Assembly (NCBI GenBank): GCA_963782715.1
Contig: CAWAKU010000016.1
Coordinates: 391,425-455,424, forward strand
From: an uncultured Chloroflexia bacterium
Lineage (GTDB): Bacteria; Chloroflexota; Limnocylindria; Limnocylindrales; CSP1-4
Direction: 5' to 3'
Length of the DNA stretch: 64,000 nt
The position numbers were made by a program, and so were the translations under genes. Positions 1 to 64,000 of the stretch are shown here, one piece after another. Positions within the stretch are counted from its first letter, which is position 1, and each line of letters begins with the position of its first letter. Under the pieces are notes generated by a model. The model was not told where the DNA came from, made no database searches, and was given only the letters and a program-made list of their open reading frames with translations.

Positions 1-406
1 CGTCGTCCGCTACCTCGCCGACCGGATCGCCGTGCTCTACCTCGGGCGGATCATGGAGGTCGGCGATTCGGAGACCGTCTTCCGCGGCCCGAACCATCCG
101 TACACAGAGGCGCTGCTGTCCGCGGTCCCCAACGTGGACGGCGGCGAGCAGAAGCGGATCCTGCTCGAGGGCGAGATCCCGAGCCCGGCCAACCCGCCGT
201 CGGGCTGCGTCTTCAACACCCGCTGCCCGCGGGTCATCCGGGGCGTCTGCGAGGTCACGGAGCCGCCCCTGGTCGAGGTCGAGCCGGGCCACCTGATGTC
301 CTGCCACATCCCGATCGAGGAGCTGCGCACCCTCCAGCGCAAGGCGCCGCCGCCACGCGAGGACGCGCCCCTAGAGCTGGCCGATCCGGTCTTCGACGCC
401 GACTGA
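1..406 (+). CDS. oppF: Oligopeptide/dipeptide ABC transporter ATP-binding protein, C-terminal fragment (gene starts upstream of window)
   Basis: Translation contains the OppF/DppF C-terminal signature [12 protein letters not shown] and a CxFxxRCP cysteine motif; ORF is open to the window start. Confidence 0.8.
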
Positions 407-421
407 CGCCCCGCCGGGCCC

Positions 422-2473
422 TTAGAGCACCATCGCGATCCGCCGCGCGTCGTAGATCGCGGCATGGATGCTCCGGCTCGCGACGGCGTCACCGATGCGG
501 AAGAGCTGGTACGCGCCGTCCGGGTTGCTGACGATCGTCTGGGCCCGCCCGCCGATGTACGCCTCGAGGTCGACCTCGCCGCCGTTCGAGGAGCGCGGGA
601 CCAGGTCCAGGTAGACCTCGTCGTTCGGCACCGTCCCGTACTCGACGATGACCTGGTCCACGACCCGCTGCGTCGTCGTCCGCGTGTAGTCGTTCCAGAG
701 GTCAACCTCGAGCCGCCGATCGGCCGTCCGCCGGACCGCCCGGAGCCGGTGGTCGGGCGTCAGCCGGACGCCGGCCGCGTACAGCGTCCCGAGATAGGCC
801 GGATAGGCGGTCCCGGTGACCTCGTGGCCGACGTGCCGGTCGGGCGTGACGATCTCGAGCGACGACCCGGCGGCGACCAGGCGCTCGGCACAGGACAGCG
901 CGTCTTCGGTCCCGTGATCGTCGAACAGCAGCACCTCGCCCCGCGTCGGAGAGACCGCCCCGCCGACGATGTCCCAGGTCGAGACGACCAGGTCCTCCCC
1001 CTCGCTCAACACGGGCACGCGCGGCCGCCCGCCCGCCGCGACGACGACGACGTCCGGCGCGAGGGCCGCCACGACATCCCCGTCGGCGACCACCCCGAAC
1101 CGCAGGTCCACCCCGAGCACCCGGCACTCCGCGACCAGCCACTCGACGATCCCGATCAGGTCGCCTCGCCGCTGCGTCGCCCGGGCGGCCAGCACGACCT
1201 GACCGCCCGGCTGGTCGGCCGCCTCCAGCACCGTCACCAGGTGCCCGCGCTCCGCAGCGACCCGCGCCGCCTCCAGCCCACCCGGCCCGGCCCCGATGAC
1301 GACGACCCGTCGCCCCGGCCCGGCCGACCGCCCGACGACGTGCGGGATGGTCTCCTCCCGCCCGGTCGCCGGGTTGTGGATGCACAGCGCCTCCATCCCG
1401 AGATACAGCCGGTTGATGCACATCGACGCCCCGACGCACGGCCGGATCCGGTCGGCTTCGCCGGCCTCGAGCTTGCGGACGATGTGCGGGTCGGCCATGT
1501 GCGCGCGGGTCATGCCGACCATGTCCACGAGGCCCTCGCTGATGGCATACCGGGCCGTCGCCAGGTCCGGGATCCGGTTGGCGTGGAAGATGGGTAGGTT
1601 CACCCGCTCGCGGAAGCGGCCGGCGAACTGGAGCGCCGGCCCGAACGGCGTGCCCAGCCCCGGGATGACGTGCGAGATCGCCTCGTCGGTCGCGATCGAG
1701 CCCTTGATGATGTTGATGAAGTCGATGGTCCCGGTGTTCGCGAGCGTCCGGGCGATCTCGATGCCGTCAGCTTCGGTCAGCCCGCCCGGCACGTCCTCGC
1801 CGCCGGTCATCCGGATGCCGACGATGAAGTCCGGCCCGACCTTCTTGCGGATCGCCTCGAGGACCTCGATGGAGAAGCGCAACCGGTTCGCCAGCGACCC
1901 GCCGTACTGATCGGAACGCTGGTTGACGAGCGGCGACCAGAACTGGTCGATGAGGTGCCCGTAGGCCTCGAGCTCGAGCCCATCGAGCCCGCCGTCCCTG
2001 CAGCGCCGCGCCGCTTCCGCGTACGACGAGACGACACGACGGATGTCGGCGAGCTCCATCGCCTTCGGGAACGACCGGTGGGCCGGCTCGCGGACCGACG
2101 ACGACGAGATCGTCGGGAGCCAGTCGCCGTCGTCCCAGACCGTTCGCCGGCCGAGATGCGTCAGCTGGACCATCGTCGCGGCACCGTGGGCATGCATCCG
2201 GTCGGCCAGCTGCTGGAAGTACGGGATGATGTCGTCGTCGCCGGCGGACAGCTGGCCGAAGATCGGCGGCGAATCGGGCGCCACGTTGGTCGAGCCGCCG
2301 AACATCGACAGGGCGATACCGCCCTTCGCCTTCTCCTCCTGGTAGAGCTGGTAGCGGAGCTTCGGCTTGGCGTCCTCCGCGTAGGCCGGCTCGTGAGCCG
2401 TGCTCATGATCCGGTTCCGGAGCGTGAGGTGCCGGAGCTGGAACGGCTGGAGCAGCGGGTCGGCCGAGGTCAT
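422..2473 (-). CDS. OYE-family FMN oxidoreductase fused to FAD/NAD(P)-binding domain (2,4-dienoyl-CoA reductase / trimethylamine dehydrogenase / N-methylproline demethylase StcD-DgcA family), paralog 1
   Basis: 683-aa protein from internal Met (MTSADPLLQPFQLRHLTLRNR). It has an N-terminal TIM-barrel OYE region, a Cys cluster (RPCVGASMCINRLYLGMEALC) and a C-terminal GxGxxG dinucleotide fold (VVVIGAGPGGLEAARVAAERGHLVTVLE). The ATG lies 11 nt downstream of the mttB stop. Confidence 0.85.
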   Translation of the reverse strand: MTSADPLLQPFQLRHLTLRNRIMSTAHEPAYAEDAKPKLRYQLYQEEKAKGGIALSMFGGSTNVAPDSPPIFGQLSAGDDDIIPYFQQLADRMHAHGAATMVQLTHLGRRTVWDDGDWLPTISSSSVREPAHRSFPKAMELADIRRVVSSYAEAARRCRDGGLDGLELEAYGHLIDQFWSPLVNQRSDQYGGSLANRLRFSIEVLEAIRKKVGPDFIVGIRMTGGEDVPGGLTEADGIEIARTLANTGTIDFINIIKGSIATDEAISHVIPGLGTPFGPALQFAGRFRERVNLPIFHANRIPDLATARYAISEGLVDMVGMTRAHMADPHIVRKLEAGEADRIRPCVGASMCINRLYLGMEALCIHNPATGREETIPHVVGRSAGPGRRVVVIGAGPGGLEAARVAAERGHLVTVLEAADQPGGQVVLAARATQRRGDLIGIVEWLVAECRVLGVDLRFGVVADGDVVAALAPDVVVVAAGGRPRVPVLSEGEDLVVSTWDIVGGAVSPTRGEVLLFDDHGTEDALSCAERLVAAGSSLEIVTPDRHVGHEVTGTAYPAYLGTLYAAGVRLTPDHRLRAVRRTADRRLEVDLWNDYTRTTTQRVVDQVIVEYGTVPNDEVYLDLVPRSSNGGEVDLEAYIGGRAQTIVSNPDGAYQLFRIGDAVASRSIHAAIYDARRIAMVL

Positions 2474-2483
2474 CGGGCGTCGG

Positions 2484-4031
2484 TCAGACGTCGGAGTCCG
2501 GGAAGCTCGCCTTGCGCCGATCCATCCACTCGACGAGCTCGTCGTGGATCGCGTCGTCGAGCGGCGGCCGCTCGTACTCGGCCAGGCGCTTCTTCCAGCG
2601 GAGGTTCGCCCGCTGGGCGGCATCGAGCCCGCCGTCGATCTCCCACTGCTCGAAGCTGTCGTTGTTCGACAGCTCGGAGCGCCAGAACGCGTTCTCGAAG
2701 TTCGCCAGCGTGTGGGGCGAACCCAGGAAGTGCTGGCCGGGACCGCCGGCGAGCATGGCGTCGAGCGCGTAGCCGTTGTCGGTGACATCCACGCCCTTGA
2801 TGTAGGCCTCGGTCATCGACGCCTGATCCTCGTCGAGCATGAACTTCTCGTAGCCGATGGCGAGACCACCTTCGAGCCAACCGGCCGTGTGCAGGTTGAA
2901 GTTGACGCCGGCCTGCATCGTCGCCATGTAGCTGATCGCGCTCTCGTAGGCGGCCTGGTAATCGGGCAGTTTGGAGGCCGTGAAGTTGCCGCCACTCCGG
3001 AACGGCACGCCGAGCCGACGTGACAGCGCCGCGAGCACGAACAGGACCAGCTGCGGCTCCGGGGTGCCGAACGTCGGAGCGCCCGACTGCATCGACATCG
3101 ACGACGCGAACGAGCCGAAGATGACCGGCGCGCCGGGCCGGACGATCTGGCAGAAGGCCATCCCGGCCAGCGCCTCGGCGAGTGTCTGGGTCGCCTGGGC
3201 GGCGACGGTCACCGGCGCCATCGCGCCGCCGAGGATGAACGGCGTGATGAGCATGATCTGGTTGTTCTCGGCGTAGGCCTTCGCCGAGCCGAGCATGTTG
3301 AAGTCCCACGACATCGGCGAGTTGGCGTTGGCCAGGCCCATGATCACGTGCTCGCGGTCCATCGCCTCGGCACCGAACACGATGCGCGCCATGTCGACCG
3401 AATCCTGGGCACGGCTCGGGTGGGTCACGGAACCCATGAACGCCCGGTCCGAGTAGCGGATGTGGCTGTAGACCATCTCGAAGTGGCGCTTGTTGACCGG
3501 CAGGTCGACCGGCTCGCACAGCGTCCCGCCGCCGTGGTGGAGCGTCCGGCTGGTGTAGGTCAGCTTCACGAAGTTGCGGAAGTCCTCGATGGTCGCGTAA
3601 CGCCGGCCGTCGTCGAGGTTGTGGATGAAGGGCGAGCCGTAGGTCGGCACGAGGACCATGTACGGGTCGCCGATGACGACGCTGCGGGCCGCGTTCCGTG
3701 CCCGCTGGGTGAAGATGCGCGGCGCGGTCGCCTGGACCAGCGCCCGGCACATGCCGCGCGGGAAGCGGACCCGCTGGCCGGTCACGTCGGCGCCGGCCCG
3801 ACGGAAGATCTCGGTCGCGTCCGGATAGTTGACGATCTCGATGCCGACCTGCTCGAGGAGGGTGTCGGCGTTGGCCTCGATCTGCTCGAGCCCCTCGGTC
3901 GAGATGACCTCGACGGGGGCGAGCGTTCGGGTCAGGTACGGAACGGTCTCCATGTGGCGTGCCAGGCGCTCGGTCTGACGCGCCGCCCGGCCACGCCGGA
4001 CGCTGGGGTGTTCGAGGTCCGGGACAGCCAT
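2484..4031 (-). CDS. MttB-superfamily (trimethylamine:corrinoid methyltransferase-like) methyltransferase, non-pyrrolysine type
   Basis: 515-aa protein of typical MttB length and composition (TLLEQVGIEI, GGGTLCEPVDL, TPFILGGAMAPVTVA). No in-frame amber codon is needed. An alternative start at Met27 (METVPYL) is possible. Confidence 0.8.
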   Translation of the reverse strand: MAVPDLEHPSVRRGRAARQTERLARHMETVPYLTRTLAPVEVISTEGLEQIEANADTLLEQVGIEIVNYPDATEIFRRAGADVTGQRVRFPRGMCRALVQATAPRIFTQRARNAARSVVIGDPYMVLVPTYGSPFIHNLDDGRRYATIEDFRNFVKLTYTSRTLHHGGGTLCEPVDLPVNKRHFEMVYSHIRYSDRAFMGSVTHPSRAQDSVDMARIVFGAEAMDREHVIMGLANANSPMSWDFNMLGSAKAYAENNQIMLITPFILGGAMAPVTVAAQATQTLAEALAGMAFCQIVRPGAPVIFGSFASSMSMQSGAPTFGTPEPQLVLFVLAALSRRLGVPFRSGGNFTASKLPDYQAAYESAISYMATMQAGVNFNLHTAGWLEGGLAIGYEKFMLDEDQASMTEAYIKGVDVTDNGYALDAMLAGGPGQHFLGSPHTLANFENAFWRSELSNNDSFEQWEIDGGLDAAQRANLRWKKRLAEYERPPLDDAIHDELVEWMDRRKASFPDSDV

Positions 4032-4112
4032 CGGGTCTCCTCGGGATGCGGGCGCCGTTCGCGCGAGGTCGTGCCGGCCCCCATGGTACGGCGACCGACG
4101 CCGGTCCCCGCA

Positions 4113-6110
4113 TCAGAGTCGGCGGGCGAGTTCGCGTCCCTCGTAGAAGGCGAGACTGGCGCGCCGCGGTGCCACCGCGTCGCCGATCTGCTGGAACGTG
4201 ATGCCGTGGGCGGTGAGATCGGTGGCGAGGGCGGTCTCGGCGACGGGCGTCTCGGCGATGACGAGCGTATCGGCCTCGATGGTCGTTTCCGCGCTGGTCG
4301 TGTTGGTCCGGAGAGTCGCCGAGCCGTTCTGCCACGACAGGAGCGCGGTCCCGGTGATGGATCGGCCGGCGGCCCGCGCATACCGGGCGCGCAGCGGACC
4401 GTCGGCCGCGCTGTGGAACAGGCCGCCGGCCACGACCGGGGCCGCTGTCACGATCGTCACCTCGTGGCCGGTCTCGGCGAGGTGAAGCGCGGTCCCCAGG
4501 CCGCGCCAGTCGTTGAGGTCGTCGAGGACCAGGACGCGACGGCCGATCCGGCCCGCCGCCGTGCCGTCAAGCACGTCGTGGATCGCGACGACGTCCTCGT
4601 CGTCCACGCCGGGGAGCCGGTCGACCATCGGCAATGCCCGCTGGAACCCGGCCCGCGCCGGCCGCGCACCGGTGGCGACGACCACCTCGTCCGCCCCGAA
4701 CGACGCGACGGCGTCCGCCGTGGCGTCCGTGCCCAGCTGGACATCGACCCCGAGCGCCGCCAGCTGCCGGGCGTGCCACGCCAGCAGGTCCGTGATCTGG
4801 CCGCGCGACGGCTGCAGACCGGCCAGCCGGAACTGCCCGCCGAGCGCGCCGCTCCGCTCCCACAGCGTGACCGCGTGCCCACGCTCCGCCGCGACTCGGG
4901 CGGCCTCCAGTCCGGCCGGTCCCCCGCCGACGACCAAGACCCGTCGCGGGTCCGCCGCCGGCTCGAACCGGTCGCCGCCCCATTCGAACTCGCGTCCCGC
5001 CGATGGATTCACGAGGCACGAGATCCAGTAGTCGCGCGAGCGTCGACCCCAGCACAGCTGGTTGCACGAGATGCACGGGCGGACGTCGTCGGCATGACCG
5101 GCCCGTGCCTTCGCGACCAGGTGCGGGTCGGCGATCTGCCCGCGCACGATGCTGACCATGTCGGCATGCCCCGCGGCGAGGACAGCCTCGGCGGCGGCGG
5201 GCGTCCGGATGTGGCTCTCGGCCTGGACCATCGCGTTGCGGACGACCGCCTTGAGCGCGGCCGCGAACGGCTCGCCCAGCCGCTCGTCGTAGAGCGACGG
5301 CGGGATGATCTGGTGGAAGTCGAAGTACGAGCCGGTGCCGCAGGTGACGTAGTCCATGAGCCGCCGCTCGTCATGCCACGCCACGACCTCACACAGATCC
5401 GCGACGGACGGCATCGCCGGCGAGCCCGGATCCGCGCTGACCGCCAGCCCGACGATGAAGTCCTCCCCGCACGCCTCACGGATGCCGCCAAGGATCGCCG
5501 CCGAGAACCGCATCCGACCGTCGAACGACCCGCCCCAATCGTCCGTCCGGCGGTTCGACCACGAGCCCCAGAACTGGTCCACGACCGCGTGGTACGCGGC
5601 GAAGACCTCGACGCCATCGAACCCGCTCGCCCGCGCCCGTCTGGCGGCCGCGACGAAGCCATCGATCAGCTCGATGATCTCGGCCTCGGTCATGGCGTGA
5701 CTGCCGTCGGCGTCGTGGTACGACGGCAGGCCCGACGGCGACCAGTTGGCAGCGAACGAGTTGTCGGCGTCGCCGTGCTGGCCGACGTGATAGAGCTGGT
5801 GGATCAGCACGACGTCCGGGTTCGCCTCGCGGCAGGCGTCGGTGACCCGCCGGAACGCCGGGATGATGGCGTCGTCGCCGGGCCGGAAGTTGCCGCGGGT
5901 CAGGACGCCGGTCCGATGGATCGGCACCGGCTCCACGACGATCATGCCGGCGCCGCCGAGCGCCCGCTCCCGGTAGTAGCCGATGTGTCGCTCGCCGGGC
6001 AGGCCGTCCTCGGCCATGTTCGCGGTATGCGCGCCGAAGGTGATCCGGCTGCGGAGCGTGCGATGTCGGAGCTGGAGCGGTTCGAAGACGTGTGGGAACG
6101 CCCCCGTCAC
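4113..6110 (-). CDS. OYE-family FMN oxidoreductase fused to FAD/NAD(P)-binding domain, paralog 2 (StcD/DgcA/FadH-like)
   Basis: 665 aa. N-terminus MTGAFPHVFEPLQLRHRTLRSRI parallels paralog 1. It has the 4Fe-4S motif CISCNQLCWGRRSRDYWISC (C-x2-C-x3-C-x11-C) and GxGxxG (VLVVGGGPAGLEAARVAAERGHAVTLWE). The start codon abuts the stop of the upstream flippase-like gene. Confidence 0.85.
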   Translation of the reverse strand: MTGAFPHVFEPLQLRHRTLRSRITFGAHTANMAEDGLPGERHIGYYRERALGGAGMIVVEPVPIHRTGVLTRGNFRPGDDAIIPAFRRVTDACREANPDVVLIHQLYHVGQHGDADNSFAANWSPSGLPSYHDADGSHAMTEAEIIELIDGFVAAARRARASGFDGVEVFAAYHAVVDQFWGSWSNRRTDDWGGSFDGRMRFSAAILGGIREACGEDFIVGLAVSADPGSPAMPSVADLCEVVAWHDERRLMDYVTCGTGSYFDFHQIIPPSLYDERLGEPFAAALKAVVRNAMVQAESHIRTPAAAEAVLAAGHADMVSIVRGQIADPHLVAKARAGHADDVRPCISCNQLCWGRRSRDYWISCLVNPSAGREFEWGGDRFEPAADPRRVLVVGGGPAGLEAARVAAERGHAVTLWERSGALGGQFRLAGLQPSRGQITDLLAWHARQLAALGVDVQLGTDATADAVASFGADEVVVATGARPARAGFQRALPMVDRLPGVDDEDVVAIHDVLDGTAAGRIGRRVLVLDDLNDWRGLGTALHLAETGHEVTIVTAAPVVAGGLFHSAADGPLRARYARAAGRSITGTALLSWQNGSATLRTNTTSAETTIEADTLVIAETPVAETALATDLTAHGITFQQIGDAVAPRRASLAFYEGRELARRL

Positions 6111-7093
6111 GCGGTGGTCTCCTGCGCCGCCGCGGCTGCCTCCCGCCGTCGACGCAGCGCCACGAGCGCGATGACCCCGCCGATCGACGTCGTCGACAGG
6201 ATGACAAGGTGGACGAGCAGACCGAGCGCGAAGGCCGAATCGCGCGGGATCCCGAGGCTGTCGGCGATGGCCACGACCGTCAGCTCGAACGTGCCGACGA
6301 ACCCCGGCCCGGCCGGGACGATCGTGACGAGTGCCACGCCGCTGGTCATCAGCGCCGCCTGGGCGATCGTGAGTGGGACACCGACCGCCTGGCCAGCGGC
6401 GATGAAGGTGGTGATCGAGGCCGTCCAGGCCACCGCGCTGAAGGCGAGCGCCACGACCACCACTCGTGGCTGGGAGGCGACGGCAAGGCCCTCACGCAAC
6501 CGGCGCGCGAGCTCGAGCAGGCGCGGCCGACGTTCGATGATCGCAGTCACGCGGGCCGCCCCAGGCAGCCGGTGAGCGGCGATCCCGAGACCCAACACGA
6601 TGACCAGCAGTGAGACGAAAGCGAGCCCAAGGAGGACCGCACTGCTCATCGCCCCACGGACGCTCAGGACCAGGACCGCGATCGCAGCGATGGCCACGAC
6701 CATGATCGTGTCCACGACGCGCTCGACGACGACGGTGCCGAGGACCGTCGTCCGGCTGACGCCCTCGCCCTCGCCGAGCGCATGGCTTCGGTAGAGCTCG
6801 CCGAGCCGGGCCGGGAGGACGTTGTTGGCGAGATAGCCGATGTACGTGTAGCCCAGGACGCGCCGATAGGCGAGCGGCGCGATCGGTGCAAGGAGAGCCC
6901 GCCAGCGCGCCGCCCGTGCCCCGATATCGATGGTCGCGGTCACCAGCATGACCGCGATCCACGCCGGCGATGCGGTCCGCAGGACCTGGAATGCCGCGTT
7001 GATGTCGACCGAATGGATGAGGACCCAGATCGCGAACAGGCTGATGGCGATCCCGAGCGTCCCGCGGAGGAGCGCGCCTCGGCTGATTCGCAT
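6107..7093 (-). CDS. Flippase-like / lysylphosphatidylglycerol-synthase-TM-region (UPF0104) integral membrane protein
   Basis: 328 aa and very hydrophobic with about 8 predicted TM segments, resembling the UPF0104 family that commonly partners GT2 enzymes. Sits 8 nt downstream of the GT2 gene on the same strand. Confidence 0.65.
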   Translation of the reverse strand: MRISRGALLRGTLGIAISLFAIWVLIHSVDINAAFQVLRTASPAWIAVMLVTATIDIGARAARWRALLAPIAPLAYRRVLGYTYIGYLANNVLPARLGELYRSHALGEGEGVSRTTVLGTVVVERVVDTIMVVAIAAIAVLVLSVRGAMSSAVLLGLAFVSLLVIVLGLGIAAHRLPGAARVTAIIERRPRLLELARRLREGLAVASQPRVVVVALAFSAVAWTASITTFIAAGQAVGVPLTIAQAALMTSGVALVTIVPAGPGFVGTFELTVVAIADSLGIPRDSAFALGLLVHLVILSTTSIGGVIALVALRRRREAAAAAQETTA

Positions 7094-7100
7094 GTGGCGG

Positions 7101-7940
7101 TCAGTCCGGCCGGTGGCGGGCGTCGAGCTTGGGCGAGCGGCGCACGCGCAGTCGATGGAGCACGTAGCGGGCGACGACGCGGAGGGTCGACAGGCCGTAC
7201 ACGACGCTCCGCCGGAAGCCGACCGAAGACGCCTCCTCGAAGTAGCGAGTGGGCACCGCGACCTCGCCGATGCGGCCAGCCATGCCCGCCGCCACGACCT
7301 GGGCGATGAGCTCCTGGTCGAACACGAAGTCGTCGGAGTTGAGCTGGTAGGGCACGGTCTCGAGCAAGTGCCGGCTGTAGGCCCGCAGGCCCGTGTGGTA
7401 CTCGGACAGATGGAGCCCGAAGGCGCGGTTCTCGAGCCCGGTCAGGAAGCGGTTGCTGACGTACTTCCAGCGGGGCATGCCGCCGGCCAGCGGGTCGCCC
7501 AGGAAGCGGCTGCCGAGCATCAGATCGCGCGAGCCGTCGGCGATCGGCGCGATGAGCGCCGGGATCCGCGTGGCGTCGTACTGGTAGTCGGGGTGGAGCA
7601 TCACGACGATCTCGGCGCCGGCCGCGAGGGCCGCGTCGTAGCACGTCTTCTGGTTGCCGCCGTAGCCCCGGTTCTGGCTGTGGATGATGACGTCGAGCCC
7701 GAGCTGGCGGGCGATCTCGACGGTCTCGTCGCGCGACACGTCGTCGACCAGGATGATCCGGCCGACCAGGTCGTGCGGGATGTCGGCATAGGTCCGCTCG
7801 AGCGTCCGGGCGGCGTTGTAGGCGGGCATCACGACGACGAGTCGCGGTGGCGCGGCCGTCGTGTCGTCGAGCGTGGGCACGCGCGAAGGGTACCGCAGCC
7901 GGCGCCCCTCCCTGCGGGGACACCGAACCGTCATCGGCAT
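7101..7940 (-). CDS. GT2-family glycosyltransferase (polyprenol-phosphate sugar transferase, Dpm1/ArnC-like)
   Basis: VVVMPAYNAARTLERT...ILVDDVSRDETVEIA...VMLHPDYQYD motifs typical of GT-A fold GT2 enzymes. The exact start is uncertain. Confidence 0.8.
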   Translation of the reverse strand: MPMTVRCPRREGRRLRYPSRVPTLDDTTAAPPRLVVVMPAYNAARTLERTYADIPHDLVGRIILVDDVSRDETVEIARQLGLDVIIHSQNRGYGGNQKTCYDAALAAGAEIVVMLHPDYQYDATRIPALIAPIADGSRDLMLGSRFLGDPLAGGMPRWKYVSNRFLTGLENRAFGLHLSEYHTGLRAYSRHLLETVPYQLNSDDFVFDQELIAQVVAAGMAGRIGEVAVPTRYFEEASSVGFRRSVVYGLSTLRVVARYVLHRLRVRRSPKLDARHRPD

Positions 7941-7984
7941 GTGAGACGATGCGGGCCGCAGCCCAGCATCGGAGACAGCGTCCC

Positions 7985-8587
7985 ATGTTCGAACGACTCT
8001 TCGGCACCAAGGAGCAGGATCCCGCGATCGCGGAGCGCATCCCGCCCGGCCAGTACAAGACCGACAAGTTCCCGGTCCTGCACTACGGCTCGGTCCCGCA
8101 CACGGACCTGGCGACCTGGGACTTCAAGGTCTGGGGCGAGGTGGACTCGCCGTTCACGCTGTCCTGGAGTCAGTTCAAGGACCTGCCACGCAAGACCGTC
8201 GAGACGGACATCCACTGCGTCACCCGCTGGTCCAAGCTCGACACCACCTGGGAAGGCGTCGCCATCCAGACCATCCTCGAGCTGGCCGGCGTCCGCCCGA
8301 GCGCGACCCACGTCGTGTCGCACGCCGAGCAGGGCTACACCGCGAACGTGCCTCTGTCCGTGCTCGACGACGACGATGTCCTTCTCGCCGACACGTTCGG
8401 CGGCGTGCCGCTCGAGCTCGAGCATGGCTACCCGCTCCGCCTGCTCATCCCGAAGCGCTACTTCTGGAAGAGCAGCAAGTGGGTCCGGGGCCTCGAGTTC
8501 CTCGACCACGACCAGCTCGGCTTCTGGGAGCGCTACGGCTACAACAACGACGCCGACCCCTGGAAGGAAGAGCGCTTCAGCGAGTAG
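7985..8587 (+). CDS. Sulfite-oxidase-like molybdopterin-binding oxidoreductase (small cytoplasmic SO-family protein)
   Basis: 200-aa protein from internal Met (MFERLFGTKEQ) with the HCVTRWS Mo-cysteine motif and YPLRLLIP...YFWKSSKWVRGLEF C-terminal region characteristic of the YedY/SO family. Confidence 0.75.
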   Translation: MFERLFGTKEQDPAIAERIPPGQYKTDKFPVLHYGSVPHTDLATWDFKVWGEVDSPFTLSWSQFKDLPRKTVETDIHCVTRWSKLDTTWEGVAIQTILELAGVRPSATHVVSHAEQGYTANVPLSVLDDDDVLLADTFGGVPLELEHGYPLRLLIPKRYFWKSSKWVRGLEFLDHDQLGFWERYGYNNDADPWKEERFSE

Positions 8588-8656
8588 GCCGCGCCGACTC
8601 AGCTCCGCCTCGGCCCTCGCCGCGACCCGGGACCTTCCCGGTCGCTCCGCCCGCCG

Positions 8657-9508
8657 TCAGCCGGCGGAGAGTCCCGTGATGAGAGTGGCGAGTCGACGCG
8701 CGTCGGCGGTCCAGCCGGCACCGAGCGACAGCGCGGTCGCCTCGTCGCCGACGGCAAACCCCCCGGCGATGATCGGCACCGCTGGAGCCTGCCTGCGGGC
8801 CGCGGCGATCATCCGTCGTGCGGCTGGAAGGTGAGCAGTGACGGCCACGCTGACGACGACGGCGAGGAGGTTGTCCGACTCGGCCATCGCGGCGACCAGC
8901 GACTCCGGCGGGGTGTCGGGGCCCAGGTTCAGGACACCGTAGCCACCACCTCGCAGGATGTCGGTGAGCATCGTCACGCCCAGACCGTGACGCTCGCCGG
9001 AGGGCATCGCGACCAGCACGGTCCCTCGCTGGCGACCCCGGCGACGAAATCTCGGACCCATGCGGCCCACGATCGAGGTGGCGACCCCGCTGGCCACATG
9101 CTCGCGCTCGATGCCGATCTCGCCGTCGCGCCACGAGGCCCCGATCGCGTGCAGGGCCGGGCCCAGGACCTCGACGTAGATGTCGGCGGGTTCCATGCCG
9201 GATGCCATCGCCGCCTCCACGACCTGCCAGCCTCCCTCGACGTCACCCGCCAGCATCCGCAGGCGAAGTCGGTCGGACCACGGCGCCGCGGGATGGCGTC
9301 TCCCGCCCGCTCGTGGTGTCGACCCGGTCCGGGCGCCACGGGTCCGCAGGTCCGCGACGTCGTGCGGATCAACCCTCCAGGTCCCACCGACCTTCTCGGC
9401 CGGCAGCATGCCGAGCCTGACGTAGCGGTAGACCGTCATGTAGTGGACGCCAAGACGATCGGCGGCCTCATGCAGGGTGATCGACTCGGGAAGGCCGGGG
9501 GAGGTCAT
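8657..9508 (-). CDS. CarH/LitR-type coenzyme-B12-dependent light-responsive transcriptional regulator (MerR/excisionase-type HTH + B12-binding domains)
   Basis: N-terminal Xis/MerR HTH (ITLHEAADRLGVHYMTVYRYVRLGMLP). Four-helix B12-binding_2 domain with the CarH signature W-x9-EH (WRDGEIGIEREH). Rossmann B12-binding domain with ExHxxG (GERHGLG) and PIIAGG. Confidence 0.85.
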   Translation of the reverse strand: MTSPGLPESITLHEAADRLGVHYMTVYRYVRLGMLPAEKVGGTWRVDPHDVADLRTRGARTGSTPRAGGRRHPAAPWSDRLRLRMLAGDVEGGWQVVEAAMASGMEPADIYVEVLGPALHAIGASWRDGEIGIEREHVASGVATSIVGRMGPRFRRRGRQRGTVLVAMPSGERHGLGVTMLTDILRGGGYGVLNLGPDTPPESLVAAMAESDNLLAVVVSVAVTAHLPAARRMIAAARRQAPAVPIIAGGFAVGDEATALSLGAGWTADARRLATLITGLSAG

Positions 9509-9521
9509 GCGTCAACCATGG

Positions 9522-10313
9522 TCAGGGCGCGAGGGTACCCGCGAAGACCTGCCATGCGAGCAGCGACTTGGCAACGAGACTGAGGATGATGTAAGCGCGC
9601 TCCCCGAAGATGTACGAGCGCCAGCGGCCGACGCGCCGGTACTGGAGCCACATGTTGAGCGCGAAGATGTTGAAGAAGATGAACAGCGAGATGAAGATCG
9701 CGTAGACGAAGGCGGGCGGTTCGGCGGCGCTCCCGGGCGACACGAGGTAGACACCCACGGCCAGCCACGGGGCGATGCCGATGACGCAACCGAGCCAGAA
9801 CGGCCACAGGGAGCCGCCTGGCCCCTCGTACTTCTCCTGGACGGCTCCGAAGAAGATCATCGCGGCGTTGGCCGCGAAGATCCCGATGAGGGCTGCGATG
9901 TCGCTGATGCCGGTGAGCATGGCGATGAGCACGATCATCACCGATGACGACAGCGAGTACTCGGCCCAACGGTAGTAGTTGTGGCTAGCTTCGAGCCCGG
10001 AGATGTAGCGCCCGAAGATGCCCGGGGCGGCGACCAGCCAGTGGAAGCCCGCGGACAGGGCGAGGAAGAGGGCGACACCGAGGCCGATCGAGACCTCGAA
10101 TAGCGTGGTCGGAGCGCCGGCCGGTGTCCCTGGTGGACCCTCCATGAACGTCGCGGTGACGGGCAGGAGGAAGGCCGTGCTGAGAGCCACGATGGCGACC
10201 GCCTGCAGCGCATGGATGATCCCCATCCCGATGTTCCATCGGCGAAGGGAGGTGATCCGGGAGGCAGGCATGGCCAGCAGGGTGGAGGATGTGGCGGGGC
10301 TCGTGGCGGTCAT
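9522..10313 (-). CDS. Heliorhodopsin (inverted-topology 7TM retinal protein)
   Basis: 263 aa with 7 TM helices. Landmark residues match heliorhodopsin 48C12 numbering with a +11 offset: H34/H91 (48C12 H23/H80), counterion E118 in RWAEYS (E107), and Schiff-base Lys K249 in the last helix (LSLVAKSLLAW). N-terminal LRRWNIGMGIIHALQA motif. Confidence 0.8.
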   Translation of the reverse strand: MTATSPATSSTLLAMPASRITSLRRWNIGMGIIHALQAVAIVALSTAFLLPVTATFMEGPPGTPAGAPTTLFEVSIGLGVALFLALSAGFHWLVAAPGIFGRYISGLEASHNYYRWAEYSLSSSVMIVLIAMLTGISDIAALIGIFAANAAMIFFGAVQEKYEGPGGSLWPFWLGCVIGIAPWLAVGVYLVSPGSAAEPPAFVYAIFISLFIFFNIFALNMWLQYRRVGRWRSYIFGERAYIILSLVAKSLLAWQVFAGTLAP

Positions 10314-10334
10314 GGTGGTCCTTCGATCAATGAA

Positions 10335-10367
10335 GGCGGCGGGACCGGGCGTACCGGATCCCGCCGC
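10335..10367 (-). terminator. GC-rich hairpin between fasciclin gene stop and heliorhodopsin start (putative intrinsic terminator)
   Basis: Perfect 10-bp stem GGCGGCGGGA...TCCCGCCGCC enclosing a second CCGG..CCGG palindrome. On the minus strand it is followed by TTCATTGATCG, so the U-tract is weak as expected in high-GC taxa. Confidence 0.45.
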
Positions 10368-10386
10368 CAGGTTTGGCGGAGGCTGG

Positions 10387-10932
10387 TCAGCTGGCCGGCG
10401 GCAGGATGACCTGGTCGATGACGTGGATGATCCCGTTGGAGGTCATGATGTCGGTCTTGACGACCTGGGCGGTGTCGTTGAGATAGACCTTGCCGTCCTT
10501 GACGGCGATGGCGATCTTGGACCCCTCGACCGAGTCGGCGGAGGTCAGCTTGACCACCTGGTCGGCGGTCACCTTGCCCGACACGACGTGGTAGAGAAGG
10601 ATCTTCTTGAGGGCCGCCGGATCGGCCAGCAGCTTGTCCAGGGTACCGGCCGGCAGCGCCGCGAAGGCGGCATCGGTCGGTGCGAAGATGGTCAGCGGAC
10701 CGTCGCTCTTGAGCGTGTCGACGAGACCCGCGGCCGTCGCGGCTGTGAGCAGCGTCTTGAACGTGCCGGCGCCGTCCGCCGTGGCGACGATGTCGCCGAG
10801 TGCTGCCGACGGGGCGGCAGTGGCCGGAACCGCTGTCGGGGCTGGGGTGGCTGGTTTTGGCGTCGCCGCGGTCGCGCAGGCGGAGACAGCGAAAGCCGCC
10901 ACCGTCAGCGAGATGAACATGAAGCGCTTCAT
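10387..10932 (-). CDS. Fasciclin (FAS1) domain lipoprotein
   Basis: Signal peptide with lipobox ([11 protein letters not shown]), Ala/Pro/Thr-rich linker and a FAS1 domain ([14 protein letters not shown]...ILLYHVV...[12 protein letters not shown]). Confidence 0.9.
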
Positions 10933-11005
10933 CCTGTTGGTCTTCCCTTCGTTCGCGGCCGAGCCCGTCCATGGGGTCGGCCAGTGGCTTGGTCTTGACC
11001 TCCAG

Positions 11006-11034
11006 AGTATTTAGCACTAAATGCTTCCTGTCAA
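11006..11034 (-). promoter_or_regulatory. Sigma70-like promoter upstream of fasciclin gene (-35 TTGACA, 17-nt spacer, -10 AATACT) in an AT-rich island
   Basis: Read on the minus strand: TTGACAGGAAGCATTTAGTGCTAAATACT, followed by an AAGGGA Shine-Dalgarno 8 nt before the ATG. Contains a TTTAG..CTAAA inverted repeat. Confidence 0.4.
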
Positions 11035-11122
11035 CCGCCAAGATCGACTGTGTCATCGATGGGGTCCTGACCGGGCCGTCGCGCGACTGCGGCGTGACGC
11101 TCGGCGTGTGGCAGCCGCGACG

Positions 11123-11944
11123 CTAGCTGCGCCTGGGCCCCCGCAGCGACGCCGGGTCCGGTGCGAACAGGCGCAGCCGGTGGGCGAGGAGCGCGATCTC
11201 GCGGTCGAGCAGGCGGATGAGCGCCTCGAGGCGGACGACCGTGGTGGCCGCTTCCAGCAGGGCCTGCCGCCGCGGCAGCTCGAGCTGGACGATGCCCGAC
11301 AGCAGGTACGACAGGACGGTCGGGTCGTCCGGGATCACCAGGTCGTGCCGTCGGTCCGCCGGCGGCTCATCGGTGGCGGCGGCGGACCGGTCGGTCGCGG
11401 CGGCGGGCTCGGACGCTTCGATGTCGATATCGTCCTCGGCGTCGTCGGGCTCCGTCTCGGCGCCGCCAGAGCTGTCGACCTCGACCCGGATGTCGAGCAC
11501 TTCTGTCGTCTCGCCGTCGCGTGCCCGCATCAGCTCGAGGTAGCGCACGAAGCGGCGGATGGCCGAGGCTGACAGGCGTTCCGCGCGGGCCTCGTCGCCG
11601 ACCTCATCCTCGAGCGGCGTGACGTCGGCGATCAGGTACGGCTCGCGGCCAGGATCCACCGCCTGGATGGTGAAGCGGCCGGTGGCCGCCGCGAGCAGGT
11701 CGTAGCGGCCGTCCGGGTACCGCCCGGCCTCGCGGATCTCGACCAGCGCACCGACGCCGGCGAGCGCCAACGGGCGCGTTGCCGCGCCGACCTCGGCCCC
11801 CTCGCGGATGAGGACGACGCCGAATGGCTCACCGGTGTCGAGGCAGTGCCGCGTCAGCGCCCGGTAGCGATCCTCGAAGATGTGCAACGGCAGGACGATC
11901 CCCGGACACAGGACCGTGTGGAGCGGGAAGAGCGGGATCTCCAT
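11123..11944 (-). CDS. Lon protease N-terminal (LON substrate-binding) domain protein
   Basis: MEIPLFPLHTVLCPGIVLPLHIFEDRYR is the canonical Lon-N start. Contains an acidic insert. No ATPase or protease domain. Confidence 0.8.
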   Translation of the reverse strand: MEIPLFPLHTVLCPGIVLPLHIFEDRYRALTRHCLDTGEPFGVVLIREGAEVGAATRPLALAGVGALVEIREAGRYPDGRYDLLAAATGRFTIQAVDPGREPYLIADVTPLEDEVGDEARAERLSASAIRRFVRYLELMRARDGETTEVLDIRVEVDSSGGAETEPDDAEDDIDIEASEPAAATDRSAAATDEPPADRRHDLVIPDDPTVLSYLLSGIVQLELPRRQALLEAATTVVRLEALIRLLDREIALLAHRLRLFAPDPASLRGPRRS

Positions 11945-11956
11945 CGCCCCGCGAGT

Positions 11957-13579
11957 CTAGCCCGCCCCGGGCTCCAGCCGCGCGACGATCGGCGGCGGGG
12001 TGGCGGCCGGTCGGCGGACGGTCGGTCCGCGTTCGACCCAGGCGCGGGTCCGATCGGCGCGATCCACGGAGCTCGTCGCATCGAAGACGTGATGGCGGCC
12101 CTTGCCGAGCGCCTTGGCCTGGTACATCGCGATGTCTGCGTCGCCGAGCAGGTCGTCGACGCTGCGCATCGAGGCCGCGTCGACGGCGATGCCGATGCTT
12201 GCGCCGACTTCGACCGTGACCCCGACGACCTCGATCGGCTCGCTGAGCCGTCGCAGCAGGCGCTCGGCGACCGTGACCGCGAACTCCGGCCCGGGGATCT
12301 CGGTCAGCAGGACGCCGAACTCGTCGCCACCGATCCGCGCCGCGATGTCCGTCGCCCGAAGATCGCTGCGGAGGCGGGCCGAGACGCCGATCAGGAGTGC
12401 GTCGCCGGCGGCATGCCCGAGGCTGTCGTTGACGTTCTTGAAGTCATCGAGGTCGAGGAACAGGACAGCCATGGTCCCCGGCGCGGTCCGGGCGGTCAGC
12501 GCGGCCTCGGCTGCTTCGACGAAACGACGCCGATTGGTCAGACCGGTCAGCGGGTCGTGGAACGCCTGGAAGCTCAGCTGCGCCTCGAGCGCGCGACGCT
12601 TGGCGACGTCGCGGGCGAGCGTCCCGACCAATCCGGCCAACCGGGCGAGCACGAGCAGCGAGAGGACGGCGGTCCCGGCGGCGATGACCGCCAGCGTGCC
12701 GTCGGCGTTCGGGCCGATCGTGACGAGGATCGGCCCGGTCACCATCGCCAGGGCGAGGCCGGCCATCCGGACCGGCCCGAGCCAGGTGACCGCGACCGGA
12801 TGGGGCTCGGTCAGCCGACCCATCGACGGGTGCAGGGCGGCCGCCCCGAACAACAGGTACGAGACGAGGTAGAGGCTGTCGAGCGCGCCGCCGCTGACAT
12901 AGGTGCCGTCGAGGTTCTGGATGGCGTAGATCTGGTCCGCGACGAGCAGCACGGCGAGGCTCGCGCCGAGCAGCCGGAACGACGCGGTCCGGACACCTGG
13001 CGTCGTCAGCAGGCCCATGGCGACCCCGATGAGGATGAGGTCGGCGATGGGATAGGCCAGGGTGATGGCGAGCGACACTGTGTCGAGGTCGCTGTTGACC
13101 AACTGCGGCTGGATCAGGAAGGTCCATGACAGGATCACCGCGGCCGTCGTGAGGATCGCCGCGTCGAGGAGGCCGCCCCGGTCGCCGTCGCCGACGCGGC
13201 GGCGGATCATCATCAGCAGGCCGGCCGCGATGAACGGGTAGCCGGCGAGATAGAGCACGTCGGCCATCGAGGGAAACGGATCCTCGCCGACCACCTCGTA
13301 CCAGTTCCAGAGCAGGTCGCCCGCAACGAACAGCCCCTGGCCGATCGCCATCAGGATCCAGGGCAGCGGCCGATCCGGCTTGTTCCGCAAGACCCCGATG
13401 AAGGCCGCCGCGACGGCGGACGCACCGATGACGTCGTACAGCAGGCTCTGCGACAGGACGCCTGTCTCCATCGCGCGGTGGACGGCGAGCAACAGCGCCC
13501 CGATGGCGAGGTACGCCATCCAGGCTTGAACGCGCGGGTTGGTCGGTCGATTTATCAGGCGTGCAGCAGTGGGGTCCAT
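11957..13579 (-). CDS. Membrane-anchored diguanylate cyclase (GGDEF domain) with multi-TM N-terminal sensor region
   Basis: About 8 TM helices, then FHDPLTGLTNRRRF...IGGDEFGVLL (GGDEF active site) and DADIAMYQAK. The start is ambiguous between MDPTAAR and MAYLAIG. Followed 13 nt later by the Lon-N gene. Confidence 0.8.
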   Translation of the reverse strand: MDPTAARLINRPTNPRVQAWMAYLAIGALLLAVHRAMETGVLSQSLLYDVIGASAVAAAFIGVLRNKPDRPLPWILMAIGQGLFVAGDLLWNWYEVVGEDPFPSMADVLYLAGYPFIAAGLLMMIRRRVGDGDRGGLLDAAILTTAAVILSWTFLIQPQLVNSDLDTVSLAITLAYPIADLILIGVAMGLLTTPGVRTASFRLLGASLAVLLVADQIYAIQNLDGTYVSGGALDSLYLVSYLLFGAAALHPSMGRLTEPHPVAVTWLGPVRMAGLALAMVTGPILVTIGPNADGTLAVIAAGTAVLSLLVLARLAGLVGTLARDVAKRRALEAQLSFQAFHDPLTGLTNRRRFVEAAEAALTARTAPGTMAVLFLDLDDFKNVNDSLGHAAGDALLIGVSARLRSDLRATDIAARIGGDEFGVLLTEIPGPEFAVTVAERLLRRLSEPIEVVGVTVEVGASIGIAVDAASMRSVDDLLGDADIAMYQAKALGKGRHHVFDATSSVDRADRTRAWVERGPTVRRPAATPPPIVARLEPGAG

Positions 13580-13779
13580 GCGGTGACGGTGACCTCGACA
13601 GGCTCTCCCGGACCGCAGTGGACCGCCCATGGCTCCGCTGTACCGGTCCCGGAGGCCATTCGTCGTACGTCGGGCACAAGTCAGCGCGGGCGATGGAGCC
13701 GGAAACGACGAAGCCGCCGGTCGCCCGGCGGCTCGTGATGGCGCGATCCGGCCAGATGGCCGGTGCGACGCTCAGACGG

Positions 13780-14190
13780 TCAGTGGGCGCAGCCGCGCGG
13801 CGCGCCGCCGTCGTCGGCAGTCCGGAAGCTCGAGCCGCAGCCACACGCCGCGACCGCGTTCGGGTTGTTGACCGTGAAGCCGGCGCCCATCAGGGTGTCG
13901 ACGTAGTCGATCTGCGAGCCCTTGAGCAGGTCCACGCTCTGGCCGTCGACGTAGACCTTGATGCCGCTCACGTCGAGCACGCGATCCTCGGGCGTCGGGG
14001 CGTCTTCGAGCATCATCCCGTAGCGGAAACCCGAGCAGCCGCCGGAGTAGACGTACACCCGCAGGCCGATGGCCGGATTGGTCTCTTCCTTGGTCAGCTC
14101 GGTGAGCTTGCTGACGGCTGCGTCGGTGAGCGACACCACGGTCGTCGTCAGCGGCTGCAGGTCGATCGTCGTCGGCTGCTGGTCGATCAT
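13780..14190 (-). CDS. erpA: HesB/IscA/SufA-family Fe-S cluster insertion protein (A-type carrier)
   Basis: 136 aa from MIDQQPTT. Has VYVYSGGCSGFRY and C-terminal CGCGSSF, the three conserved A-type carrier cysteines. Confidence 0.85.
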   Translation of the reverse strand: MIDQQPTTIDLQPLTTTVVSLTDAAVSKLTELTKEETNPAIGLRVYVYSGGCSGFRYGMMLEDAPTPEDRVLDVSGIKVYVDGQSVDLLKGSQIDYVDTLMGAGFTVNNPNAVAACGCGSSFRTADDGGAPRGCAH

Positions 14191-14316
14191 CGGGCGGTTC
14201 CCTCCGGGAGGTCTCGGGACGTGGGACGGTCGTGATGCGTGCGTCGTGTTCGCACATCGTACGCAGGACAACGGGTTTCGACAAGCATCCGCGCCGAAAC
14301 TCCCGTACCCGCGTCC

Positions 14317-15552
14317 CTAGGCCGAATTGTCCAGGCGCTCGACGATGGTCGCGATGCCCTGGCCGACGCCGATGCACATGGTGGCGAGTCCGTAGCGGCC
14401 GCCGGTCCGGCGCAGCTCGTGGGTCAGCATCGTGATGAGGCGGCCGCCGCTCATGCCGAGCGGATGGCCGAGCGCGATGGCGCCGCCGTTGACGTTGACC
14501 CTGGCCGGATCGAGCCCGAGCTCGTCCATGCACACCAGAGACTGCGATGCAAAGGCCTCATTGAGCTCGATCAGGTCGAGGTCCGCGACGCCGATCCCGG
14601 CACGCTCGAGCGCCTTGCGGGTGGCCGGCACCGGGCCGACACCCATGATCGCCGGGTCCACCCCGGCGACGGCCGTCGAGACGACCCGGGCGAGCGGCCG
14701 CAGGCCCAGCTCGCGGGCGCGATCCGCCTCGACGAGCAGGACCGCGGATGCGCCGTCGTTGATGCCGGAGCTGTTGCCGGCGGTGACGGTGCCCTCGGGT
14801 CGGAAGGCGGGCTTGAGCCGCGCCAGCGCGTCGATGGTCGAGTCGGCGCGCGGATGCTCGTCGCGGTCGATGACGAGCGGGTCGCCCTTGCGTTGCGGGA
14901 CGCTGATCGGGACGATCTGGTCGGCGAACCGGCCGGCCTCGATGGCGGCCACGGCCCGCTGCTGGCTCTCGAGCGCGAACGCATCCTGGCGCTCGCGCGG
15001 GACGTTCCAGCGCTCGGCCACGTTCTCGGCGGTCTCGCCCATCGAATACGGGTGATGGCGCTCAGCCAGGCGCGGGTTGACGAACCGCCAGCCGAGGGTC
15101 GTGTCCGCCATCTCGCGGGCGCCCCGGTCGTATGGCCCTTCGGCCTTGAGCTGGACGTACGGCGCGCGGGTCATCGATTCGACGCCGCCGCCGATGAACA
15201 CGTCGCCGTCGCCGACCGCGATCGCGTGCGCCGCGGAGTTGATCGCCTGGAGTCCGGACCCGCACAGCCGATTGACGGTCAGCCCACCGACCTCGACCGG
15301 GAAATCCGCCAGCAGGAGTGCCATCCGGGCGACGTCGCGGTTGTCCTCGCCGGCCTGGTTGGCGCAACCGAGGATGACGTCCTCGACAAGGGCTGGATCG
15401 AGTCCGGCGCGATCGACGACGGCGCGCAGGACGGCGGCGGCAAGATCGTCCGGCCGGACGCTCGCGAGCGCTCCGCCGTAGCGGCCGATGGGGGTGCGGA
15501 CAGCCTCAACGATCCAGGCGTCGCGCAGCGGCCGGTGGGTGTCTCGGGTCAT
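14317..15552 (-). CDS. paaJ: Acetyl-CoA C-acyltransferase (thiolase; beta-ketoadipyl-CoA thiolase PaaJ/FadA-like)
   Basis: 411 aa. [11 protein letters not shown], active-site [18 protein letters not shown] and [16 protein letters not shown] are all present. Confidence 0.9.
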
Positions 15553-15569
15553 GCCGTTGATGGTAGCGG

Positions 15570-16748
15570 CTATGGACGGGTCGCCCAGCCGGCGAAGGTC
15601 GAGATCGCGCCCGGCTCGTCGATGCGGACGGAGGTCCCAGCCCGGGTGTCGAGCCGGAACAGCCCCGCCGTCGCTGTGCCGGGATCGCCCATGCTGAGGA
15701 TCACCGCCGAATTGTCCGGCGCGACTCCGGCGATCGTCGCGTCGACCGTCGATGCGATGGTGGCGTGCTCGTCGGGTGTCGCTGGTTTCGAGCCCGTGGG
15801 TCGGACGATGCGCACCAGGCGGATGGTGTCCTTGCCCCCGAGGGTGACCCACTGCCCGGTGCCGGCGGCGTCCCACGTGTGATCGACGATGGCCGGGTCC
15901 GGGCCGGGCTGGCGTTCGATGAGCCAGGCGAGCGGGGTGTCCTGGCCCGCCCGCTGCTCGATGATCGCCCGTTCCGACGTCGTCGCTCCGTCCGACACCG
16001 AATCGCTGACGAACGCCCCGTCCGCGCCGTACGGCCGATCGCGACCGGTCGCCGGCCACGGTGGTCGTGCCCCGGCTGCGAACGTCCCGTCGAGTCCCAG
16101 GACGCCCGCTGTGGACGAATCGGTACTCCCGTCGTAGCGCGACGCCAGCAGGCCCGAACCGTCTGCAGCCCAGACGTCCGCGGCATCGACTCCCTCCGGG
16201 TCGACGATGGTGGTGGTCCGGCCGGAGGCCGGGTCGACGAGCGTCACTCCGGTCGCGTGAGTGATCGCCAGCCGGCCATCCGGACCCCAGGCCGGCGTCC
16301 CCGCGGACACGACGAGCGGCGCCCGCGCCGGTGCCTGGAGGTCGAAGACCAGCCGGCGGGCGACCGGATCGCCCCCGGCGGTCTGGTCGAACGGTCCTTC
16401 CACGGCGATGGTCAGGAAGCCGCCCGGGCTGACCCGGATCGGCTCGCCCTCGAGGATCGTCGTGCCTTCGGGAAGCCCGGCGACGACGTTCGGGATGGAC
16501 GCGACGGGAACACGGCGGCCGTCGGGTGCGACGGCCTCGACGATCAGGGCGCCCGTGAGCACGGCCGCGACCTGGGGCAGCGTGGCCACGAAGGCATCGG
16601 CGGTGCCGAGGTCGACCGCCGCGCTGGCGCTGGGTGAGGTGGTTCCGGTGGCGGTCGGGAGCGTGGACGCATCCGGGCGCGAGGTGGCGGTCGACTGGCC
16701 ACAGGCCACCAGCGACAGCGCGGCGAGGATGACCAGCGGGATGCGCAT
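15570..16748 (-). CDS. Secreted lipoprotein with TolB-like beta-propeller repeats
   Basis: SPII signal [18 protein letters not shown], then repeated DG..L....G..LVD blades. Embedded between paaJ and paaH. Confidence 0.65.
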
Positions 16749-16750
16749 CG

Positions 16751-18006
16751 ATCGTGGGACGCGACGGCCGCCCGGACCGTGACGGGCCGTCACCGAGGCT
16801 GCCGGCGCCGAGGCCAGCAATGGCGGTGCCGGGTCGAACCGGGGTCCGCGGCCCTCCTCGGCGCGGAGCGCCGCCAGCACGCGTCGCCGGACCACCGAGC
16901 TCGCGCGCCCGCTCGAACGGTCCGCTCGGGTGGTTCGCCCCAAGGCGCATCGCGAGGTCGATATGGGCCGGGGTCGCGACATCGTCACCGGCCGCCCGGT
17001 AGGCCTCGTTGACGACGGCCAGCGTGAGACGCCGGGCGATCGTGGCGCCGTCGAGTCGATCGTCGCGGTCTGTCGGCCGACCGAACCCCGGCGCAGGGCC
17101 GATGCGCTGTCCCTCGTCGTCGTACAGGTAGAAGCCCGAATCGGTCTTGCGCCCAAGGCTGCCGTCGGCGACCAGCCGCTCCTGGATGGGCGAGGGGCGG
17201 AAACGCTCGGCCAGCGGGTCGGCGGCGGCGACCGACCCGGCGAAGACGCCACGCGCCGCCGCGAGGTTGACGTCGAGGCCGACCAGGTCCATGAGCTCGA
17301 ACGGACCCATCGGGTAGCCGTCGGCTCGCATGGCCGCATCGATCCCCTCGACCGACGCGTCACCGGCCTCGAGCAGGGCCAGGGCCTCCAGGGTGAACGG
17401 CCGGTTGACGCGGTTGACGATGAACCCCGGTGTGTCACGACAGCGCACGGGGACCTTGCCCCACGCCGTCATGAGCGCGGTGGCCCGGTCGAGGATGGCC
17501 GGGTCGGCGGTGGCCGTCGCGACCACCTCGACCAGCGGCATGACCGGCGCCGGGTTGAAGAAGTGGAGGCCGATGACCCGTTCCGGGCGACGGGCCATGA
17601 CGGCGATGGCAGCCACCGACAGGGCGCTGGTATTCGTCGCCAGGATCGAGCTCGGCGGCGTCGACGCGTCGAGGGCCGCGAAGATGGCCTGCTTGGCCTC
17701 GAGATCCTCGAGCGCCGCCTCGACGACGAGGTCTGGCCCGGCGGCGGCGAGATCGTGGAGAGTGGGCGCCTCGTGGAGGCCGGCGAGCCGCTCGCCCACC
17801 CAACGGGTGGCGGAGTCGGCGTCAAGGTCCAGTCGCGCGGCGCGCCGTTCGAGGCCGCTTCGGACACGCGTCCGGCCGCGCTCGATGGCGGCCGCATCGA
17901 TGTCGTGGATCCAGACCTGGTGTCCCGCCTCGAGCGCGAGCTGGGCGATCCCGGCGCCCATCGTGCCGGCACCGACCACGCCGACCGGGTCGTGGCGATC
18001 GCGCAT
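16751..18006 (-). CDS. paaH: 3-hydroxyacyl-CoA dehydrogenase with duplicated C-terminal domain (PaaH/FadB-type). The 3' end is unresolved because there is no in-frame stop
   Basis: [25 protein letters not shown]-binding fold, [13 protein letters not shown], and two 3HCDH C-domains. The reading frame then runs without a stop through the lipoprotein and thiolase genes, forming the 1548-aa ORF in the track. A frameshift or indel is likely near 16.75-16.87 kb. Confidence 0.7.
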
Positions 18007-18008
18007 GG

Positions 18009-18557
18009 TCAGACGGGCTTGATGGCTTCGAACGGTTGACGGCAGTCCGCGCAGTAACGGATCGTCCGGCACTGGGTCGGCCCGAAGGCGTTCTCGAGGA
18101 CCGTCCGGCGCGAGCCGCAGTGCGGGCACGGGACGCGCGGCTCGAGCTCGATGAGGCTGGACGCGTCCGCGGGGCCGGGCGGAGCGATCCCGGCGGCCAG
18201 CAGCGCGGCGCGACCGGCGTCGCTGATCCGTTCGCTCGTCCAGGGCACCTCGAAGGTGGCCGAGACTGCGACCGGGCGCCCGAAGGCGGCCAGGCGCGTC
18301 GCGATCGCCGCCTTGATGAGCTCGAGCGCCGGGCAGCCGACGAAGGTCGGCAGGATCTCGACCCGGATGACGCCAGCCGCGTCGATCTCGACGCGATGGA
18401 CGATGCCGAGGTCGACGACGGACAGCATCGGGAGCTCGGGGTCGGGGACCTCCGCGAGGGCCGCGTGGACCGCGGCCTCGTCCGGGCGTGGTGTCCGGCC
18501 CGTGACGGCTCCGGCGCGCGCCCGCGCGATGCCGACCTGGGTCCCCGCCTCGCTCAC
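18009..18557 (-). CDS. paaD: 1,2-phenylacetyl-CoA epoxidase subunit D (PaaD; DUF59/SufT-like N-domain + C-terminal Zn ribbon)
   Basis: [19 protein letters not shown]59 motif and CPHCGS...CADC zinc ribbon. The GTG start overlaps the paaC stop (GTGA). Confidence 0.8.
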
Positions 18558-19321
18558 CAGCTCGCTCCCGGGTCCGACCGGCGGACCAGCGTGAATTCGC
18601 CCCACAGCCAGCTGAATGCCAGGCCGTGATCGAGCCGGCCGCGCTGCGGGTCGCTGGCGGCCGGTGGCATCGGCAGGCGGAGGCGTTCGAAGGCAGGCGC
18701 GATGGCGGCGCGCCAGCGACGTTCGAGCTCGGCGGAACCGGCGGCAAGGATGCCCGCCTCGAGGAGTGCCGGTTCATCGGGGAGCGGCGTGAACACGGTC
18801 GCTGCATCCGGGGCGAGCTCGACGAGCGCGGCCAGCAGACGGTCGCGCGGCTCGCCATCGGTCCGGGCCAGCCGGTCGAGCCACGCCGTCGCGTGCATCC
18901 GGTGATAGCGCTCCTCGCGGATGAGCTTCGCCGTGAGATCGGCCAGCGGTGCCCACGATCCACCGGCCAGTGCGTCGAGGCGGATCGCGTCGGCCGTGTC
19001 GTACAGGGAGCGGCGGGCGATCGTCATCGCCCAGTCGCCCCGGCCGTGGTCGAGCAGCCGGCAGTGGCGATAGGCGTCCGGCTCGCGGTCGTATGCCAGC
19101 GCGTCGGGGTCGGTGCCGGTCAGCTCGGCCAGCAGGCCGTAGAGCGCCGCGGCGTGGCCGATCTCGTCCTGGGCGAGGGAGCTCATCGCCACGTCCTCCT
19201 CGAGGAGCGGCGCGATCCCCGTCCATTCCGAGTCGGAGAAGCCGATGACGAACTCGTCATCGGCCATCGCCAGCAGGAGGTCGGCCAGGGCCGTGGTCGG
19301 CAGGGTGACCGTGGCGCTCAC
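18554..19321 (-). CDS. paaC: 1,2-phenylacetyl-CoA epoxidase subunit C (PaaC)
   Basis: 255 aa with the ferritin-like PaaC fold. Translationally coupled to paaB and paaD by start/stop overlaps. Confidence 0.8.
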
Positions 19322-19698
19322 TTCGACCGTGCCTTGGGCTTGGCCTGCCCGGACTGTTCGCGGGCGGCGGCGAGCTTGTCGCGCATGACGTAGCCGCCGG
19401 GCTTCTTGAACGAGCGGTCAAGCGGTGGCTGGAGGAGGTCCGGGTCGTCGAGGTCGAGGATGTCGGCGCGGCGGACGATCCACAGCCGGATGCTCTCCTG
19501 GCGCCGACCGAACAGCTCGCGGGCGTAGTGGATGGCCAGCTCGGCGTCGGGGGCCATGACGCTGCCACCGTGGCGCATCGGGTCGCCGTCCTTCTCGCGC
19601 CGGAAGACCTCCCATGCCTCGAGGACCGGTACGGGCCGGCCGGCCTCCTCGGCTCGGGTGGCCAGGCCGGCCGCGGCGGCCGGCTCGTCGGCGTTCAT
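19318..19698 (-). CDS. paaB: 1,2-phenylacetyl-CoA epoxidase subunit B (PaaB)
   Basis: 126 aa from MNADEP. VLEAWEVFRREKDGDPMRHGGSV...ELAIHYARELFGRRQES matches conserved PaaB. ATGA overlap with paaA. Confidence 0.85.
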   Translation of the reverse strand: MNADEPAAAAGLATRAEEAGRPVPVLEAWEVFRREKDGDPMRHGGSVMAPDAELAIHYARELFGRRQESIRLWIVRRADILDLDDPDLLQPPLDRSFKKPGGYVMRDKLAAAREQSGQAKPKARSK

Positions 19699-20681
19699 GC
19701 GGCCGCCGCGACGCCGAGGATCGTCTCGCGGACCCAGCGCGTCTCCTCGCGGGCGAGCCGCCGGAACTCGAGCCGTTCCTGCGACTTCGGGCCGTGGTTG
19801 GTCACGACCGTGCGCAGCTCGGCCCAGTCCGGATCCGCGTATCGCCACTGCCCGGCCGTCTCGTCGAAGCGCAGCTCTGGGTCCGGGATGACCAGACCCA
19901 GCTCGAGGATGCGCGGCACGTAGATGGTCAGGAACTCCTGGCGCAGCTCCTCGGAGGTCTTGGCCTTGATCTTCCAGTGCAGGTCACGGTCGGTCTCGCG
20001 CGGCGAGCGCGGGCCGTGCATCTGCATGAGTGGTCCCCACCAGCGCTCGAGCGCGTCCTGGATGGCCGCGCGTTGGGCCGCCGACCCGGTGACCATGGTC
20101 ACGACCACGTCGCGGCCATGCATGATGTGGACCGATTCCTCCCAGCAGATCTTGCGCATCGTCCGGGCGTACGGCGCGTAGCTGCTGTCGCGCAGCGCCT
20201 GCTGCGCGACGATCGCCGCGGCGTCCACCAGCCAGGCGATCATCCCGACATCCGCCCAGCCGACGGTCGGGTAATGGAAGACGTTGTGGAACTTGGTCTT
20301 CCCGGCCAGCAGGTCGTCGAACATCGCCTCGCGCGACTTGCCGAGGTCCTCGGCCACGCGATAGAGGAGCTGGGCGTGCCCGACCTCGTCCTGGACCTTC
20401 GCCGTCAGGGCGAGCTTGCGCCGCAGGGTCGGCGCCCGCATCAGCCACTCGCGCTCCGGGAGCACGCCCATCAGCTCGCTGTTGGCATGCATCTCGACGA
20501 AGCGCAGGACGGCCGTCCGGTACTCGTCGGGCATCCAGTCGGTGGCCTCGATCTTGAGTCCGGCGCCGACGTGCTCCTCGAACAGCGCGAAACGCTCGTC
20601 ATGCGGCAGGTCCTCGTTGAATGCCGGCCGGCCACGGTCGGATGGTCCGAGGATGGGCTCGAGCGCGAGCGGATCGGTCAT
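19695..20681 (-). CDS. paaA: 1,2-phenylacetyl-CoA epoxidase catalytic subunit A (PaaA, diiron)
   Basis: 328 aa. Diiron ligand helices (DEVGHAQLLY and EESVHIMHG) are present. Confidence 0.9.
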   Translation of the reverse strand: MTDPLALEPILGPSDRGRPAFNEDLPHDERFALFEEHVGAGLKIEATDWMPDEYRTAVLRFVEMHANSELMGVLPEREWLMRAPTLRRKLALTAKVQDEVGHAQLLYRVAEDLGKSREAMFDDLLAGKTKFHNVFHYPTVGWADVGMIAWLVDAAAIVAQQALRDSSYAPYARTMRKICWEESVHIMHGRDVVVTMVTGSAAQRAAIQDALERWWGPLMQMHGPRSPRETDRDLHWKIKAKTSEELRQEFLTIYVPRILELGLVIPDPELRFDETAGQWRYADPDWAELRTVVTNHGPKSQERLEFRRLAREETRWVRETILGVAAAA

Positions 20682-21280
20682 CCCCGTCCTCCATGCGCCT
20701 GGACGGCGCGCAATGTCAGGTCGGCGTAGGCATCGGCGATGTCGCGGGCCGGCAGCCGGCCCTTCGGTCGGTACCAGGTCACGAGGCCGTTGAGCGCGGT
20801 CAGGATGTAGGCGGTGGTCACCGCCGGGTCGAGCGCGACGAACGAGCCGGACTGGACTCCCTGCTCGATGGTCGTCCGGAAGCGCGCCTCGTAGGCGTCA
20901 CGCCGCCGGGAGATCTCGTCGCGGCGGCCCTTGTCGAGCGCGCGCCACTCGTGGACGAAGACGCTGGCGCGCTGGATGTCGTCGGTCACGACCCCGACAT
21001 GCGCTCGGACCAGCGCGATGAGGTGGACGCCGGGACCGAACACGACGGCCCCCGGGTCGCCGGCCTCGACCAAGTCGGCCGCGATCTCGAAGCGGGTGGC
21101 CGTACGCTCGACGATCGACCACAGGACTTCCTGCTTGGACGCGACGTGCGCGTACAGGCTGGCCCCCTGCATGTCCACCGCACGGGCGATGTCGCGCACG
21201 CTCGTGCCCGAGTAGCCGTGCTGGTGGAAGAGCGAACTCGCCGCGTCCTCGATCTCGCGCCGGCGGGTGGTCTCGACCAT
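20678..21280 (-). CDS. paaR: TetR-family transcriptional regulator (PaaR-like repressor of the paa cluster)
   Basis: N-terminal TetR HTH (SSLFHQHGYSGTSVRDIARAVDMQGASLYAHVASKQEVL). Stop overlaps the paaA start. Confidence 0.8.
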   Translation of the reverse strand: MVETTRRREIEDAASSLFHQHGYSGTSVRDIARAVDMQGASLYAHVASKQEVLWSIVERTATRFEIAADLVEAGDPGAVVFGPGVHLIALVRAHVGVVTDDIQRASVFVHEWRALDKGRRDEISRRRDAYEARFRTTIEQGVQSGSFVALDPAVTTAYILTALNGLVTWYRPKGRLPARDIADAYADLTLRAVQAHGGRG

Positions 21281-21355
21281 CCTGTCGTGAACCCCTAACT
21301 AACGCTCGTTAGGGGCAAGAGACTAGGGATGTGGCGGGCGTCCGTCAAGGTCCCC

Positions 21356-22135
21356 CTACTCCCCGGTGAACCGCGGCGGCCGCTTGCCGATGAACGCCGC
21401 GAGGCCCTCAGCGTGGTCAGCCGAGGCGCCCACGATGCCCTGTCGGTATGCCTCATCGTCGAGCGCCTCATCGAGCCCCACCGACCAGCTCCGCTCGAGC
21501 GCGCGCTTCGTGTGCGCGAGGGCGCGCGGCGCCAGCTCGGTCAGGCGTGTCGCGATCGCCCGGGCCGCGTCGGCCAGCTCGTCCGGCGGGACGACCTTCA
21601 CCACGAGACCGAACCGCTCGGCGTCCGCGGCCGACAACGACGTGCCCAGCAGTGCCATCTCCGCAGCCTTGGCCGGTCCGACGAGCCGTGGCAGGAACCA
21701 CGTCGCCCCGCTATCGGGCACCAGACCGATCCGCCCGAAGGCGAGCACGAAGCTGGCCCCCTCCGCCGCGACTCGGACGTCGCAGGCAAAGGCCAGCGAC
21801 GCGCCAGCGCCCGCAGCGACCCCGTTGATCGCGCCGACGATCGGCTGTGGCATCGCTCGCATCGCACGGACGATCGGGTTGTACCGCTCGCGGACTTCGA
21901 CCGCCAGCGGGGTCGGGTCGGGTTCGAGCCGCTCCTTGAGGTCCTGGCCGGCACAGAAGGCGCGGCCGGCACCGGTCAGCACGACCGCCCGCACGGACCG
22001 GTCGCGGGCGACAGCCTGGAGGGCCGCCAGCAGCTCGGCCTTCATCGGGACCGTCAGCGCGTTGAGCGCCTCGGGCCGGTCGAGGGTGATGGTCGCGATG
22101 GCGTCGGCGGTCTCGATCCGGACCAGATCTGGCAT
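21356..22135 (-). CDS. paaG: Enoyl-CoA hydratase/isomerase (crotonase fold; PaaG-like)
   Basis: ITLDRPEALNAL...LTGAGRAFCAGQDLKE...GAINGVAAGAGASLAFACDVRVAAE crotonase signature. Confidence 0.85.
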   Translation of the reverse strand: MPDLVRIETADAIATITLDRPEALNALTVPMKAELLAALQAVARDRSVRAVVLTGAGRAFCAGQDLKERLEPDPTPLAVEVRERYNPIVRAMRAMPQPIVGAINGVAAGAGASLAFACDVRVAAEGASFVLAFGRIGLVPDSGATWFLPRLVGPAKAAEMALLGTSLSAADAERFGLVVKVVPPDELADAARAIATRLTELAPRALAHTKRALERSWSVGLDEALDDEAYRQGIVGASADHAEGLAAFIGKRPPRFTGE

Positions 22136-22146
22136 CAGTCGCCCGG

Positions 22147-22938
22147 TCAGACCCCGGAGAACTCGACCAGCCGGCCATCCACGAGTTCGAACACGCGACG
22201 GTCGATCGGTTCGTCGGCGCCACCCGACTGTTCGACGATGAAGTCGGCGAAGAGCGCCGCGAAGTCCGGGTCATCCGGTCGCAACGAGGCGGCCGTCAGC
22301 AGATGCCGTTCCGGGATGCCGATGAGGATCCGCCCGAACGACCCGAGCTCGGCGACCAGATGGGCCACGACGTCCGGCAGCAGGATCCGGGCGGCATCCC
22401 AGCCGTTGCCGGTGTCCGAGCTGATCAGCCGGCGCTCACCCGAGATCTCGTCGGTCCAGGCGGCCGTCGCCGACCAGGCCGCCAGGTTGTGGAGAGCGGC
22501 GTCCTGGACCTCGGACGGTTCGACGCCCCAGGCGAGGAGATGGTCGCCGTTGACGACGATGTCGTACGCCCCGGCATCGAGCGTATAGACGACGGGCAGA
22601 CCGGCCGGGCCCTCATCGAGCAGCGGCTGGGCATGACTCTGCGCGGAGTGCGCTGCGAGGAGCTGGCGATCGATCGACTCCATGGCCAGCCCCAGGGTCC
22701 CGACCGGCCGGAACGCCGGGTAGAGCAAGTCGCGAGCGTGGTCCCAATCCTGTTCCGGCGAATCGGCCGGCGACGACGTCGGCTCGGGCGCGGGGGAATG
22801 CCCGCTGACCGGCGCCGAGGCGTCGATCGGGGCCAGGTAGTCGGGCGCACTGTCGCGGATCGCCGGTACGGGTTCGTCGCCAAGATCGCGCTCGCGGTCG
22901 AGCCCGGCGTCCGTCCCACCCGGGGGGTCTTGCTCCAT
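22147..22938 (-). CDS. Hypothetical protein (acidic, Pro/Ser-rich N-terminus, conserved C-terminal domain of unknown function)
   Basis: 263-aa ORF with coherent codon usage, lying 12 nt from the paaG start. No recognisable catalytic motif. Confidence 0.5.
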   Translation of the reverse strand: MEQDPPGGTDAGLDRERDLGDEPVPAIRDSAPDYLAPIDASAPVSGHSPAPEPTSSPADSPEQDWDHARDLLYPAFRPVGTLGLAMESIDRQLLAAHSAQSHAQPLLDEGPAGLPVVYTLDAGAYDIVVNGDHLLAWGVEPSEVQDAALHNLAAWSATAAWTDEISGERRLISSDTGNGWDAARILLPDVVAHLVAELGSFGRILIGIPERHLLTAASLRPDDPDFAALFADFIVEQSGGADEPIDRRVFELVDGRLVEFSGV

Positions 22939-22967
22939 CGGCTGTCTCCTCGCTGCGCGCTCGGCGA

Positions 22968-23777
22968 TCAGTGACCCGACCAGACGGGCGGGCGTTTCTG
23001 GGTGAAGGCGGCCATCCCCTCGGCCTGGTCGTCGGTATCGAACAGGCCGAAGAATGACGCGCGCTCCCTGGCCAGTCCATCGTCGAGGGGTCGGTCGCTG
23101 GCGTCGAGGATGGCGGCCTTGGCCGCGCGGACGGCCAGCGGCGGCATCGTCGCGATCGTCGCGGCCAGCTCGAGGGCCGCATCGACCGTCGCCTCGGCCG
23201 GCACGACGCGGCTAACAAGGCCGCGGGCCAGCGCCTCGGCGGCCGTCAGCGAGCCGCCGGTCAGGATGATCTCCATCGCCCTGGCCTTGCCGATGGCGCG
23301 GGTGAGCCGCTGCGTCCCGCCGGCACCCGGCATGACCCCGATGAGGATCTCCGGCTGGCCGAACGAGGCGTCCTCCGCGGCGACGACCATGTCGCAGGCC
23401 ATCGCCAGCTCGCAGCCGCCACCCAGCGCGTAGCCGCGGACCGCGGCGATGAGCGGCAGCCCGACCGCCGCCAGCCGGTCCCAGGCACCGAACCGGCCAC
23501 CCGCGGTCAAGGAGGACGACGTCTGCGTCTCGAGTTCGCGGATGTCCGCTCCGGCCGCGAAGGCGCGCGTCCCGGACCCCGTGATGACGATGGCCCGGCA
23601 GGCCGGGTCGCGGTCGAGCGCTTCGAGCGCGTCCACGAGCTGGTCGAGCAGGTCGAAGCTGATGGCGTTGAGCGCGTCGGGCCGGTCGAGGGTGACGAGC
23701 GCGATGCCGTCGAGCCTCGTCGCCGGAGCTGCCGAGGCGGGGGCCGGCGCCGGGAACGCGACGCGCACCAGCCGCAT
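22968..23777 (-). CDS. paaF: Enoyl-CoA hydratase (crotonase fold; PaaF-like)
   Basis: 269 aa from MRLVRVAFPAP. ALVTLDRPDALNA...ITGSGTRAFAAGADIRE...GGGCELAMACDMVVAAE. Confidence 0.85.
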   Translation of the reverse strand: MRLVRVAFPAPAPASAAPATRLDGIALVTLDRPDALNAISFDLLDQLVDALEALDRDPACRAIVITGSGTRAFAAGADIRELETQTSSSLTAGGRFGAWDRLAAVGLPLIAAVRGYALGGGCELAMACDMVVAAEDASFGQPEILIGVMPGAGGTQRLTRAIGKARAMEIILTGGSLTAAEALARGLVSRVVPAEATVDAALELAATIATMPPLAVRAAKAAILDASDRPLDDGLARERASFFGLFDTDDQAEGMAAFTQKRPPVWSGH

Positions 23778-23850
23778 GGCGGTCTCGCCGCCGCCGCTCG
23801 CCGGCGTGTCGCTCCTCGCGGTCTCGGTCACGAACGCTCCTCGACTTCGT

Positions 23851-24204
23851 TCAGACAGTATCCACACCCGGGGAAGCCGCGGCGGACATCTGCGGCACCT
23901 CTTCGAGCACGTAGAGCGTCGCCAGGCCCGGCGCGATCTCGCGCAGGATCCGGCCGGCGGCGCGCATCGCGTCCGAGCCGAGCCCTGCGTCCATCGCCGC
24001 CCGATCGTCGAAGCGCATGGTCGTCGCGATGACCAGGTCGGTCTCGGTGCCGAGCGCCTCGACGACTCTGTGGACACGCGTTTCGCGCAGCCCCGGCGTC
24101 CCGGCCACGAGCGGCAGGTGCTCCTCGGCATAGCGACGCTCGAAGGTCGCCTGCGCATCCGGGCCGCCCTCGGGTCGGCGGAACAACGCCAGCAGCGTGG
24201 TCAT
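23851..24204 (-). CDS. EthD-family / dimeric alpha-beta-barrel protein
   Basis: About 117 aa from MTTLLALFRR. PEGGPDAQATFERRYAEEHLPLV...DLVIATTMRFDDRAAM pattern typical of EthD-like proteins. Confidence 0.55.
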   Translation of the reverse strand: MTTLLALFRRPEGGPDAQATFERRYAEEHLPLVAGTPGLRETRVHRVVEALGTETDLVIATTMRFDDRAAMDAGLGSDAMRAAGRILREIAPGLATLYVLEEVPQMSAAASPGVDTV

Positions 24205-25008
24205 GGGATCACCTCCCGTGCGGTCTCGATGGCGCCGGCCCTTGCCCGCGCGACGGCTTCGGTCGAACGATAGAAGTCCAGCATGGCGGTCGCGCACAGG
24301 TCGGGTCGCTCGTTGGTGAGGTCGTGCCCGGCACCGGGAGCGACGAACAGCCGCCCGTCACGGACGGTGCGCGCGAGGTCAGCCGCCTGGTCCACCGGCA
24401 CCAGCGGATCGCGGTCGCCGCACATCACCAGGGTCGGCGCAGTGATCCCGTGGATCTCTGCGGGCGTCATCAGCGGCTGAGCAGCGACATCGGCGGCGAC
24501 GGCGCGGACGAGGTCGCGCCAGGCACCCGGCCCCTGGGTCCCGTCCAGCTTGGCCAGATCGGCCGCCCAATCCGGCTCGTCGCGCTCGATCCGGGCGGGG
24601 TCCATCAGCCGGCGCACGACCGATGCCCGCGGCTCACGCGCGGTCGCGATCCCGGCGACCACCAGCGTCCGCAGCCTGGCCGGGCGGCGGGCGGCGAAAC
24701 CCGAGCGCCGTCATCCCGCCCATCGAATAGCCGACGAGATGGAACGTGCCGAGACCCAGGGCGTCCACGAACGCCTCGAGATCATCGACCAGCCAGTCGG
24801 CACGGAAGCCGCGCGCGACATCCCAGCGGGTCCGGCCGTGGCCACGGGCGTCGGGCATGATCACCTGGAACGCGGCGGCCATCCCGGCCAGCTGGCGGCC
24901 GAAGGTGTAGGTCGCGGTCGTTGCCGCGCCGTGGGCGATGACCAGGGGCGGGCCCGCACCGCGGATCTCGTAGCCGATGTCGAGGTCGTTGGCGCGGATC
25001 GTCGGCAT
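24201..25008 (-). pseudogene. Alpha/beta-hydrolase (3-oxoadipate enol-lactonase-like) interrupted by a single-nt frameshift near 24700
   Basis: The N-terminal half (HGAATTA...FHLVGYSMGGMTALGF, nucleophile elbow GYSMGG) is in ORF 24634..25008. The C-terminal half (AARRP...LVVAGIATAREP...APGAGHDLTNERPD) is in ORF 24201..24662. The frames join if one base is removed from a G/C run at about 24700. Confidence 0.6.
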
Positions 25009-25020
25009 GGTCCGCCGATG

Positions 25021-25578
25021 CTACCGCTCCGGCTTGCCCTCCACCTCGGCACTCTCGGCACGCTCGATGTGCAGGTAGCGCCGCCGGTAGTAGAGCAGCG
25101 GCATCGGATGATGCTCCTCGTTGGCAAGGGCATCCACCCGACCGATGAACAGGTCGTGGTCGCCCGCCGAGAAGGTCTCGACGACGGTGCACTCGAGGGT
25201 GGCGATCGCCCCGTCGAGGAGCGGCAGACCGGTCGGCCCCGGATGCCAGGCCGCGCCGCAGAACTCGTCGCGACCGGGCTCCACGTCCGCTCCGGCGAAG
25301 CAGTCCGACAGAGCCTGCTGGTCCTCGGACAGGATGCACACGGCATATCGGCCGGCAGCCCGCACGATGGGCGTCAGGAACCGGCGGCGGTCAAGCGCGA
25401 CCATGACCAGCGGCGGATCGAGAGACACCGAGCTGAGCGCGTTGACCGTGATCCCGAACGGTCGATCGCCGTCCAGCGCAGTCACGACGGTGACGCCGGT
25501 CACGAAATGTCCCATCACCTTGCGGAAGGTGTCGGAGCCGATGGCGGCAGTCGGCGAGGCGCTCGATGCGGCGTTCAC
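25021..25578 (-). CDS. Flavin reductase (NAD(P)H:FMN oxidoreductase, HpaC/NtaB-like)
   Basis: FRKVMGHFVTGVTVVTALDGDRPFGITVNALSSVSLDPPLVMVAL, the flavin reductase-like domain. Confidence 0.85.
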   Translation of the reverse strand: MNAASSASPTAAIGSDTFRKVMGHFVTGVTVVTALDGDRPFGITVNALSSVSLDPPLVMVALDRRRFLTPIVRAAGRYAVCILSEDQQALSDCFAGADVEPGRDEFCGAAWHPGPTGLPLLDGAIATLECTVVETFSAGDHDLFIGRVDALANEEHHPMPLLYYRRRYLHIERAESAEVEGKPER

Positions 25579-25940
25579 GAGTGGAGTCTAGGTCCAGTCG
25601 GCCGGAACCGGTGCGGTCGCGGGCCGGGACGGACCGCGTGGACCGAGCCGTTGCGCACTGTCCCTGCCGCCTGGCCCGATGTCCCCCCCCGACGTCCGGC
25701 CCGATGTGGCACAACGTGCATCCGGAGACAACCAAGGCCGGTGCCGGGGGCTATCGACCCGCCGGGGATGTCGCTCGAGCACGAATCAGCGACGGATCGG
25801 GCGTCCAGGCCGACGAACGCCTCACGCGTCGGCCATAACGGTCCGCGGATGCGAATCCTGCCGACGTTCGCCGCCCGCCGCGGCCACCGGGTCCCAGCCC
25901 GGATCGTCGACCCGGGGCCGGCGCGGCCTACAATCGGGCC

Positions 25941-27353
25941 ATGCACGAGACCGAGGCCGCGACCACCCGCATCGAGCGCAATTCGATGGGCGAGATGGAG
26001 GTCCCGCTCGACGCCCTGTACGGGGCATCGACCCAGCGGGCGGTCCTGAACTTCCCGATCTCCGGCCAGGGCATGCCGCGGCGCTTCCTGCGGGCGTTGG
26101 CGCTGATCAAGCTCGCCGCCGCCGAGACGAACCGCGAGCTCGGGCTGCTCGAGCCGGACGTCGCCGGCGCCATCGCGGCGGCCGCCGCTTCGGTCGCTGA
26201 CGGCGACCACGACGACCAGTTCCCGATCGACATCTACCAGACGGGCTCCGGCACCTCGACCAACACCAACATGAACGAGGTGGTCGCCCACCTCGCCGCG
26301 GCCAGGCTGGGCGGCGGCCGGACGGTCCACCCGAACGACGACGTCAACCGCTGCCAGAGCTCGAATGACACGATCCCGACGGCGCTCCAGCTGTCGGCGG
26401 CGGTCGCCATCGAGGAGGAGCTCCTGCCCGCGCTCGAACGCCTCCACACGGCGCTCGTGGCCAAGGAGCAGGAGTTCTGGCCGGTGGTCAAGACCGGCCG
26501 GACGCACCTCCAGGACGCGACGCCGATCCGCCTCGGCCAGGAGTTCCGGGGCTACGCCGGCCAGGTCGAGAACGCGCTGCGACGCGCCCGGGCCGCCCAG
26601 GCCGAGCTGCTCGAGGTGCCGCTCGGCGGCACCGCGGTCGGGACCGGCATCAACGCCCACCCGGAATACGCGTTCCGGACGTGCGCCCGTCTGTCCGCGC
26701 TGACCGGGCTGACCGTGCGCGAGGCGACCAACCACTTCCATGCCCAATCCACCATCGACGTCGCGATCGCGGCCCATGGCGCCATCCGGGCGATCGCCCT
26801 CAGCCTCTGGAAGATCGCCTCGGATCTGCGATTGATGGGGATGGGGCCGCGGGCGGGCATCGCCGAGATCGCCCTGCCCGAGACGCAGCCCGGCTCGAGC
26901 ATCATGCCGGGCAAGGTGAACCCGGTCATCATCGAGAGCCTGACGATGGTCGTCGCGCGGGTCGTCGGCAACGACGCGACCGTGGCCTTCGGTCAGACCG
27001 GCAGCTTCCTCGAGCTCAACGTCATGCTGCCGGTGACCGCCGACGCGCTGCTCGAATCGATCACCCTGCTCGCTGCGGCGGCCGAGAACTTCAGCGCCCG
27101 CTGCATCGAAGGTGTCACCGCCACCGAGCGCGGGCCGGCGCTGGTCGAGCAGGGCCTGATGCTCGCGACGGCGCTCGCGCCGGTGATCGGCTACGACGAC
27201 GCCGCGAAGCTCGCCAAAGACGCCCTGAAGTCGGGGCGGACGATCCGGGACCTGGCCATCGAGCGCGGCATGGACCCGACCGAGTTGGATCGTCTGCTCG
27301 ACCCGGCCGCGATGACCGAACCCGGCCTCGGCGGCGGCCCGGCCGGCGGCTGA
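25941..27353 (+). CDS. fumC: Class II fumarate hydratase / aspartate ammonia-lyase family enzyme
   Basis: Signature GSSIMPGKVNP, TGSGTSTNMN and QSSNDTIPTA motifs. 470 aa. Confidence 0.9.
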   Translation: MHETEAATTRIERNSMGEMEVPLDALYGASTQRAVLNFPISGQGMPRRFLRALALIKLAAAETNRELGLLEPDVAGAIAAAAASVADGDHDDQFPIDIYQTGSGTSTNTNMNEVVAHLAAARLGGGRTVHPNDDVNRCQSSNDTIPTALQLSAAVAIEEELLPALERLHTALVAKEQEFWPVVKTGRTHLQDATPIRLGQEFRGYAGQVENALRRARAAQAELLEVPLGGTAVGTGINAHPEYAFRTCARLSALTGLTVREATNHFHAQSTIDVAIAAHGAIRAIALSLWKIASDLRLMGMGPRAGIAEIALPETQPGSSIMPGKVNPVIIESLTMVVARVVGNDATVAFGQTGSFLELNVMLPVTADALLESITLLAAAAENFSARCIEGVTATERGPALVEQGLMLATALAPVIGYDDAAKLAKDALKSGRTIRDLAIERGMDPTELDRLLDPAAMTEPGLGGGPAGG

Positions 27354-27354
27354 C

Positions 27355-27774
27355 TCAGCTTGCCGGCTGGACGACCAGGTCGGCGACCATATTCGGGTGC
27401 ACGACACAGCTGAACTGGTAACGCCCTGGAGCGAGACCGGCGACGTGGAACACCTGGTGGTCTGGCCCGACCACGAGGGGGGCCGTGCCGAGCGTGATCG
27501 TGTGCGCCTGGTCCGCATACAGGACCAGCCCGTGCGGGATGCCGGCGTCGGTGTTGTCGAATGTCAGGGCGAGATCCCGACCGGCCGGGGCGGTGAGACT
27601 GGCCGGCTGGAGCTCCACCCCCTTGGCCGTCAGCGCGAGGGCGACCGGGGGGAGGGCGGCGGGGCTGGCCGGGCTCGGCCCGCCGACCGACGGCGCGGGG
27701 CCAGCGCAGCCCGTCGCGACGATCACGGCGAGACAGAGGGAGAGCGGCGCACGAACAGGGGTCGCGCAGGTCAC
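27355..27774 (-). CDS. Cupredoxin-like (type-1 copper) lipoprotein
   Basis: Signal and lipobox (LSLCLAVIVATGCAG). Cu ligands GIPHG...FSCVVHPNM (His, Cys, His, Met). The stop abuts the fumC stop. Confidence 0.6.
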   Translation of the reverse strand: MTCATPVRAPLSLCLAVIVATGCAGPAPSVGGPSPASPAALPPVALALTAKGVELQPASLTAPAGRDLALTFDNTDAGIPHGLVLYADQAHTITLGTAPLVVGPDHQVFHVAGLAPGRYQFSCVVHPNMVADLVVQPAS

Positions 27775-27905
27775 GCCGACCCGGCCGATCGCGCGGGCCG
27801 GCCGGGCTCTCCGTTCGTTCCTTCGCGGTCGTACATGGCGTCGAACGATACCGCGCGGTGGCAACCCCTGACGTCGGACCCGGACCGGCCGCTACAATCC
27901 GCCCG

Positions 27906-28688
27906 ATGACCGACAGCCGACTCTGGGATCGCGCCGCCGTGGTCCCGGCCCCAGTTGATGGACGCCGACTCCCGGAGGTCGTGGCGCTCGCCCGTGGGCT
28001 GCCGACCGTGGGCGAGCTGTTCGATTTCATGCGCGACGCGGAACTCCGGTTCGGGACGCTGCGCCTGCGCATCGAGGAACGGGCCGGCACCGCCCGTGGC
28101 GAGGATCTGACGACGATGGACACGGTCCTGCGCCATCCGGGCGATGCGCGCGTCACCACCTCACGTGCCGGCGAGGGCGTCCGCGCGGAACACGAAGTCT
28201 GGATCTCCGACGGCGATATCGTGCGGACCTACTCGAGCGTCCACCGCCTGGGCACCCAGCGCCCGGTGCGCAATCGCCCGCGCGGGCTCGATGATCACGA
28301 CTTCCCGGGACCGTCCAAGGTCTACGAGCCGATCACGCCGCTGCCCGCCGAGACGCTGCCGGACACGTTCGTCCACCCGGCCGGGTATTGCCAGAACGTG
28401 CTGTCGACGGGGCGCTGCACGGTGACCGGCACGGACATCGTGTCCCAGCGCGAGGCCATCCTGCTCGAGTGCGACCATCCGCGAACGACCGAGCTCGCCG
28501 GCGATCGCCCCGACTTCCACATCTCGATCGCGGTCGATCGCGAGACCGGCGTCATCCTTCGATCGGTCGAGTCGATCGGCGGGACGGTCACCCGCGACGC
28601 GGTCGTCACCGAGCTCGGTCCCGACGCTCCCCTCCCGGCCACGGCCTTCGACTTCGTCTTCCCCTCCGGGACGACGATGCTCTACTGA
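27906..28688 (+). CDS. Hypothetical protein
   Basis: 260 aa from MTDSRLWD with no diagnostic motif. Codon usage is consistent with coding sequence. Confidence 0.45.
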   Translation: MTDSRLWDRAAVVPAPVDGRRLPEVVALARGLPTVGELFDFMRDAELRFGTLRLRIEERAGTARGEDLTTMDTVLRHPGDARVTTSRAGEGVRAEHEVWISDGDIVRTYSSVHRLGTQRPVRNRPRGLDDHDFPGPSKVYEPITPLPAETLPDTFVHPAGYCQNVLSTGRCTVTGTDIVSQREAILLECDHPRTTELAGDRPDFHISIAVDRETGVILRSVESIGGTVTRDAVVTELGPDAPLPATAFDFVFPSGTTMLY

Positions 28689-28937
28689 GCCGAAGCCTTC
28701 CGATTCGCCGGAGACGGCCGTATCATCGGCCGCGATCCGCCGACATCATCCGGAAAGGAGGGCCAGCGACCGATCCCGCGCCCCAGCGCGGACATGACGG
28801 CCGCCCATGGCCGCCTTCCAGACAGACCCCGCGTCATCTCGCACATCCCCGCGTCTCGCGTGCGGCGCCCCCTGAACGGGCTGCAGCCGCCGCTCCGGTC
28901 GCCGCCCAGACGACCGCTCGAGTGAGGGAGGACCCGA

Positions 28938-30644
28938 ATGACCCAGCCACGTTCCCGCGAAGACGTCATCCAACAGGACGTCGCGGATCTGCACAAGCTC
29001 GGCTACGCGCAGGAGCTGTTCCGGTCGATGGGCGGGTTCAGCAACTTCGCGATCAGCTTCAGCATCATCAGCATCCTGACCGGCGCAGTCATCCTGTACG
29101 ACTACGGCCTGGCCTGGGGCGGGACCGCCGCTGTCCTCATCGGCTGGCCGCTGGTGACGGTCTTCGTGCTCCTCATCGCCGCCTCGATGAGCGAGATCGC
29201 CTCGGCCTACCCGACGGCCGGTGGCCTGTACTACTGGGCCAGCCGGATGAAGAACAAGGAATGGGGCTGGTGGACCGCCTGGTTCAACCTCATCGGCCAG
29301 TTCGCCATCGTGGCCGGCATCAATTGGGCGGCCGCCAACTTCCTCAACGCGACCATCGTGACGCCGATCCTGGCCAACATGGGGATCGACTACGGCAACA
29401 CGACGACGATCCTCGCCGTCGGCGATTCGATCGTCCTGACCGGCGCCCTCGTGACCATGGGCATCCTGATGATCATCGAGCTGATCCTCAACATCGCCGG
29501 CATCCGGCTGGTGTCGGCGCTCAACCAGGTCAGCGTCTGGTGGCACATCGGCATCGTCGGCCTGGTGGTCCTGCTCGTGTTCATCGCCGGGAAGCCGGAT
29601 GTCTCGGGCTTGACGTTGTTCGCCATCCAACCGCAGGACGTCGCCGGGAGCTGGCAGAACGCGATCGGCGGCATCAAGGTCGACTACGGCGCGGCGATCA
29701 CCTACCCGATCGTCATCGCCTTCTTCTTCTCCCTCCTCCAGGCGAACTGGACCTATACCGGATATGACGCCTCGGCCCACGTCGCCGAAGAGACCGTCAG
29801 CGCCCGGATCGCCAGCGCGTGGGGTCTCTTCCTGTCGGTCGCCGTGTCGGCCGTGGTCGGGTTCATCTTCCTGGTCGCCCTGACGACGCACCTGCCGAAC
29901 CTGTCCACGCTCTTCCCGGCCACCCTCGAGACGCCGCTCCAGGCAGGAGCCAGCCAGTACTACTTCGGCGATGGCTACGCTGTCATCAGCATCCTCCAGT
30001 ACAACCTCGACTCGATCGTGATCCTCGGCTTCGGCGTCGGCGACCTGCTGCTGGCGGGGATCGCCATCGCGATGGCGTTCTGCGGCCTGTCGTCGGTCGC
30101 CTCCGCGGGACGGATGCTGTACGCGTTCAGCCGCGATGACGGGATCCCCGGATCGGGCTGGCTCAAGAAGGTCTCGCATCGATACCGGACTCCGGCCAAT
30201 TCCCTGACCGCGATGGTCATCGTGGCCTGGGTGTTCTCCGTCGCCGCGTTCGTCGTCGGGACCGGTGTCGCGGTCGTGATCATCACCGCGGTCAGCACGA
30301 TCTTCCTGTACGCGGCCTACGGCATCTGCATCTACCTCGGGGCCACGACCGAGCCGTGGCTCAAGGAACGGGTCTGGAGTCTCGGCCGCTGGTCGAAGCC
30401 CGTCGCCTGGATCGCGATCTTCTGGGTCATCGTCCTGATGATCCTGTTCAGCTGGCCGACGTCGGGCAACATCAGCCTGCCGTTCATGGTCATCATCGTG
30501 TTGTTCCTGCTGATCTATTACTTCGCCTTTGCGAGGCGCAACTTCAAGGGACCGCGGTCGATGGGCGACGCGGCCGAACTGACCGAGATCGAGCGCGAGT
30601 TCTCGCACGCCGCCGAGGAGATCGGCGGGGGCACGACCGCCTGA
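28938..30644 (+). CDS. APC-superfamily amino acid/amine permease
   Basis: 568 aa and 12-13 TM. N-terminal FSNFAISFSIISILTGA and other conserved APC transporter features. Confidence 0.85.
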   Translation: MTQPRSREDVIQQDVADLHKLGYAQELFRSMGGFSNFAISFSIISILTGAVILYDYGLAWGGTAAVLIGWPLVTVFVLLIAASMSEIASAYPTAGGLYYWASRMKNKEWGWWTAWFNLIGQFAIVAGINWAAANFLNATIVTPILANMGIDYGNTTTILAVGDSIVLTGALVTMGILMIIELILNIAGIRLVSALNQVSVWWHIGIVGLVVLLVFIAGKPDVSGLTLFAIQPQDVAGSWQNAIGGIKVDYGAAITYPIVIAFFFSLLQANWTYTGYDASAHVAEETVSARIASAWGLFLSVAVSAVVGFIFLVALTTHLPNLSTLFPATLETPLQAGASQYYFGDGYAVISILQYNLDSIVILGFGVGDLLLAGIAIAMAFCGLSSVASAGRMLYAFSRDDGIPGSGWLKKVSHRYRTPANSLTAMVIVAWVFSVAAFVVGTGVAVVIITAVSTIFLYAAYGICIYLGATTEPWLKERVWSLGRWSKPVAWIAIFWVIVLMILFSWPTSGNISLPFMVIIVLFLLIYYFAFARRNFKGPRSMGDAAELTEIEREFSHAAEEIGGGTTA

Positions 30645-30658
30645 TCGAGACGCTACCG

Positions 30659-30695
30659 TCAGGGGGCCGGCGAGACGACACCGAGCCGGCCCCTT
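30659..30695 (+). terminator. Hairpin downstream of the permease gene
   Basis: GGGGCCGGC-13 nt-GCCGGCCCC stem followed by TTGACC. Confidence 0.35.
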
Positions 30696-30731
30696 GACCG
30701 TCATCCGCCGTATCGCACCGGAGACCCGAGC

Positions 30732-32141
30732 ATGAGCGACCACGACCAGGGCCACCACGCCGCCAAGCATCCCCGCCTCATCGAGCTCGAGGAACGGGTG
30801 CGCGACGGACAGATCGACACCCTGGTCATCGCCATCACCGACATGCAGGGCCGGCTGATGGGCAAGCGCGTCCAGGGCCAGGCCTTCCTCGACGGCGTCG
30901 TGTCCCACGGCGCCCATTTCTGCACGTACCTGCTCGGCACGGACATGGAGATGAACACGCCCGAGGGCTTCCGGCTGATGAACTGGGAGACCGGCTACGG
31001 CGACTGGATCGCCGAGCCGGTCTGGGACCAGCTGCGGATCCTGCCCTGGCTGCCGGGCACGGCCATGGTCCTCGCCGACGCAGTGGACGAGGAGACCGGT
31101 CTCGAGATCCCGATCGCGCCGCGGACCATCCTCAAGCGCCAGGTCGAGCGGGCGGCAGCCGCCGGCTACGCGTTGAAAGCCGGGTCGGAGTTCGAGTTCT
31201 ACGTGCTCAAGGACTCGTGGGAGGAGCTGGCCGAGCGCGGCTGGCCGGTCCCGCGACCGTTCGGGCACTACAACGAGGATTACCACCTGCTCCAGGCGAC
31301 CAAGGCGGAGCCGCTTCATCGACTCCTGCGCAACCAGATGACCGCCGCCGACGTGCCCATCGAGTTCAGCAAGGGCGAGGCGGCCAACGGCCAGCACGAA
31401 GTCAACATCCGCTACGACCACGTCCTCACCTCGGCCGACCGAAGCGTCGTGTTCAAGCACGGCGCCAAGGAGATCGCCTACCTCAACGGCTGGGGCATCA
31501 CGTTCATGGCCAAGCCCGATCATCACTGGACGGGGTCGTCCGGGCACCTCCACATGAGCCTGTGGGACGTCGCCAAGGACATCCCGTTGATGCACGCGGC
31601 CAAAGGCGAACCGGAGGGTCCGTACGGGCTCTCGCCGGTCGGCCAGCACTTCGTCGCCGGCATGATGAAGCTGTCACGCGAGCTTGCCGTGTTCATCGCC
31701 CCGTTCATCAATTCGTACAAGCGCTACGCCTCCCTGTCGTGGGCGCCGGTGAACGTCGTCTGGGGGCGGGACAACCGCACGACCGGTTTCCGACTGGTCG
31801 GGCGCGGGCCGGCCCTCCATGTCGAGGACCGCTTCCCGGGCGGCGACATGAACGCCTACCTGACCTACGCGGCGATGATGGGCGCCGGCCTCTACGGCAT
31901 CGAACACGAGCTGCCGCTCGATCCCGAGTTCAAGGGCAACGGCTACCTGGCCAAGGGCGTCGAGCGGATGCCGCGGGCGCTGTACGAGGCCATCTGGGAG
32001 CTGGAACGGTCCGAGGCCGCGGTCGAGATCTTCGGCCAGGATGTCGTCGACCACTACCTGAACGCGGCCCGGGTCGAGCAGGACGCCTACGATTCGATCG
32101 TCCATCCGTGGGACCGGGAGCGCTACCTCGAACGCGGCTAG
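30732..32141 (+). CDS. Glutamine-synthetase-family gamma-glutamyl ligase (GlnA3/PuuA/GmaS-like)
   Basis: 469 aa. GS beta-grasp N-domain and catalytic domain with GSSGHLHMSLW, EFEFYVL, NGQHEVNIRY and RFPGGDMNAYL motifs. Confidence 0.85.
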   Translation: MSDHDQGHHAAKHPRLIELEERVRDGQIDTLVIAITDMQGRLMGKRVQGQAFLDGVVSHGAHFCTYLLGTDMEMNTPEGFRLMNWETGYGDWIAEPVWDQLRILPWLPGTAMVLADAVDEETGLEIPIAPRTILKRQVERAAAAGYALKAGSEFEFYVLKDSWEELAERGWPVPRPFGHYNEDYHLLQATKAEPLHRLLRNQMTAADVPIEFSKGEAANGQHEVNIRYDHVLTSADRSVVFKHGAKEIAYLNGWGITFMAKPDHHWTGSSGHLHMSLWDVAKDIPLMHAAKGEPEGPYGLSPVGQHFVAGMMKLSRELAVFIAPFINSYKRYASLSWAPVNVVWGRDNRTTGFRLVGRGPALHVEDRFPGGDMNAYLTYAAMMGAGLYGIEHELPLDPEFKGNGYLAKGVERMPRALYEAIWELERSEAAVEIFGQDVVDHYLNAARVEQDAYDSIVHPWDRERYLERG

Positions 32142-32252
32142 GCACTGTCGCGAACGGGATGGGCCAGGTCACGTTTGCCTGAACCCGCGATACCCTGGTG
32201 GCAATGCCCTTCACATCATGAAGCCGATGACCCCCTCGCCTGAGCGAGCTCC

Positions 32253-33821
32253 ATGAACGGGCTTTGGCGAGGGCGCACGGGAGCCGCCCTCGCCAGGGGG
32301 TCTCGCGCTACCTCATCGCGGCTCGCCTGCCTCGCCCTCGCCGCCGTCGTGTTGCTGTTGCCGCTGCGGAACACGACGCCGCACTTCTATCACGGGCTGT
32401 CGGTGGCCCAGGTCATGGTCGTGGCCTTCGTCGGCATGGCCGCCGGCTGGGTCGCCCTCGACCGACTCGCGGCCCATCGCACGGCGATCGCACGGACCGC
32501 GCTCATCGCGTTGTGGATCGCGGCCGCGGCCGCGTATGTGGTGTTCGTCTCACGCTCACCGAACCCTGGCGGGAGGGCCCTTGTCGTGACGACCCTCGGC
32601 CTGGCGATCGCGATGGGTGGGCTCATCCGTGGCACGACCGACGGTCGCAGGAGCATGGCGGCGCTGGTGGCGATCGCCACCGCGACATCGTGGATGACGT
32701 ACGACCTCGGCCGGCTTCCATTGCGGCCGCTGCGCGACGTCGACCTCTATCTCAAAGCTGGCGCCGCCGCACTCCGTGGCGCATCGCCCTATATCACGGC
32801 GCCGATCACCTCCGGGGCAAGCACATCGGACCTGCCGTTCGTCTATCCGCCGTTCACGATCCCATTGTTCGAGGTCCTCGCGAGCATGGCGAGGCCCCTT
32901 GCGGTCGGCCTATGGGAGGCGGCTTCGATCGCGGCGGTGGTCACGGCATTGTGGTTGCTCGGCGTCCGCGGCCGATGGCTCCTCGTCCTCCTCGCGTGGC
33001 CGACGCTGAGTGTCGGCATCGCGGTCGGCAATGTTGCGTCGTTCACGTTCCTGCTCTTCGTCGTCGGGTTCCGCATCGGGGCGGCGCTCGTGCTGAGTGG
33101 CGCATTCAAGCTCCAATCGATCATCCCGTCCCTGTGGCTGGTGATCGAACGGCGCTGGCGCGAACTCGCGGTCGGGGTCGGGATCGTCGCCGTTGTGGCG
33201 CTCGTCTCGGTGCCGATCGTGGGGGTCCAGACGTGGCTCGATTGGCCGACAGGTCTCCGGGCGTTCCAGGACAGTTTCGTGAGCTTTCCGAGCCTCCAGG
33301 GAGCATCCCTCGTGCGCTGGCACGGGCCGGCGATCGCCCTGGGGATGACCGTCCTCGCGCTCGGGTTCGCGTTCCTCCGCCGGGGTCGAAACTCGCTGGC
33401 CCGGTTCGGTCTCGCCTCCGTCGTCAGCTCCCCGACCCTGTATGTCCATGGGCTCTCACCGCTCCTGGCCGGCGCCCTCACCCTCGGGCCGGAGATGTTG
33501 TGGTTCTTCCTCGCCTTCGGCCCATGGCCGTTTCTCTTCGACTTGCGGTCGGCCTGGGTCGCGATGGCGATCGTCGGCATCGCGCTCCACATCTCACGAG
33601 GCGACGACCTTGGCGTGCAGGGCGACCTGACAGCGTCCCGTGCCGATCTGCATCCGATCGCCCGCTCGGTCCAGGTCTGGCCCGATCGATCGGGTGGCGC
33701 ATCGATCGAACCTGCAGGACACCCTGTCCCTCTCGGCTCCGGTCTCGACGATGCCGGCCCGTCAGGTGGGTCGCTGCTCCGCGACCTGCCGGATCCGGCG
33801 GGCGATGTCGACGTGGCCTGA
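32253..33821 (+). CDS. Polytopic membrane protein, DUF2029/GT87-like (putative polyprenol-P-sugar-dependent glycosyltransferase). The C-terminal end is uncertain
   Basis: More than 10 TM helices with a DLYLKAGAAALRGASPY loop motif. The 3' end overlaps the convergent ankyrin gene. Confidence 0.5.
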   Translation: MNGLWRGRTGAALARGSRATSSRLACLALAAVVLLLPLRNTTPHFYHGLSVAQVMVVAFVGMAAGWVALDRLAAHRTAIARTALIALWIAAAAAYVVFVSRSPNPGGRALVVTTLGLAIAMGGLIRGTTDGRRSMAALVAIATATSWMTYDLGRLPLRPLRDVDLYLKAGAAALRGASPYITAPITSGASTSDLPFVYPPFTIPLFEVLASMARPLAVGLWEAASIAAVVTALWLLGVRGRWLLVLLAWPTLSVGIAVGNVASFTFLLFVVGFRIGAALVLSGAFKLQSIIPSLWLVIERRWRELAVGVGIVAVVALVSVPIVGVQTWLDWPTGLRAFQDSFVSFPSLQGASLVRWHGPAIALGMTVLALGFAFLRRGRNSLARFGLASVVSSPTLYVHGLSPLLAGALTLGPEMLWFFLAFGPWPFLFDLRSAWVAMAIVGIALHISRGDDLGVQGDLTASRADLHPIARSVQVWPDRSGGASIEPAGHPVPLGSGLDDAGPSGGSLLRDLPDPAGDVDVA

Positions 33822-34472
33822 CGCCTCGGCCGTCTCGGCAGGCGTGTCGCCTGCGTCCGTCCGGGCCGTCGGATCTGCGCCGGCGGACAGCATCAGCTCG
33901 ACCAGCTCGTCGTCGCCGTGCTGGGCGGCCGCGTGGAGCGGCGTCAACCCGTCCCGCTGGGTGGCGTTGACATCCGCACCTGACGCGATGAGCACCCGGC
34001 AGACCTCGATGTGGCGCCCGGACGCCGCGCTGTGGAGCGGCTGGACCTGCATCTCGTTGGTCGAGTAGGCGTTGACCTCGGCGCCCGCCTCGACGAGCGT
34101 CCGGGCGGCTTCCGGCTTGCCGAAGAACCCGGCGAAGTGGAGGGCGGTGAAACCGTCGGCCGAGAAGGCCCGTGACCGCCAGTGGTCCTCGTCGAGCCGC
34201 TCGCGCAGCCGGTCGATGTAGCCGAGCGCGGTCGCCTCGAAGACGTCCAGGTCGGGGTCGACCGCCAGCAGCGCATCGGTCGTGCCACGGTCGAACCGGT
34301 AGCGCGACAGCATGATCGCCGACACCCCCGCCCGGTCACGCGACGCGGCGAGCGATGGGTCCCCGCGGACGAGCTCGGCGACGCGCGCGGCGTCGTCGGC
34401 GTTGACCGCATCGATGAGGTCCTGCCCGGGTCCCGCCATCAGCTCGCTCCTCTCGATCGTCGGTCGTGACAT
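33762..34472 (-). CDS. Ankyrin-repeat protein
   Basis: 236 aa with 4-5 ANK repeats (GFTALHFAGFFGKPEAARTLVEAGAEVNA, PLHSAASGRHIEVCRVLIASGADVNA, GLTPLHAAAQHGDDELVELMLSAGADP). Confidence 0.8.
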   Translation of the reverse strand: MSRPTIERSELMAGPGQDLIDAVNADDAARVAELVRGDPSLAASRDRAGVSAIMLSRYRFDRGTTDALLAVDPDLDVFEATALGYIDRLRERLDEDHWRSRAFSADGFTALHFAGFFGKPEAARTLVEAGAEVNAYSTNEMQVQPLHSAASGRHIEVCRVLIASGADVNATQRDGLTPLHAAAQHGDDELVELMLSAGADPTARTDAGDTPAETAEASGHVDIARRIRQVAEQRPT

Positions 34473-34538
34473 CGTGCCACGCGCGCGGTCGGACCGGGCG
34501 CTACTCTGACGCCGACGCACGCGCGAAGAGGGAGTGGG

Positions 34539-35307
34539 ATGCGACTCGAGGACAAGGTTTCGATCATCACCGGCGGCGGTGGCGGGATGGGCCGGGTGGC
34601 CGCCCTGATGTTCGCCGCCCAGGGCGCCAAGGTCGTCGTCGCCGAGTACAGCGAGGCGGCCGGGATGGAGACCGTCGATCTCGTGCACGCTGCCGGCGGG
34701 ACGGCGACGTTCGTCAAGGCGGACGTCTCGAAGGAGGCCGACGCGAAGGCCATGGTGGACCACGCGGTCGCCACCTACGGCCGGCTCGACTGCCTGTACA
34801 ACAACGCCGGGATCATGCCCGAGGCGGACCATTCGGTGACCGACACGGATGTCGACACCTGGGACGCCGTCATGGCGGTCAACGTGCGCGGCGTCTTCCT
34901 CGGCTGCAAGTACGCCATCCCGGCGATGGTCGATGGCGGCGGCGGGTCGATCATCAACATCGCCAGCTTCGTGGCCATCCTCGGCTGCAGCGTCCCGCAG
35001 GATGCCTACACCGCGTCGAAGGGCGCCAGTGCTGTCGCTGACCCGCAGCCTCGCCGTCCAGTTCGGGCCGAAGGGCGTCCGGACCAACGCGATCTGCCCC
35101 GGGCCGGTCGAGACGCCGCTGCTCATGGACTGGCTGGTCAAGGACGAGGCGGCCAAGCAGCTCCGGCTCGCGCGGAACCCGAGCGGTCGCTTCGGCAAGC
35201 CCGAGGAGATCGTCCACATGGCCGTCTACCTCGCCTCGGACGAGTCGCGCTGGACGAACGGCGCCTCGCTGGTGGTCGATGGCGGCATCACCGTGAACTA
35301 CTTCTGA
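34539..35307 (+). pseudogene. Short-chain dehydrogenase/reductase (SDR) interrupted by a 1-nt insertion at about 35028
   Basis: N-terminal part (TGGGGGMGRV NAD site, NNAG, YTASK catalytic YxxxK) is in frame 34539. The C-terminal part (VLSLTRSLAVQFGPKGVRTNAICPGPVETPLL...LVVDGGITVNYF) is in ORF 34849..35307. Removing A35028 restores the reading frame. Confidence 0.7.
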
Positions 35308-36128
35308 TGGCCGAGGACACCGCCGAGGTGGCAACCGGACGGATCGCCATCGGCGTCGACGTCGGTGGCAGCGGGATCAAGGCCGCGGTCGTCGATGTCG
35401 AGTCGGGACGGTTCCGCTCCGAACGCATCCGGGTCGCAACGCCGACTCCGTCGACGCCGGACGCGGTGCTCGCCTCGGTCGCGCGGCTGGTCCGGCGGCT
35501 CGCCAAGGCGGGCGGCCTGGGCGACACGACGCCGGTCGGCATCGGCCTGCCCGGGGTGACCATCGGCGGACGCCTCATCACCGCGGCCAACATCGACCCA
35601 TCATGGGTCGACTTCCCGGTCGTCGAGCGGATGGGCCGGCTGCTCAAGCGTCCGGTCTCGATCATCAACGACGCGGATGCGGCCGGCATCGCCGAGATGC
35701 GTTTCGGGGTCGGCGTGGACAAGCCCGGCGTCGTCATCTTCCTGACCCTGGGCACCGGTGTCGGATCGGGCGTGTTCACCGACGGCGTGCTCGTCCCGAA
35801 CACCGAATTCGGCCAGATGGAGATCCGCGGCCGCGCCGCCGAGAAGCGCTCGGCCGCCGCTGCCCGGGTCAAGCGCGGCCTGTCGTGGAAGGCCTGGACG
35901 GCCGACCTCGACGAGCACCTCGACCGGATCCATCAGCTGATGTGGCCGGACCTCATGATCCTCGGCGGCGGCGTCAGCAAGAATGCCGACCGGTTCATCC
36001 CGCGCCTGACCGTGCGCTGCCCCGTCGTGCCGGCACTCCTGCGCAACGACGCGGGGATCATCGGCGCGGCGATCGTCGCGGCCGAGGCCCCGCTGCCCGA
36101 TCCCGAGGCGCCCGTTCCGACCGCCTGA
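35307..36128 (+). CDS. ppgK: Polyphosphate glucokinase (ROK family)
   Basis: 273 aa from MAEDTAEV. IGVDVGGSGIKAAVVD, ROK motifs and the GGGVS glucokinase signature. The ATG overlaps the SDR stop. Confidence 0.85.
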   Translation: MAEDTAEVATGRIAIGVDVGGSGIKAAVVDVESGRFRSERIRVATPTPSTPDAVLASVARLVRRLAKAGGLGDTTPVGIGLPGVTIGGRLITAANIDPSWVDFPVVERMGRLLKRPVSIINDADAAGIAEMRFGVGVDKPGVVIFLTLGTGVGSGVFTDGVLVPNTEFGQMEIRGRAAEKRSAAAARVKRGLSWKAWTADLDEHLDRIHQLMWPDLMILGGGVSKNADRFIPRLTVRCPVVPALLRNDAGIIGAAIVAAEAPLPDPEAPVPTA

Positions 36129-36140
36129 GGCAGACCGGGG

Positions 36141-37142
36141 TCAGGCCTGCTCGCGCAGCTCGCGCAGGATGTCCGCCGAGCCCGACACGATGACCTCGTC
36201 GCCCGCCTTGAGGAACCGGTCGGCGGGCGGGTTGGGCGCGTAGTCGCGGGTCCCGAGCACGATCGCGAGCACGAAGATGCCGCGGTCACGCAGGCCGCCG
36301 ACCGTCTGGCCCATGAGCGAGCCTGACGGCCGGACGGTGATCGCCTCGATGGCGAAGGCAGGTTCGCCGTGCGACAGCGCGAAGTCGATGAAGTCGGCGA
36401 CGCCGGGCCGGACCGCGAGCTCGGCGATCTGGCGGCCGGCCCGGGTGTAGGGCGACACGACCCGGTCGGCGCCGGCCTGCAGGAGCTTGGCGTCCGATCC
36501 CTCCTGGTTCGCCCGGGCGACCACGAACAGGCCCGGGTTGAGCGATCGCGCGGACAGCGTCACGTAGACGTTGTTCGCGTCGGAATCGATGGTCGTGATC
36601 AGGCCGCGGGCCCGGTCGACACCGGCCTCGTGCAGGACGGCGTCCGTGGTCGCGTCGCCGCCGACGACGAGGTGGCCGTCGGTGCGCGCAGCGTCCAGCG
36701 AGACCGGATTGATGTCCACGACGACGAAGCGCTCGCCGACGTGGGCGAGCTCGCGGGCCACGGTCGAGCCGACCCGGCCGTAGCCGCACAGGATGAGGTG
36801 GCCGCGCAGGGTCGAGATCGTGTCGCTCATCCGCTTCGCCTCCCGTCGTCCGCTGACCGCATCCGACAGCACCGCCTCCGCGACGATCCCGACGGAGCCG
36901 AAGATGATGCCGACCCCGGCGACCGCCACGATGACCGTCCACGCCCGTCCGAGTCCATCGAGTTCGCGGACCTCCTTGTAGCCGACGGTCGTCAGGGTGA
37001 TGCCGGTCATGTAGGCCGCGTCGCTGAGCGACCAGCCCATCACCAGGTAGCCGGCCGTGCCGATGGCCGCGATGGCCAGCACGACCGCCAGCCAGATCCG
37101 GACATGGGACCCGCGGAACGCCTGGACAACGGCCGTCGCCAT
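36141..37142 (-). CDS. Two-TM potassium-channel-family protein with RCK (TrkA-N/TrkA-C) domains and an atypical TVGYK pore sequence
   Basis: 333 aa from MATAVVQAF. M1-P-M2 architecture with pore loop YMTGITLTTVGYKEV, then GYGRVGSTVARELA Rossmann (TrkA-N) and TrkA-C. Confidence 0.8.
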   Translation of the reverse strand: MATAVVQAFRGSHVRIWLAVVLAIAAIGTAGYLVMGWSLSDAAYMTGITLTTVGYKEVRELDGLGRAWTVIVAVAGVGIIFGSVGIVAEAVLSDAVSGRREAKRMSDTISTLRGHLILCGYGRVGSTVARELAHVGERFVVVDINPVSLDAARTDGHLVVGGDATTDAVLHEAGVDRARGLITTIDSDANNVYVTLSARSLNPGLFVVARANQEGSDAKLLQAGADRVVSPYTRAGRQIAELAVRPGVADFIDFALSHGEPAFAIEAITVRPSGSLMGQTVGGLRDRGIFVLAIVLGTRDYAPNPPADRFLKAGDEVIVSGSADILRELREQA

Positions 37143-37263
37143 GTGCCGATCGTAGCGGCGCGGAGGGTATCTCCGGAGGGCCGTCCGGCCCGTTCGCAAC
37201 CCGGCCGGGCGTATCATCGAAGCCAGATCAGCCCACGATCACACCACCCGAGAGGCTCCTTCC

Positions 37264-38736
37264 ATGACGACCGAGACACGCGCCGGAGTGCGCGCCACGC
37301 AGATGGTCATCGGCGGCCAGTCCGTCGATGCGGCCGACGGGCAGACGTTCGACGTGGTCGACCCGGCCGACGGCACGGTCATCGCCACGGTCCCGCTGGG
37401 CGGCCGCGAAGACGTGGACCGGGCGGTGGCCGCGGCACAGGCCGCGTTCGAGGATCGCAAGGGCTGGGCGACCTGGGCCGCCGGCAAGCGCGGACGCTCG
37501 CTGGCCAAGCTCGCGGCGCTCATCAAGGAGCACACCGAGGAGCTCGCCCAGCTCGAGAGCCGCAACGTCGGCAAGCCGATCTCCGGCGCGCGCGGCGAGA
37601 TCACCGGCGTCAGCCTCGTCTTCGACTACTACGCCGGGGCGGCCAACAAGCTGTTCGGGCAGACGATCCCGGTCTCCAAGCCGGGGCTGGACCTGACCCT
37701 GCGCGAACCGATCGGCGTGGTCGGGCTCATCGTGCCCTGGAACTTCCCGCTGCTGATGGCCTCCTGGAAGGTGGCCCCGGCGCTGGCCGCCGGGAATACC
37801 GCGATCCTGAAGCCCGCCAGCTACTCCCCGTTGACGGCGATCCGGCTCGGCGAGCTCGCGCTGGAGGCCGGCATCCCGGCCGGGGTCCTCAACATCGTGA
37901 CCGGGCCGGGCGGCTCGGCCGGCGCGTCCATCGCGGCCCACCCGGGCATCGGCAAGGTCGCCTTCACCGGCGAGACCACGACCGGACAGGAGATCATGCG
38001 GCTGGCCGCCGGCAACGTGAAGAAGATCTCGCTCGAGCTCGGCGGCAAGAGCCCGAACATCGTGTTCGCCGACGCGGACCTCGAGAAGTTCGCCCGCGAA
38101 TCGCCGTACTCGGTGTTCGACAACACGGGCCAGGACTGCTGCGCGCGGTCGCGCATCCTGGTCGAGCGGAGCGCCCACGACCGGGTCGTCGAGCTGTTCG
38201 CCGAGGCGACCCGCAAGGTCGTCGTCGGGCCGCCGTCGGAGGACGCGACAGAGGTCGGCACGCTGGTCAGCTTCAAGCAGCGTGACCGCGTTCGCGACTA
38301 CATCGAGATCGGCCTGGGCGAGGGCGCGACCATCGTCGTCGGCGGCGAGCCGCCCGAGGATCCCGCCCTGGCCAACGGTGCCTACCTGATGCCGACGGTC
38401 TTCGATGGCGTCTCGAACGACATGCGCATCGCGCGCGAGGAGATCTTCGGCCCGGTGGTGTCGATCATCGCCTTCGACACCGAGGAGGAGGCGCTCCGGC
38501 TCGCCAACGCGACGCCGTACGGGCTGTCCGGCTCGATCTGGAGCCGCGACATCGGCAAGGCACTGCGCGCTGCCAAGGCGCTCCAGGCCGGCGTCATCAG
38601 CGTCAACTCGAACTCGTCGGTCCACACCGAGGCGCCGTTCGGCGGCTACAAGATGTCCGGCATCGGGCGCGAGCTCGGGATGTCGGCGCTCGAGCTCTAT
38701 ACCGAGACGAAGAACGTCTTCATCGACTTGACCTAG
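37264..38736 (+). CDS. NAD(P)+-dependent aldehyde dehydrogenase
   Basis: 490 aa. ALDH Cys-site GQDCCARSRILVE and Glu-site ELGGKSPNIVF. GWATWAAGKRGR N-terminal region. Confidence 0.9.
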   Translation: MTTETRAGVRATQMVIGGQSVDAADGQTFDVVDPADGTVIATVPLGGREDVDRAVAAAQAAFEDRKGWATWAAGKRGRSLAKLAALIKEHTEELAQLESRNVGKPISGARGEITGVSLVFDYYAGAANKLFGQTIPVSKPGLDLTLREPIGVVGLIVPWNFPLLMASWKVAPALAAGNTAILKPASYSPLTAIRLGELALEAGIPAGVLNIVTGPGGSAGASIAAHPGIGKVAFTGETTTGQEIMRLAAGNVKKISLELGGKSPNIVFADADLEKFARESPYSVFDNTGQDCCARSRILVERSAHDRVVELFAEATRKVVVGPPSEDATEVGTLVSFKQRDRVRDYIEIGLGEGATIVVGGEPPEDPALANGAYLMPTVFDGVSNDMRIAREEIFGPVVSIIAFDTEEEALRLANATPYGLSGSIWSRDIGKALRAAKALQAGVISVNSNSSVHTEAPFGGYKMSGIGRELGMSALELYTETKNVFIDLT

Positions 38737-38942
38737 GCGCGATCAGAGCGGCCCCGCCGGAACCGGTTTCTGACAAAGGCACATCACGCGAGCGTTGGTC
38801 AGCGATTCGGTGACAGACGCACGCTCCGTGAGCCGTTGACACGATCTTGGCGCCTGTGAGGGGTTCGCCCACGCTCGGCCGTCCGGGCCACGACTGACGA
38901 GCGCTCGCGTGGCGAGCATCTGTCACGACTCGCGCCGATGCC

Positions 38943-39722
38943 TCAACCGGGGAACGGCTCCCAGATCCTGTCAATCCCGACTGCACTGAACCCGAGACGC
39001 TCGTAGACCGGACGGCCGGTCGGCGAGGCCTCGAGCACGGCCAGCTCCGCGCCGCTGTCGAAGGCGTGCGCGACGGCCCGTGCCGTGACCGCCGCGCCAA
39101 GTCCACGACGCCGCGCCCAGGGAACCGTCGCGACCCAACCGATCGTGGCATCGGCGCCGACCATCCAGGTTCCCGCTGCGGCCGCGGGCGGCCGACCTTC
39201 GAGGTCGGCCAGAAACATCCGGATCCCCGGACCACTGACCGATGCCGGGAGGGCGAAGGTCGCCTCGACCAAAGGCCGGCCGCTCGGATCATCCTCGAAG
39301 AACCCCTCGATGAGCACGGTCCGCAACGGCTCAAGGTCCACGGTCGCATCGACCGGCCGGGTCGCCGCGGTGGATGGCGGCACGAACGCCGTCCGGTCCA
39401 CCGTCATGACGGGCAACTCCGTGACGACATGGCGCCCACCAGCGGAGGCAGCGGCCTCCAGGTCGGCATCCGTCCGGGCCGAGGTGAGCAGCGCACCGGC
39501 GAACCCGGCATCGGCGTAGACCTCGTCCACGACGCGCAGGACGGTCGCCGGATCTGTCGCCGGATCCGACCGCCAGGCGGTGTTCGTCACGAACGGCGAG
39601 GGGTGGACGCCGACACACACGACGACCCCGTCGCGCTCCACGACGCGGCCGCCGACCGAGACCGCGAAGGCCCGATAGAACGCCCGGATGACGTCGTCGG
39701 CGCGAACGGTGAGGTCCGTCAG
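38943..39722 (-). CDS. GNAT-family N-acetyltransferase (two-lobed). The start is uncertain
   Basis: C-terminal acetyl-CoA motif WVATVPWARRRGLGAAVTARAVAHAF. There is no canonical ATG, so the candidate start is CTG/GTG around 39.7 kb, abutting the NUDIX stop. Confidence 0.55.
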   Translation of the reverse strand: MTDLTVRADDVIRAFYRAFAVSVGGRVVERDGVVVCVGVHPSPFVTNTAWRSDPATDPATVLRVVDEVYADAGFAGALLTSARTDADLEAAASAGGRHVVTELPVMTVDRTAFVPPSTAATRPVDATVDLEPLRTVLIEGFFEDDPSGRPLVEATFALPASVSGPGIRMFLADLEGRPPAAAAGTWMVGADATIGWVATVPWARRRGLGAAVTARAVAHAFDSGAELAVLEASPTGRPVYERLGFSAVGIDRIWEPFPG

Positions 39723-40339
39723 ATCCCTCCGTCGGGAAGTGGTCGGGCGAGGTCCGGCCGTCGCCGCTCGAGCCAGTCGTGGAGCGCCCAGCGGGTCGTC
39801 TTGAAGGCGACCCCGTCCCACGGGATGTCCTCGGGGGCGAAGGCGACCACCTCGGTCGCCTCCGGTGTCGGCGCGGCCACGCCGCCGACGATCCGTGCCT
39901 CGAACGCGATGGTCACGACGCTCGCCTCGAGGCGCGTGTACAGCCCGACGATCTCGCCGGGCTCGACGAGCAGGCCGGTCTCCTCCCAGGTCTCGCGGAT
40001 GGCGGCCTGGTGGACGGTCTCGTCCACCTCGAGGAAGCCGCCGGGCTGTGCCCACGAACCAAGGCCGGGCTCGATGCCGCGGCGGATCAGGATGATCTCG
40101 CCGGCCTCGGTGATGGGGAACGTCGTGACGACGAGCCGCGGGTTGACGTAGGCGATGTGGCCGCAGGCCGAGCAGGCGAGACGTTCGCGATCCTCGCCCT
40201 CCACGAGACCGAACACGAGCGGCGCGCCACAGCGCGAGCAGAAGTTCAGCGATGCGGCCAGCCAGCGTGGGACGCCGCCGCCCGACGGGACGTCGGTCGA
40301 CCGGCCGTCGGGGCCGCGGGCGAAGCCTTCGTCACCCAT
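39719..40339 (-). CDS. NUDIX hydrolase with N-terminal zinc ribbon (NudC-like)
   Basis: CSRCGAPL...CSACGH zinc ribbon, then Nudix box GGFLEVDETVHQAAIRETWEETG. Confidence 0.8.
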   Translation of the reverse strand: MGDEGFARGPDGRSTDVPSGGGVPRWLAASLNFCSRCGAPLVFGLVEGEDRERLACSACGHIAYVNPRLVVTTFPITEAGEIILIRRGIEPGLGSWAQPGGFLEVDETVHQAAIRETWEETGLLVEPGEIVGLYTRLEASVVTIAFEARIVGGVAAPTPEATEVVAFAPEDIPWDGVAFKTTRWALHDWLERRRPDLARPLPDGGI

Positions 40340-40345
40340 CGAAGG

Positions 40346-40792
40346 TCACGCGAGGATGACCAGGATCGACGCGGCCACGAGGGCCGTCAGGCCGATGAGG
40401 CTGACGACGACCCAGGCGAGTCGGAACAGGCCCTTGGTGCGATCGACCGGCATCCACGCCCAGGCCGAGCGCCAGATCCGGACGACCGCGTCGGCCGTGG
40501 TGATCACGAGCAGGGGCGCGGCGATGATCACGCACAGCTTGACCAGTGGGCTGCCCAGACCGGCGCCCAGCTCCAGGGCCGTGATGGCGATCGCGCCGCA
40601 GATCAGGACGATCACGCTCAGGTTGATGTACTGCTTCTGGAGGGGTGTCGGGGCGACCTCCGGGACCGATCGTGGCGGGAGGCCCTGGAGGCTCGGCGGG
40701 AGCGAGGCGGCCCCGGCCGGCATGCGTGCCGGCTCCCTGACCGCCTGCCGATCGAGGACCGGCATGCCCGGTTCCCAGCGCTCGTCGTCCAT
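40346..40792 (-). CDS. Small membrane protein (3 TM), hypothetical
   Basis: 148 aa from MDDERWEPG. Cytoplasmic Pro-rich N-terminus followed by three hydrophobic helices. Confidence 0.45.
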   Translation of the reverse strand: MDDERWEPGMPVLDRQAVREPARMPAGAASLPPSLQGLPPRSVPEVAPTPLQKQYINLSVIVLICGAIAITALELGAGLGSPLVKLCVIIAAPLLVITTADAVVRIWRSAWAWMPVDRTKGLFRLAWVVVSLIGLTALVAASILVILA

Positions 40793-40824
40793 CGGGGCGA
40801 GTGTAGTCCGCGTCGGGCGCGTGC

Positions 40825-41259
40825 TCAGAACGAGGTCGTCGCCTCGGCGTCTGGGTCGTCCACGGCGAGATCGCAGGTCGGGCAGTACCAGCGGGTCTCG
40901 AGCGGCGTGCCGCACAGCCCGTGGCGGGTCGGGTCGGCGTCGGGGGTGCCGCGCGCGCCCCAGTCGGCGAGCATCCGAAGGGCGGACGCCAGGTCGTGAC
41001 CGTCGGCGGTCAGGGCATAGGACATCCGCGGCGGCCGCTGCTGATAGGGCGTCGCGACGACGATCCGTTCGCGCTCGAGTCGACGCAATCGGTCGGTCAG
41101 GATGTTCGGGGCGATGCCGGACACGGCCTCGCCGATCTCGTTGAACCGGCGCGGACCGTCGAGCAACGCCTCGACGATGAGCAGGCTCCAGCGGTCGCCG
41201 ACGCGCTCGAGAGCGGCTTCGAGGGGCGACGGATCGCGCCGGGGAGCTGGGTCGGCCAT
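40825..41259 (-). CDS. HxlR-family (winged-helix, MarR-like) transcriptional regulator
   Basis: LERVGDRWSLLIVEALLDGPRRFNEIGEAVSGIAPNILTDRLRRLERERIV is the canonical HxlR HTH. There is an extra Cys-containing C-terminal tail (CGTPLETRWYCPTC). Confidence 0.75.
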   Translation of the reverse strand: MADPAPRRDPSPLEAALERVGDRWSLLIVEALLDGPRRFNEIGEAVSGIAPNILTDRLRRLERERIVVATPYQQRPPRMSYALTADGHDLASALRMLADWGARGTPDADPTRHGLCGTPLETRWYCPTCDLAVDDPDAEATTSF

Positions 41260-41371
41260 GGGTTCGATGGTAGGGGTGGCCCCGGGGCTTGTCACGGTTC
41301 CCTGTCAGTAGTAGATTGCAAGTCACAAGTCTATCCCCTCCCCACAGCACACACCGGAGACCCGTACCACC

Positions 41372-42274
41372 ATGACAGTCATCGAAGAGCTCCAGACCGC
41401 CGTCGCCACGGTCGCCGAGGGCGTCGGCCCGTCCATCGTCGGGATCGGTCGCGGCACGCGCGGCTCCGGCGTCGTCATCGCCGACGGCAAGGTCCTGACC
41501 AATGCCCACAACCTGCGCGGTGACGAGGTCACCGTCACGTTCGCCGACGGCCGCCGGACGCGCGGAACCGTGGCCGGATGGGATGGCGACGGGGACCTCG
41601 CGGTCATCGACGTCGACACCGCCGGCGCGTCCGCCGTCACCTGGGCGGACGGCACGGACCTGACGGTCGGGGCCGCGGTCTTCGGCGCCGGGGCCAGCCA
41701 CGGTGGCGGCACCCGGATCACCTTCGGCCTCGTCTCGGCCATCGCGCGGGCGTTCCGCGGGCCGGGCGGCCGGCGCATCGAGGGCAGCGTCGAGCACACC
41801 GCGCCGCTCGCCCCAGGGTCGTCCGGCGGCGCGCTGCTGAACGCGTCCGGCCAGGTCGTCGGCATCAACACGAACCGGATCGGCGAAGGCTTCTACCTCG
41901 CGCTCCCGGCCGATGCCGCCCTGCGCTCCCGGGTGGACGCCCTGGCCCGCGGTGAGTCCCCGACCCGTCCGCGCCTCGGCGTTGCCGTCGCTCCATCGCA
42001 TGTCGCCCGCCGGATGCGCCGCTCGGTCGGCCTGCCGGAGCGTGACGGGATCCTCGTTCGTGGCGTCGAGGACGGCAGCCTGGCGGCCGCGGCCGGGATC
42101 GAGGCCGGCGACCTCATCGTCGAGGCCGGCGGCAAGCCGATCACCGATGCCGACGACCTCCACGCGGCCCTCGCGGCCCTCGAGCTCCCGTTCGACCTCA
42201 AGGTCGTGCGCGGCACCGACGAGCGGACCGTCCAGGTCGGCGGCCCGAAGCCGCGGACCGCGGGCGATGCGTAG
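41372..42274 (+). CDS. Trypsin-like serine protease with C-terminal PDZ domain (HtrA/DegP-like, apparently cytoplasmic)
   Basis: GSGVVIADGKVLTNAHNL (His), DLAVIDVD (Asp), GSSGGALLNASGQVVGIN (Ser). PDZ: GILVRGVEDGSLAAAAGIEAGDLIVEAGGKPI. No signal peptide. Confidence 0.8.
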   Translation: MTVIEELQTAVATVAEGVGPSIVGIGRGTRGSGVVIADGKVLTNAHNLRGDEVTVTFADGRRTRGTVAGWDGDGDLAVIDVDTAGASAVTWADGTDLTVGAAVFGAGASHGGGTRITFGLVSAIARAFRGPGGRRIEGSVEHTAPLAPGSSGGALLNASGQVVGINTNRIGEGFYLALPADAALRSRVDALARGESPTRPRLGVAVAPSHVARRMRRSVGLPERDGILVRGVEDGSLAAAAGIEAGDLIVEAGGKPITDADDLHAALAALELPFDLKVVRGTDERTVQVGGPKPRTAGDA

Positions 42275-42305
42275 CCCCCTGCGCACCCGCTAGCATCCGA
42301 GGCGC

Positions 42306-43025
42306 ATGGAGCGCCTCATCGCCTGGTATCGGATCGGCTCGTCGGTCGGCGCCGTCGTCGCGCTGGTGGTCGCCAACGCGATCCCGCTCTTCGGTGTCCT
42401 GTTCCTGGGCTGGAACGTCTGGACCATCCTGACCATCTACTGGCTGGAGAACGGCGTCGTCGGCGTCCTCAACATCCTGAAGATGGCCAGGGCCGCTGGC
42501 CCGGAACCGACCGGCACGGCCGCAACGCTCTACAACGGCAAGCCGGTCGCCAGCCTGCCCAACCCCAAGGCGCTGCTGATCCCGTTCTTCTGCGTCCACT
42601 ACGGGATCTTCTGGCTCGTCCACGGCATCTTCGTGCTGACCTTGCCGCAGTTCCAGGCGTTCGGTGCCGAGAGCGCCGGCCTGACCTCGGACCCGGGCGC
42701 CGTGCTGTTCGTGCTCGTCGGGCTGTTCATCAGCCACTACGCGTCGTACAGGCTCAACTACATCGGTCGCGGCGAGTACCTGCGAACGAGCGTGAGCCAG
42801 CAGATGGCCGCTCCATACGGACGGCTCGTGGTGCTTCACCTGACGATCCTCGTCGGCGGCATGGCCATCGCCTTCACGGGCGCCTCGTCGGCCGCCGTGT
42901 TCATCCTGGTCGTGCTCAAGACGGCGCTCGACCTGGGCCTCCACCTGTCCGAACATCGAGAAGCCGAGGTGCCCATCGTGTCCGCCGCGCCCACCACTCC
43001 CGGCGAGCCCGAGGCCGCCCGATGA
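42306..43025 (+). CDS. Hypothetical membrane protein (6 TM)
   Basis: 239 aa of hydrophobic helices (WLENGVVGVLNILKM, FFCVHYGIFWLVHGIF). Overlaps the next gene by 4 nt. Confidence 0.55.
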   Translation: MERLIAWYRIGSSVGAVVALVVANAIPLFGVLFLGWNVWTILTIYWLENGVVGVLNILKMARAAGPEPTGTAATLYNGKPVASLPNPKALLIPFFCVHYGIFWLVHGIFVLTLPQFQAFGAESAGLTSDPGAVLFVLVGLFISHYASYRLNYIGRGEYLRTSVSQQMAAPYGRLVVLHLTILVGGMAIAFTGASSAAVFILVVLKTALDLGLHLSEHREAEVPIVSAAPTTPGEPEAAR

Positions 43026-43966
43026 CATCGAGCCTTGGCACGCCCGAACCCGCCACGCGCGTGGTGTCCGATCCGCGCTTCGAGCGCCTCGTCCCCGACG
43101 GCACGCTCATCACGCCCCACGCCGGCGGCGCGGTCTGGGCCGAAGGGCCCGTCTACGTGCCCGACGAGGACGCCGTCCTGTGGAGCGACGTCCGGACCAA
43201 CGCCGTCCGCCGGTGGTCCGACGCCGACGGCGACAGCGTCCTCCACCAGCCGTCCGACTTCGCCAACGGCCACACGCTCGACCACGACGGCACGGTCCTC
43301 GCCTGCGAGCACGGACTGCGCCGGATCGCGCGCTACGAGCGCGACGGCTCACGGACGACCGTCGTGGACAGGTTCGGCGGCGGGCGATTCAACTCACCGA
43401 ACGACATCGTCGTCGCCTCAGATGGGGCGATCTGGTTCACCGATCCGCCGTACGGGATCCTCGACGACTCGGAGGGCTACACGGCCGACTCGGAGCAGGA
43501 CGGCTGCTTCGTCTACCGGTTGGACCGGGTGACCGGCGAGGTGACGGTCGCCAGTCGCGATCTCATCCACCCGAACGGCCTGGCGTTCTCGCCCGACGAG
43601 CGGACGATGTACGTCTCGGACACCTCCGTCGCGCGGGTCGAGGGCGGCCACCACCACATGCTCGCCTTCGATGTCGTCGGCGGACGGCGGCTCGAGGCGC
43701 CGCGGGTCTTCGTGGTCATGGAGCCAGGCTTGTCGGACGGCTTCCGCGTGGACGTCCAGGGGAACGTCTGGACGTCGGCCGGTGACGGGATCCACGTGCT
43801 GGACCCGGCAGGGGTCGAGCTGGGCCGGATCGTCCTGCCCCAGCCGGCCAGCAACTGCCAGTTCGGCGGTCCGGACGGACGACGGCTGTACATCACCGCG
43901 ACGTCCACGCTCTGGTCGATCCCGGTCGGGATCCGCGGCGCGGTCACTCCGTGGGTCAAGGACTGA
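43022..43966 (+). CDS. SMP-30/gluconolactonase/LRE-family beta-propeller hydrolase
   Basis: EGPVYVP, FNSPNDIVVASDGAIWFTDP, HPNGLAFSPDERTMYVSDT and GGPDGRRLYITA motifs. Confidence 0.85.
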   Translation: MTSSLGTPEPATRVVSDPRFERLVPDGTLITPHAGGAVWAEGPVYVPDEDAVLWSDVRTNAVRRWSDADGDSVLHQPSDFANGHTLDHDGTVLACEHGLRRIARYERDGSRTTVVDRFGGGRFNSPNDIVVASDGAIWFTDPPYGILDDSEGYTADSEQDGCFVYRLDRVTGEVTVASRDLIHPNGLAFSPDERTMYVSDTSVARVEGGHHHMLAFDVVGGRRLEAPRVFVVMEPGLSDGFRVDVQGNVWTSAGDGIHVLDPAGVELGRIVLPQPASNCQFGGPDGRRLYITATSTLWSIPVGIRGAVTPWVKD

Positions 43967-44471
43967 CCTTCCCGCGCCGGATCGCGACGATCGCGGCGGG
44001 CACGACGATGACCACCACCAGGACGAGGACGACGACCGGCCCAGCAGCCCCGGCGATGACGGTGAACGCCAGGTAGGCGACCAGGAGTGTCGCGCAGCCG
44101 AGGGCCAGCGCCCCCGCCATCCGCCCCCGCATCCAGCCAGCCGCCGTCCCGGACATGACCCGGAACCCGGCGATCGCACCGAGCAGCAGGAGGAGCGCGG
44201 CGGGCAGGATGATCCCGAACGCGTAGAAGCCGCGCGATCCGAGCAGGCCCCCGATGCCCTCGATCGCGAAGGCCACCGCGAGCGCCCCGAGGACGATGAA
44301 CAGGATCCGTCGCGGCCGGAACAGGACGACGATCAGGAGCAGGCCGATCGCGACACCAGCCACGAGGTCGAAGACGTACGCCGCGTTGTCGATGACCGTC
44401 GGCGACGGGCACGTCTCGTCGAAGCAGTCGCCCCACCACGTCACGAAGAAGGCCAGCGGCCCGAGGAGCAT
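43956..44471 (-). CDS. Hypothetical membrane protein (4 TM)
   Basis: 171-aa hydrophobic ORF convergent with the gluconolactonase gene. Confidence 0.5.
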   Translation of the reverse strand: MLLGPLAFFVTWWGDCFDETCPSPTVIDNAAYVFDLVAGVAIGLLLIVVLFRPRRILFIVLGALAVAFAIEGIGGLLGSRGFYAFGIILPAALLLLLGAIAGFRVMSGTAAGWMRGRMAGALALGCATLLVAYLAFTVIAGAAGPVVVLVLVVVIVVPAAIVAIRRGKVSP

Positions 44472-44564
44472 CAGACCGACCCATGAGATCGCGATCAGGC
44501 CGCGCGCAAAGTCAAGGTCGTCGGGCTGGACCTCGATCCCGGACTCGGAGGCGATGACGAGCTC

Positions 44565-45050
44565 CTAGGCGTCGTCGAGGACGGCCTGCGTCTGATGCGC
44601 GCGCCACGCGGCGAGACGCTCGGCGAGGGCCGGGTCCGAGAGGGCCAGGATCGCGGCCGCGAGCAGGCCGGCGTTGGTGGCGTTGCCGATGGCGACCGTG
44701 GCGACCGGAACGCCCCGCGGCATCTGGACGATCGACAGCAGCGAATCCAGGCCGCCGAGGTGCTGGGTCGGGATCGGCACGCCGATGACGGGCAGGGCCG
44801 TCTTCGCGGCGAGCATGCCGGGCAGGTGGGCGGCGCCGCCGGCGCCGGCGATGATGACCTTGAGGCCGCGTCCGGGAGCCTCTTCGGCGTAACGGAACAG
44901 CCGGTCGGGTGTGCGATGGGCCGACACCACCTTGAGCTCGGAGGGCACGCCGAGCTCGTCGAGGAGAGCGACTGCCGCCTCGAGCGTCGGGAAGTCCGAG
45001 CGGCTGCCACCGACGATGCCGACGATCGGCGTCGCGGCTGGCTCGTTCAT
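44565..45050 (-). CDS. purE: N5-carboxyaminoimidazole ribonucleotide mutase
   Basis: 161 aa. [34 protein letters not shown] and [21 protein letters not shown] are all present. Confidence 0.9.
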
Positions 45051-46231
45051 CGGTCGTCCTCCGTCGCGTCGTCGGCCCAGCTGAGCGTCGCGAGCGCGCG
45101 TCGCGCCCGGTCGAGCGCGGCGTCGACATCGACGTCGAGGGCTGTCAGGTGCCCCATCTTGCGGCGTTCGAAGACGTCGCGCTTGTCGTACAGGTGGAGG
45201 TGGACGGCCGGGTCGGCGAGCGCGACCTCCGCACCCAGGAGGCGCGCCGGGCGGCGGCGGCCCGAGCCGAGGAGATTGACCATGGCCGTCGGGCTCAGCG
45301 CAGCCGCCGATCCGAGACCGAGCCCGCAGATCGTCCGGATGTGCTGCTCGAACTGCGAGGTCGCGGCGCCTTCGATCGTCCAGTGGCCGGAGTTGTGGAC
45401 CCGCGGCGCCAGCTCGTTGACGACGAGGGAGCCGTCGCGCAACAGGAAGAGCTCGGCGGTCAGGGTGCCGCGGAGGTCCATGGCGGCGGCCAGGACCGTG
45501 CCGATCGCGGTCGCACGCTTCGCGACGTCCGCCGAGACCGGGGCCGGCACGACCGATTCGACGAGGATCCCTGCGTCGTGGCGGTTGCGGGCGACCGGGA
45601 AGGCCGCACAGGTCCCGTCGAGGGAGCGGGCGACGACGATCGACAGCTCGACCTCGAAGTCGAGCTCGCGTTCGGCGAGGAGCGCCGTGCCCGCAGCGCG
45701 ACCGAGTCGCTCCCAGGCGCCCTGGAGGTCGTCCATCGCCACGATCCGGAGTTGACCCCGGCCGTCGTAGCCCCCGATCGGCAGCTTGAGCCGAAGCGGC
45801 AGCCCGAGCTCCTCGACAGCGGCGAGGGCCTCGGCCACGGACCGGACCTCGCGCCACGGGGCCACGGCGATCCCGGCACCCTCGATGAACCGACGCTCGG
45901 CGAGCCGGTCCTGGGTGACGACCAGCGGCGCGTGCCCGGGCCGGACCGGGACGAGCGCGGCGACCGCCTCGACGACCGCCGCCGCGACATGCTCCAGCTC
46001 GTACGTCACGACATCACTGACCGCGGCCAGCCGGAGGGCCGCATCGACGTCCTCGTACGACCCGACGATCACCGCGTCGGCGATCGCCGCCGCCGGACAC
46101 TCCGGGTCCGGATCGAGCACCGCGACCCGATAGCCCATCGCCCGCGCCGCCATCCCGAGCATCCGGCCGAGCTGGCCACCACCGAGGATGCCGATGACGG
46201 CGGGCGGCGAGATCGGCGACGGGAGGTCCAC
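45047..46231 (-). CDS. purK: N5-carboxyaminoimidazole ribonucleotide synthase (ATP-grasp)
   Basis: [17 protein letters not shown]-terminus, ATP-grasp core and [20 protein letters not shown] start about 10 aa upstream of GILGGGQ. Stop overlaps the purE start. Confidence 0.85.
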
Positions 46232-46262
46232 GCGGGCGAGTGTACGGGCATACGCTTCCGGG

Positions 46263-46784
46263 ATGACGGCCCTCCCCCGCCACATCGTCATCACCGGGCT
46301 GATGGGCGCCGGCAAGACGACCGTCGGCCGCGCCCTGGCCGAGCGGCTCGGCCGGACGTGGCGCGATTCCGACGCGGAGATCGAGGCGGACACCGGCCTG
46401 ACCGTCCGCGAGCTGCGCGACCGCGAGGGGGTGGACGCGATGCACGCCCGCGAGGCGGGCCAGCTCCTCGACGCGCTCGCGAGTCCCGAACCCGGCATCA
46501 TCAGCGCGGCGGCCAGCGTCGTGGAGGCGGAGGCGTGCAGGATCGCGATGGCGGGACCGGATGTGGCGGTCGTCTGGTTGCGTGCGGCGCCCGAGGTCCT
46601 CGCCGAGCGGTTCGCGTCGGCCGACGACCATCGACCCGCCTACGGCGAATCAACGACGGCCTTTCTCGCCGACCAGGCTGCCATCCGCGAGCCACTCGCA
46701 GCCGCGATCGGCGCCCGCTTCGTCGACGTCGACGGCCTCTCGGAGCCCGAGGTCGTCGCGCGCGTGGTTGATGCTCTCGACTAG
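46263..46784 (+). CDS. aroK: Shikimate kinase
   Basis: 173 aa from MTALPRHIVITGLMGAGKTTVGRALAERLG (P-loop), followed by the DSD and LVD regions typical of AroK. Confidence 0.75.
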   Translation: MTALPRHIVITGLMGAGKTTVGRALAERLGRTWRDSDAEIEADTGLTVRELRDREGVDAMHAREAGQLLDALASPEPGIISAAASVVEAEACRIAMAGPDVAVVWLRAAPEVLAERFASADDHRPAYGESTTAFLADQAAIREPLAAAIGARFVDVDGLSEPEVVARVVDALD

Positions 46785-46793
46785 CATCGGGCG

Positions 46794-47864
46794 ATGACCG
46801 CCCGGACACCGCTCATCCTCGACGTCGACACCGGCATCGACGACAGCCTAGCGCTCCTGTACGCCGCCGCCTCGCCCGACGCCGAGATCGTCGCCGCGAC
46901 GTGCGTGTCGGGCAACGTCCCAGCCCGCCAGGTCGCGATCAACACCCGGGCGATCCTCGAACTGGCTGGCCGGACGGACATCGAGGTCGCGCTCGGGCGC
47001 GAGATCCCGCTCGTGCGAGCCCTCGAGACGACAGAGGAGACGCACGGACCACAGGGGCTCGGCCACGCCGAGCTGCCGCCGCCGTCCGCGGCCCTGTCCG
47101 ACCGGCACGCCGTGGACCTCATCCTCGAGGAGGCGCGACGGCGTCCGGGCGAGATCGTGCTCATCACCCTCGGCCCATTGACCAACCTCGCGATGGCCGT
47201 TCTGCGTGAGCCGGGCCTGCCGCGCCTGCTCAAGGGCTACACCCTGATGGGCGGAGCGTTCGGCGTCCCGGGCAACTCGACACCGACCAACGAGTGGAAC
47301 ATCCACTGCGACCCGGACGCCGCGAGGATCGTCTTCCGTGCCTGGGCCGAGGCACGCGAAGCCGACCCGTCGATCCCGCGGCCGCTCGCGCTCGGCCTCG
47401 ACGTCACCGAACAGGCGCGGATCCTGCCCGACGACGTCGTCCGGTTGGCGCGGCGCGCCGGCAGCACCCCCGACGATTCGATCGCCCTGTCGCGCGGCGA
47501 GGACCCGATGCTGGCAACTCGGTCCGTGGCCAGCAACCCGATCGTCCGCTACGTGGCCGACGCGCTCCGCTACTACATGGAATTCCACGCCCGATACGAC
47601 GGCTTCTACGGGGCGTTCATCCACGACCCGCTGGCGGTCGCGGCCGCGCTCGACCGCAGCCTCGTCACGACCGAGCCGCTGTACGTCGACGTCGAGACAC
47701 GCGGCGAGCTGACGACCGGGATGACCGTCGCGGATCGGCGACACCTCACGGGCAAGCCCCCGAACCTCGACGTCGCGGTCACAGCGAACGTCGCCGAGTT
47801 CCTCGACCGCTTCATCGAGCGCGTCGGCGGGCTGGCGGCGGACCACTCGGACATGTCAGGCTAG
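46794..47864 (+). CDS. Inosine-uridine-preferring nucleoside hydrolase family protein (IUNH; candidate queuosine/nucleoside salvage hydrolase)
   Basis: LILDVDTGIDDSLALLYA (DxDxxxDD Ca2+ site), the ITLGPLTNLA loop, and conserved Asn/His (NEWNIHCD) and FIHDPLAVAAA motifs. Confidence 0.9.
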   Translation: MTARTPLILDVDTGIDDSLALLYAAASPDAEIVAATCVSGNVPARQVAINTRAILELAGRTDIEVALGREIPLVRALETTEETHGPQGLGHAELPPPSAALSDRHAVDLILEEARRRPGEIVLITLGPLTNLAMAVLREPGLPRLLKGYTLMGGAFGVPGNSTPTNEWNIHCDPDAARIVFRAWAEAREADPSIPRPLALGLDVTEQARILPDDVVRLARRAGSTPDDSIALSRGEDPMLATRSVASNPIVRYVADALRYYMEFHARYDGFYGAFIHDPLAVAAALDRSLVTTEPLYVDVETRGELTTGMTVADRRHLTGKPPNLDVAVTANVAEFLDRFIERVGGLAADHSDMSG

Positions 47865-47931
47865 TAAGGGAAGGGAGTTCGACGCGGTCCGAGTCGGGCG
47901 GGCGGCGTCACCACAACGTGGAGGGCGATCC

Positions 47932-48786
47932 GTGGCCATCAGCTGGGGCCGGTTCGATACTCGGACAGTCGTCCTCATTCCGATCGCGATGGCGATCAAC
48001 ATCGTGCTCGGCCAGACCGTGGCGTCCGTGCTCAAGGTCCCCATCTACATGGACTCGATCGGGACCATCCTGGTCGGCGTCCTGGCTGGCCCGATCCCGG
48101 GCCTGGTCACGGGCATCCTGACCAACGTCGTCTGGACGTACATCATCCCAGCCCCCTTCCACTCCGATTTCGCGGCGCCGTTCGCCATCGTGGCAGCGTG
48201 GATCGGGCTGTTCTCCGGGCTCGTCGCACAGTGGGGCTTCTTCAAGAGCCGCCCGAATGCAAGCTGGCCCAAGATCGCGGGTGCCGCGCTGCTGGTCATC
48301 CTCGTCCTCGGTGGGATCGGCTACTACGGATTCCTGCCGTTCTACACGGATGGGACGTTCACGTTCTTCGGCGACACCTCGGACGCCTCGCCCGTCTTCG
48401 TCCTGCTCGGCTATCTCATCGCGCTGCTGGTTATCGGGGCGATCATCGGGCTCATCGCCCTGCTGGTCATCCGGCGTGATCTCGGCGTCGCGTATGTCGC
48501 CATCGCCGGTCTCATCTGCGGCATCGTGTCGGCGATCATCTCGGCGCCGATCGCGGCCGTCGTGTTCGGCGGCGTGACCGGGTCCGGGACGGACCTCCTC
48601 GTCGCCGCATTCCAGCAGGGGGGCAGCGACCTCCAGAACGCGGTCCTCAAGCAGGGCCTCATCTCCGACCCGATCGACAAGACCCTGACGTTCTTCATCG
48701 TCTTCGTCCTCCTCCAGACGCTGTCCCGGCGGTTCGTCGCGCGGTTCCCGCAAGGCGAGAAGGCGCTCGGACTGGAGGGCGAATAG
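47932..48786 (+). CDS. ECF-transporter substrate-specific (S) component
   Basis: 284 aa and 6-7 TM, of typical ECF-S size and hydrophobicity. GTG start with a GGAGGG SD. Immediately precedes the EcfT, EcfA1 and EcfA2 genes. Confidence 0.7.
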   Translation: MAISWGRFDTRTVVLIPIAMAINIVLGQTVASVLKVPIYMDSIGTILVGVLAGPIPGLVTGILTNVVWTYIIPAPFHSDFAAPFAIVAAWIGLFSGLVAQWGFFKSRPNASWPKIAGAALLVILVLGGIGYYGFLPFYTDGTFTFFGDTSDASPVFVLLGYLIALLVIGAIIGLIALLVIRRDLGVAYVAIAGLICGIVSAIISAPIAAVVFGGVTGSGTDLLVAAFQQGGSDLQNAVLKQGLISDPIDKTLTFFIVFVLLQTLSRRFVARFPQGEKALGLEGE

Positions 48787-48860
48787 ACGCCGCCGCGTCG
48801 GCCCGGGTCATCCAGGCCGACGACCTCGAGCCGGACGATGCCGCCTTCATCGCCCGGCTC

Positions 48861-49618
48861 GTGCCCGCCACGCCCAGCCGCTACCACCGCCTCAACCCGC
48901 TGACCAAGGCCGTCATCGCGACGGTCGCCTCGGTCGGGGCGTTCGTGCTGGGCGGCTACATCGGGCCCATCGTCATCGTGGCGATCATGCTGGCCCTGGC
49001 GACATCGGCCGGCGTCCTGCCGCGTCTGGCCCGTGCCTCGTTCCTGCTGACCCTGCCGATCGCGATCTCGGTCACGCTGGTCAGCGTCTTCACCCGGGCG
49101 GGCACGACGGTCATCTTCCAGATCGGCCCGTTCGACGCCACCGTCGAAGGAGTCGACTTCGCGGCCCAGACCATCCTCCGCCTGTTCGCGATCTCGACCT
49201 CGATCGGGCTGTTCATCCTGACCACGGCGCCACGGGCCTTCGTCCTCGACCTCGAACGGCGCGGGGTGTCGCCGCGGGCCGCGTTCATCGCGGTCGCGAC
49301 CATCGAGGCCGTGCCCGACGCTGCGTCGAGCGGGCGGCGGTCATCGGCGAGAGCCAGCGGGCGCGCGGGATGGACACCGAGGGCAGCCTCCGGGCCAGGC
49401 TCCGAGGCCTCCTGCCATTGGTCGGACCGGTCGTCCTGACCTCGCTGACCGATGTCGAGGAACGCAGCCTGGCCCTCGAGACGCGCGCCTTCAGCCGACC
49501 CGGCAAGCGGCATCTCCTCTGGGCGATGCCCGATAGGACCTGGGAGCGCGTCCTGCGCTGGGTGCTGCTGGCCGGCTTCGTGGGGCTCGTCGCCATCCGC
49601 ATAGCCGGGCTCCTGTAG
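48861..49618 (+). pseudogene. ecfT: ECF transporter transmembrane (T) component EcfT/CbiQ, interrupted by a 1-nt deletion at about 49325
   Basis: N-terminal 155 aa (HRLNPLTKAV...) are in frame 48861. The conserved C-terminus (VERAAVIGESQRARGMDTEGSLRARLRGLLPLVGPVVLTSL...EERSLALETRAF) is in ORF 49370..49618. Restoring one G in GCTGCG-GTCGAG joins the two frames. Confidence 0.7.
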
Positions 49619-49622
49619 TCGC

Positions 49623-50435
49623 GTGCTGCGCTTCGAGTCGGTGTCCTACCGGTACGCGGGCTATGCCAAGGCCGTCCTCCACGACATCGACCTGACCCTC
49701 GGCGACGGCGAGATCGTCGGCGTCGTCGGGGCCAACGAGGCGGGCAAGTCGACGCTCTGCCTCGTCGCGTCGGGGCTCGCCCCCGGCTCGATCGGCGGCG
49801 GCCTGACTGGGACCGTCAGCATCGACGGCGCATCGATGGCCGGACGGCCCCTCCACGAGTTCGCGACCCGCGTCGGCATCGCATTCCAGAACCCGGCGAC
49901 GCAGCTGAGCGGCGTGACCGGCTCGGTCTTCGAGGAGGTCGCGCTCGGCCCGATGAACCTCGGGCTGGCGGCTCGCGACACCGTCGCACGGACCAAGGCC
50001 GCGCTCGAGACACTCGGGATCGGCGCCCTCGCCGAACGGGAACCGCGGCGGCTGTCCGGCGGCCAGGCGCAGCTCGTCGTCATCGCATCGCTCCTCGCGA
50101 TGCGACCGGCACATCTGGTGCTCGATGAGCCGACCGCCCAGCTCGACCCCGAAGGGACGCGCCTCGTCGGGCAAGCCCTGCGGGACCTCGCAGCGACCGG
50201 CACGGCGCTCCTCGTCGTCGAACACAAGGCGGATCTGCTCGACGATCTATGCGACCGGATCGCCGTCATCGACCAGGGGCGGATCGTCCTGCACGGCCCG
50301 ACCGACGTGGTCTTCGGCGACGAACGGCTCGAGGCGTGGGGTGTCGACGCGCCATCCCGGGTCCGGCTCGGGCGGCTGTTCGTCGGCCGGGGCCTCGACC
50401 CGAAGCTGCTCGCGGACCCGGGGAGCGTGGCATGA
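49623..50435 (+). CDS. ecfA1: ECF transporter ATPase component A1 (ABC ATP-binding protein)
   Basis: Walker A GANEAGKST, Q-loop, signature LSGGQAQLV, Walker B LVLDEPTAQLD, H-loop VVEHKAD. GTG start. Confidence 0.85.
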   Translation: MLRFESVSYRYAGYAKAVLHDIDLTLGDGEIVGVVGANEAGKSTLCLVASGLAPGSIGGGLTGTVSIDGASMAGRPLHEFATRVGIAFQNPATQLSGVTGSVFEEVALGPMNLGLAARDTVARTKAALETLGIGALAEREPRRLSGGQAQLVVIASLLAMRPAHLVLDEPTAQLDPEGTRLVGQALRDLAATGTALLVVEHKADLLDDLCDRIAVIDQGRIVLHGPTDVVFGDERLEAWGVDAPSRVRLGRLFVGRGLDPKLLADPGSVA

Positions 50436-51320
50436 CCACGGTCGCATTCGAATCCGTCGGCTTCATCTACCCCGACGGGACGCGGGCTCTATCCGGGCTC
50501 GACCTTGCCATCGGAGCCGGTGAATGCGTCGCCATCGTCGGTCAGAACGGCAGCGGCAAGTCGACCATGGTCCGCCACCTGGACGGGCTGCTCCGGCCGC
50601 ACGGAGGGCCGCGTCCTGCACGACGGTGTCGACATCGCCGAGGTCCGCGTCGCCGCGCTGGCGGCCCGCGTCGGGATCGTGTTCCAGAACCCGGACCGGC
50701 AGATCTTCGCGGGCAAAGTCCGGGCGGAGGTCGAGTTCGGCCCGAAGATCCTGGGGCTCTCGAGCGCCGACGCCGCGGGAGCCGCGACCGCGGCGCTCGA
50801 GGCAGTCGGCCTGGCCGACCTGGCCGATGCGAATCCGTACGACCTGGGCTATTCGAGGCGCAAGCTCCTGACCCTGGCATCCGTCCTGGCCATGGCGACC
50901 CCGGTCGTCGTCCTCGACGAGCCGACGACCGGCCAGGACGCGCGTGGCGTGGCCCGGATCCGGCAGGTCATCGCCGACCTGGATGCGGCCGGCCGCACGG
51001 TCATCCTGATCAGCCACGACATGCGCTTCGTGGCCGAGACGGTCGGCCGGATCGTCGTCATGCGCGACGGACGTGTCGTCGGCGACGGCAGCCCGGCGGA
51101 GGTGTTCGCCGAGACCAGCTGGCCGACCCTGCGGTCGACCTATCTCGAGCCACCATTCGCGGCACGGGTCGGTGCCAGGCTCGGTTTGGGATCGACGCCG
51201 ACGGAGATCGGTCCTCGTGGACGCCACGGCCGGGACACGGTCGTCCTGACGATTTTCGGGCCGTTGGACTCATGCCAGGCGCGTCCCGAAAGCGCATGGT
51301 TGTTGGCCCGAAGGAGGTCG
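50432..51320 (+). pseudogene. ecfA2: ECF transporter ATPase component A2, interrupted by a 1-nt insertion at about 50600. There is no in-frame stop before the downstream usp gene
   Basis: Walker A GQNGSGKST in frame 50432. The rest (EGRVLHDGVDIAEV...IVFQNPDRQ...LDEPTTGQD...ILISHDMRFV...EPPFAARVGARLGL) is in frame 50505. An extra C in CCGCACGGAG causes the shift. The 3' boundary is unresolved. Confidence 0.65.
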
Positions 51321-51323
51321 GTG

Positions 51324-52286
51324 ATGCGTATCCTGCTGGCCGTCGACGGATCAGCGTCGGCTGATCGTGCCCTCGATCTCGTTGCCGCGCTGCCGTGGCA
51401 CGACGGTGGTCGCGTCCGGATCGTCAGCGTCGCGCCGAGTCGCGCCGAGATCCTGGGCTTGCCATGGTCGCTGGCCGCGACGACCGATGCCATCGACACC
51501 GAAGAGGCGACGCTGCGCGTCCACCAGAACGCCCTCGACGCGGCCGAGGAGGAGCTGCGCTCGGTGCGCGGCGACCTCGTCCTGGAACCGGTCCTCCTGC
51601 GCGGCCGGACCGCGAGCCTCATCGTCGATGAGGCCCGGACGATGCCGGCCGACCTCATCGTGATCGGGCATCGCGGTCACAGCCGCTGGGAATCGGCGCT
51701 GCTCGGGTCCGTCTCGGCGGAGGTCGTGGACCACGCCCCGTGCGCCGTCCTCGTCGCCCGCGACGACCGGATGGGGCCGGTCGTGCTCGCCGATGACGGC
51801 TCGCCCAACGCGCGCGTCGCCGAGGCGATCATGACCGAATGCCCGCTCTTCGCCGGCCTGCCGATCACGGTCGTCAGCGTCGTCACGGACGCGATCTCGA
51901 ACCAGGTGGCGTCCGCGTCGCTCATCGACCCGGCGATGATGGATGCCTATAGCCTGGATCCGACGGCCGAGCAGAGGATGGTCTCGGGAGAATGCGCGGC
52001 CGCAGCGCAACGGTTGCGCGACGCCGGGCTCGATGCCGAACCCGAAGTCAGGGCGGGCGATCCGGCACACGAGATCATCGCGGTCGCCCGGGCACGCCAG
52101 GCGGGTGTGATCATCGTCGGGACGAGAGGCCAGACGGGTCTCCGTCGGCTGCTCCTGGGCAGCGTGGCGCGGAATGTCCTGCTCCATGCACCATGCTCGG
52201 TCATGGTCGTGCGGGGCGGCGTCCACGTTGCCCCGCTCGCCGACGAGGGCCACGAGGATCGGGAGCTGGTCAGCCCCGTCGGTTGA
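51324..52286 (+). CDS. Tandem universal stress protein (2x UspA domain)
   Basis: 320 aa from MRILLAVDGS, preceded by a perfect AGGAGG SD 6 nt upstream. Two Usp domains each ending with the ATP-binding G-x2-G-x9-G(S/T) motif (VIGHRGHSRWESALLGSVSAEVV and VGTRGQTGLRRLLLGSVARNVL). Confidence 0.8.
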   Translation: MRILLAVDGSASADRALDLVAALPWHDGGRVRIVSVAPSRAEILGLPWSLAATTDAIDTEEATLRVHQNALDAAEEELRSVRGDLVLEPVLLRGRTASLIVDEARTMPADLIVIGHRGHSRWESALLGSVSAEVVDHAPCAVLVARDDRMGPVVLADDGSPNARVAEAIMTECPLFAGLPITVVSVVTDAISNQVASASLIDPAMMDAYSLDPTAEQRMVSGECAAAAQRLRDAGLDAEPEVRAGDPAHEIIAVARARQAGVIIVGTRGQTGLRRLLLGSVARNVLLHAPCSVMVVRGGVHVAPLADEGHEDRELVSPVG

Positions 52287-52668
52287 CGGCGCCGGCTCCC
52301 ACGACCAGCAGCAGGAACGACGTCTCGACCACGTCGATCCCGGCGATCACGAGCGCGACCAGCAGCGGCAACGCCTCGCCCAGCAGCCAGCCGGCGGCGG
52401 CCGCGAACGCGGCGATGGCGAGGAACATCAGGCGCACGCCGCGGACCAGACCCGGAACGTCGTCCGTGCCGCTGGCGAGGCGTGCCAGGCCACGGGCCAG
52501 GAGCACGACCGCGACGGCCACGGACCCACCGACGAGCGCCGCCCGGACGATGGCCGGCGGGTGGATCAGCGGGTCGAGCAGATTCGCGTCCGAGCCCGCC
52601 AGCGTCGCGCCGACGATCGCGAGCCCGCCCAGCGCAATGGCGCCGATCGCGCCTGCCCGCGGCGTCAT
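52270..52668 (-). CDS. Small hypothetical membrane protein (4 TM)
   Basis: 132 aa from MTPRAGAIGAIALGG, hydrophobic throughout. Lies 3' of the mec gene on the same strand. Confidence 0.4.
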   Translation of the reverse strand: MTPRAGAIGAIALGGLAIVGATLAGSDANLLDPLIHPPAIVRAALVGGSVAVAVVLLARGLARLASGTDDVPGLVRGVRLMFLAIAAFAAAAGWLLGEALPLLVALVIAGIDVVETSFLLLVVGAGAVNRRG

Positions 52669-53120
52669 CGCAGGAGGTCGACCTCGTGGATCTCGCCATC
52701 GACGATCCGCCAGCCGCGAAGACCCGGCTCGCCGGTCAGCGGATCGGCCTGATCCGGGTCGAGCGTCACGAGCAGGTAGAGCGGCTCGACGTAGATCGCG
52801 GCCAGACCGATGTCGGTCGGCGAGGGAACGGCCGGCGTGTGGGTATGCGAGTGGACGATCCCCCAGAACACCTCGTCGGCCCTCTCCGCGTCGATGTCCA
52901 GCCGGAGCAGTTCGAGCGGATCGATCTCGTAGCGGAACGGTGAGGCCTTGACGTTCCGCGTCGGAGCGTAGCGCAGGGCCGCGCCACCGGCCGCAGCCGA
53001 CCCGTCGCCGATGATGACGCCGCACGATTCGTTCGGGTACTCGGCGCGCGCCTGGGCCACGATCGCCTCGCGGATCGCACCGGGGAGCACGACGGACGCT
53101 GGCCCCGGATGCGCCGTCAC
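52665..53120 (-). CDS. mec: JAMM/MPN+ metalloprotease Mec (CysO-cysteine isopeptidase)
   Basis: JAMM motif E...HSHTHTPAVPSPTD (HxHx7Sx2D). GTG start 5 nt downstream of the cysM stop. Confidence 0.8.
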   Translation of the reverse strand: MTAHPGPASVVLPGAIREAIVAQARAEYPNESCGVIIGDGSAAAGGAALRYAPTRNVKASPFRYEIDPLELLRLDIDAERADEVFWGIVHSHTHTPAVPSPTDIGLAAIYVEPLYLLVTLDPDQADPLTGEPGLRGWRIVDGEIHEVDLLR

Positions 53121-53124
53121 CGGC

Positions 53125-54150
53125 TCACCACCAGTTGACGCCACCCTCGAGGGCCTCCTCCATCTCGTCCAGGTTGGTCGAGAAGGTGCCCGCCGAGAGG
53201 TACTTCCAGCCACCGTCGGGCAGCAGCGCGACGATCGTCCCGGACGTCATCTCGGCCGCGACGCGAGCAGCCGCCACCAGCACAGCGCCGCACGACGGCC
53301 CGGCGAAGATGCCCTCGCGGAAGACGAGCTCGCGCAGCGCGGCGATCGCATCGCGGTTCGAGACGAGGTACTTGGCGTCGATGAGCGACGGATCGAGGAT
53401 CTCGGGGATGAACCCGTCGTCGAGCGAGCGCAGGCCGTCGACGAGCTCGCCGGGGAGTGGCTCGGCGGCGACGATCCGGACGCCGGGCTTCGCCTCGCGC
53501 AGGTAGCGCGACACGCCCATCAGCGTGCCGCCCGTGCCCAGGCCCGCCACGAAGACGTCGATCTCCGGGCAGTCGGCCAGGATCTCCGGGCCGGTCGTCT
53601 CGTAGTGAGCGCGCGGGTTGGCCTGGTTGCCGTACTGGTAGGGCATCACGAAACGGTCGTCCCGGCTGACGAGGAACTTGGCCAGCGCGATCGCCCCGTT
53701 GCTGCCCTGCGACCCCGGCGAGTCGATGACCTCCGCCCCGAACAGCGCGGCCATCTGACGTCGCTCGTTGGTGACGTTGTCGGGCATGACCAGCGCGACG
53801 CGGTAGCCCTTGCGCCGGCCGATCATCGCCAGCGCGATGCCGGTGTTGCCCGACGTCGGCTCGAGGATGATCGAGTCGGCGTGAAGGAGCCCGCGTTCCT
53901 CGAGATCGTCGACCAGGTACTTGGCGACGCGGTCCTTCACCGACCCGGTCGGGTTGAGCATCTCCAGCTTGGCGAAGATCCGGACCGACGGCTTGGGCGA
54001 CATCCGCGGGATCTCGACCAGCGGCGTATGCCCGATCGCCTCGAGGATGTCGCCGTAGCGACCCCCGTGCGGGGCGACGTCCTCATGGGCATGTGCATGA
54101 GCGTGCGCGTGCTCGTCTTCGGCCTCGTGGAGCCGCCGCGGGACGGCCAT
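53125..54150 (-). CDS. cysM: Cysteine synthase B-type (O-phosphoserine sulfhydrylase CysM, PLP-dependent), with His-Ala repeat N-terminal tail
   Basis: PLP lysine motif PTGSVKDR, TSGNTGIALA, GTGGT. The start is placed directly after the cysO stop, giving a 30-aa extension containing EDEHAHAHAHAHED. Confidence 0.88.
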   Translation of the reverse strand: MAVPRRLHEAEDEHAHAHAHAHEDVAPHGGRYGDILEAIGHTPLVEIPRMSPKPSVRIFAKLEMLNPTGSVKDRVAKYLVDDLEERGLLHADSIILEPTSGNTGIALAMIGRRKGYRVALVMPDNVTNERRQMAALFGAEVIDSPGSQGSNGAIALAKFLVSRDDRFVMPYQYGNQANPRAHYETTGPEILADCPEIDVFVAGLGTGGTLMGVSRYLREAKPGVRIVAAEPLPGELVDGLRSLDDGFIPEILDPSLIDAKYLVSNRDAIAALRELVFREGIFAGPSCGAVLVAAARVAAEMTSGTIVALLPDGGWKYLSAGTFSTNLDEMEEALEGGVNWW

Positions 54151-54153
54151 CGA

Positions 54154-54426
54154 TCAGCCGCCGGCCATCGCCGGGAGGAGGCGGACCTCGTCGGCAGGCG
54201 CAACGGGCGTGTCCAGCCCGGACAGGTAGCGCACGTCCTGGCCGTTGACATAGACGTTGACGAACCGGTTGAGGTCGCCGTCGTCGGTCAACAGCTGGGT
54301 GCCGAGCGACGGGTGCTGCTCGATGAGCGCGCCGACGACATCGCGGATGGAGTCGCCGTCGAGCTCGAGCGACTTGACGCCGCCGACGTTCGCGCGCAGG
54401 ACGGACGGGATGAAGACCGTGCTCAC
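54154..54426 (-). CDS. cysO: Sulfur-carrier protein CysO/ThiS/MoaD family (beta-grasp, C-terminal GG)
   Basis: About 90 aa ending ...RLLPAMAGG*. The GTG start overlaps the moeZ stop (GTGA). Confidence 0.8.
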   Translation of the reverse strand: MSTVFIPSVLRANVGGVKSLELDGDSIRDVVGALIEQHPSLGTQLLTDDGDLNRFVNVYVNGQDVRYLSGLDTPVAPADEVRLLPAMAGG

Positions 54427-55628
54427 GAGGCGCTCCCGAAGGAACCCGTCATCAGGAATGGTGCCTCGACGTTGACCCCATCGACCTGGAGCGGGACGCC
54501 GGCCGCCCGGGCTGCGACGGCCGCATCCGAGCAGACCGGGCAGTTCGGGTCGCGACGCAGCTTGAGCTCGGTGAACTCGGTCTCGAGGGCATCGAACAGG
54601 AGCAGCCGGCCGGCCAGCGTCTCGCCGATCCCGAGCAGGACCTTGAGCGCCTCGGTCGCCTGGAGCAGGCCGAGGATGCCGGGCACGACGCCGAGCACAC
54701 CGGCGACCGAGCAGCCGGGCGCAAGCTCCGGCGGCGGCGGGGTCGGGTACAGGCAGCGGTAGCACGGCCCGACGTACGGGATGAACGTGGTCAGCTGGCC
54801 CTCGAACCGGAAGACCGACGCGTGGATGACCGGGATGCCGGCCGCGACCGCCGCGTCGTTGAGGATGTAGCGCGTCTCGAAGGTGTCGGTGCCGTCGAGG
54901 ATGACGTCGTAGCCGGCGATGATCCGCTCGACGTTGGCCGCGACGAGCATCTCCTCGTGGGCGACGACCTTGATCTCCGGGTTGAGCGCATTGATCGACT
55001 TCTTGGCCGATTCGACCTTGCGCTCCCCCACCCGGTCGGTGGTGTGGACGATCTGGCGCTGGAGATTGCTGACATCGACGACATCGAAGTCGACGATGCC
55101 GATGGTGCCGACGCCCGCCGCGGCGAGGTAGAGCGAGGCCGGCGAACCGAGTCCGCCGGCGCCGATGAGCAGCGCCTTCGAGCCGAGCAGCTTCGCCTGG
55201 CCCTCCGCACCGACCTCGGGGATGAGCAGGTGGCGGCTGTAGCGCTGCTTCTGGTCGGCGGTCAGGACGACCGGCGTGTCGAACGCGAGACCGGCGCCCT
55301 TCCAGCTCTGGAACCCGCCCGACATGGAGGCGACATCGGTGTAACCCATCTCGGCGAGGGTCTGGCCGGCGAACAGCGAGCGGACGCCACCGGCGCAATA
55401 GAGGATCACCGGCGCGTCGCGGTCGGGCGCGATGCCCTCGATCTGCTGCTCGATGTAGGACTTGGAGACGTGGCGGGCGCCGGGCAGGTGGCCCTGCTCC
55501 CACTCGGACGCCTCGCGGACGTCGACGATGGTCGCGCCGCCCGCGGGGAGGGCGTCGACCTCCTGCGGGCTGACTTCTCTGATCTGCGCGCGCGCCTCGC
55601 GAAGGAGGTCGGCATAGGACTTCGGCAT
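54423..55628 (-). CDS. moeZ: Sulfur-carrier adenylyltransferase/sulfurtransferase MoeZ-like, with an N-terminal rhodanese domain followed by the ThiF/MoeB E1 domain
   Basis: Rhodanese active site PVILYCAGGVRS at residues about 80-90. E1 domain follows with YSRHLLIPEVGAEGQAKLLGSKALLIGAGGLGSP and Zn site CYRC...CPVC. Confidence 0.85.
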   Translation of the reverse strand: MPKSYADLLREARAQIREVSPQEVDALPAGGATIVDVREASEWEQGHLPGARHVSKSYIEQQIEGIAPDRDAPVILYCAGGVRSLFAGQTLAEMGYTDVASMSGGFQSWKGAGLAFDTPVVLTADQKQRYSRHLLIPEVGAEGQAKLLGSKALLIGAGGLGSPASLYLAAAGVGTIGIVDFDVVDVSNLQRQIVHTTDRVGERKVESAKKSINALNPEIKVVAHEEMLVAANVERIIAGYDVILDGTDTFETRYILNDAAVAAGIPVIHASVFRFEGQLTTFIPYVGPCYRCLYPTPPPPELAPGCSVAGVLGVVPGILGLLQATEALKVLLGIGETLAGRLLLFDALETEFTELKLRRDPNCPVCSDAAVAARAAGVPLQVDGVNVEAPFLMTGSFGSAS

Positions 55629-55792
55629 GGGTGGATGGGCTCCGGTGTTCGACGGGCTGGTCGCCGGGAGTGGCGCCAGGGCGGTGGAAGAGTGGTCGGT
55701 GGATGGCCGCGGACGGTCCGCGACGGCGACGAGCCGGCGTCAGGCCGGCGGCAGACACCTGCAGCGGCGCTCGTTCCGCAGCGTGATGGTCG

Positions 55793-56188
55793 TCATGCCT
55801 CGACCTCCGCCGCCGGCGCGACACCGAGGTCGCCCAGCACGTGCTGGAGGCTGTCGTGGCTGAGCATCGCGCACTTGAGGCGCGCGGGGCTGATCTCGAT
55901 ACCCAACAGTTCGAGCAGGTCGTCCGCGCGGATGGCCGAGACCTCGTCCACGGTCTTGCCCTTGATCTCGTCGGTCAGCAGGCTCGCGCTGGCCTGGCTG
56001 ATGGCACAGCCGCGACCGGTGAATGCGACGCGATCGACCACGCCGTCGGTCACCCCGAGCATCAGCGTGATGCGGTCGCCGCACAGCGGATTGGCGCCCT
56101 CGTACGAGGCGTCGGCGTTCTCGATGACCCCGAAGTTGTGGGGCCGCCGGTAGTGCTCGAGGATGTAGTCGCGGTAGAGGTCGTCCAT
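55793..56188 (-). CDS. sufU: SufU/IscU-type Fe-S cluster assembly scaffold (NifU N-terminal domain)
   Basis: 131 aa from MDDLYRDYILEHYRRPHNFG, with NPLCGD, GRGCAIS and LKCAMLS cysteine motifs. Confidence 0.8.
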   Translation of the reverse strand: MDDLYRDYILEHYRRPHNFGVIENADASYEGANPLCGDRITLMLGVTDGVVDRVAFTGRGCAISQASASLLTDEIKGKTVDEVSAIRADDLLELLGIEISPARLKCAMLSHDSLQHVLGDLGVAPAAEVEA

Positions 56189-56219
56189 GCTCCTTGGAGT
56201 GTAGCGCGATGATGCAATT

Positions 56220-56255
56220 CCGACCACAACGGTCGGGATTATCCGGCACGATAAT
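56220..56255. promoter_or_regulatory. Two adjacent palindromes in the sufU-paiB divergent intergenic region, including a GATAAT -10-like hexamer 7 nt before the paiB ATG
   Basis: CCGACC-ACAAC-GGTCGG and ATTATC-CGGCAC-GATAAT perfect inverted repeats. The AT-rich island stands out against roughly 70% GC background. Confidence 0.35.
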
Positions 56256-56261
56256 GGCCGC

Positions 56262-56900
56262 ATGTACGTCCCCGCTCATTTCAAGCCCGACGATGCCGAG
56301 GTCCTGACGCTCCTTGGGTCGGGCCGGGCCGCGAACCTGATCACAGCGACCGACGGCGGGCTGATGGCCACGATGCTGCCGCTGGTGTGGGACGTACCTG
56401 CGGTGCGGCCCGATCTAGGCCCGTGGGGCGCGCTGCTGGGGCATGTCGCACGCAACAACGCCCAGTGGAAGACGCCAGTGATCGGCGAGGCGATGGTCAT
56501 CCTCGCCGGGCCGGACGCCTACATCTCGCCGGCCTGGTACGCCACGAAGCGCGAGCACGGCCGGGTGGTCCCGACCTGGAACTACATCACCGTCCACGCA
56601 TACGGCCGGCTGGTCATCCACGACGACCCGGCCTGGGTCGAGGCGAACGTGCGGCGGCTGACGGGGCTGCACGAGGCCGCCCGCGCCGAGCCATGGTCCG
56701 TCGATGACGCTCCCGAGCCCTACATCGAGGGCCAGCTGCGGGCGATCGTCGGCGTCGAGATCCTCATCGACCGGGTCGAGGGCAAGTGGAAGCTCAGCCA
56801 GAACCGCTCGGACGCGGACATCGCGGGAACGATCGACGGCCTGGAGGCGACCGGTGAGCGGGACGTGTCCGCGGCGATGCGCGACCTCGGTCGAAGCTGA
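56262..56900 (+). CDS. paiB: PaiB-family FMN-binding transcriptional regulator
   Basis: MYVPAHFKPDD...NAQWK...YISPAWYATK...VPTWNYITVHAYG matches the PaiB/negative transcriptional regulator family. Confidence 0.8.
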   Translation: MYVPAHFKPDDAEVLTLLGSGRAANLITATDGGLMATMLPLVWDVPAVRPDLGPWGALLGHVARNNAQWKTPVIGEAMVILAGPDAYISPAWYATKREHGRVVPTWNYITVHAYGRLVIHDDPAWVEANVRRLTGLHEAARAEPWSVDDAPEPYIEGQLRAIVGVEILIDRVEGKWKLSQNRSDADIAGTIDGLEATGERDVSAAMRDLGRS

Positions 56901-56942
56901 ATCGCACCCTGATGACAGCTTTGCAGCACACGACGTGCTGCT

Positions 56943-57215
56943 ATGATGCGTCCGATGAGAACCACCGTGACACTCGACCCGGACCTCGCCGTTCGCCTCA
57001 GAGATCTGGCGCGGCAGCGTCGGATCTCCTTTCGATCGGCGATCAACGAAACGATCAGGACAGGTCTGGCGGCCGACATCGAGGCGAAGCGCCCCTATCG
57101 CGAGAAGAGCCGCGATCTTGGCGTCCAGCCCGGTCTCGACCTGACGAAAGCTCTCCGACTCGCTGCGACGCTCGAGGATGAGGCGACGACCCAGAAGCTC
57201 GCGCTGCGAAAGTGA
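56943..57215 (+). CDS. vapB: Type II antitoxin VapB (ribbon-helix-helix)
   Basis: MRTTVTLDPDLAVRLRDLARQRRISFRSAINETIR RHH fold. The stop overlaps the vapC start. Confidence 0.7.
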   Translation: MMRPMRTTVTLDPDLAVRLRDLARQRRISFRSAINETIRTGLAADIEAKRPYREKSRDLGVQPGLDLTKALRLAATLEDEATTQKLALRK

Positions 57216-57640
57216 AGGTCCCTGATCTCAATCTTCTGATCTACGCGGTCGACCGCCGATCGACCTCGCACAAGGCTGCGGTCGCATGGTGGAACGGTCT
57301 CCTGTCGGGCAACGAAACGGTCGGCTTCAGTTGGACCGTGCTGCTTGGTTTCATCCGCCTGACCACGAATCCGAGTGTGGTGCGGGAGCCACTCAGCGCT
57401 GACGAGGCCCTGGACTACGTCGATCGCTGGCTGGCCCAGCCGATCACCACCGTGATCGAGCCGACCGCTCGCCACTCGGCCGTGCTGCGCGACCTGCTCG
57501 ATCCGGTGGGCGCGGGCGGGAATCTCGTGTCCGACGCGCACTTGGCAGCCCTGGCCATCGAGCATGGCGCCGAGCTGTGCTCAGCGGACCGCGACTTCGG
57601 TCGCTTTCCTGGCCTGCGCTGGACGAACCCGCTCGGCTAG
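57212..57640 (+). CDS. vapC: Type II toxin VapC (PIN-domain ribonuclease)
   Basis: GTG start (VKVPDLNLLIYAVD with the first acidic PIN residue) and SDAHLAALAIEHGAELCSADRDF (distal Asp residues). Confidence 0.8.
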   Translation: MKVPDLNLLIYAVDRRSTSHKAAVAWWNGLLSGNETVGFSWTVLLGFIRLTTNPSVVREPLSADEALDYVDRWLAQPITTVIEPTARHSAVLRDLLDPVGAGGNLVSDAHLAALAIEHGAELCSADRDFGRFPGLRWTNPLG

Positions 57641-57958
57641 GATGCGGCGCCCTCGCGTGCGGAGTCGGGTGCGACAGCCGTTGACGAGGACCCGGGTCAG
57701 CCAGGCGTCGAAGCGCTCGGGTTCACGCAGCCCGTGCAGCTTCGACCAAGCTGCGATGCAGGCGTCCTGCGTCGAGTCGCGGGCCTCGGACTCGTCACCG
57801 AGGATTGCCCAGGCCGTGCGGAAAAGGCCATCGAGGCGCTCACGGACGAGGACTTCGAACGCCGCCTCATCACCGCCTCGCGCCCGCTCGACGAGCGCCG
57901 AGACCGACGACAGCGACGAGCCCGTCGAGGTGGCGTCGAGCGCCATCGGTTCCATCAT
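57581..57958 (-). CDS. Truncated ECF sigma-factor paralog (sigma2 region only; lacks the sigma4 DNA-binding region)
   Basis: 125 aa, about 75% identical to the first ~110 residues of the full ECF sigma at 59621..60208 (ALVERARGGDEAAFEVLVRERLDGLFRTAWAILGDESEARDSTQDACIAAW...FDAWLTRVLVNGCRTRLR). Has its own GGAGG SD. The 3' end overlaps vapC. Confidence 0.5.
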   Translation of the reverse strand: MMEPMALDATSTGSSLSSVSALVERARGGDEAAFEVLVRERLDGLFRTAWAILGDESEARDSTQDACIAAWSKLHGLREPERFDAWLTRVLVNGCRTRLRTRGRRILAERVRPAQARKATEVAVR

Positions 57959-59624
57959 CGCCTCCGCGTGCGGTCCATAGCCATCTGACGGACACGGGAC
58001 CCGTCAGGTTCGCCTGATCTGACGCGATTTTGGCGATGATCGCGGCGGATGGCGCGATCGCGGTCAGGGCAGCTCCACGGCGAAATCGATCGAATTGCCG
58101 GCATTCGGCGAGTCGCTCGGCAGGCTCGCTATCGACGAACGGCTTGCCGTCCAGGAGTTGCGCCTGAAGTGTCCTGCCGCCAGGCACACCGGACCTGACG
58201 TCCGAGAGCAACTTGGCGCTGTCAAGCGACCATCCGAATGGGAAGTGTGGGCCCAGCGGATCGACCGAACCGTCACGGAGATCGACGACATCGGTCCACG
58301 CCATCTTGCAGCACGAGCCGCGGACGACCACGTGGTGGAGGTCTGGCGAGATCGCAATGACCGATCCCGCCGCTGGCCTCGCGCCGACCGACGTCGACCG
58401 GGGCACCGTTGTCCAGCTGCCCGACCGTGTGTCCAGTGACGCGCTCGTGATCTCAGCAGAAGCACGCGAATTGGTGCACTGCGAATCAGCAACGTCGAAG
58501 GGGCAGGGCGCATCCAGCGGCGGCTGGAGGACGGCGACGATGTGCCTGTCGTCCGGTGACCAGGCGATGGCGGTCGCCTCCTCGCCGCCGGGCACGTCGC
58601 CTGCGCGGGTCCAGGAGCTGTTCGATCGCTCATAGAGTTCGACGTAGCCCGTGCCGTCTTCCGCCCGGCAACGCGCCGCCACCTTCTGGCTGTCGGAGGA
58701 CCAGATCGGATCGAAACATGAGCCGGTCAGGACCTGCGGGTCCTTCGCGTCCGAAACTGATCTGACGATGATCGACGTCGACGACGCATTCGGATCGGTA
58801 TCCAATTCCTCGAACGCGACGTGCGATCCGTCCGGCGACAAGCGGCTCGCCCCGATCTCGACCATGGTCGGTTCATCTGTCAGCCGCCGAAGGGACGAAC
58901 CATCGGGGGCCAGGAGGAACAGGTCGGAGCAATACGGGTCCCCTAGAGCACCGATGGATACGAGCAGGTCCGGGACGCCCGGCGTCCAATCACCGACGCG
59001 CCCGACATCGAGGTAGACCGCGGTGAAGGTCGCGATGCGGGTCGCGACCTTGGCTCCGTGCGAAACGACCCAGACATCGATCTCGTCGCCGTTCGGCGAG
59101 CCTGTCCGCGTCAGGTACGCCATCCGACCCTTGCCCAGGCCGTCGAAGGTCATGTTGGTCGAGGTGACCGACCCACTCGGGTCCGCGGTCGCGACCAGCG
59201 GATAGGATGAGCATGTCTGGGTGCCAGTCGGGCTGGCCGTCGCGACGGCGATCGCGGCCGGCGTCGCCGTCGGGGCGGTGGTCGCCAGCGACGTCGGCGT
59301 GGCGCTGGACGTCGGACGACCTGTGGCGGCCGGCGACGTGTCATCGACGACGGCCGGGAGCGGCGGGCGGGATCCGAACCCGCCGGCGAGGGCCGCGACG
59401 GCGATCAGGCTGACGGCCGCCGCGACGGCCAGGAGGGCCGCCCGGCGACGGCCCAGCGCGCCTGGTCCACCGACGGCCGGCCCCCAGCGGGTGACCTGGG
59501 GCGTCGCGACGACGTCGGCCATGACCCCGGCCAGGAGGGCCGCCTCGGGACCGTGTGGTGCCCGGCGGGCGAGGCCGCGCTCGATCGCGTCGTCGGTCGG
59601 CAGGCGCTGGTCGTCGTTCATCAT
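57870..59624 (-). CDS. Anti-sigma factor: cytoplasmic N-domain + single TM + extracytoplasmic TolB-like beta-propeller. The C-terminal boundary is uncertain
   Basis: ATGA overlap with the sigma gene. A TM segment (ALLAVAAAVSLIAVAALAGG) follows about 60 cytoplasmic residues, then a Thr/Ala/Pro linker and propeller repeats (SPDGSHVAFEE, WSPDDRHIVAV). The last ~60 residues look non-coding, and the end may be shifted. Confidence 0.55.
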   Translation of the reverse strand: MMNDDQRLPTDDAIERGLARRAPHGPEAALLAGVMADVVATPQVTRWGPAVGGPGALGRRRAALLAVAAAVSLIAVAALAGGFGSRPPLPAVVDDTSPAATGRPTSSATPTSLATTAPTATPAAIAVATASPTGTQTCSSYPLVATADPSGSVTSTNMTFDGLGKGRMAYLTRTGSPNGDEIDVWVVSHGAKVATRIATFTAVYLDVGRVGDWTPGVPDLLVSIGALGDPYCSDLFLLAPDGSSLRRLTDEPTMVEIGASRLSPDGSHVAFEELDTDPNASSTSIIVRSVSDAKDPQVLTGSCFDPIWSSDSQKVAARCRAEDGTGYVELYERSNSSWTRAGDVPGGEEATAIAWSPDDRHIVAVLQPPLDAPCPFDVADSQCTNSRASAEITSASLDTRSGSWTTVPRSTSVGARPAAGSVIAISPDLHHVVVRGSCCKMAWTDVVDLRDGSVDPLGPHFPFGWSLDSAKLLSDVRSGVPGGRTLQAQLLDGKPFVDSEPAERLAECRQFDRFRRGAALTAIAPSAAIIAKIASDQANLTGPVSVRWLWTARGGDDGTDGARRHLDGLVAVVGLGARRAGARR

Positions 59625-60208
59625 CGTTCGCTCTCGAGTGCCTTGGCCAGGGCCGCGCGGGCCGTGTGCAGGCGGGACTTGACCGTGCCCGGAGGGATGC
59701 CCAGGGCCGCGGCGATGGCCGTCACCGGCTGGTGGCGGAGGTGATGCAGGACGAGGATCGAGCGGGCGTCCGGATCGAGCCGCTCGAAGGCCCGGGCGAT
59801 CGCGTCGGCCTCGGCGTGGGTCCCGGGGTCGTCCGAGGCGGGACCCGGTCGGTCATGGTCGGGTGCCATGGGGATCTCGCGGACCCGCGCCCGCGAGCGC
59901 AGGCGCATCCGGCAGCCATTCACCAGGACGCGGCTGAGCCACGGGTCGAACCGGTCCGCCTCGCGCAGTCGCGGCAGATTGCGCCAAGCCGCGAGGCAGG
60001 CGTCCTGCGTCGCGTCGCGGGCATCGGCTTCGTCGCCGAGGATCGCCCAGGCCGTCCGGAACAGGCCGTCCATCCGCTCGCGGAGGAGCGCCTCGAAGGC
60101 GGCCGCATCGCCGCGGCGCGCACGCTCGACGAGAGCCACCGACCCCGGCGCCGCGGCCGCGGATGCCTGCTGCGCATCGAGCGCCACCGGCTCCATCAGG
60201 CGATCCAT
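59621..60208 (-). CDS. ECF (group IV) RNA polymerase sigma factor
   Basis: 195 aa. Region 2 (LLRERMDGLFRTAWAILGDEADARDATQDACLAAW) and region 4 (ILVLHHLRHQPVTAIAAALGIPPGTVKSRLHTARAAL). Confidence 0.85.
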   Translation of the reverse strand: MDRLMEPVALDAQQASAAAAPGSVALVERARRGDAAAFEALLRERMDGLFRTAWAILGDEADARDATQDACLAAWRNLPRLREADRFDPWLSRVLVNGCRMRLRSRARVREIPMAPDHDRPGPASDDPGTHAEADAIARAFERLDPDARSILVLHHLRHQPVTAIAAALGIPPGTVKSRLHTARAALAKALESER

Positions 60209-60273
60209 CGTGGGTCCATACCCCAGATGATGCTCGCGGGGTGTCTCGGGTTCAGATGTTCTTCTGCGTCGCC

Positions 60274-61531
60274 TCAGCCGTTGAAGACGCGCTGGACTTC
60301 CTTGAGGCCTGCGGCCAGGGCATCGATGTCCTCGCGAGTCGAGTAGACGTTGAAGCTCGCCCGGGCCGTGGCCGCGAGATCCAGCCGCTCGTGGAGCGGC
60401 ATGGTGCAGTGGTGGCCGGCCCGGACGGCGATGCCGTAGCGGTCCAGAACCTGGGCGACGTCGTGCGGGTGGATGCCGGGCAGGTTGAACGGGACGACGC
60501 CACCGCGCAGGGCCGGGTCCATCGGGCCGTACAGCTCGATGTCGGGGATCTCGCGCGGGAGCGTCTCGAGCGCGTAGGCGACGAGGTCGACTTCGTGGAC
60601 ACGAACCGCGTCCATGCCGAGCGCCGTGCAGGTAGTCCGTCGCGACGCCGAGGCCGATCGCGTCACCCACGGCCGGGGTGCCCGCCTCGAACTTCCAGGG
60701 GATGTCGTTGAAGTCGCTCCGCCGGAGATGGACCTCACGGATCATCTCGCCGCCCGACAGGAACGGCGGCATCGCCTCGAGCAGCTCGCGCCGCGCCCAC
60801 AGCGCGCCGGAGCCCATCGGCGCCAGCATCTTGTGGCCGCTGAACGCGTAGAAGTCTGCACCCAGCTCCTGGACGTCGACCGGCACGTGCGGGGCCGCCT
60901 GGGCGCCATCGACCAGCACGAGCGCGCCGGCGGCGTGGGCCATCTCGACCATCTCTCGGACCGGGTTGATCGTGCCCAACGTGTTCGAGACATGGGTGAA
61001 CGCGACGAGCTTCGGCTTGAGGCGCAGGAGCACCTCGAGGACGTCGAGGCGGAGGATGCCGTCGTCCGTGATCGGGATGAACTCGAGGTCGCCGTCGCGC
61101 TCCTGGACCAGGAGCTGCCACGGGACGAGGTTGGCGTGGTGCTCCATCTCGGTCAGGACGATGGCGTCGCCGCGGTCGATGTTCCGGCGACCCCACGAAT
61201 AGGCGACGAGGTTGATCGCCTCGGTCGCGTTGCGCGTGAAGATGACCTCGTGGCTGTCGGGCGCGTTGATGAACCGGGCGACCTTGGCCCGTGCCTCCTC
61301 GTACGCCGCGGTCGCCTTCTCGCCGATGGTGTAGATGCCGCGGTGGACGTTGGCGTTGTACTCGCGGTAGTAGTCGGCGACGGCATCGATGACGACCGAC
61401 GGCTTCTGGCTTGACGAGGCGGAGTCGAGGTAGACGAACGGGTGGCCGTTGATCTGCTGGGCGAGGATCGGGAAATCGGCCCGCAGCGCGTGCGGGTCGA
61501 GCGTCCGGACCGGCTCGGATGTCACGGTCAT
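60274..61531 (-). pseudogene. sufS: Cysteine desulfurase SufS (class V aminotransferase), interrupted by a 1-nt insertion at about 60628
   Basis: N-terminal 300 aa in frame 61531 (FPILAQQINGHPFVYLDSASSSQKP, PLP-Lys in FSGHKMLAPMG). The C-terminus with catalytic Cys loop (RAGHHCTMPL) is in ORF 60274..60738. An extra C in CTGCACGGCG separates the two frames. Confidence 0.75.
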
Positions 61532-61545
61532 CGGTCGGCGCCCGG

Positions 61546-62451
61546 CTAGCGGGCGGACTCCACGGCTTCGAGGTCGGCGCCGGCCGGGGCGACCGGGACG
61601 AGCAGCGCCTCGTCGGGCAGGTCGGTCTCGTAGCCGTTCTCGCGCAGGACCGGGCCGTAGCCCTCGTCCTCGAGACGGAGCGCCAGGTCCTTCCCGCCCG
61701 AGGTGATGATCTTGCCCTGGGCCAGGACGTGGACGACGTCCGGGGTGATGTAGTTCAGCAGGCGCTGGTAGTGGGTGATGAGCAGGACGCCGAGGTTCGG
61801 GTTGAGCATCGCGTTGACGCCCTCCGCCACGATCCGCAGCGCGTCGATGTCGAGCCCGGAGTCGGTCTCGTCGAGGATCGCCATCTCCGGCTCGAGGACG
61901 GCCATCTGGAGCATCTCGAGCCGCTTCTTCTCGCCACCGGAGAAGCCGTCGTTGACATAGCGGCTGGCGAAGCCCTCGTCCATCCGCAGGAGCGCCATCT
62001 TCTCGCGCATCTTGTTCCGGAAGTCGCGCATGGAGACGCCGCCCTTGACCGCGTCGGTCGGGTCGATGTTCGGGTCCTTGTCGATGCCCTGGAGCTTGGC
62101 GTTCAGGGCGGAGCGGATGAAGCTCGCGACGCTGAGGCCGGGGATCGAGGTCGGGTACTGGAAGGCGAGGAAGAGGCCGAGCCGGGCGCGCTTGTCCGGC
62201 GACAGCTTGAGGATGTCGCGGCCCTTCCAATGGACTTCGCCGCCTTTGATGACGTAGGCGGGGTGGCCCATCAAGGCATAAGCGAGGGTCGTCTTGCCGG
62301 AACCGTTGGGGCCCATGATCGCGTGGACCTCGCCCTTGCCGACGGTCAGGTCGATCCCCTGGAGGATCTCGTGGTCGGGGGCGGCGGCCGGGGCGACGCG
62401 CAGGCCGCGGATGACGAGGTGCTGGTCGGTGTCGGCGGTCGGGTCGGTCAC
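61546..62451 (-). CDS. sufC: Fe-S cluster assembly ATPase SufC
   Basis: Walker A GPNGSGKTT, signature FSGGEKKR, Walker B ILDETDSGLD. The GTG start overlaps the Rrf2 gene stop. Confidence 0.85.
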   Translation of the reverse strand: MTDPTADTDQHLVIRGLRVAPAAAPDHEILQGIDLTVGKGEVHAIMGPNGSGKTTLAYALMGHPAYVIKGGEVHWKGRDILKLSPDKRARLGLFLAFQYPTSIPGLSVASFIRSALNAKLQGIDKDPNIDPTDAVKGGVSMRDFRNKMREKMALLRMDEGFASRYVNDGFSGGEKKRLEMLQMAVLEPEMAILDETDSGLDIDALRIVAEGVNAMLNPNLGVLLITHYQRLLNYITPDVVHVLAQGKIITSGGKDLALRLEDEGYGPVLRENGYETDLPDEALLVPVAPAGADLEAVESAR

Positions 62452-62888
62452 GGGGTCGTCTGGGCTCCCTGGGCTAGGAGGGGCTGGATGGCACTCACGG
62501 TCGAGCTGGCGACGCGTGGCGGGACGAGATCGGCGAGGGTCATCGAATCGAGCGCGCCGGCGACGGCGTCGCGGACGCGGACCCACAGGACGTTGACGGT
62601 GCAGCGCGACGATCGATCGCACAGGTTCGCGTGCTCGGGGTCGTCGCTGGCACACAGCATCGGGGCGATCGGGCCCTCGAGCGCGCGCAGGACGTCGGCC
62701 ATCGAGATGGTCTCGGGCGGGCGGGCGAGTTCGTAGCCGCCGTGGGCGCCGCGGGTGCTCGTCACGAGCCCAGCCTCGCGCAGGCTGACCACGAGCTGCT
62801 CGAGGTACGCGCGCGGGAGGTCCTCCTCGGCGGCGATCTCGGCAAGGCTCGCCGGGCCTGTGCCGTGGTGTCGCCCGAGCTGGACCAT
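62448..62888 (-). CDS. Rrf2-family transcriptional regulator (IscR/SufR-like, 3-Cys cluster ligands)
   Basis: HTH ASLAEIAAEEDLPRAYLEQLVVSLREAGLVTSTRGAHGGYELAR, and Cys ligands C-x7-C-x5-C (CASDDPEHANLCDRSSRC). Confidence 0.8.
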   Translation of the reverse strand: MVQLGRHHGTGPASLAEIAAEEDLPRAYLEQLVVSLREAGLVTSTRGAHGGYELARPPETISMADVLRALEGPIAPMLCASDDPEHANLCDRSSRCTVNVLWVRVRDAVAGALDSMTLADLVPPRVASSTVSAIQPLLAQGAQTTP

Positions 62889-63008
62889 CAGCCGGACGCC
62901 GTACTCGCCCTTCGTCGAAAAGGCGATGGCGCCGCTGCCGTGGTAGGCCGGGCGGGCGGTCGTCGGGGCGGAGACGGGGGTCGCGGAAACGGTCAGGGGA
63001 ACGTCCTC

Positions 63009-63034
63009 GATATCCGAGTGATTTCGTCGGATAT
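63009..63034. promoter_or_regulatory. Perfect palindrome ATATCCGA-N9-TCGGATAT about 120 nt upstream of the Rrf2 gene (candidate Rrf2 operator)
   Basis: The 8-bp perfect inverted-repeat arms are AT-rich, in contrast with the surrounding GC-rich sequence. Confidence 0.4.
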
Positions 63035-63240
63035 GAGTCTACGCGGCGCCCTCGGGAGCGTCAATCCGCGGCAAGGGTCGTTGTCGAGGGACAGGGTAGT
63101 TGTCCGGAATCTGACGCCTTATCCGAGCGTGCCGACGGTCCCTCGTCCCCCGGCGGTTGCGTCGGGCGCTTCTGCTGACCTGTCCGCCGTAACGCAGCGC
63201 CGCACCGCTCTACCTACCACCCCGGTCAATCCGAGCGCGC

Positions 63241-64000
63241 TCACCCAACGAGCGCCGCGACGACCTCGGGCCATCGTGCGAGGATCCCGACGTGTCCCTC
63301 GTCGGGCCAGAACGTCGTCTCCACGTTCGGGAGGTGCTCGTTCAGGTAGTCGGCGTGCGCCGGCAGCGCGATCTGGTCGAGCCGACCGTGCCAGACATGG
63401 ACCGGGGTCGCGATCTCGCTGAGAGCGAAACCCCACGCATCCGCGTTGGTCGCGATGACCTCCCACGCATCGCCTTCTTCTCCTTGCGGCATGTAGTGCT
63501 CGCGGAGGCTCGCCTCGTACATCTCGCGGGTCCGTGGATCGTCGAGGAATTGGCGCTCCACCTCAGGCAGAGGGCCTCTGAGGAACGCTGTTGGATCCTC
63601 AATCGGGTCCAGACCCGCCAGGTAGGTCCTCACGGCGGCGACCGGATCGTCACCGGCGGACGCGACCAGCGTCCGTTCGTCCTCGTCCATGAAGTCGTAG
63701 AGCTCCGCGTCAGGCGCGATCCCGCTGACGACCCCGATCCTCGTGAGCCGCTCGGGGATCTCGGCGCCGCACGCCAGTGCATGAGGACCTCCGCGCGAAT
63801 AGCCGACGATCGCGAACCGCTCAAGGCCGAGCGCGTCCGCGAACCCCACCACATCCCTGGCCCAATCCCGCAGCGTGCGCCCGGGCTGCATGTCAGATCG
63901 CCCGAACCCCGGGCGTTCGATCGTGAAGAGCCGCACCGGGACCGCCGGCTCAGCACTCACGCTCGGGTTGTAGTACCGCGAGCCCCCGCTTCCAGGGAAG
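63241..64000 (-). CDS. Alpha/beta-hydrolase-fold protein, partial (N-terminus beyond window end)
   Basis: GYSRGG nucleophile elbow, with catalytic Asp and His regions (WHGRLDQIALP, DEGHVGIL). The ORF is open to the window boundary. Confidence 0.6.
   Translation of the reverse strand, partial: FPGSGGSRYYNPSVSAEPAVPVRLFTIERPGFGRSDMQPGRTLRDWARDVVGFADALGLERFAIVGYSRGGPHALACGAEIPERLTRIGVVSGIAPDAELYDFMDEDERTLVASAGDDPVAAVRTYLAGLDPIEDPTAFLRGPLPEVERQFLDDPRTREMYEASLREHYMPQGEEGDAWEVIATNADAWGFALSEIATPVHVWHGRLDQIALPAHADYLNEHLPNVETTFWPDEGHVGILARWPEVVAALVG

Follow-up and report, generated by a model that had tools for sequence, protein, structure and literature searches.

In Sinorhizobium meliloti, the stc genes serve the catabolism of proline betaine and hydroxyproline betaine. 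In the anaerobic acetogen Eubacterium limosum, the MtpB system supplies the Wood-Ljungdahl pathway and goes no further than N-methylproline. MtpB has been named as the proline betaine:corrinoid methyltransferase of this bacterium (PMC13080624). Paracoccus denitrificans catabolizes proline betaine and hydroxyproline betaine by means of the Rieske enzyme HpbB1C1 and HpbA (Kumar et al. 2014, PMC3950512), the latter genetically proven to be an N-methyl-L-proline demethylase (PMC3950512). Glycine betaine and dimethylglycine are demethylated by GbcAB-DgcAB-EtfAB in Pseudomonas and Vibrio natriegens, in which DgcB and ETF accompany dgcA (PMC12093977). Aerobic demethylation of glycine betaine in Ruegeria pomeroyi follows the corrinoid MtgBCD route, with further demethylation steps thereafter (Mausz et al. 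2025, PMC12478193).

The locus described here lies in a 64-kb window, meaning the whole stretch of DNA analysed, from a genome of Candidatus Limnocylindria (Chloroflexota). As in the MtgBCD system, whose host is an aerobic heterotroph, a non-pyrrolysine MttB-family enzyme is encoded, and the corrinoid and pterin-binding partners of that system can likewise be encoded apart from the MttB gene (PMC12478193). The later demethylations of the MtgBCD route are carried out by separate dehydrogenases; unlike that route, the window has no MtgC, MtgD, RamA or MTHFR gene near its MttB gene, its flavoproteins (FlavA and FlavB) are of the OYE-type HpbA family instead of the DMGDH or sarcosine oxidase type, and the substrate is probably different. 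The Hpb pathway resembles the locus in combining a special enzyme for the quaternary nitrogen with an HpbA-type two-domain flavoprotein for the tertiary nitrogen, however the first step here would be catalyzed by a corrinoid methyltransferase and not by an O2-dependent Rieske oxygenase, no HpbD racemase, HpbR regulator, OpuAC-type transporter or putA lies nearby, and the FlavA subfamily is additional. As an MttB-superfamily member, the window enzyme might, like MtpB, turn proline betaine into N-methylproline.

Gene layout of the locus

An MttB gene between two paralogous OYE-FMN/FAD-NAD flavoprotein genes had been predicted originally, an arrangement confirmed by the open reading frames and their Pfam domains, and all five minus-strand open reading frames were found at the coordinates claimed for them (Table 1). 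FlavA and FlavB are indeed paralogues, but distant ones that share approximately 33% identity and therefore represent two old subfamilies. The MttB gene is separated from FlavB by 10 nt and from FlavA by 81 nt, with a GAGGAG ribosome-binding site 5′ of its ATG. Upstream, the order is FlavA, flippase-like gene, GT2 gene, the flippase-like gene overlapping the FlavA start by 4 nt and lying 7 nt from the GT2 gene. The annotated GT2 open reading frame overlaps the divergent gene, and the orthologue at locus L001 is 257 aa long; the true start is therefore probably some way downstream of 7940, by about 20 codons. At the other end, the ABC ATPase gene is convergent with FlavB across a 15-nt gap, bearing out the predicted convergent peptide/opine-type ATPase. 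Phenylacetate and enoyl-CoA hydratase genes are located 10-17 kb from the module.

Table 1. Coordinates of the MttB-flavoprotein module and of adjoining features in the window.
Feature	Position	Strand	Details
Fused OppD/F-type ABC ATPase, 3′ end	2-406	+	80% identity to L002 OppDF C-terminus
FlavB, two-domain flavoprotein (OYE-like FMN + FAD/NAD(P)-type), predicted HpbA/StcD/DgcA family	422-2473	-	683 aa; Oxidored_FMN E=7.6e-53 + Pyr_redox_2
Non-pyrrolysine MttB-superfamily methyltransferase, predicted quaternary-amine:corrinoid	2484-4031	-	515 aa; PF06253 MTTB 690 bits, E=1.4e-207
FlavA, two-domain flavoprotein	4113-6110	-	665 aa; Oxidored_FMN E=4.9e-47 + Pyr_redox_2
Flippase-like membrane protein	6107-7093	-	LPG_synthase_TM (Pfam/NCBIfam)
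GT2 glycosyltransferase, polyprenyl-phosphate sugar transferase-like, first gene of co-directional run	7101-7940	-	Pfam/NCBIfam
Oxidored_molyb gene, divergent, bounds minus-strand unit	7847-8587	+	
CarH-like B12-binding protein	8657-9508	-	B12-binding_2 + B12-binding domains; N-terminal HTH; Wx9EH motif

The MttB homologue and its presumed corrinoid partners

Residues 12-511 of the MttB homologue cover positions 2-500 of the 500-position PF06253 profile with no internal stop. Its nearest match is the "aerobic" type (PDB 4yyc, 609 bits), and MtgB of D. hafniense (2qne/9yce) scores about 371-372 bits. A true pyrrolysine-containing trimethylamine methyltransferase was rejected, in agreement with the original prediction: the 515-codon reading frame is uninterrupted and has no in-frame UAG, the TIGR02369 score of 228.6 bits falls short of the cut-off (525), and the Pyl-MttB structure 7xcl reaches only 93 bits. 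The window enzyme is 61-72% identical to MttBs of soil bacteria whose genes are mostly found in MtgC-DUF1638-MtgD-RamA operons, and is nested among them; identity to the Sinorhizobium and Paracoccus members is 54-57%. These MtgC-linked operons, followed by MTHFR in 34 of 63 loci and with DMGDH-like or ETF genes nearby in approximately 9-10 of the 63, match the glycine betaine route published in 2025 (PMC12478193). The window MttB is strongly conserved in many MAGs (80-95% identity), and its high conservation extends over many soil metagenomes.

This placement bears on a glycine betaine pathway, an unlikely reading in which MttB would be MtgB and yield dimethylglycine, FlavB would be DgcA-like, and FlavA would demethylate sarcosine. 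Glycine betaine is bound in D. hafniense MtgB by Y97, R312, H348 and F356, in the numbering of that protein (PMC13080624). The equivalents of Y97, R312 and H348 are kept in the window MttB, which together with its position among the MtgC-linked enzymes favors that substrate, but F356 is replaced by Gly. The same pattern, including Trp for I352, is common to 4yyc and all MtgC-linked relatives. Moreover, of the 25 signature columns of the MttBs most closely related to that of the window, 14 already occur in the nearest sister enzyme, which is encoded at the MtgC-linked locus L023 close to DMGDH-like and ETF genes; the MttB sequence therefore does not by itself indicate a new specificity.

These closest relatives, termed clade 1, are Limnocylindria MttBs from 19 loci and 17 MAGs, all of one order. 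At none of the 19 loci was a gene for a corrinoid protein, MtgD, RamA or ETF, or a folate gene, found within 10 kb, and tblastn searches of the 64-kb window with MtgC, MtgD, RamA, DUF1638, MetF2, folD, ETF-QO, DgcB, EtfA/B, GbcA/B and OpuAC returned nothing convincing. The original claim that the window holds no corrinoid protein is literally wrong, since the CarH-like protein carries B12-binding domains, but it holds for methyltransferase corrinoid proteins: the CarH-like protein is not one of these, as it combines an HTH at its N terminus with the Wx9EH motif of CarH light sensors and is absent from relatives. Limnocylindria MAGs commonly encode MtgC-type corrinoid proteins, but no contig or MAG was found with both these and a clade-1 MttB, and none of the 17 clade-1 MAGs was among the MtgC-linked loci recovered in the same scan. 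A self-contained two-protein quaternary-amine demethylase of MttB and FlavA, with no dedicated MtgC, MtgD or RamA, would explain both the partners missing at 19 of 19 loci and the lack of an MtgC-linked paralogue in the 17 species-representative MAGs of the scan. In this highly improbable arrangement, MttB would act on free or differently bound cobamide and the Fe-S flavoprotein would provide reducing power or process the methyl group.

Relationships of FlavA and FlavB

Full-length identities of 52-56% connect FlavB with Paracoccus proteins named HpbA and with the DgcA-type protein of Azospirillum. Individual values are 56% for an MttB-adjacent protein of Shinella, 54.5% for the Azospirillum protein, and 55% for HpbA of P. 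aminovorans, the Paracoccus names (N-methyl-L-proline N-demethylase) being those of the NCBI annotation pipeline and the aligned protein being distinct from the genetically tested one of P. denitrificans. In a neighbor-joining tree with a single DgcA-type sequence, FlavB is sister to the HpbA-type group to the exclusion of DgcA in 200 of 200 bootstraps. Its C-x5-C-x11-C motif is common to HpbA-type proteins, and DgcA has the same three cysteines. Homology thus places FlavB, as had been proposed, among the N-methyl-amino-acid demethylases of the HpbA/StcD/DgcA family, where it would be of the HpbA (N-methylproline) type.

For a glycine betaine pathway, the near-equal identity of FlavB to the DgcA-type protein, encoded in the gbcAB-dgcAB-etf cluster of Azospirillum locus L093, is a supporting point; the two share a flavoprotein subfamily. 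The bootstrap placement with HpbA argues against it, as does the absence of the DgcB and ETF that accompany dgcA elsewhere: Azospirillum DgcB, EtfA and EtfB gave no tblastn match in the window or the clade-1 loci. Where MtgC-linked loci of related soil lineages include a later-step enzyme, furthermore, it is DMGDH-like with ETF and not of the OYE type (~9-10/63). The locus also differs from the GbcAB-DgcAB-EtfAB system in lacking Rieske GbcAB.

FlavA contains a complete CxxCxxxCx11C (4Fe-4S-type) motif. Its relatives in rhizobia and roseobacters, which carry no more specific annotation than "FAD-dependent oxidoreductase", share 56-58% identity with it. The subfamily is uncharacterised, and FlavA is the partner that accompanies the clade-1 MttB most constantly. 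FlavA-like genes in Proteobacteria adjoin betaine ABC transporters and GlxA/LysR regulators, and are also found near proline-racemase-family, OCD, Ldh_2 and P5CR-like genes and near D-hydroxyproline catabolic genes, often with a FlavB-like gene. These contexts are proline- or hydroxyproline-like, not glycine-like, a further point against glycine betaine.

Trimethylamine dehydrogenase (TMADH) carries 6-S-cysteinyl FMN on Cys30 and has Tyr169 and His172 at active-site positions, and Tyr166 of E. coli FadH is catalytic. Both window flavoproteins share the three-domain architecture of TMADH and histamine dehydrogenase (2tmd/1djn, 3k30), and all four TMADH cluster cysteines align in FlavA, with 1djq (a C30A mutant chain) as the alignment reference. 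The relationship is distant, with phmmer scores of 160-175 bits for TMADH and 139-171 bits for histamine dehydrogenase. A trimethylamine, dimethylamine or histamine dehydrogenase was rejected, the Cys30 position being Thr in FlavA and Glu in FlavB, and Tyr169 and His172 aligning with Phe and Tyr in FlavA, so the originally drawn comparison with trimethylamine and dimethylamine dehydrogenases is weak. A 2,4-dienoyl-CoA (FadH) or enoate reductase was also rejected: Tyr166 of 1ps9 is Ala in FlavA, and the similarity (210-226 bits) is well under the 52-58% identity to HpbA/DgcA-family and FlavA-subfamily proteins.

Among solved structures, NCR (6qkg) and 2,4-dienoyl-CoA reductase (1ps9) nevertheless give the top scores (210-239 bits), ahead of TMADH, and a mycofactocin-system OYE model, although scoring below its cut-off, ranks first in NCBIfam. 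Together with the phenylacetate and enoyl-CoA hydratase genes mentioned above, these matches would fit chance neighbors with no functional link, the flavoproteins being NAD(P)H-dependent enoate/dienoyl-CoA-type reductases or the MttB not being a methyltransferase. This is very unlikely given the far higher identity to the HpbA/DgcA family, the Ala at the Tyr166 position of FlavA, the strong conservation of MttB, and the recurrence of the MttB-flavoprotein pair in an independent lineage of another phylum. The flavoproteins are much closer to demethylases than to 2,4-dienoyl-CoA reductases, and the MttB falls among MtgC-linked enzymes; neither of the groupings that would have refuted the original prediction was seen.

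Gene linkage and the proposed pathway

Of the 19 clade-1 loci, 15 have FlavA upstream of MttB, and at the other four no flavoprotein was found within 10 kb. FlavB is present in 6/18, most relatives having FlavA only. The MttB-flavoprotein pairing recurs independently in another phylum, where a separate MttB lineage (Rhizobiaceae) includes an MttB and FlavA-like pair in Sinorhizobium fredii and an MttB and FlavB-like pair, 37 nt apart, in Shinella. The GT2 and flippase-like genes, correctly predicted as co-directional but listed in a different order, are present in 9/19 clade-1 loci (the flippase-like gene is absent from L002 and L012-L016, for example) and are lineage-specific neighbors outside the catabolic module; the flippase-like gene is probably cell-envelope related.

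Beyond the ATPase, relatives carry a full Opp/Dpp-type transporter (ATPase, two permeases, SBP_bac_5), which occurs at each of the 18 clade-1 loci whose sequence reaches that far. At L020, a DMGDH-like gene lies 3′ of the binding-protein gene. The module might act on another N-methylated compound, such as a different amino-acid betaine or a peptide product methylated at its N terminus, which this transporter may import; the transporter would then be the true functional partner of MttB. This explanation is quite unlikely. In its favor, the transporter is the sole neighbor in 18/18 loci, including four without flavoproteins, the L020 gene arrangement would fit, and the binding protein has no informative relative, its best match to a solved structure being a distant 118 bits. 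However, the transporter is convergent with the module and not co-transcribed, and the shared order may be simple inheritance because the clade-1 loci all come from one order. Proteobacteria, moreover, place the same enzyme families with OpuAC/ProVW-type betaine transporters, and the Opp-type transporter near an HpbA-like gene in Pannonibacter is a generic homologue (26-37% identity).

The three core genes are reasonably likely to encode a catabolic module that removes N-methyl groups from a betaine one step at a time, and the general mechanism, MttB followed by flavin demethylation, is itself likely. To our knowledge, a quaternary nitrogen is not directly attackable by a flavin enzyme. As suggested by family membership, MttB would take one methyl group off the quaternary nitrogen and pass it to Co(I) of a corrinoid protein, from which a pterin-binding methyltransferase would transfer it to tetrahydrofolate; the corrinoid protein, second methyltransferase and reductive activase (MtgC, MtgD and RamA types) would have to be encoded outside the window. 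Homology and context suggest that HpbA-like FlavB and/or FlavA would then oxidatively demethylate the tertiary N-methyl amino acid to release formaldehyde, with electrons probably leaving via the Fe-S cluster to ETF or via the nucleotide-binding domain. The GT2 and flippase-like genes would be co-transcribed neighbors with an unrelated envelope role.

The hybrid corrinoid-plus-flavin idea of the original prediction is supported in outline. Three enzymes do fit the three methyl groups of glycine betaine, however most relatives have FlavA only, and proline-betaine-type substrates fit the evidence better than the removal of several methyl groups from one betaine. Proline betaine or hydroxyproline betaine (stachydrine-type plant betaines) is the likeliest substrate class, although a tentative assignment, its chance somewhat short of even. 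No Rieske HpbBC, HpbD, HpbR, LysR/TetR regulator, putA, OpuAC/ProVW transporter, proline/hydroxyproline catabolic gene or betaine-type (OpuAC) binding protein was found near the module; the MttB gene stands where the first-step demethylase of an HpbA-type context would be, and in the proline-betaine case MttB would take the place of the Rieske oxygenase (HpbBC/Stc2-4) of the known aerobic pathway.

We know of no cultured, biochemically studied members of Limnocylindria, an abundant group of soil Chloroflexota. The claim that the pathway is undescribed stands in part: a 2025 paper (PMC12478193) presents an aerobic MtgBCD route with further demethylation steps after it, but literature searches found no description of an MttB paired with OYE-type enzymes of the HpbA/DgcA family. 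If the proposed pathway is correct, an O2-independent, B12-dependent first step can stand in for a Rieske oxygenase in proline-betaine-type catabolism, with the methyl group captured as methyl-THF and not lost as formaldehyde. A testable function would also become available for the ~660-aa FlavA subfamily, which is found widely among rhizobia and roseobacters, and caution would be called for before an "mttB" annotation in a soil MAG is in every case equated with methylotrophy of the trimethylamine or methanogenesis type.

Gene organization of the cluster

The five minus-strand open reading frames of the cluster are co-directional and place an MttB homologue between two flavoproteins, FlavB and FlavA; coordinates, Pfam matches and spacings all confirm this arrangement, as laid out in the original prediction. 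FlavB follows the MttB homologue after 10 nt and the MttB homologue follows FlavA after 81 nt, while the flippase-like gene overlaps FlavA by 4 nt and lies 7 nt from the GT2 gene. A GAGGAG ribosome-binding site precedes the MttB homologue. G+C content is approximately 70% across the whole window, and a consensus scan of positions 1-9600 returned no promoter or terminator, a negative that is uninformative for this phylum. In a profile search, zero NCBIfam models pass for FlavB, the MttB homologue or FlavA.

Features of the MttB-flavoprotein cluster and of other regions discussed
Feature	Position	Strand	Description
OppD/F-type ATPase, 3' end	2-406	+	convergent with FlavB
FlavB	422-2473	-	683 aa; Pfam Oxidored_FMN, Pyr_redox_2
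MttB homologue	2484-4031	-	515 aa; Pfam MTTB full-length, 690 bits
FlavA	4113-6110	-	665 aa; Pfam Oxidored_FMN, Pyr_redox_2
Flippase-like	6107-7093	-	328 aa; Pfam LPG_synthase_TM
GT2	7101-7940	-	279 aa; Pfam Glycos_transf_2
Oxidored_molyb gene	7847-8587	+	divergent; upstream boundary of the minus-strand run
B12-binding protein	8657-9508	-	HTH_17, B12-binding_2 and B12-binding domains
Heliorhodopsin	9522-10313	-
Regulator-heliorhodopsin-fasciclin trio	8657-10932	-
Phenylacetate region	18009-24158	-	PaaD, PaaC, PaaA-like, TetR regulator, two enoyl-CoA hydratases
Nucleoside hydrolase	46794-47864

The window had been thought to lack any corrinoid protein; this holds for a methyltransferase corrinoid partner, which tblastn did not detect, but not for B12-binding proteins in general, as one is encoded beyond the Oxidored_molyb gene. 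It was considered as the missing partner and ruled out by its HTH domain, the light-sensor motif Wx9EH (present together with E-x-H-x-x-G), an identity of only 20-23% to the corrinoid protein MtgC, and its absence from relatives with the same gene order (L001/L006, L008, L009 and L019; L007 has a partial match, 36% identical). These features identify the product as a predicted CarH/LitR-type light-responsive regulator, not a methyltransferase partner. The heliorhodopsin gene comes directly after it, followed by a fasciclin-domain gene, and the trio is inserted between the Oxidored_molyb and LON_substr_bdg genes that are neighbours in close relatives; the trio may form a light-regulated heliorhodopsin unit. 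The phenylacetate region, 10-17 kb from the cluster and with the gene order of L001, appears unrelated to it.

The MttB homologue and the gene contexts of its relatives

The nearest homologues of the window MttB, at 80-95% identity, are from soil MAGs of Chloroflexota and Candidatus Limnocylindria. The open reading frame has no internal stop and the protein is therefore assigned to the non-pyrrolysine members of the family; it scores 229 bits against the Pyl-type MttB model of NCBIfam, below the cut-off of 525. Among solved structures the best match is 4yyc (609 bits), entered under the name 'Putative trimethylamine methyltransferase'; it is presumably a Sinorhizobium meliloti protein, and in the tree it clusters with locus L005 of that species. 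The match to Desulfitobacterium hafniense MtgB is about 371 bits, against 93 bits for a true Pyl-MttB. Four MtgB residues contact glycine betaine (Y97, R312, H348 and F356; PMC13080624), the first three of which are kept in the window MttB; at the F356 position it has Gly, as do 4yyc and every relative examined.

A scan of species-representative genomes for MttB relatives, with loci screened by a tblastn panel, reveals two gene contexts. Clade 1 takes in the MttBs that share 81% identity or more with the window protein, from 19 loci that all belong to Limnocylindria or 'Chloroflexia' MAGs. FlavA lies directly upstream of MttB in 15 of these, FlavB downstream in 6/18, a convergent Opp/Dpp-type ABC transporter is found in 18/18, and the GT2 and flippase-like genes in 9/19, while the panel detected MtgC, MtgD, RamA or DUF1638 within 10 kb in none of the 19. 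Clade 2 (61-72% identical) spans Actinomycetota, Gaiellales, other Chloroflexota including Limnocylindrales, and Proteobacteria, and its MttBs almost always lie within MtgC-DUF1638-MtgD-RamA-MttB operons, with MTHFR following in 34 of 63 loci, DMGDH-like (DAO and GCV_T) genes nearby in about nine and ETF genes in about ten. These loci match the aerobic MtgBCD route of glycine betaine demethylation published in 2025 (PMC12478193), and the same pattern occurs in Paracoccus, Sinorhizobium and Azoarcus, the Azoarcus copy beside betA/betB. A neighbour-joining (NJ) tree places clade 1 as a monophyletic group within the MtgC-linked MttBs.

Convergence of specificity residues was considered and dropped as evidence. 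Clade 1 is parted from the MtgC-linked MttBs by 25 columns, of which rhizobial flavoprotein-linked MttBs share 9-10 and controls 1-3; as many as 14 also occur in L023, the MtgC-linked sister, five of the six 'convergent' positions among them, and the columns therefore provide no independent sequence evidence of altered specificity.

Several further observations concern individual loci. The binding protein of the clade-1 transporter is uninformative, its best solved relatives reaching only 118 bits with diverse ligands. An enolase-superfamily gene past the binding-protein gene (L010, L011 and L020) was considered as HpbD and rejected as a generic mandelate racemase/acid-sugar dehydratase relative, HpbD not being evident among its named matches; an Opp-type transporter near an HpbA-like gene in Pannonibacter was likewise rejected as a generic homologue only. 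A gene of the inosine-uridine nucleoside hydrolase family adjoins MttB, or separates it from the ABC transporter, in five relatives (L002, at 11574-12530, L007, L011, L013 and L014), and the copy in the window is 43 kb off and only 35% identical. Clade-1 locus L020, without FlavA and FlavB, has an IclR-like regulator upstream of MttB and a DAO and GCV_T (dimethylglycine/sarcosine dehydrogenase-like) gene after the Opp binding-protein gene (L020 coordinates 9139-9780 and 18052-19844); the type of second-step enzyme may have been swapped. A 2.24-Mb contig reached through a Limnocylindria-type MtgC match (L099; ERZ25039533 contig_16909) carries a complete glycine betaine-type operon: DMGDH-like (frameshift-split), EtfB, EtfA, IclR, MtgC, a 348-aa protein, Virulence_fact, Pterin_bind, RACo activase, MTTB and MTHFR. 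An 878-aa gene call uniting MTTB and Oxidored_FMN domains (P0096, on a 310-kb contig) is probably MttB merged with downstream FlavB by a lost stop or frameshift, not a true fusion.

The two flavoproteins

FlavA and FlavB share only about 33% identity, and for each the Alphaproteobacteria contain a separate set of well-conserved relatives. Aligned along its whole length, FlavB shows 52-56% identity to Paracoccus proteins named 'N-methyl-L-proline N-demethylase HpbA' by the NCBI annotation pipeline, and genetic work in P. denitrificans has proven the function of HpbA (PMC3950512). It is also 54.5% identical to a DgcA-type (dimethylglycine demethylase) protein of Azospirillum, encoded in the order gbcA-gbcB-GlxA-[DgcA-type protein]-(Fe-S) protein-etfA-etfB-proVW, which corresponds to the dgcAB_fixAB arrangement (PMC12093977). 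In a FlavA-rooted NJ tree with one DgcA-type sequence, the FlavB proteins of Limnocylindria are the sister group of the HpbA-type proteins and leave that sequence outside in 200/200 bootstraps. A guessed StcD region of S. meliloti pSymA (395-444 kb) contains no homologue.

The FlavA relatives, 56-58% identical, are labelled just 'FAD-dependent oxidoreductase', and the genes around them suggest a link to N-methylated derivatives of proline or hydroxyproline. The Mesorhizobium gene adjoins an enolase-superfamily gene and regulators of the LysR and GlxA types, and an MttB gene lies 10 kb off; a Pseudosulfitobacter operon encodes FlavB-like, proline-racemase-family, NAD(P)-binding and FlavA-like proteins, with ornithine cyclodeaminase upstream. 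In Shinella zoogloeoides and Rhizobium anhuiense, ETF-ETF-cupin-FlavB-like genes and a divergent TetR gene are followed by P5CR-like-SBP-ProW-ProV-FlavA-like-Ldh_2 family genes, and the FlavA-like gene of Rhizobium sp. ACO-34A lies amid D-hydroxyproline-type catabolic genes and betaine transporters.

The covalent-FMN Cys of trimethylamine dehydrogenase (TMADH) is missing from both flavoproteins (Thr in FlavA, Glu in FlavB), its Tyr169/His172 positions show no conservation, and Tyr166 of 2,4-dienoyl-CoA reductase (DCR) is replaced by Ala in FlavA. All four cluster cysteines are kept in the FlavA subfamily. The whole FlavB/HpbA/DgcA subfamily has three, and every aligned FlavB/HpbA-type member (FlavB of the window and L001, L092 HpbA, and the proteins of L091 and L088) shows C-x5-C-x11-C, with Ala in place of the second Cys of the TMADH/DCR 4Fe-4S motif CxxCxxxC...C; the cluster type of HpbA/DgcA enzymes may differ from that of TMADH.

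Proposed pathway and recurrence of the pairing

Flavin-dependent oxidation requires a lone pair, which a quaternary nitrogen lacks. For this reason, the opening step of known betaine pathways falls to a Rieske oxygenase, to BHMT or to a corrinoid methyltransferase of the MttB type (PMC3950512, PMC12478193). In the proposed pathway, the MttB homologue most likely removes the first methyl group of a betaine, which would pass to a corrinoid protein and then to THF, and the resulting tertiary amine would be oxidatively demethylated by the HpbA-like FlavB and/or FlavA. The identity of these partners favours proline betaine or hydroxyproline betaine as the substrate; glycine betaine is a serious rival, though an unlikely one. 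The weakest point of this pathway is its corrinoid machinery, none of which was detected by tblastn in the 64-kb window or in any clade-1 locus. In Ruegeria, mtgB paralogues are not linked to mtgC/mtgD (PMC12478193), and by analogy it is plausible that the partners are encoded elsewhere in the genome.

The claim that this is not a described pathway stands in part. Literature searches on MttB in combination with DgcA, StcD, N-methylproline or stachydrine turned up no description of the pairing, and one study mentions, giving no context, that Limnocylindria MAGs carry mttB annotations (PMC11264602); however, the general idea that aerobes begin with a corrinoid step and continue with dehydrogenases became known in 2025.

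The pairing recurs in rhizobia. In Sinorhizobium fredii, a LysR regulator is followed by MttB, which is convergent with FlavA-like and OpuAC genes; next, within 17 kb, come a GlxA regulator, HpbBC-like Rieske genes and a FlavB-like gene. The 20-kb island on the SMH12 plasmid (L089, 14000-34000) contains both an HpbBC-like Rieske demethylase and a gene of the MttB family, together with FlavA-like, FlavB-like, OpuAC binding protein, LysR, GlxA and M24/creatinase-like peptidase genes; S. fredii is culturable and genetically tractable, making the pairing testable there. Shinella sp. PSBB067 has a LysR regulator, MttB and, after a 37-nt gap, a FlavB-like gene, with unrelated flanks. As the rhizobial flavoprotein-linked MttBs form a separate basal lineage in the NJ tree, the association has arisen two or more times, and this favours a functional link between MttB and these flavoproteins over an inherited gene order.

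Follow-up and report, generated by a model that had tools for sequence, protein, structure and literature searches.

The window is the whole 64-kb stretch of DNA that was analysed, and three consecutive genes on its minus strand are the subject here. They encode a FAS1 (fasciclin) domain protein (10387-10932, 181 aa), a heliorhodopsin (HeR; 9522-10313, 263 aa), and a putative B12-dependent regulator (8657-9508, 283 aa), and we refer to them as fas1, heR, and reg in their order of transcription. The product of heR matches the Pfam Heliorhodopsin profile PF18761 with an E-value of 4.3e-98 and 327.9 bits (cut-off 26.7) over all 242 profile positions, and scores 317.8 bits against the NCBIfam HeR equivalog NF038020 (cut-off 100). 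It also aligns end to end with the heliorhodopsin 48C12 (PDB 6su3, E 3.5e-84). By these profile matches the gene is a heliorhodopsin, in agreement with the initial annotation. The Schiff-base lysine in the last helix, the glutamate counter-ion, and the two conserved histidines of 48C12 are all present. His34, His91, and Glu118 correspond to His23, His80, and Glu107 of 48C12 with the previously given offset of +11, whereas Lys249 corresponds to Lys241 with an offset of +8 because 48C12 has two small insertions.

Profiles, motifs, and the predicted structure divide the regulator into an HTH_17 domain, a flexible linker, a four-helix bundle, and a Rossmann B12-binding domain. The Pfam scores are 35.4 bits for HTH_17 (cut-off 27), 46.8 bits for B12-binding_2 (cut-off 23), and 51.3 bits for B12-binding (cut-off 32.1). 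The MerR and MerR_1 profiles each reach 17.1 bits, below their cut-offs of 28.2 and 21.6; the helix-turn-helix described earlier as MerR/Xis scores as the HTH_17/excisionase type and stays under the thresholds for a MerR domain. Both CarH hallmarks named in the initial annotation are in place. Residues 126-137 (WRDGEIGIEREH) form the Wx9EH motif of the four-helix bundle, which contacts the 5'-deoxyadenosyl group on the upper face, and the ExHxxG motif of the Rossmann domain is ERHGLG at residues 172-177. Trp126, Glu136, His137, and His174 are invariant across 27 homologues. The base-off/His-on B12 motif is defined as E/DxHxxG, about 41 residues, SxL, about 26-28 residues, and GG. The regulator has the family-invariant residues E172-R-H174-G-L-G177, S220, and G249-G250 at spacings of 42 and 26 residues; the SxL position reads S-V-A (S-V-V in the family consensus), and the strict regular expression fails there. 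GxxW, EH, GxxH, and GxxxP have been described as marks of light-responsive cobalamin domains (SignatureFinder paper, PMC11796333), and all four occur in the regulator as GASW, EH, GERH, and GPDTP.

The AlphaFold model of the regulator has a pLDDT of 84.7. In a Foldseek search with this model, the best matches were full-length TtCarH structures (5c8f, 5c8e, and 5c8d), with 281-289 aligned columns against the full-length CarH chains. The next matches were photocobilins and the CtMerR B12 domain, at 2-3 Å rmsd over about 205 residues. A PDB profile search likewise ranked B12 photoreceptors first, above methionine synthase. Against the NCBIfam CarH equivalog NF052513 the regulator scores 71.7 bits (cut-off 400), and the match is confined to residues 48-275, the B12 part. 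On sequence grounds, the regulator belongs to a separate subfamily and is not a CarH orthologue; the DNA-binding domains of the two are related and fall into different Pfam families. More than 1,200 homologues are present among the matches listed, and many homologues carry the JGI label 'light-induced transcriptional regulator'.

Corrinoid proteins that are not photoreceptors also contain B12-binding and B12-binding_2 domains, and such proteins (MtaC, MtbC, and MetH) are among the weaker matches of the regulator. The regulator might accordingly sense B12 availability instead of light and repress when adenosylcobalamin (AdoCbl) is plentiful, which would make its link to HeR a metabolic one. We consider this very unlikely. 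The Wx9EH motif and the other light-response signatures are family-invariant, and photoreceptors are the best matches in both structure and sequence. Genomic partners of the family are related to light (HeR, photolyase, LitS-like ECF sigma factors, and a translesion cassette), with photolyase neighbours in 15 loci. The operon has no B12 metabolism genes. The whole window gave no match in Rfam and tRNA scans, which leaves no role for a cobalamin riboswitch.

The gap between heR and reg is 13 nt (9509-9521), which leaves no room for a terminator; the earlier reading of adjacent genes without a terminator is correct, although the gap had been given as 14 nt. In 57 related loci the median gap is -1 nt, and the two genes overlap by 1 or 4 nt in 29 of them, a tight translational coupling. 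Because the genes overlap or abut across these loci, they are almost certainly co-transcribed, as had been proposed. The regulator gene lies immediately 3' of heR in 45 of 66 informative metagenome loci. Among 32 genome loci with a regulator of at least 53% identity (30 of them informative), 21 contain a full HeR gene. The pairing is not due to chance, since it recurs in dozens of independent contigs, and its conservation in relatives is confirmed by this neighbourhood survey. Loci with the HeR operon come from Chloroflexota and some Acidimicrobiia, and the metagenome-assembled genomes of relatives are labelled Chloroflexia and Limnocylindrales. Among more distant regulator loci, 44 of 50 have no HeR gene nearby.

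The transcription unit starts upstream of heR, at the FAS1 lipoprotein gene and its promoter. The fas1 product matches Pfam Fasciclin with an E-value of 1.3e-40, and a signal peptide with a lipobox (..AVSAC..) can be read at its N-terminus. The gene lies 5' of heR in 51 of 69 metagenome loci and in about 26 genome loci, whereas genes flanking the fas1-heR-reg triad are not conserved in relatives. A comparison with AstaP was considered. The available portions of the AstaP papers describe a secreted carotenoid-binding FAS1 protein of green algae that is induced by photooxidative stress, and a neofunctionalised exception among FAS1 domains (PMC10147662, PMC7477208). The window protein is likewise a secreted FAS1-domain protein, and production of AstaP rises under light stress. 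However, the PDB relatives of the window protein are FAS1 domains among which AstaP reaches only E 8e-12, and generic ones (TGFBIp, the Rhodobacter FAS1 protein 1w7d, and CupS) are much closer. An AstaP-like carotenoprotein was therefore retained only as a low-probability candidate, and binding of carotenoid or retinal by the window FAS1 protein would be pure speculation.

The triad could also be a functional light module, in which a light-induced FAS1 protein works with HeR on the outer face of the membrane and the B12 photoreceptor times both. The FAS1 protein would hold or hand over a retinoid or carotenoid, or serve as the extracellular partner of HeR. This reading gains some support from the recurrence of FAS1-HeR adjacency, which is also seen with divergent FAS1 proteins and another gene order in five loci, from the lack of conservation outside the triad, and from the reported rarity of blh among HeR genomes. 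It is weakened by the occurrence of FAS1 and HeR genes each without the other and by the resemblance of the window protein to adhesion-type domains, and we regard it as unlikely.

Upstream of fas1, the region 8300-11400 contains a single sigma-70-like site on the minus strand, with a -35 hexamer TTGACA (11029-11034) and a -10 hexamer AATACT (11006-11011) separated by a 17-nt spacer (10 of 12 consensus matches). A perfect palindrome, ATTTAGTGCTAAAT (ATTTAG-TG-CTAAAT), at 11009-11022 covers the end of the spacer and reaches 3 nt into the -10 hexamer. It occurs once in the 64-kb window, and 100 shuffles gave no match with up to 3 mismatches allowed. In 47 distinct related loci, cTTGACA, the palindrome, and the -10 hexamer are near-invariant and their flanks are unconserved. 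Across about 0.8 Mb of loci we counted 36 exact copies of the palindrome, against about 0.04 expected from base composition by a rough estimate. Most copies are intergenic, beside the regulator gene or its neighbour genes.

Several arrangements associate the palindrome with the regulator and with heR separately. The TTTAG-N2-CTAAA core is found 20-60 nt 5' of stand-alone regulator genes, which implies autoregulation. In three loci that lack FAS1 the same promoter and palindrome lie directly 5' of heR, and in four others the palindrome lies immediately 5' of an HeR gene without an adjacent regulator. In three Acidimicrobiia loci, tandem pairs of the palindrome precede ECF sigma genes that adjoin the regulator gene, and in one of these the ECF sigma gene is followed by an HeR gene. 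From this co-occurrence we infer that the regulator binds the palindrome at 11009-11022, which we take as its candidate operator. A sister subfamily, whose genes lie upstream of imuA'-imuB, has the same recognition-helix core as the window regulator, LGVHYMT(A)YRYVRLG, yet no such palindrome within ±6 kb; a search of its upstream DNA for another conserved palindrome or motif returned only coding k-mers.

The 73-nt spacer between fas1 and heR contains a GC-rich stem-loop (10335-10368, minus strand) with a fold energy of -36.1 kcal/mol (z = -3.85), a value matched by none of 200 shuffles. Comparable hairpins were found in 57 of 58 distinct orthologous spacers (median z -5), and an alignment of 18 sequences has compensatory changes at 9 of 10 pairs. 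The hairpin has no U-tract and probably either terminates transcription partially or stabilises the mRNA. Roughly 35 nt separate it from the heR start, and a GAAGGA-like ribosome-binding site is the only conserved feature noted there by eye. At the other end of the operon, a terminator 3' of reg was not supported, since the fold there was non-significant (z = -1.3).

This strong conserved hairpin could be a full terminator that leaves heR and reg as a separate constitutive unit, or FAS1 could be the main regulated product and HeR a dispensable passenger. In either case the adjacency would say little about HeR biology. In six loci heR is deleted or disrupted with the promoter, operator, fas1, and regulator retained, corresponding to five or six losses, and fas1 is duplicated in three of these loci. 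Against such a view stand the FAS1-less loci with the operator-promoter directly before heR and the palindromes before regulator-less HeR genes. If the hairpin were a true terminator, heR and reg would need another promoter; none is conserved, the short stretch after the hairpin showing only the GAAGGA-like site, and the hairpin lacks a U-tract. We judge both variants improbable.

We consider it likely, from comparative sequence data, that fas1-heR-reg is a light-inducible operon under an AdoCbl-dependent, light-released autorepressor, with HeR as an output of the light response. The promoter at 11006-11034 would drive all three genes. In the dark, the B12 module of the CarH/LitR-like repressor, encoded by the last gene of the operon, would bind AdoCbl, and the holo-repressor would oligomerise and occupy the palindrome with its HTH_17 domains. 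Bound over the spacer and the -10 hexamer, it would exclude RNA polymerase. Light from UV to green would break the Co-C bond and release the repressor from DNA, and the operon would be transcribed. Transcription would yield the FAS1 surface lipoprotein and, by read-through of the internal hairpin, a smaller amount of HeR together with new regulator, giving negative autoregulation. HeR would thus be made when light is there to use, as an output and not as a second input. AdoCbl binding, dark repression, and light release by the regulator are proposed here.

The light-gated autoregulatory circuit suggested in the initial annotation fits these data, with a conserved palindrome in the operon promoter and the regulator as the last gene. 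Its link to light comes from the photolyase neighbours and from the ECF sigma genes behind tandem palindromes, which mirror the Streptomyces LitR-litS arrangement. Several observations weaken it. The DNA-binding domain is HTH_17 and not the MerR type of characterised CarH/LitR proteins, the CarH equivalog score is far below its cut-off, and the SxL position is S-V-A. In addition, the imuA'-imuB sister subfamily shares the recognition-helix core yet lacks the palindrome. The single palindrome departs from the direct repeats of TtCarH, the internal hairpin could be a true terminator that would cut heR and reg off from the fas1 promoter, and genes for carotenoid, retinal, or B12 supply were not seen among the 35 window proteins scanned.

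A physical role for HeR in signalling was also considered, in which HeR, once activated by light, would bind the regulator at the membrane and alter its DNA binding. This would be compatible with the light-operon model. The tight translational coupling of heR and reg would favour equimolar production of the two proteins. Available portions of published work report that HeRs bind and modulate proteins of the same operon, namely glutamine synthetase (PMC9529153), photolyase (PMC9769723), and an ABC transporter (PMC11109279), and that a type-1 rhodopsin regulates an HTH transcription factor (PMC11217422). Nevertheless, the regulator is still accompanied by its promoter, operator, and FAS1 gene in the six loci where heR is deleted or disrupted, it is widespread without HeR nearby, and it already contains a complete CarH-type light-sensing module. 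Both chromophores also absorb green light, leaving little spectral complementarity. A signalling pair is therefore rather improbable in our estimate. AdoCbl-bound CarH and heliorhodopsins both respond to green light, and the two-colour sensing module proposed in the initial annotation was not supported, since HeR is more simply explained as a target of the regulator than as a co-sensor.

Elsewhere in the window, a Pfam scan of 35 proteins found no carotenoid (crt), retinal (blh), photolyase, or B12/cobalamin genes. The gene at 30732-32141, previously suggested as a glutamine synthetase (GS)-family partner of HeR, is a real GS-family gene (Gln-synt_C) and adjoins an amino-acid permease gene. 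However, we rejected its link to HeR because it lies on the other strand 20 kb away, its product scores below every NCBIfam glutamine-synthetase cut-off, and it is not syntenic with HeR in relatives.

The pairing of HeR with such a regulator has been hinted at in bulk neighbourhood surveys. The available text of Cho et al. (2024) counts a 'MerR family transcriptional regulator' as one of ten frequent HeR operon partners and reads these partners as proteins bound by HeR and not as regulators of heR (PMC11109279). That of Chazan et al. (2021) includes 'cobalamin-binding proteins' in the light-using families encoded close to HeR genes (bioRxiv 10.1101/2021.02.16.431466). Neither source mentions control of heR by a B12 photoreceptor, an operator, or a FAS1 gene. 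The literature searched contains no account of the operator, the FAS1 partner, the internal hairpin, or the HTH_17 subfamily.

The function of heliorhodopsins is still debated, and the proposals so far come from the products of neighbouring genes. If our reading of the regulator is correct, the genes of this HeR clade, found in Chloroflexota and some Acidimicrobiia, are predicted to be light-induced, and a single promoter with its 14-bp site and a single regulator provide a simple test system. The secreted FAS1 lipoprotein is a conserved HeR partner that is unreported in the literature searched. The CarH/LitR concept would extend to a large subfamily of the HTH_17 type whose operator is new and whose targets are not carotenoid genes, and this subfamily could supply green-light-responsive parts for synthetic biology.

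Among known systems, CarH of Thermus thermophilus, Myxococcus xanthus, and Bacillus megaterium is an AdoCbl-dependent light-sensing repressor. The window regulator shares its three-part plan, with a small winged-helix DNA-binding domain, a Wx9EH four-helix bundle, and an ExHxxG Rossmann B12 domain. As with CarH, the operator at 11009-11022 is predicted, by comparative inference, to overlap the promoter of light-induced genes, here those of its own operon. The window regulator differs in its HTH_17/excisionase-type domain and is about 26-28% identical to CarH. The TtCarH operator consists of three 11-bp direct repeats, whereas the candidate operator of the window is a single 14-bp palindrome, and the stoichiometry may therefore differ. 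The targets also differ, being a FAS1 lipoprotein and a heliorhodopsin; control of carotenoid genes, a CarH/LitR trait, is absent from this operon, which has no crt-type genes. The B12 module has its best sequence-profile matches in photocobilins and the CtMerR B12 domain (PDB 8j2w, 8j2x, 8j2y, and 8jbs), but their output domains are globin-like, GGDEF, or MerR, and no heliorhodopsin operon is reported to contain any of them. In the Streptomyces LitR-LitS system, as described in the available parts of the reports, a B12-dependent MerR-type regulator controls an adjacent ECF sigma factor (PMC11519972, PMC6739363). The Acidimicrobiia relatives of the window regulator, which adjoin an ECF sigma gene behind two palindromes, resemble this arrangement. 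The window operon differs in the type of DNA-binding domain and in its regulon, and regulation appears to be direct because the operon contains no sigma factor.

Three genes follow one another on the minus strand of the window, which has a G+C content of 70%: fas1 (10387-10932), heR (9522-10313) and reg (8657-9508). The 181-aa FAS1 protein has a signal peptide, a lipobox and one fasciclin/FAS1 domain (Pfam E 1.3e-40). The initial annotation had described heR and reg as genes for a heliorhodopsin and a B12-dependent regulator, and profile scores and motifs bear out both, with small numerical corrections. The 263-aa HeR scores 327.9 bits with the Pfam model (cut-off 26.7) and 317.8 bits with the NCBIfam HeR equivalog (cut-off 100), and it aligns over its full length with the characterised heliorhodopsin 48C12 (PDB 6su3, E 3.5e-84). 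The landmark residues H34, H91, E118 and K249 correspond to H23, H80, E107 and K241 of 48C12; the annotated offset of +11 holds for the first three but is +8 for K249. The heR and reg genes are adjacent as described, although the gap is 13 nt rather than 14, and 73 nt separate fas1 from heR.

The next gene downstream of reg is convergent and encodes a molybdopterin oxidoreductase domain protein (7847-8587, plus strand; Pfam). Directly upstream of the operon (11123-13630, minus strand) lie a stand-alone LON_substr_bdg (Lon N-terminal) protein and a membrane-anchored GGDEF diguanylate cyclase; of two related loci, the synteny of the Lon-domain gene is kept in L001 and not in L002. The 35 window proteins scanned with Pfam are of ordinary metabolic kinds (phenylacetate catabolism, beta-oxidation and purine genes among them), and no cofactor-supply genes are visible in this set. 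Two paralogous flavoenzymes with Oxidored_FMN and Pyr_redox_2 domains in a 2,4-dienoyl-CoA-reductase-like architecture (422-2788 and 4113-6110, both minus strand) are 1.3 kb apart. At 14317-20681 (minus strand), a 1,548-aa open frame with 3-hydroxyacyl-CoA dehydrogenase and thiolase domains, which is perhaps a true fusion, perhaps several genes run together at high GC, is followed by PaaA/PaaC of the phenylacetate pathway. A 593-aa ORF (50505-52286, plus strand) has the unusual architecture of a partial ABC ATPase domain and two universal stress protein (Usp) domains. The GS-family gene at 30732-32141 (plus strand), previously proposed as a HeR partner, is not supported in that role: it matches Gln-synt_C only, falls under all NCBIfam GS cut-offs, has an amino-acid permease gene ahead of it, and shows no synteny with HeR in the relatives' loci compared. 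Published HeR-GS operons have 25-36 nt between the two genes.

The 283-aa regulator passes the Pfam cut-offs for HTH_17 (35.4 bits, cut-off 27), B12-binding_2 (46.8 bits, cut-off 23) and B12-binding (51.3 bits, cut-off 32.1). It had been annotated as CarH-type behind a MerR/Xis helix-turn-helix. Both CarH hallmarks are present, Wx9EH as WRDGEIGIEREH (residues 126-137) and ExHxxG as ERHGLG (172-177), whereas the Pfam MerR models remain sub-threshold and the NCBIfam CarH equivalog reaches 71.7 bits (cut-off 400), over residues 48-275 only. CarH orthology is therefore ruled out, and the DNA-binding domain is of the HTH_17/excisionase type. The light-sensing part of reg is CarH-like in both sequence and predicted structure. 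W126, E136, H137, H174, S220 and G249-G250 are invariant in all 27 aligned homologues (58-83% identical), and E172 and G177 are kept in 90% or more of these sequences. All four motifs put forward as marks of light-responsive cobalamin domains (GxxW, EH, GxxH and GxxxP; PMC11796333) can be read in reg. In a PDB profile search, photocobilins, the CtMerR B12 domain and CarH outrank methionine synthase and corrinoid proteins. The AlphaFold model (pLDDT 84.7, disorder limited to the termini and the 60-73 linker) has full-length Thermus thermophilus CarH (TtCarH) as its best Foldseek matches (5c8f, 5c8e, 5c8d), and its B12 module superposes on photoreceptor B12 domains at 2-3 Å. The family comprises at least 1,263 proteins at E <= 0.001; among the best 120, all but one have the same three domains. 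Some homologues carry names such as "light-induced transcriptional regulator" (JGI) or "Candidatus Limnocylindrales ... cobalamin-dependent protein" (NCBI).

Upstream of fas1, on the minus strand, is the sole sigma-70-like site of 8300-11400, with a -35 TTGACA (11034-11029), a 17-nt spacer and a -10 AATACT (11011-11006). Inside this promoter, the perfect palindrome ATTTAG-TG-CTAAAT (11009-11022) forms a candidate operator. It is unique in the window and had no match in 100 shuffles with three mismatches allowed. The arrangement TTGACA-N6-ATTTAGTGCTAAATACT is found again upstream of fas1 in relatives, and a column profile of 47 distinct promoter sequences limits conservation to the -35, the palindrome and the -10, while the flanks and 5'UTR vary. 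FAS1 may be the main product and HeR either a passenger or transcribed on its own. This explanation is partly countered by loci without fas1 (L024, L030, L031), in which the same promoter-palindrome element stands directly upstream of heR. Four HeR genes without an adjacent regulator also have the palindrome 5-120 nt upstream (L126:115, L133:1166, L141:1839, L149:159) and would be regulated in trans. In Acidimicrobiia, TTTAG-N2-CTAAA (at most one mismatch) occurs 20-60 nt ahead of the start of stand-alone reg genes (e.g. L012, L021, L026, L033, L034, L038-L042, L049, L051, L053, L055, L056, L064 and L065). We infer, mainly because of this co-occurrence across gene contexts, that the palindrome belongs to this regulator. 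Other acidimicrobial genes adjoining palindrome sites (L042:10708-11681, L055:1213-2920, L012:10661-11147, L038:10625-11523) encode a metallo-beta-lactamase-fold protein, an NAD-binding protein with DUF2867, a DUF1475 protein and a DUF427 protein, and are possible further members of a light regulon.

The pairing of HeR with the regulator is conserved whether the survey starts from reg or from HeR. An exact-sequence look-up of two reg homologues (82% and 69% identical) showed the order Fasciclin - Heliorhodopsin - HTH_17/B12 on their contigs, with different outer flanks. The reg-seeded survey, which scanned one genome per species, gave 80 loci, mainly from MAGs labelled Chloroflexia/Chloroflexota and Acidimicrobiia. 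Where reg is at least 53% identical to that of the window (32 loci), 21 loci have a full HeR, 5 a remnant and 4 none, and 2 end at a contig edge; below 53% (50 loci), the counts are 2, 0, 44 and 4. Of the 80 metagenomic HeR loci closest to the window, 66 extend far enough downstream to be informative, and reg directly follows HeR in 45 of these; FAS1 is upstream in 51/69. Nearly all HeRs at least 76% identical to that of the window have both neighbours; those below about 65% mostly have neither. Record titles on the contigs of L032 (a fas1-heR-reg triad) and of L045, L052 and L055 (imuA'-linked or stand-alone regulators) read "Patescibacteria group", "Bifidobacterium sp." or "Gammaproteobacteria", labels that probably stem from mistakes in binning or labelling and not from the true hosts. 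At L114:349-2358 and L115:3428-5437, an 82%-identical HeR has no regulator; a divergent FAS1 gene (40% identical) comes after this HeR instead of before it, and ahead of it on the opposite strand is another, partial HeR-like stretch (45% identity across residues 147-253). HeR is also paired with divergent FAS1 genes (35-44% identical) in L097, L118 and L130.

HeR has repeatedly been lost or broken. L016, L017 and L019 keep only its C-terminal 50-76 aa and L022 an N-terminal piece, L009 has a second FAS1 copy between HeR fragments, and in L003 HeR is absent and FAS1 present twice. HeR and the regulator could possibly form a physical signalling pair, as HeR-partner interactions have been published. 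However, reg, the operator and FAS1 persist in these six loci, and reg already has a complete photosensor of its own.

The claim that heR and reg are co-transcribed is supported by their tight spacing (median -1 nt from HeR stop to reg start over 57 loci), and an overlap of 1 or 4 nt in 29 of these is a signature of translational coupling. A GC-rich hairpin between fas1 and heR (10335-10368, minus strand; -36.1 kcal/mol, z = -3.85, 0/200 shuffles) qualifies the claim for the operon without overturning it. Comparable 11-15-bp hairpins occur in 57/58 distinct orthologous spacers (median length 80 nt, median z -5), with compensatory changes in 9/10 consensus pairs of an 18-sequence alignment. The window hairpin has no U-tract, and between it and the heR start nothing conserved was noted except a GAAGGA-like ribosome-binding site read by eye. 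We read the hairpin as a partial terminator or 3'-stabiliser, in which case fas1 mRNA would exceed heR-reg mRNA.

In the dark, AdoCbl-bound regulator would block the promoter by sitting on the palindrome, a site shared in part with the spacer and the -10. Light would photolyse the cofactor and release the repressor, allowing expression of fas1-heR-reg, and newly made regulator would close the loop again. HeR would thus be a light-induced output. That reg instead senses B12 as a nutrient is unlikely given its motifs and the partners of its family, several of which are light- or UV-related and fit a light-response role: photolyase is a neighbour in 15 loci of the wider family, LitS-like sigma factors occur, and an imuA'-imuB translesion cassette follows reg in a 45-52% identical subfamily (ImuA' 81.4 bits, NCBIfam cut-off 65). 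This sister subfamily, which keeps Wx9EH, lies between an Nfu_N-like gene and the imuA'-imuB-like cassette in Acidimicrobiia/Actinomycetota MAG loci (L035, L037, L043-L048, L057-L060, L062-L064, L066-L069, L071-L081). From this linkage, damage-induced mutagenesis may be under B12- or light-linked control. The DNA-binding core LGVHYMT(A)YRYVRLG is common to this subfamily and the window regulator, yet no such palindrome was found within ±6 kb of the subfamily's reg genes.

Hints of the pairing were already present in two bulk surveys: Chazan et al. (bioRxiv 10.1101/2021.02.16.431466) list "cobalamin-binding proteins" among neighbours of HeR and proton-pump genes, and Cho et al. (PMC11109279) place some HeR operons under the heading "MerR family transcriptional regulator". 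In the literature searched, no paper substantively combined heliorhodopsin with LitR, CarH or cobalamin, and none combined it with fasciclin. The candidate promoter-operator, the FAS1 partner of HeR, the conserved hairpin inside the operon and the recognition of an HTH_17-type LitR-like subfamily with predicted non-carotenoid targets are new. The operator stoichiometry may differ from that of TtCarH. Tandem TTTAG-N2-CTAAA sites, 26-37 bp apart, precede ECF sigma factor genes (Pfam) adjoining reg in L041 (6898-7541) and L056 (4526-5157, with a heliorhodopsin gene at 5465-6181 after the sigma gene), and L065 has one such site immediately before its own ECF sigma gene (6805-7397). These palindrome-preceded sigma genes match the LitR-litS layout of Streptomyces.

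Follow-up and report, generated by a model that had tools for sequence, protein, structure and literature searches.

[quoted passage not shown] The S and T genes are 74 nt apart, T and A1 are 4 nt apart, and A1 and A2 overlap (ATGA), giving the order S-T-A1-A2. An earlier note on this DNA had proposed the pairing of hydrolase and transporter, and the pairing holds both in position and in its conservation among relatives. The source organism belongs to the Limnocylindria-type Chloroflexota, a soil lineage.

Table 1 Features of the hydrolase–ECF locus, with positions in the window
Feature	Position	Strand	Best supporting match
SKI-family P-loop kinase (earlier called aroK)	46263..46784	+	Pfam SKI, E=1.2e-25
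IUNH-family N-ribohydrolase, 356 aa, intact, predicted cytoplasmic	46794..47864	+	PF01156, E=1.8e-91
IUNH-S spacer with GGAGGG ribosome-binding site, followed by the GTG start of S	47865..47931	+	
ECF S component, assigned to the QrtT/CD3073 superfamily, 284 aa, intact	47932..48786	+	NF045596, E=4.5e-31
ECF T component, QrtU-like, CbiQ family, two 1-nt insertions	48861..49618	+	PF02361, E=5.6e-12 on the N-terminal part
ECF ATPase A1, QrtV-like, 270 aa, intact	49623..50435	+	PF00005, E=9.5e-23
ECF ATPase A2, QrtW-like, two 1-nt insertions	50432..51249	+	TIGR04521 (ECF_ATPase_2), E=7.4e-43
Tandem universal stress protein (Usp) gene, possible accessory	51324..52286	+	PF00582, E=1.6e-46, two stretches

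The surroundings require some correction of the description "downstream of purEK and aroK", since purE and purK lie on the strand opposite to the IUNH and ECF genes and the supposed aroK encodes an SKI-family kinase that scores below the cut-off of every NCBIfam shikimate-kinase model. This protein reads SAAAS where shikimate kinases have GGG, which we take to be the canonical shikimate-binding motif. Its stop codon precedes the IUNH start by 9 nt, and a kinase of this type stands 5′ of IUNH only in the window and in 9 of 179 related loci; it is a non-conserved neighbour of the module. A Usp gene is found 3′ of A2 in 12 related loci. In the archaeon Haladaptatus, a Usp gene lies between IUNH and S.

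By contrast with the kinase, IUNH is directly upstream of S in 66 of the 71 Limnocylindria loci with enough upstream DNA, and the pairing is therefore far beyond chance. The order IUNH-S-T-A1-A2 is kept in relatives down to ~51% S identity, and one protein among the relatives (P0196) is called as an IUNH-S fusion.

The transporter had been described as complete, which is true of its four components but true of their reading frames only once four single-base insertions are removed. DNA alignments with two relatives (L001 and L002) place two of the extra bases in T and two in A2. In T, a GC3 plot, tblastn with relatives and DNA alignment locate the frame change at 49313-49324; a 251-aa protein with the segment IEAVPTLVERAAVIGESQRARG, identical to relatives, is regained once a single base is dropped from each of 49313-49317 and 49323-49324. 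The frame of A2 changes at ~50600 and ~51206 (tblastn and DNA alignments), and with single bases dropped at both 50599-50600 and 51206-51207 the product has 271 aa and a stop at 51247-51249, ~70 nt before the end previously given (51320). Without the second repair, A2 reads through into the Usp gene.

These lesions could be real, with T and A2 decaying and the locus a recent pseudogene remnant whose S component perhaps still works via another module. T and A2 hold all four indels within ~1.9 kb, no indel sits clearly at a long homopolymer, and S, IUNH and A1 are intact. We nevertheless regard decay as improbable, and assembly errors as the most likely origin of the indels, because frameshifts also occur in two unrelated genes of the window (an alpha/beta hydrolase gene at ~24.65 kb and the normally indispensable sufS at ~60.65 kb) and because similar splits affect purK, IUNH, T, A1 and A2 in related loci from long-read MAGs. 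Moreover, T and A2, indels aside, share 73-87% identity with the orthologues of the nearest relatives (L002-L004), the repaired genes keep their motifs and have no in-frame stops, and both genes are intact in all close relatives.

The hydrolase matches PF01156 over model positions 1-296 of 297 (307.4 bits, cut-off 34.2). Its motifs DVDTGIDD (DxDxxxDD), NEWN and IHDP align with those of RihA and of the Leishmania and Crithidia IU-NH enzymes; we take DxDxxxDD to be the calcium/ribose-binding motif, and the E..N motif and His-Asp to be the catalytic residues of the family. A 28-aa insert at 219-246 distinguishes it from the aligned structures. The enzyme falls below every curated NCBIfam cut-off (RihA, UriH, RihC and RihB); among characterised proteins, RihA, UriH and RihC match it best. 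Its bit scores are 199-207 with Anaerolineales IUNHs, 179 with E. coli RihA and 174 with the riboswitch-controlled enzyme of Enterococcus faecalis, to which it is 33% identical and which has NDP where the window enzyme has HDP. Assignment to the QueK subgroup calls for a protein to group with validated QueK at E<1e-100 in a similarity network (bioRxiv 10.1101/2025.10.13.681863). With the E. faecalis IUNH as a proxy for QueK, such a grouping is not supported, the window enzyme being no closer to this proxy than to RihA. The gene context does resemble that of QueK, with IUNH 67 nt 5′ of an S gene of the QrtT superfamily.

The S component can be aligned over its full length with relatives of 282-285 aa and shares with them the conserved motifs LPxY(L/M)DSIGT..GP..G..TG and FGGVTGSGTD. 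A Pfam scan returned only PF12822 (weak, 26 bits) and a weak match to Yip1; QueT (COG4708, PF06177) is absent from these matches. The only significant family match is to NF045596, the CD3073 family, at 107.8 bits against an equivalog cut-off of 180, which makes S a relative of that family rather than a member. No match to RibU, ThiT or BioY was obtained, and the FolT family reached 26.3 bits (cut-off 60). The expectation that S stands outside the vitamin-specific families (riboflavin, thiamine, biotin) is accordingly borne out. Judged by sequence, S is a member of the superfamily that unites QrtT (STY3230) and CD3073. Among the reference S proteins compared, it is closest to the one linked to tgt and Qng1 (~50% identity, 172-191 bits); the deep branches of the S tree have bootstraps below 20%.

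An extra insertion of ~85 aa (residues ~103-190) is modelled by AlphaFold2 (pLDDT 89.4, pTM 0.88) with helices at 112-137 and 154-180, and is predicted to form two additional transmembrane helices. Foldseek searches with this model gave PanT, FolT, ThiT, BioY and RibU as the highest-probability matches (0.72-0.99). Every E value exceeded 0.1, and the target-normalised TM-scores ranged from 0.38 to 0.58; the two inserted helices would explain the lowered scores. Of the ATPases, A1 has canonical Walker A, LSGGQ and Walker B motifs, matches the ECF ATPase models TIGR04520 and TIGR04521 best (below cut-off), and is 37% identical to Salmonella QrtV and 38% to E. raffinosus A1. A2 has a degenerate ABC signature (YSRRK) and is 36% identical to QrtW.

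The earlier note had also pointed to the leader at 47864..47932 as a possible site of a preQ1 riboswitch. Rfam searches found neither a preQ1 nor any other riboswitch in this 68-nt leader or in the rest of the window (no leader match at E<=10), and none in 9 related loci. Folding of the leader is no more stable than that of shuffled sequences (z-score -0.38), the spacer shows no sequence conservation among close relatives, and a search of the spacer for promoter- or terminator-like sites revealed none; a riboswitch at this position is thus not supported. Furthermore, the 64-kb window contains no tgt, Qng1 or que genes and no ribokinase gene. Queuosine regulation or clustering of the QrtTUVW type is absent at this locus, and the links to queuosine lie only in other branches of the family.

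We consider nucleoside salvage by this module well supported, and queuosine a plausible substrate. The data show the identities of the genes, their conserved synteny, the family to which S belongs, the catalytic motifs of the hydrolase and the lack of a riboswitch; direction of transport, substrate class and specificity for queuosine are what we infer. Our leading, still tentative, interpretation is that a QrtTUVW-family ECF importer of the dedicated type (group I) and a cytoplasmic IUNH together form a ribonucleoside uptake-and-cleavage module, with queuosine or a closely related modified nucleoside as its most likely substrate. The S component, with eight helices, would bind the nucleoside outside the cell; T and the A1/A2 ATPase pair would topple S and release the substrate inside; and the hydrolase would cut the N-glycosidic bond, giving free base and ribose. 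Queuosine from degraded tRNA would in this way supply queuine for tRNA modification.

The case for queuosine draws on the homology of S to Salmonella QrtT and on superfamily members found beside tgt or Qng1 or behind a preQ1 riboswitch. An Ardenticatenaceae genome has the cluster Qng1 (PF10343)-Tgt (TIGR00430, 468 bits)-S-T-AA, tgt is directly 5′ of S in two metagenome contigs (L092 and L094), and in E. faecalis a preQ1-I riboswitch (RF00522, 47.1 bits, gathering score 39) precedes IUNH-S. The queK-qrtT-queL operon of Clostridioides difficile adds a further link. IUNH and Qng1, which are unrelated but both queuine-releasing enzymes, occupy the same position beside related transporters. The proximity of the window S to the tgt/Qng1-linked protein, and the retention of all catalytic motifs in the hydrolase, point in the same direction. 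Against queuosine, and hence against this half of the salvage proposal in the earlier note, count the missing riboswitch, the lack of tgt, Qng1 and que genes in the window, a hydrolase equally near RihA, the low bootstraps deep in the S tree, the desulfidase partner of the CD3073 branch, the frameshifts of T and A2 in the uncorrected sequence, and the ribokinases of many relatives.

Those ribokinases bring ordinary ribonucleosides forward as a close rival to queuosine, the leading candidate. It is possible, if somewhat less probable, that the same machinery serves high-affinity scavenging of purine and/or pyrimidine ribonucleosides for base salvage and ribose, as an ECF counterpart of rbsK-uriH-uriT or the Rih systems. 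Anaerolineales-type clusters have the order RbsK-IUNH-IUNH-S-T-A-A, with a kinase above the ribokinase cut-off (TIGR02152, 360.8 vs 299.65 bits), and a ribokinase replaces or joins IUNH across sister lineages (L005, L013, L015 and L016; L159; at least 14 Anaerolineales-type loci). One of these, L159, combines an RbsK-like gene, a window-type IUNH and S, in that order, and Limnocylindria loci without IUNH carry, right 3′ of A2, a ribokinase-like gene whose best PDB matches are ribokinases (177 bits). Such pairing fits bulk use of ribonucleosides better than that of a trace micronutrient, and it agrees with the canonical, His-containing hydrolase of the window, with its Rih- and UriH-like best matches, and with the lack of a queuosine-specific signal at the window locus. 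However, the window itself lacks a ribokinase, several members of the S superfamily have the ties to tgt, Qng1 or a preQ1 riboswitch described above, and ECF transporters are typically low-capacity importers of micronutrients.

The superfamily is not restricted to queuosine. In Cetobacterium, an S protein of the true CD3073 family adjoins a CD3072 TudS-related desulfidase, in the order S, A, A, T, and such branches, not obviously tied to queuosine, raise the prospect that the window module serves a different riboside or modified base, which the hydrolase would process; nicotinamide riboside, alpha-ribazole and thiolated nucleosides or bases are examples. We think this unlikely: when the 25 commonest Pfam families in 83 flanking genes are considered, the functionally related neighbours that recur are PfkB (7) and TGT (3), whereas no desulfidase or cobalamin gene recurs and NadA occurs once.

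A single S superfamily is thus tied, depending on lineage, to tgt/Qng1, a preQ1 riboswitch, ribokinase or desulfidase, and a PF12822 protein beside an IUNH gene should not automatically be called a queuosine transporter. One possible generalisation, which we put forward speculatively, is that the QrtT/CD3073 superfamily comprises general ECF importers for nucleosides and bases from RNA turnover, repeatedly recruited to different cytoplasmic partners: ribokinase and IUNH for ordinary ribonucleosides, tgt, Qng1 or QueK for queuosine, and a TudS-like desulfidase for thiolated bases. The Limnocylindria version, distinguished by the two-helix insertion of S and the degenerate signature of A2, would then be an ECF-type ribonucleoside importer. 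To our knowledge, no ECF importer of ordinary ribonucleosides has been described, and this one, if the proposal is true, would operate in a soil lineage of Chloroflexota, the Limnocylindria, that ranks among the most abundant of those still uncultured. Queuosine-precursor transporters are still missing for many bacteria that need salvage (PMC11130926), and a conserved QrtTUVW-type importer with a hydrolase makes a concrete candidate for cross-feeding of nucleosides or queuosine in soil.

In the literature searched, four papers join "nucleoside hydrolase" and "energy-coupling factor"; of the three listed, two deal with queuosine salvage and one is an unrelated plant-extract study. Of the known systems, QrtTUVW was reportedly predicted by Rodionov et al. 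in 2009 as a "queuosine-regulated" dedicated ECF transporter. The sole S-T-A-A cluster that we found in Salmonella, epd|PPC-S-T-A-A|tkt, is very probably QrtTUVW (STY3230-3233), an identification that draws on its being the sole such cluster and on its map position. Supplementary file 1 of PMC6593275 equates QrtTUVW with STY3230-3233. Its S, T, A and A components are each encoded by a gene of their own, in that order, as in the window. The window S is homologous to the Salmonella S in two halves (BLASTP, 45% identity, E=8e-15, and 36%, E=6e-13), the motifs LPxFLDSIGT and FGGVTGSG are common to both, and each matches only the CD3073 NCBIfam model, below its cut-off. In contrast, the ~85-aa two-helix insertion is a feature of the window S, and a PPC-domain protein stands 5′ of the Salmonella and Paracoccus clusters where the window has IUNH 5′ and Usp 3′.

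Compared with the CD3073 family, which is the best-scoring curated family for the window S, the window differs in its partner (IUNH rather than a desulfidase) and in its gene order (S-T-A1-A2 rather than S, A, A, T). The E. coli RihA, RihB and RihC enzymes and Corynebacterium rbsK-uriT-uriH share the hydrolase family and its catalytic motifs, and relatives of the window locus add the ribokinase; these systems use MFS, NupC or binding-protein-dependent ABC transporters, whereas the window IUNH is paired with an ECF transporter. The queK-qrtT-queL operon of Clostridioides difficile has been studied experimentally (PMC11477304; PMC11130926). In C. difficile queK-qrtT and E. faecalis IUNH-S, an IUNH-family hydrolase adjoins a QrtT-type S, as in the window, and the implied logic is import of queuosine followed by cleavage to queuine. 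Both are under riboswitch control and rely on a shared ECF module whose genes lie elsewhere, whereas the window has a dedicated module and no riboswitch; C. difficile also adds the queuine lyase QueL, for which the window has no queL gene.

The nucleoside hydrolase gene (IUNH) and the genes of a dedicated ECF transporter (S, T, A1 and A2) stand in a same-strand row between a SKI-family kinase gene and a tandem Usp gene, with junctions that measure, in order, 9, 67, 74 and 4 nt, then a 4-nt overlap, and finally 74 nt. Because these junctions are all short, the row fits a single transcription unit. Searches of the gene region found neither a sigma-70-like promoter nor an intrinsic terminator; the window has a G+C content of 70%. 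The architecture described in the earlier note (a hydrolase with ECF S, T, A1 and A2 genes) and its general reading as queuosine or nucleoside salvage are borne out. The opposite strand carries purE and purK. The gene called aroK in that note is of doubtful identity: its product falls below the cut-off of every NCBIfam shikimate-kinase model, carries SAAAS in place of the GGG motif, and may be something other than a shikimate kinase. Its adjacency to IUNH recurs in only ten loci (the window and nine relatives), and the kinase was therefore rejected as part of the module. As in the window, A2 is followed by a Usp gene in 12 related loci, and one lies between IUNH and S in the archaeon Haladaptatus (locus L175, 4351-4803); Usp may thus be a recurrent accessory gene of such clusters. 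No tgt, Qng1 or ribokinase gene was found within the 64-kb window.

Features of the window, with positions, strands and supporting matches
Feature	Position	Strand	Evidence
MttB-type cluster	425-6491	-	
MttB-family methyltransferase	2487-4112		PF06253, E=1.7e-207
Heliorhodopsin	9525-10442	-	PF18761, E=7.3e-98
Fasciclin-domain protein	10390-11010		
Phenylacetate-type catabolic cluster	18012-24200	-	
Alpha/beta hydrolase, split	24204-25020	-	overlapping ORFs 24637-25020 (N-terminal), 24204-24710 (C-terminal)
SKI-family kinase	46263-46784	+	Pfam match; NCBIfam shikimate-kinase models below cut-off
IUNH hydrolase, 356 aa	46794-47864	+	PF01156, E=1.8e-91
Membrane protein S, 284 aa	47932-48786	+	NF045596, E=4.5e-31, 107.8 bits (cut-off 180); PF12822, 26 bits
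CbiQ-type T component	48861-49618	+	profile match
ABC ATPase A1	49623-50435	+	ECF ATPase models nearest
ABC ATPase A2 (as repaired)	50432-51249	+	ECF ATPase models nearest
Tandem Usp	51324-52286	+	profile match
Prok-JAB/PALP/ThiF group	52665-55824	-	
sufS (cysteine desulfurase), split	60274-61560	-	Aminotran_5; N-terminal part in ORF 59621-62230, C-terminal part in 60274-60738
SufC-like ABC gene	~61549-62400		
Rrf2 regulator	62451-63038		

The nearest relatives of S, at up to 92% identity, come from MAGs labelled Candidatus Limnocylindrales, Limnocylindria or "uncultured Chloroflexia", which makes the source a Limnocylindria-type Chloroflexota and not an actinobacterium. For the protein sequences of S and A1 in the window, no exact match is on record. 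Scanning a single genome for each species gave 80 loci, every one from Limnocylindria. In 66 of the 71 loci whose upstream DNA extends to 1.3 kb or more, IUNH is immediately 5' of S and shares its strand; 72 of 82 loci were found to have the complete set of S, T, A1 and A2. Four loci (L005, L013, L015 and L016) are without IUNH and have, immediately 3' of A2, a ribokinase-like gene whose nearest solved structures are ribokinases (177 bits); the IUNH of L078 is downstream and in the opposite orientation. Limnocylindria have IUNH enzymes of two types, 55-87% and 33-39% identical to the window enzyme.

The transporter had been described as complete, and all four of its genes are indeed present, but T and A2 together carry four indels. 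GC3 frame plots, tblastn with orthologues and DNA alignments reveal one frame change in T and two in A2, and the window has four extra single bases relative to the related loci L001 and L002. Taking a single base out of each of 49313-49317 and 49323-49324 restores a 251-aa T protein, identical to its relatives across the site, and the same correction at 50599-50600 and at 51206-51207 yields an A2 of 271 aa, which would without the last correction become a 593-aa ORF running into Usp. Such frame changes could be read as genuine recent decay (pseudogenisation) of the locus. However, a frameshift at ~60.65 kb also splits sufS, within a suf cluster to which the SufC-like and Rrf2 regulator genes belong as well, and the alpha/beta-hydrolase gene, present as two overlapping ORFs, is a further assembly indel; in long-read MAG loci of relatives, purK, IUNH, T, A1 and A2 were also found split. 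On these grounds we treat the T and A2 indels as assembly errors; decay is improbable and was rejected as the main reading. The ABC signature motif of A2 is degenerate (LGYSRRK instead of LSGGQ), also in the L001 and L002 orthologues, and that of A1 is canonical, which suggests that one ATP site is of consensus type and the other degenerate.

Elsewhere in the window, the heliorhodopsin gene adjoins that of the fasciclin-domain protein. The MttB-family gene is flanked by two paralogous Oxidored_FMN and pyridine-nucleotide-disulphide oxidoreductase fusions, in what looks like a quaternary-amine demethylation cluster. Genes for Prok-JAB (Mec-like), PALP (CysM-like) and ThiF-rhodanese (MoeZ-like) proteins, with a ThiS-like ORF ending in GG, form a group that is syntenic in L001 and L002 and resembles a CysO-type sulfur-carrier cysteine pathway. 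The phenylacetate-type cluster comprises PaaA/PaaC-like and PaaD-like genes, two enoyl-CoA hydratases and a TetR regulator.

At E<=0.001, exhaustive searching of cluster representatives retrieved 1377 clusters of S homologues. Family members are usually ~200 aa long, and the Limnocylindria proteins have an ~85-aa insertion between two conserved halves, which holds two extra helices (112-137 and 154-180) in the confident AlphaFold2 model (pLDDT 89.4, pTM 0.88). The top-probability Foldseek matches are the ECF S components PanT, FolT, ThiT, BioY and RibU, with weak E-values; S groups with QrtT and not with a vitamin family. Grouping with a vitamin family, together with a hydrolase of the generic ribonucleoside type, was what the earlier note had held would speak against its reading. 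Fusions of S with IUNH, with a T component and with histidine kinases were found. Neighbour-joining trees recover the Limnocylindria S clade at 100% bootstrap, but placements of it beside the short forms linked to tgt or IUNH have values <20%, and we accordingly make no sister-group claim.

Partners across the superfamily formed by QrtT and the CD3073 family (NF045596, a putative ECF S component) bear on the substrate. One Ardenticatenaceae genome encodes Qng1 (PF10343) and Tgt, followed by S, T and a fused AA, and tgt lies directly 5' of S in two metagenome contigs; a queK-qrtT-queL operon has been described in C. difficile (PMC11477304, PMC11130926). On the E. faecalis plasmid pCF3A-343-2 (locus L177, 3899-5543), a preQ1-I riboswitch (RF00522, 47.1 bits, above the Rfam gathering score) directly precedes a nucleoside hydrolase gene and an ECF S gene of the same family. 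This locus excepted, neither a preQ1 nor any other riboswitch was found in the leader, where the earlier note had suggested looking for one, or in the window or the related loci searched. In the IUNH-S spacer, a search for conserved structure found folding no better than shuffles and a sequence that is not conserved; the long "spacers" of other clades were rejected as such, being probably N-terminal S extensions, judging from ORF and spacer lengths. IUNH without a riboswitch occurs in E. raffinosus (S-T-A-A-IUNH), Haladaptatus (IUNH-Usp-S-T-AA-IUNH), three short-form metagenome loci and Limnocylindria. Anaerolineales-type loci pair a ribokinase with two IUNH genes: IUNH is directly 5' of S in 18 of the 19 with enough upstream DNA, and the kinase gene, above the ribokinase cut-off, is upstream as well in 14. 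Seven loci have a divergent ribokinase-like PfkB gene 3' of A2. On a Cetobacterium somerae plasmid (locus L174, 5007-8375), a true CD3073-family S is followed by CD3072, a TudS-related putative desulfidase, and then by A, A and T, which hints that the CD3073 branch imports thiolated bases or nucleosides. Neighbours at many superfamily loci are uninformative.

Since every recurring partner has as its substrate a ribonucleoside or a base that derives from one, ribonucleosides are the best-supported substrate class, and the N-ribohydrolase at the window locus makes a nucleoside the likely cargo there, rather than a free base. Several independent links to queuosine within the S superfamily favour it as the substrate. 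In addition, IUNH/QueK and Qng1, unrelated queuine-releasing enzymes, hold the same position beside related transporters, and the tgt/Qng1-linked S is the closest to the window S among the reference proteins compared (~50% identity). Against queuosine stand the lack of a riboswitch in the loci searched, the absence of queuosine genes from the 64 kb, and sister lineages in which a ribokinase replaces or joins the hydrolase. The window hydrolase itself groups with no characterised subfamily, neither joining the generic ribonucleoside hydrolases nor separating cleanly from them. Also counting against queuosine, it is no nearer to the E. faecalis enzyme under riboswitch control than to RihA, and it has retained the catalytic His (HDP), which is Asn (NDP) in that E. 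faecalis enzyme and in the IUNH copy beside S in Anaerolineales clusters. Weighing these points, we tentatively favour queuosine, or else a modified nucleoside related to it, at somewhat short of even chances, and regard ordinary ribonucleosides as a serious but lesser possibility.

A tblastn search against annotated plasmid records matched a chromosome-like Salmonella record, in which epd and tkt bracket an S-T-A-A cluster that opens with an S homologue and is preceded by a PPC-domain protein. As with the window S, the only NCBIfam match of this S is the CD3073 model, again below cut-off. A homologue of the PPC-domain protein (37% identity) adjoins Anaerolineales clusters, tying the Salmonella and Anaerolineales systems together. 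We infer that the Salmonella cluster is STY3230-STY3233, as it is the sole such cluster found and its location agrees with what we take to be the map position of those genes. STY3230-STY3233 are QrtT, QrtU, QrtV and QrtW, a "queuosine-regulated ECF transporter" (PMC6593275). Both halves of the window S match the Salmonella S protein (45% and 36% identity), and QrtV and QrtW pair with A1 and A2, respectively. The locus represents, in a Chloroflexota class without cultured members, a dedicated ECF importer of QrtTUVW type whose partner is QueK-like, a variant distinguished by the two-helix S insertion, the degenerate A2 signature motif and the lack of a riboswitch.
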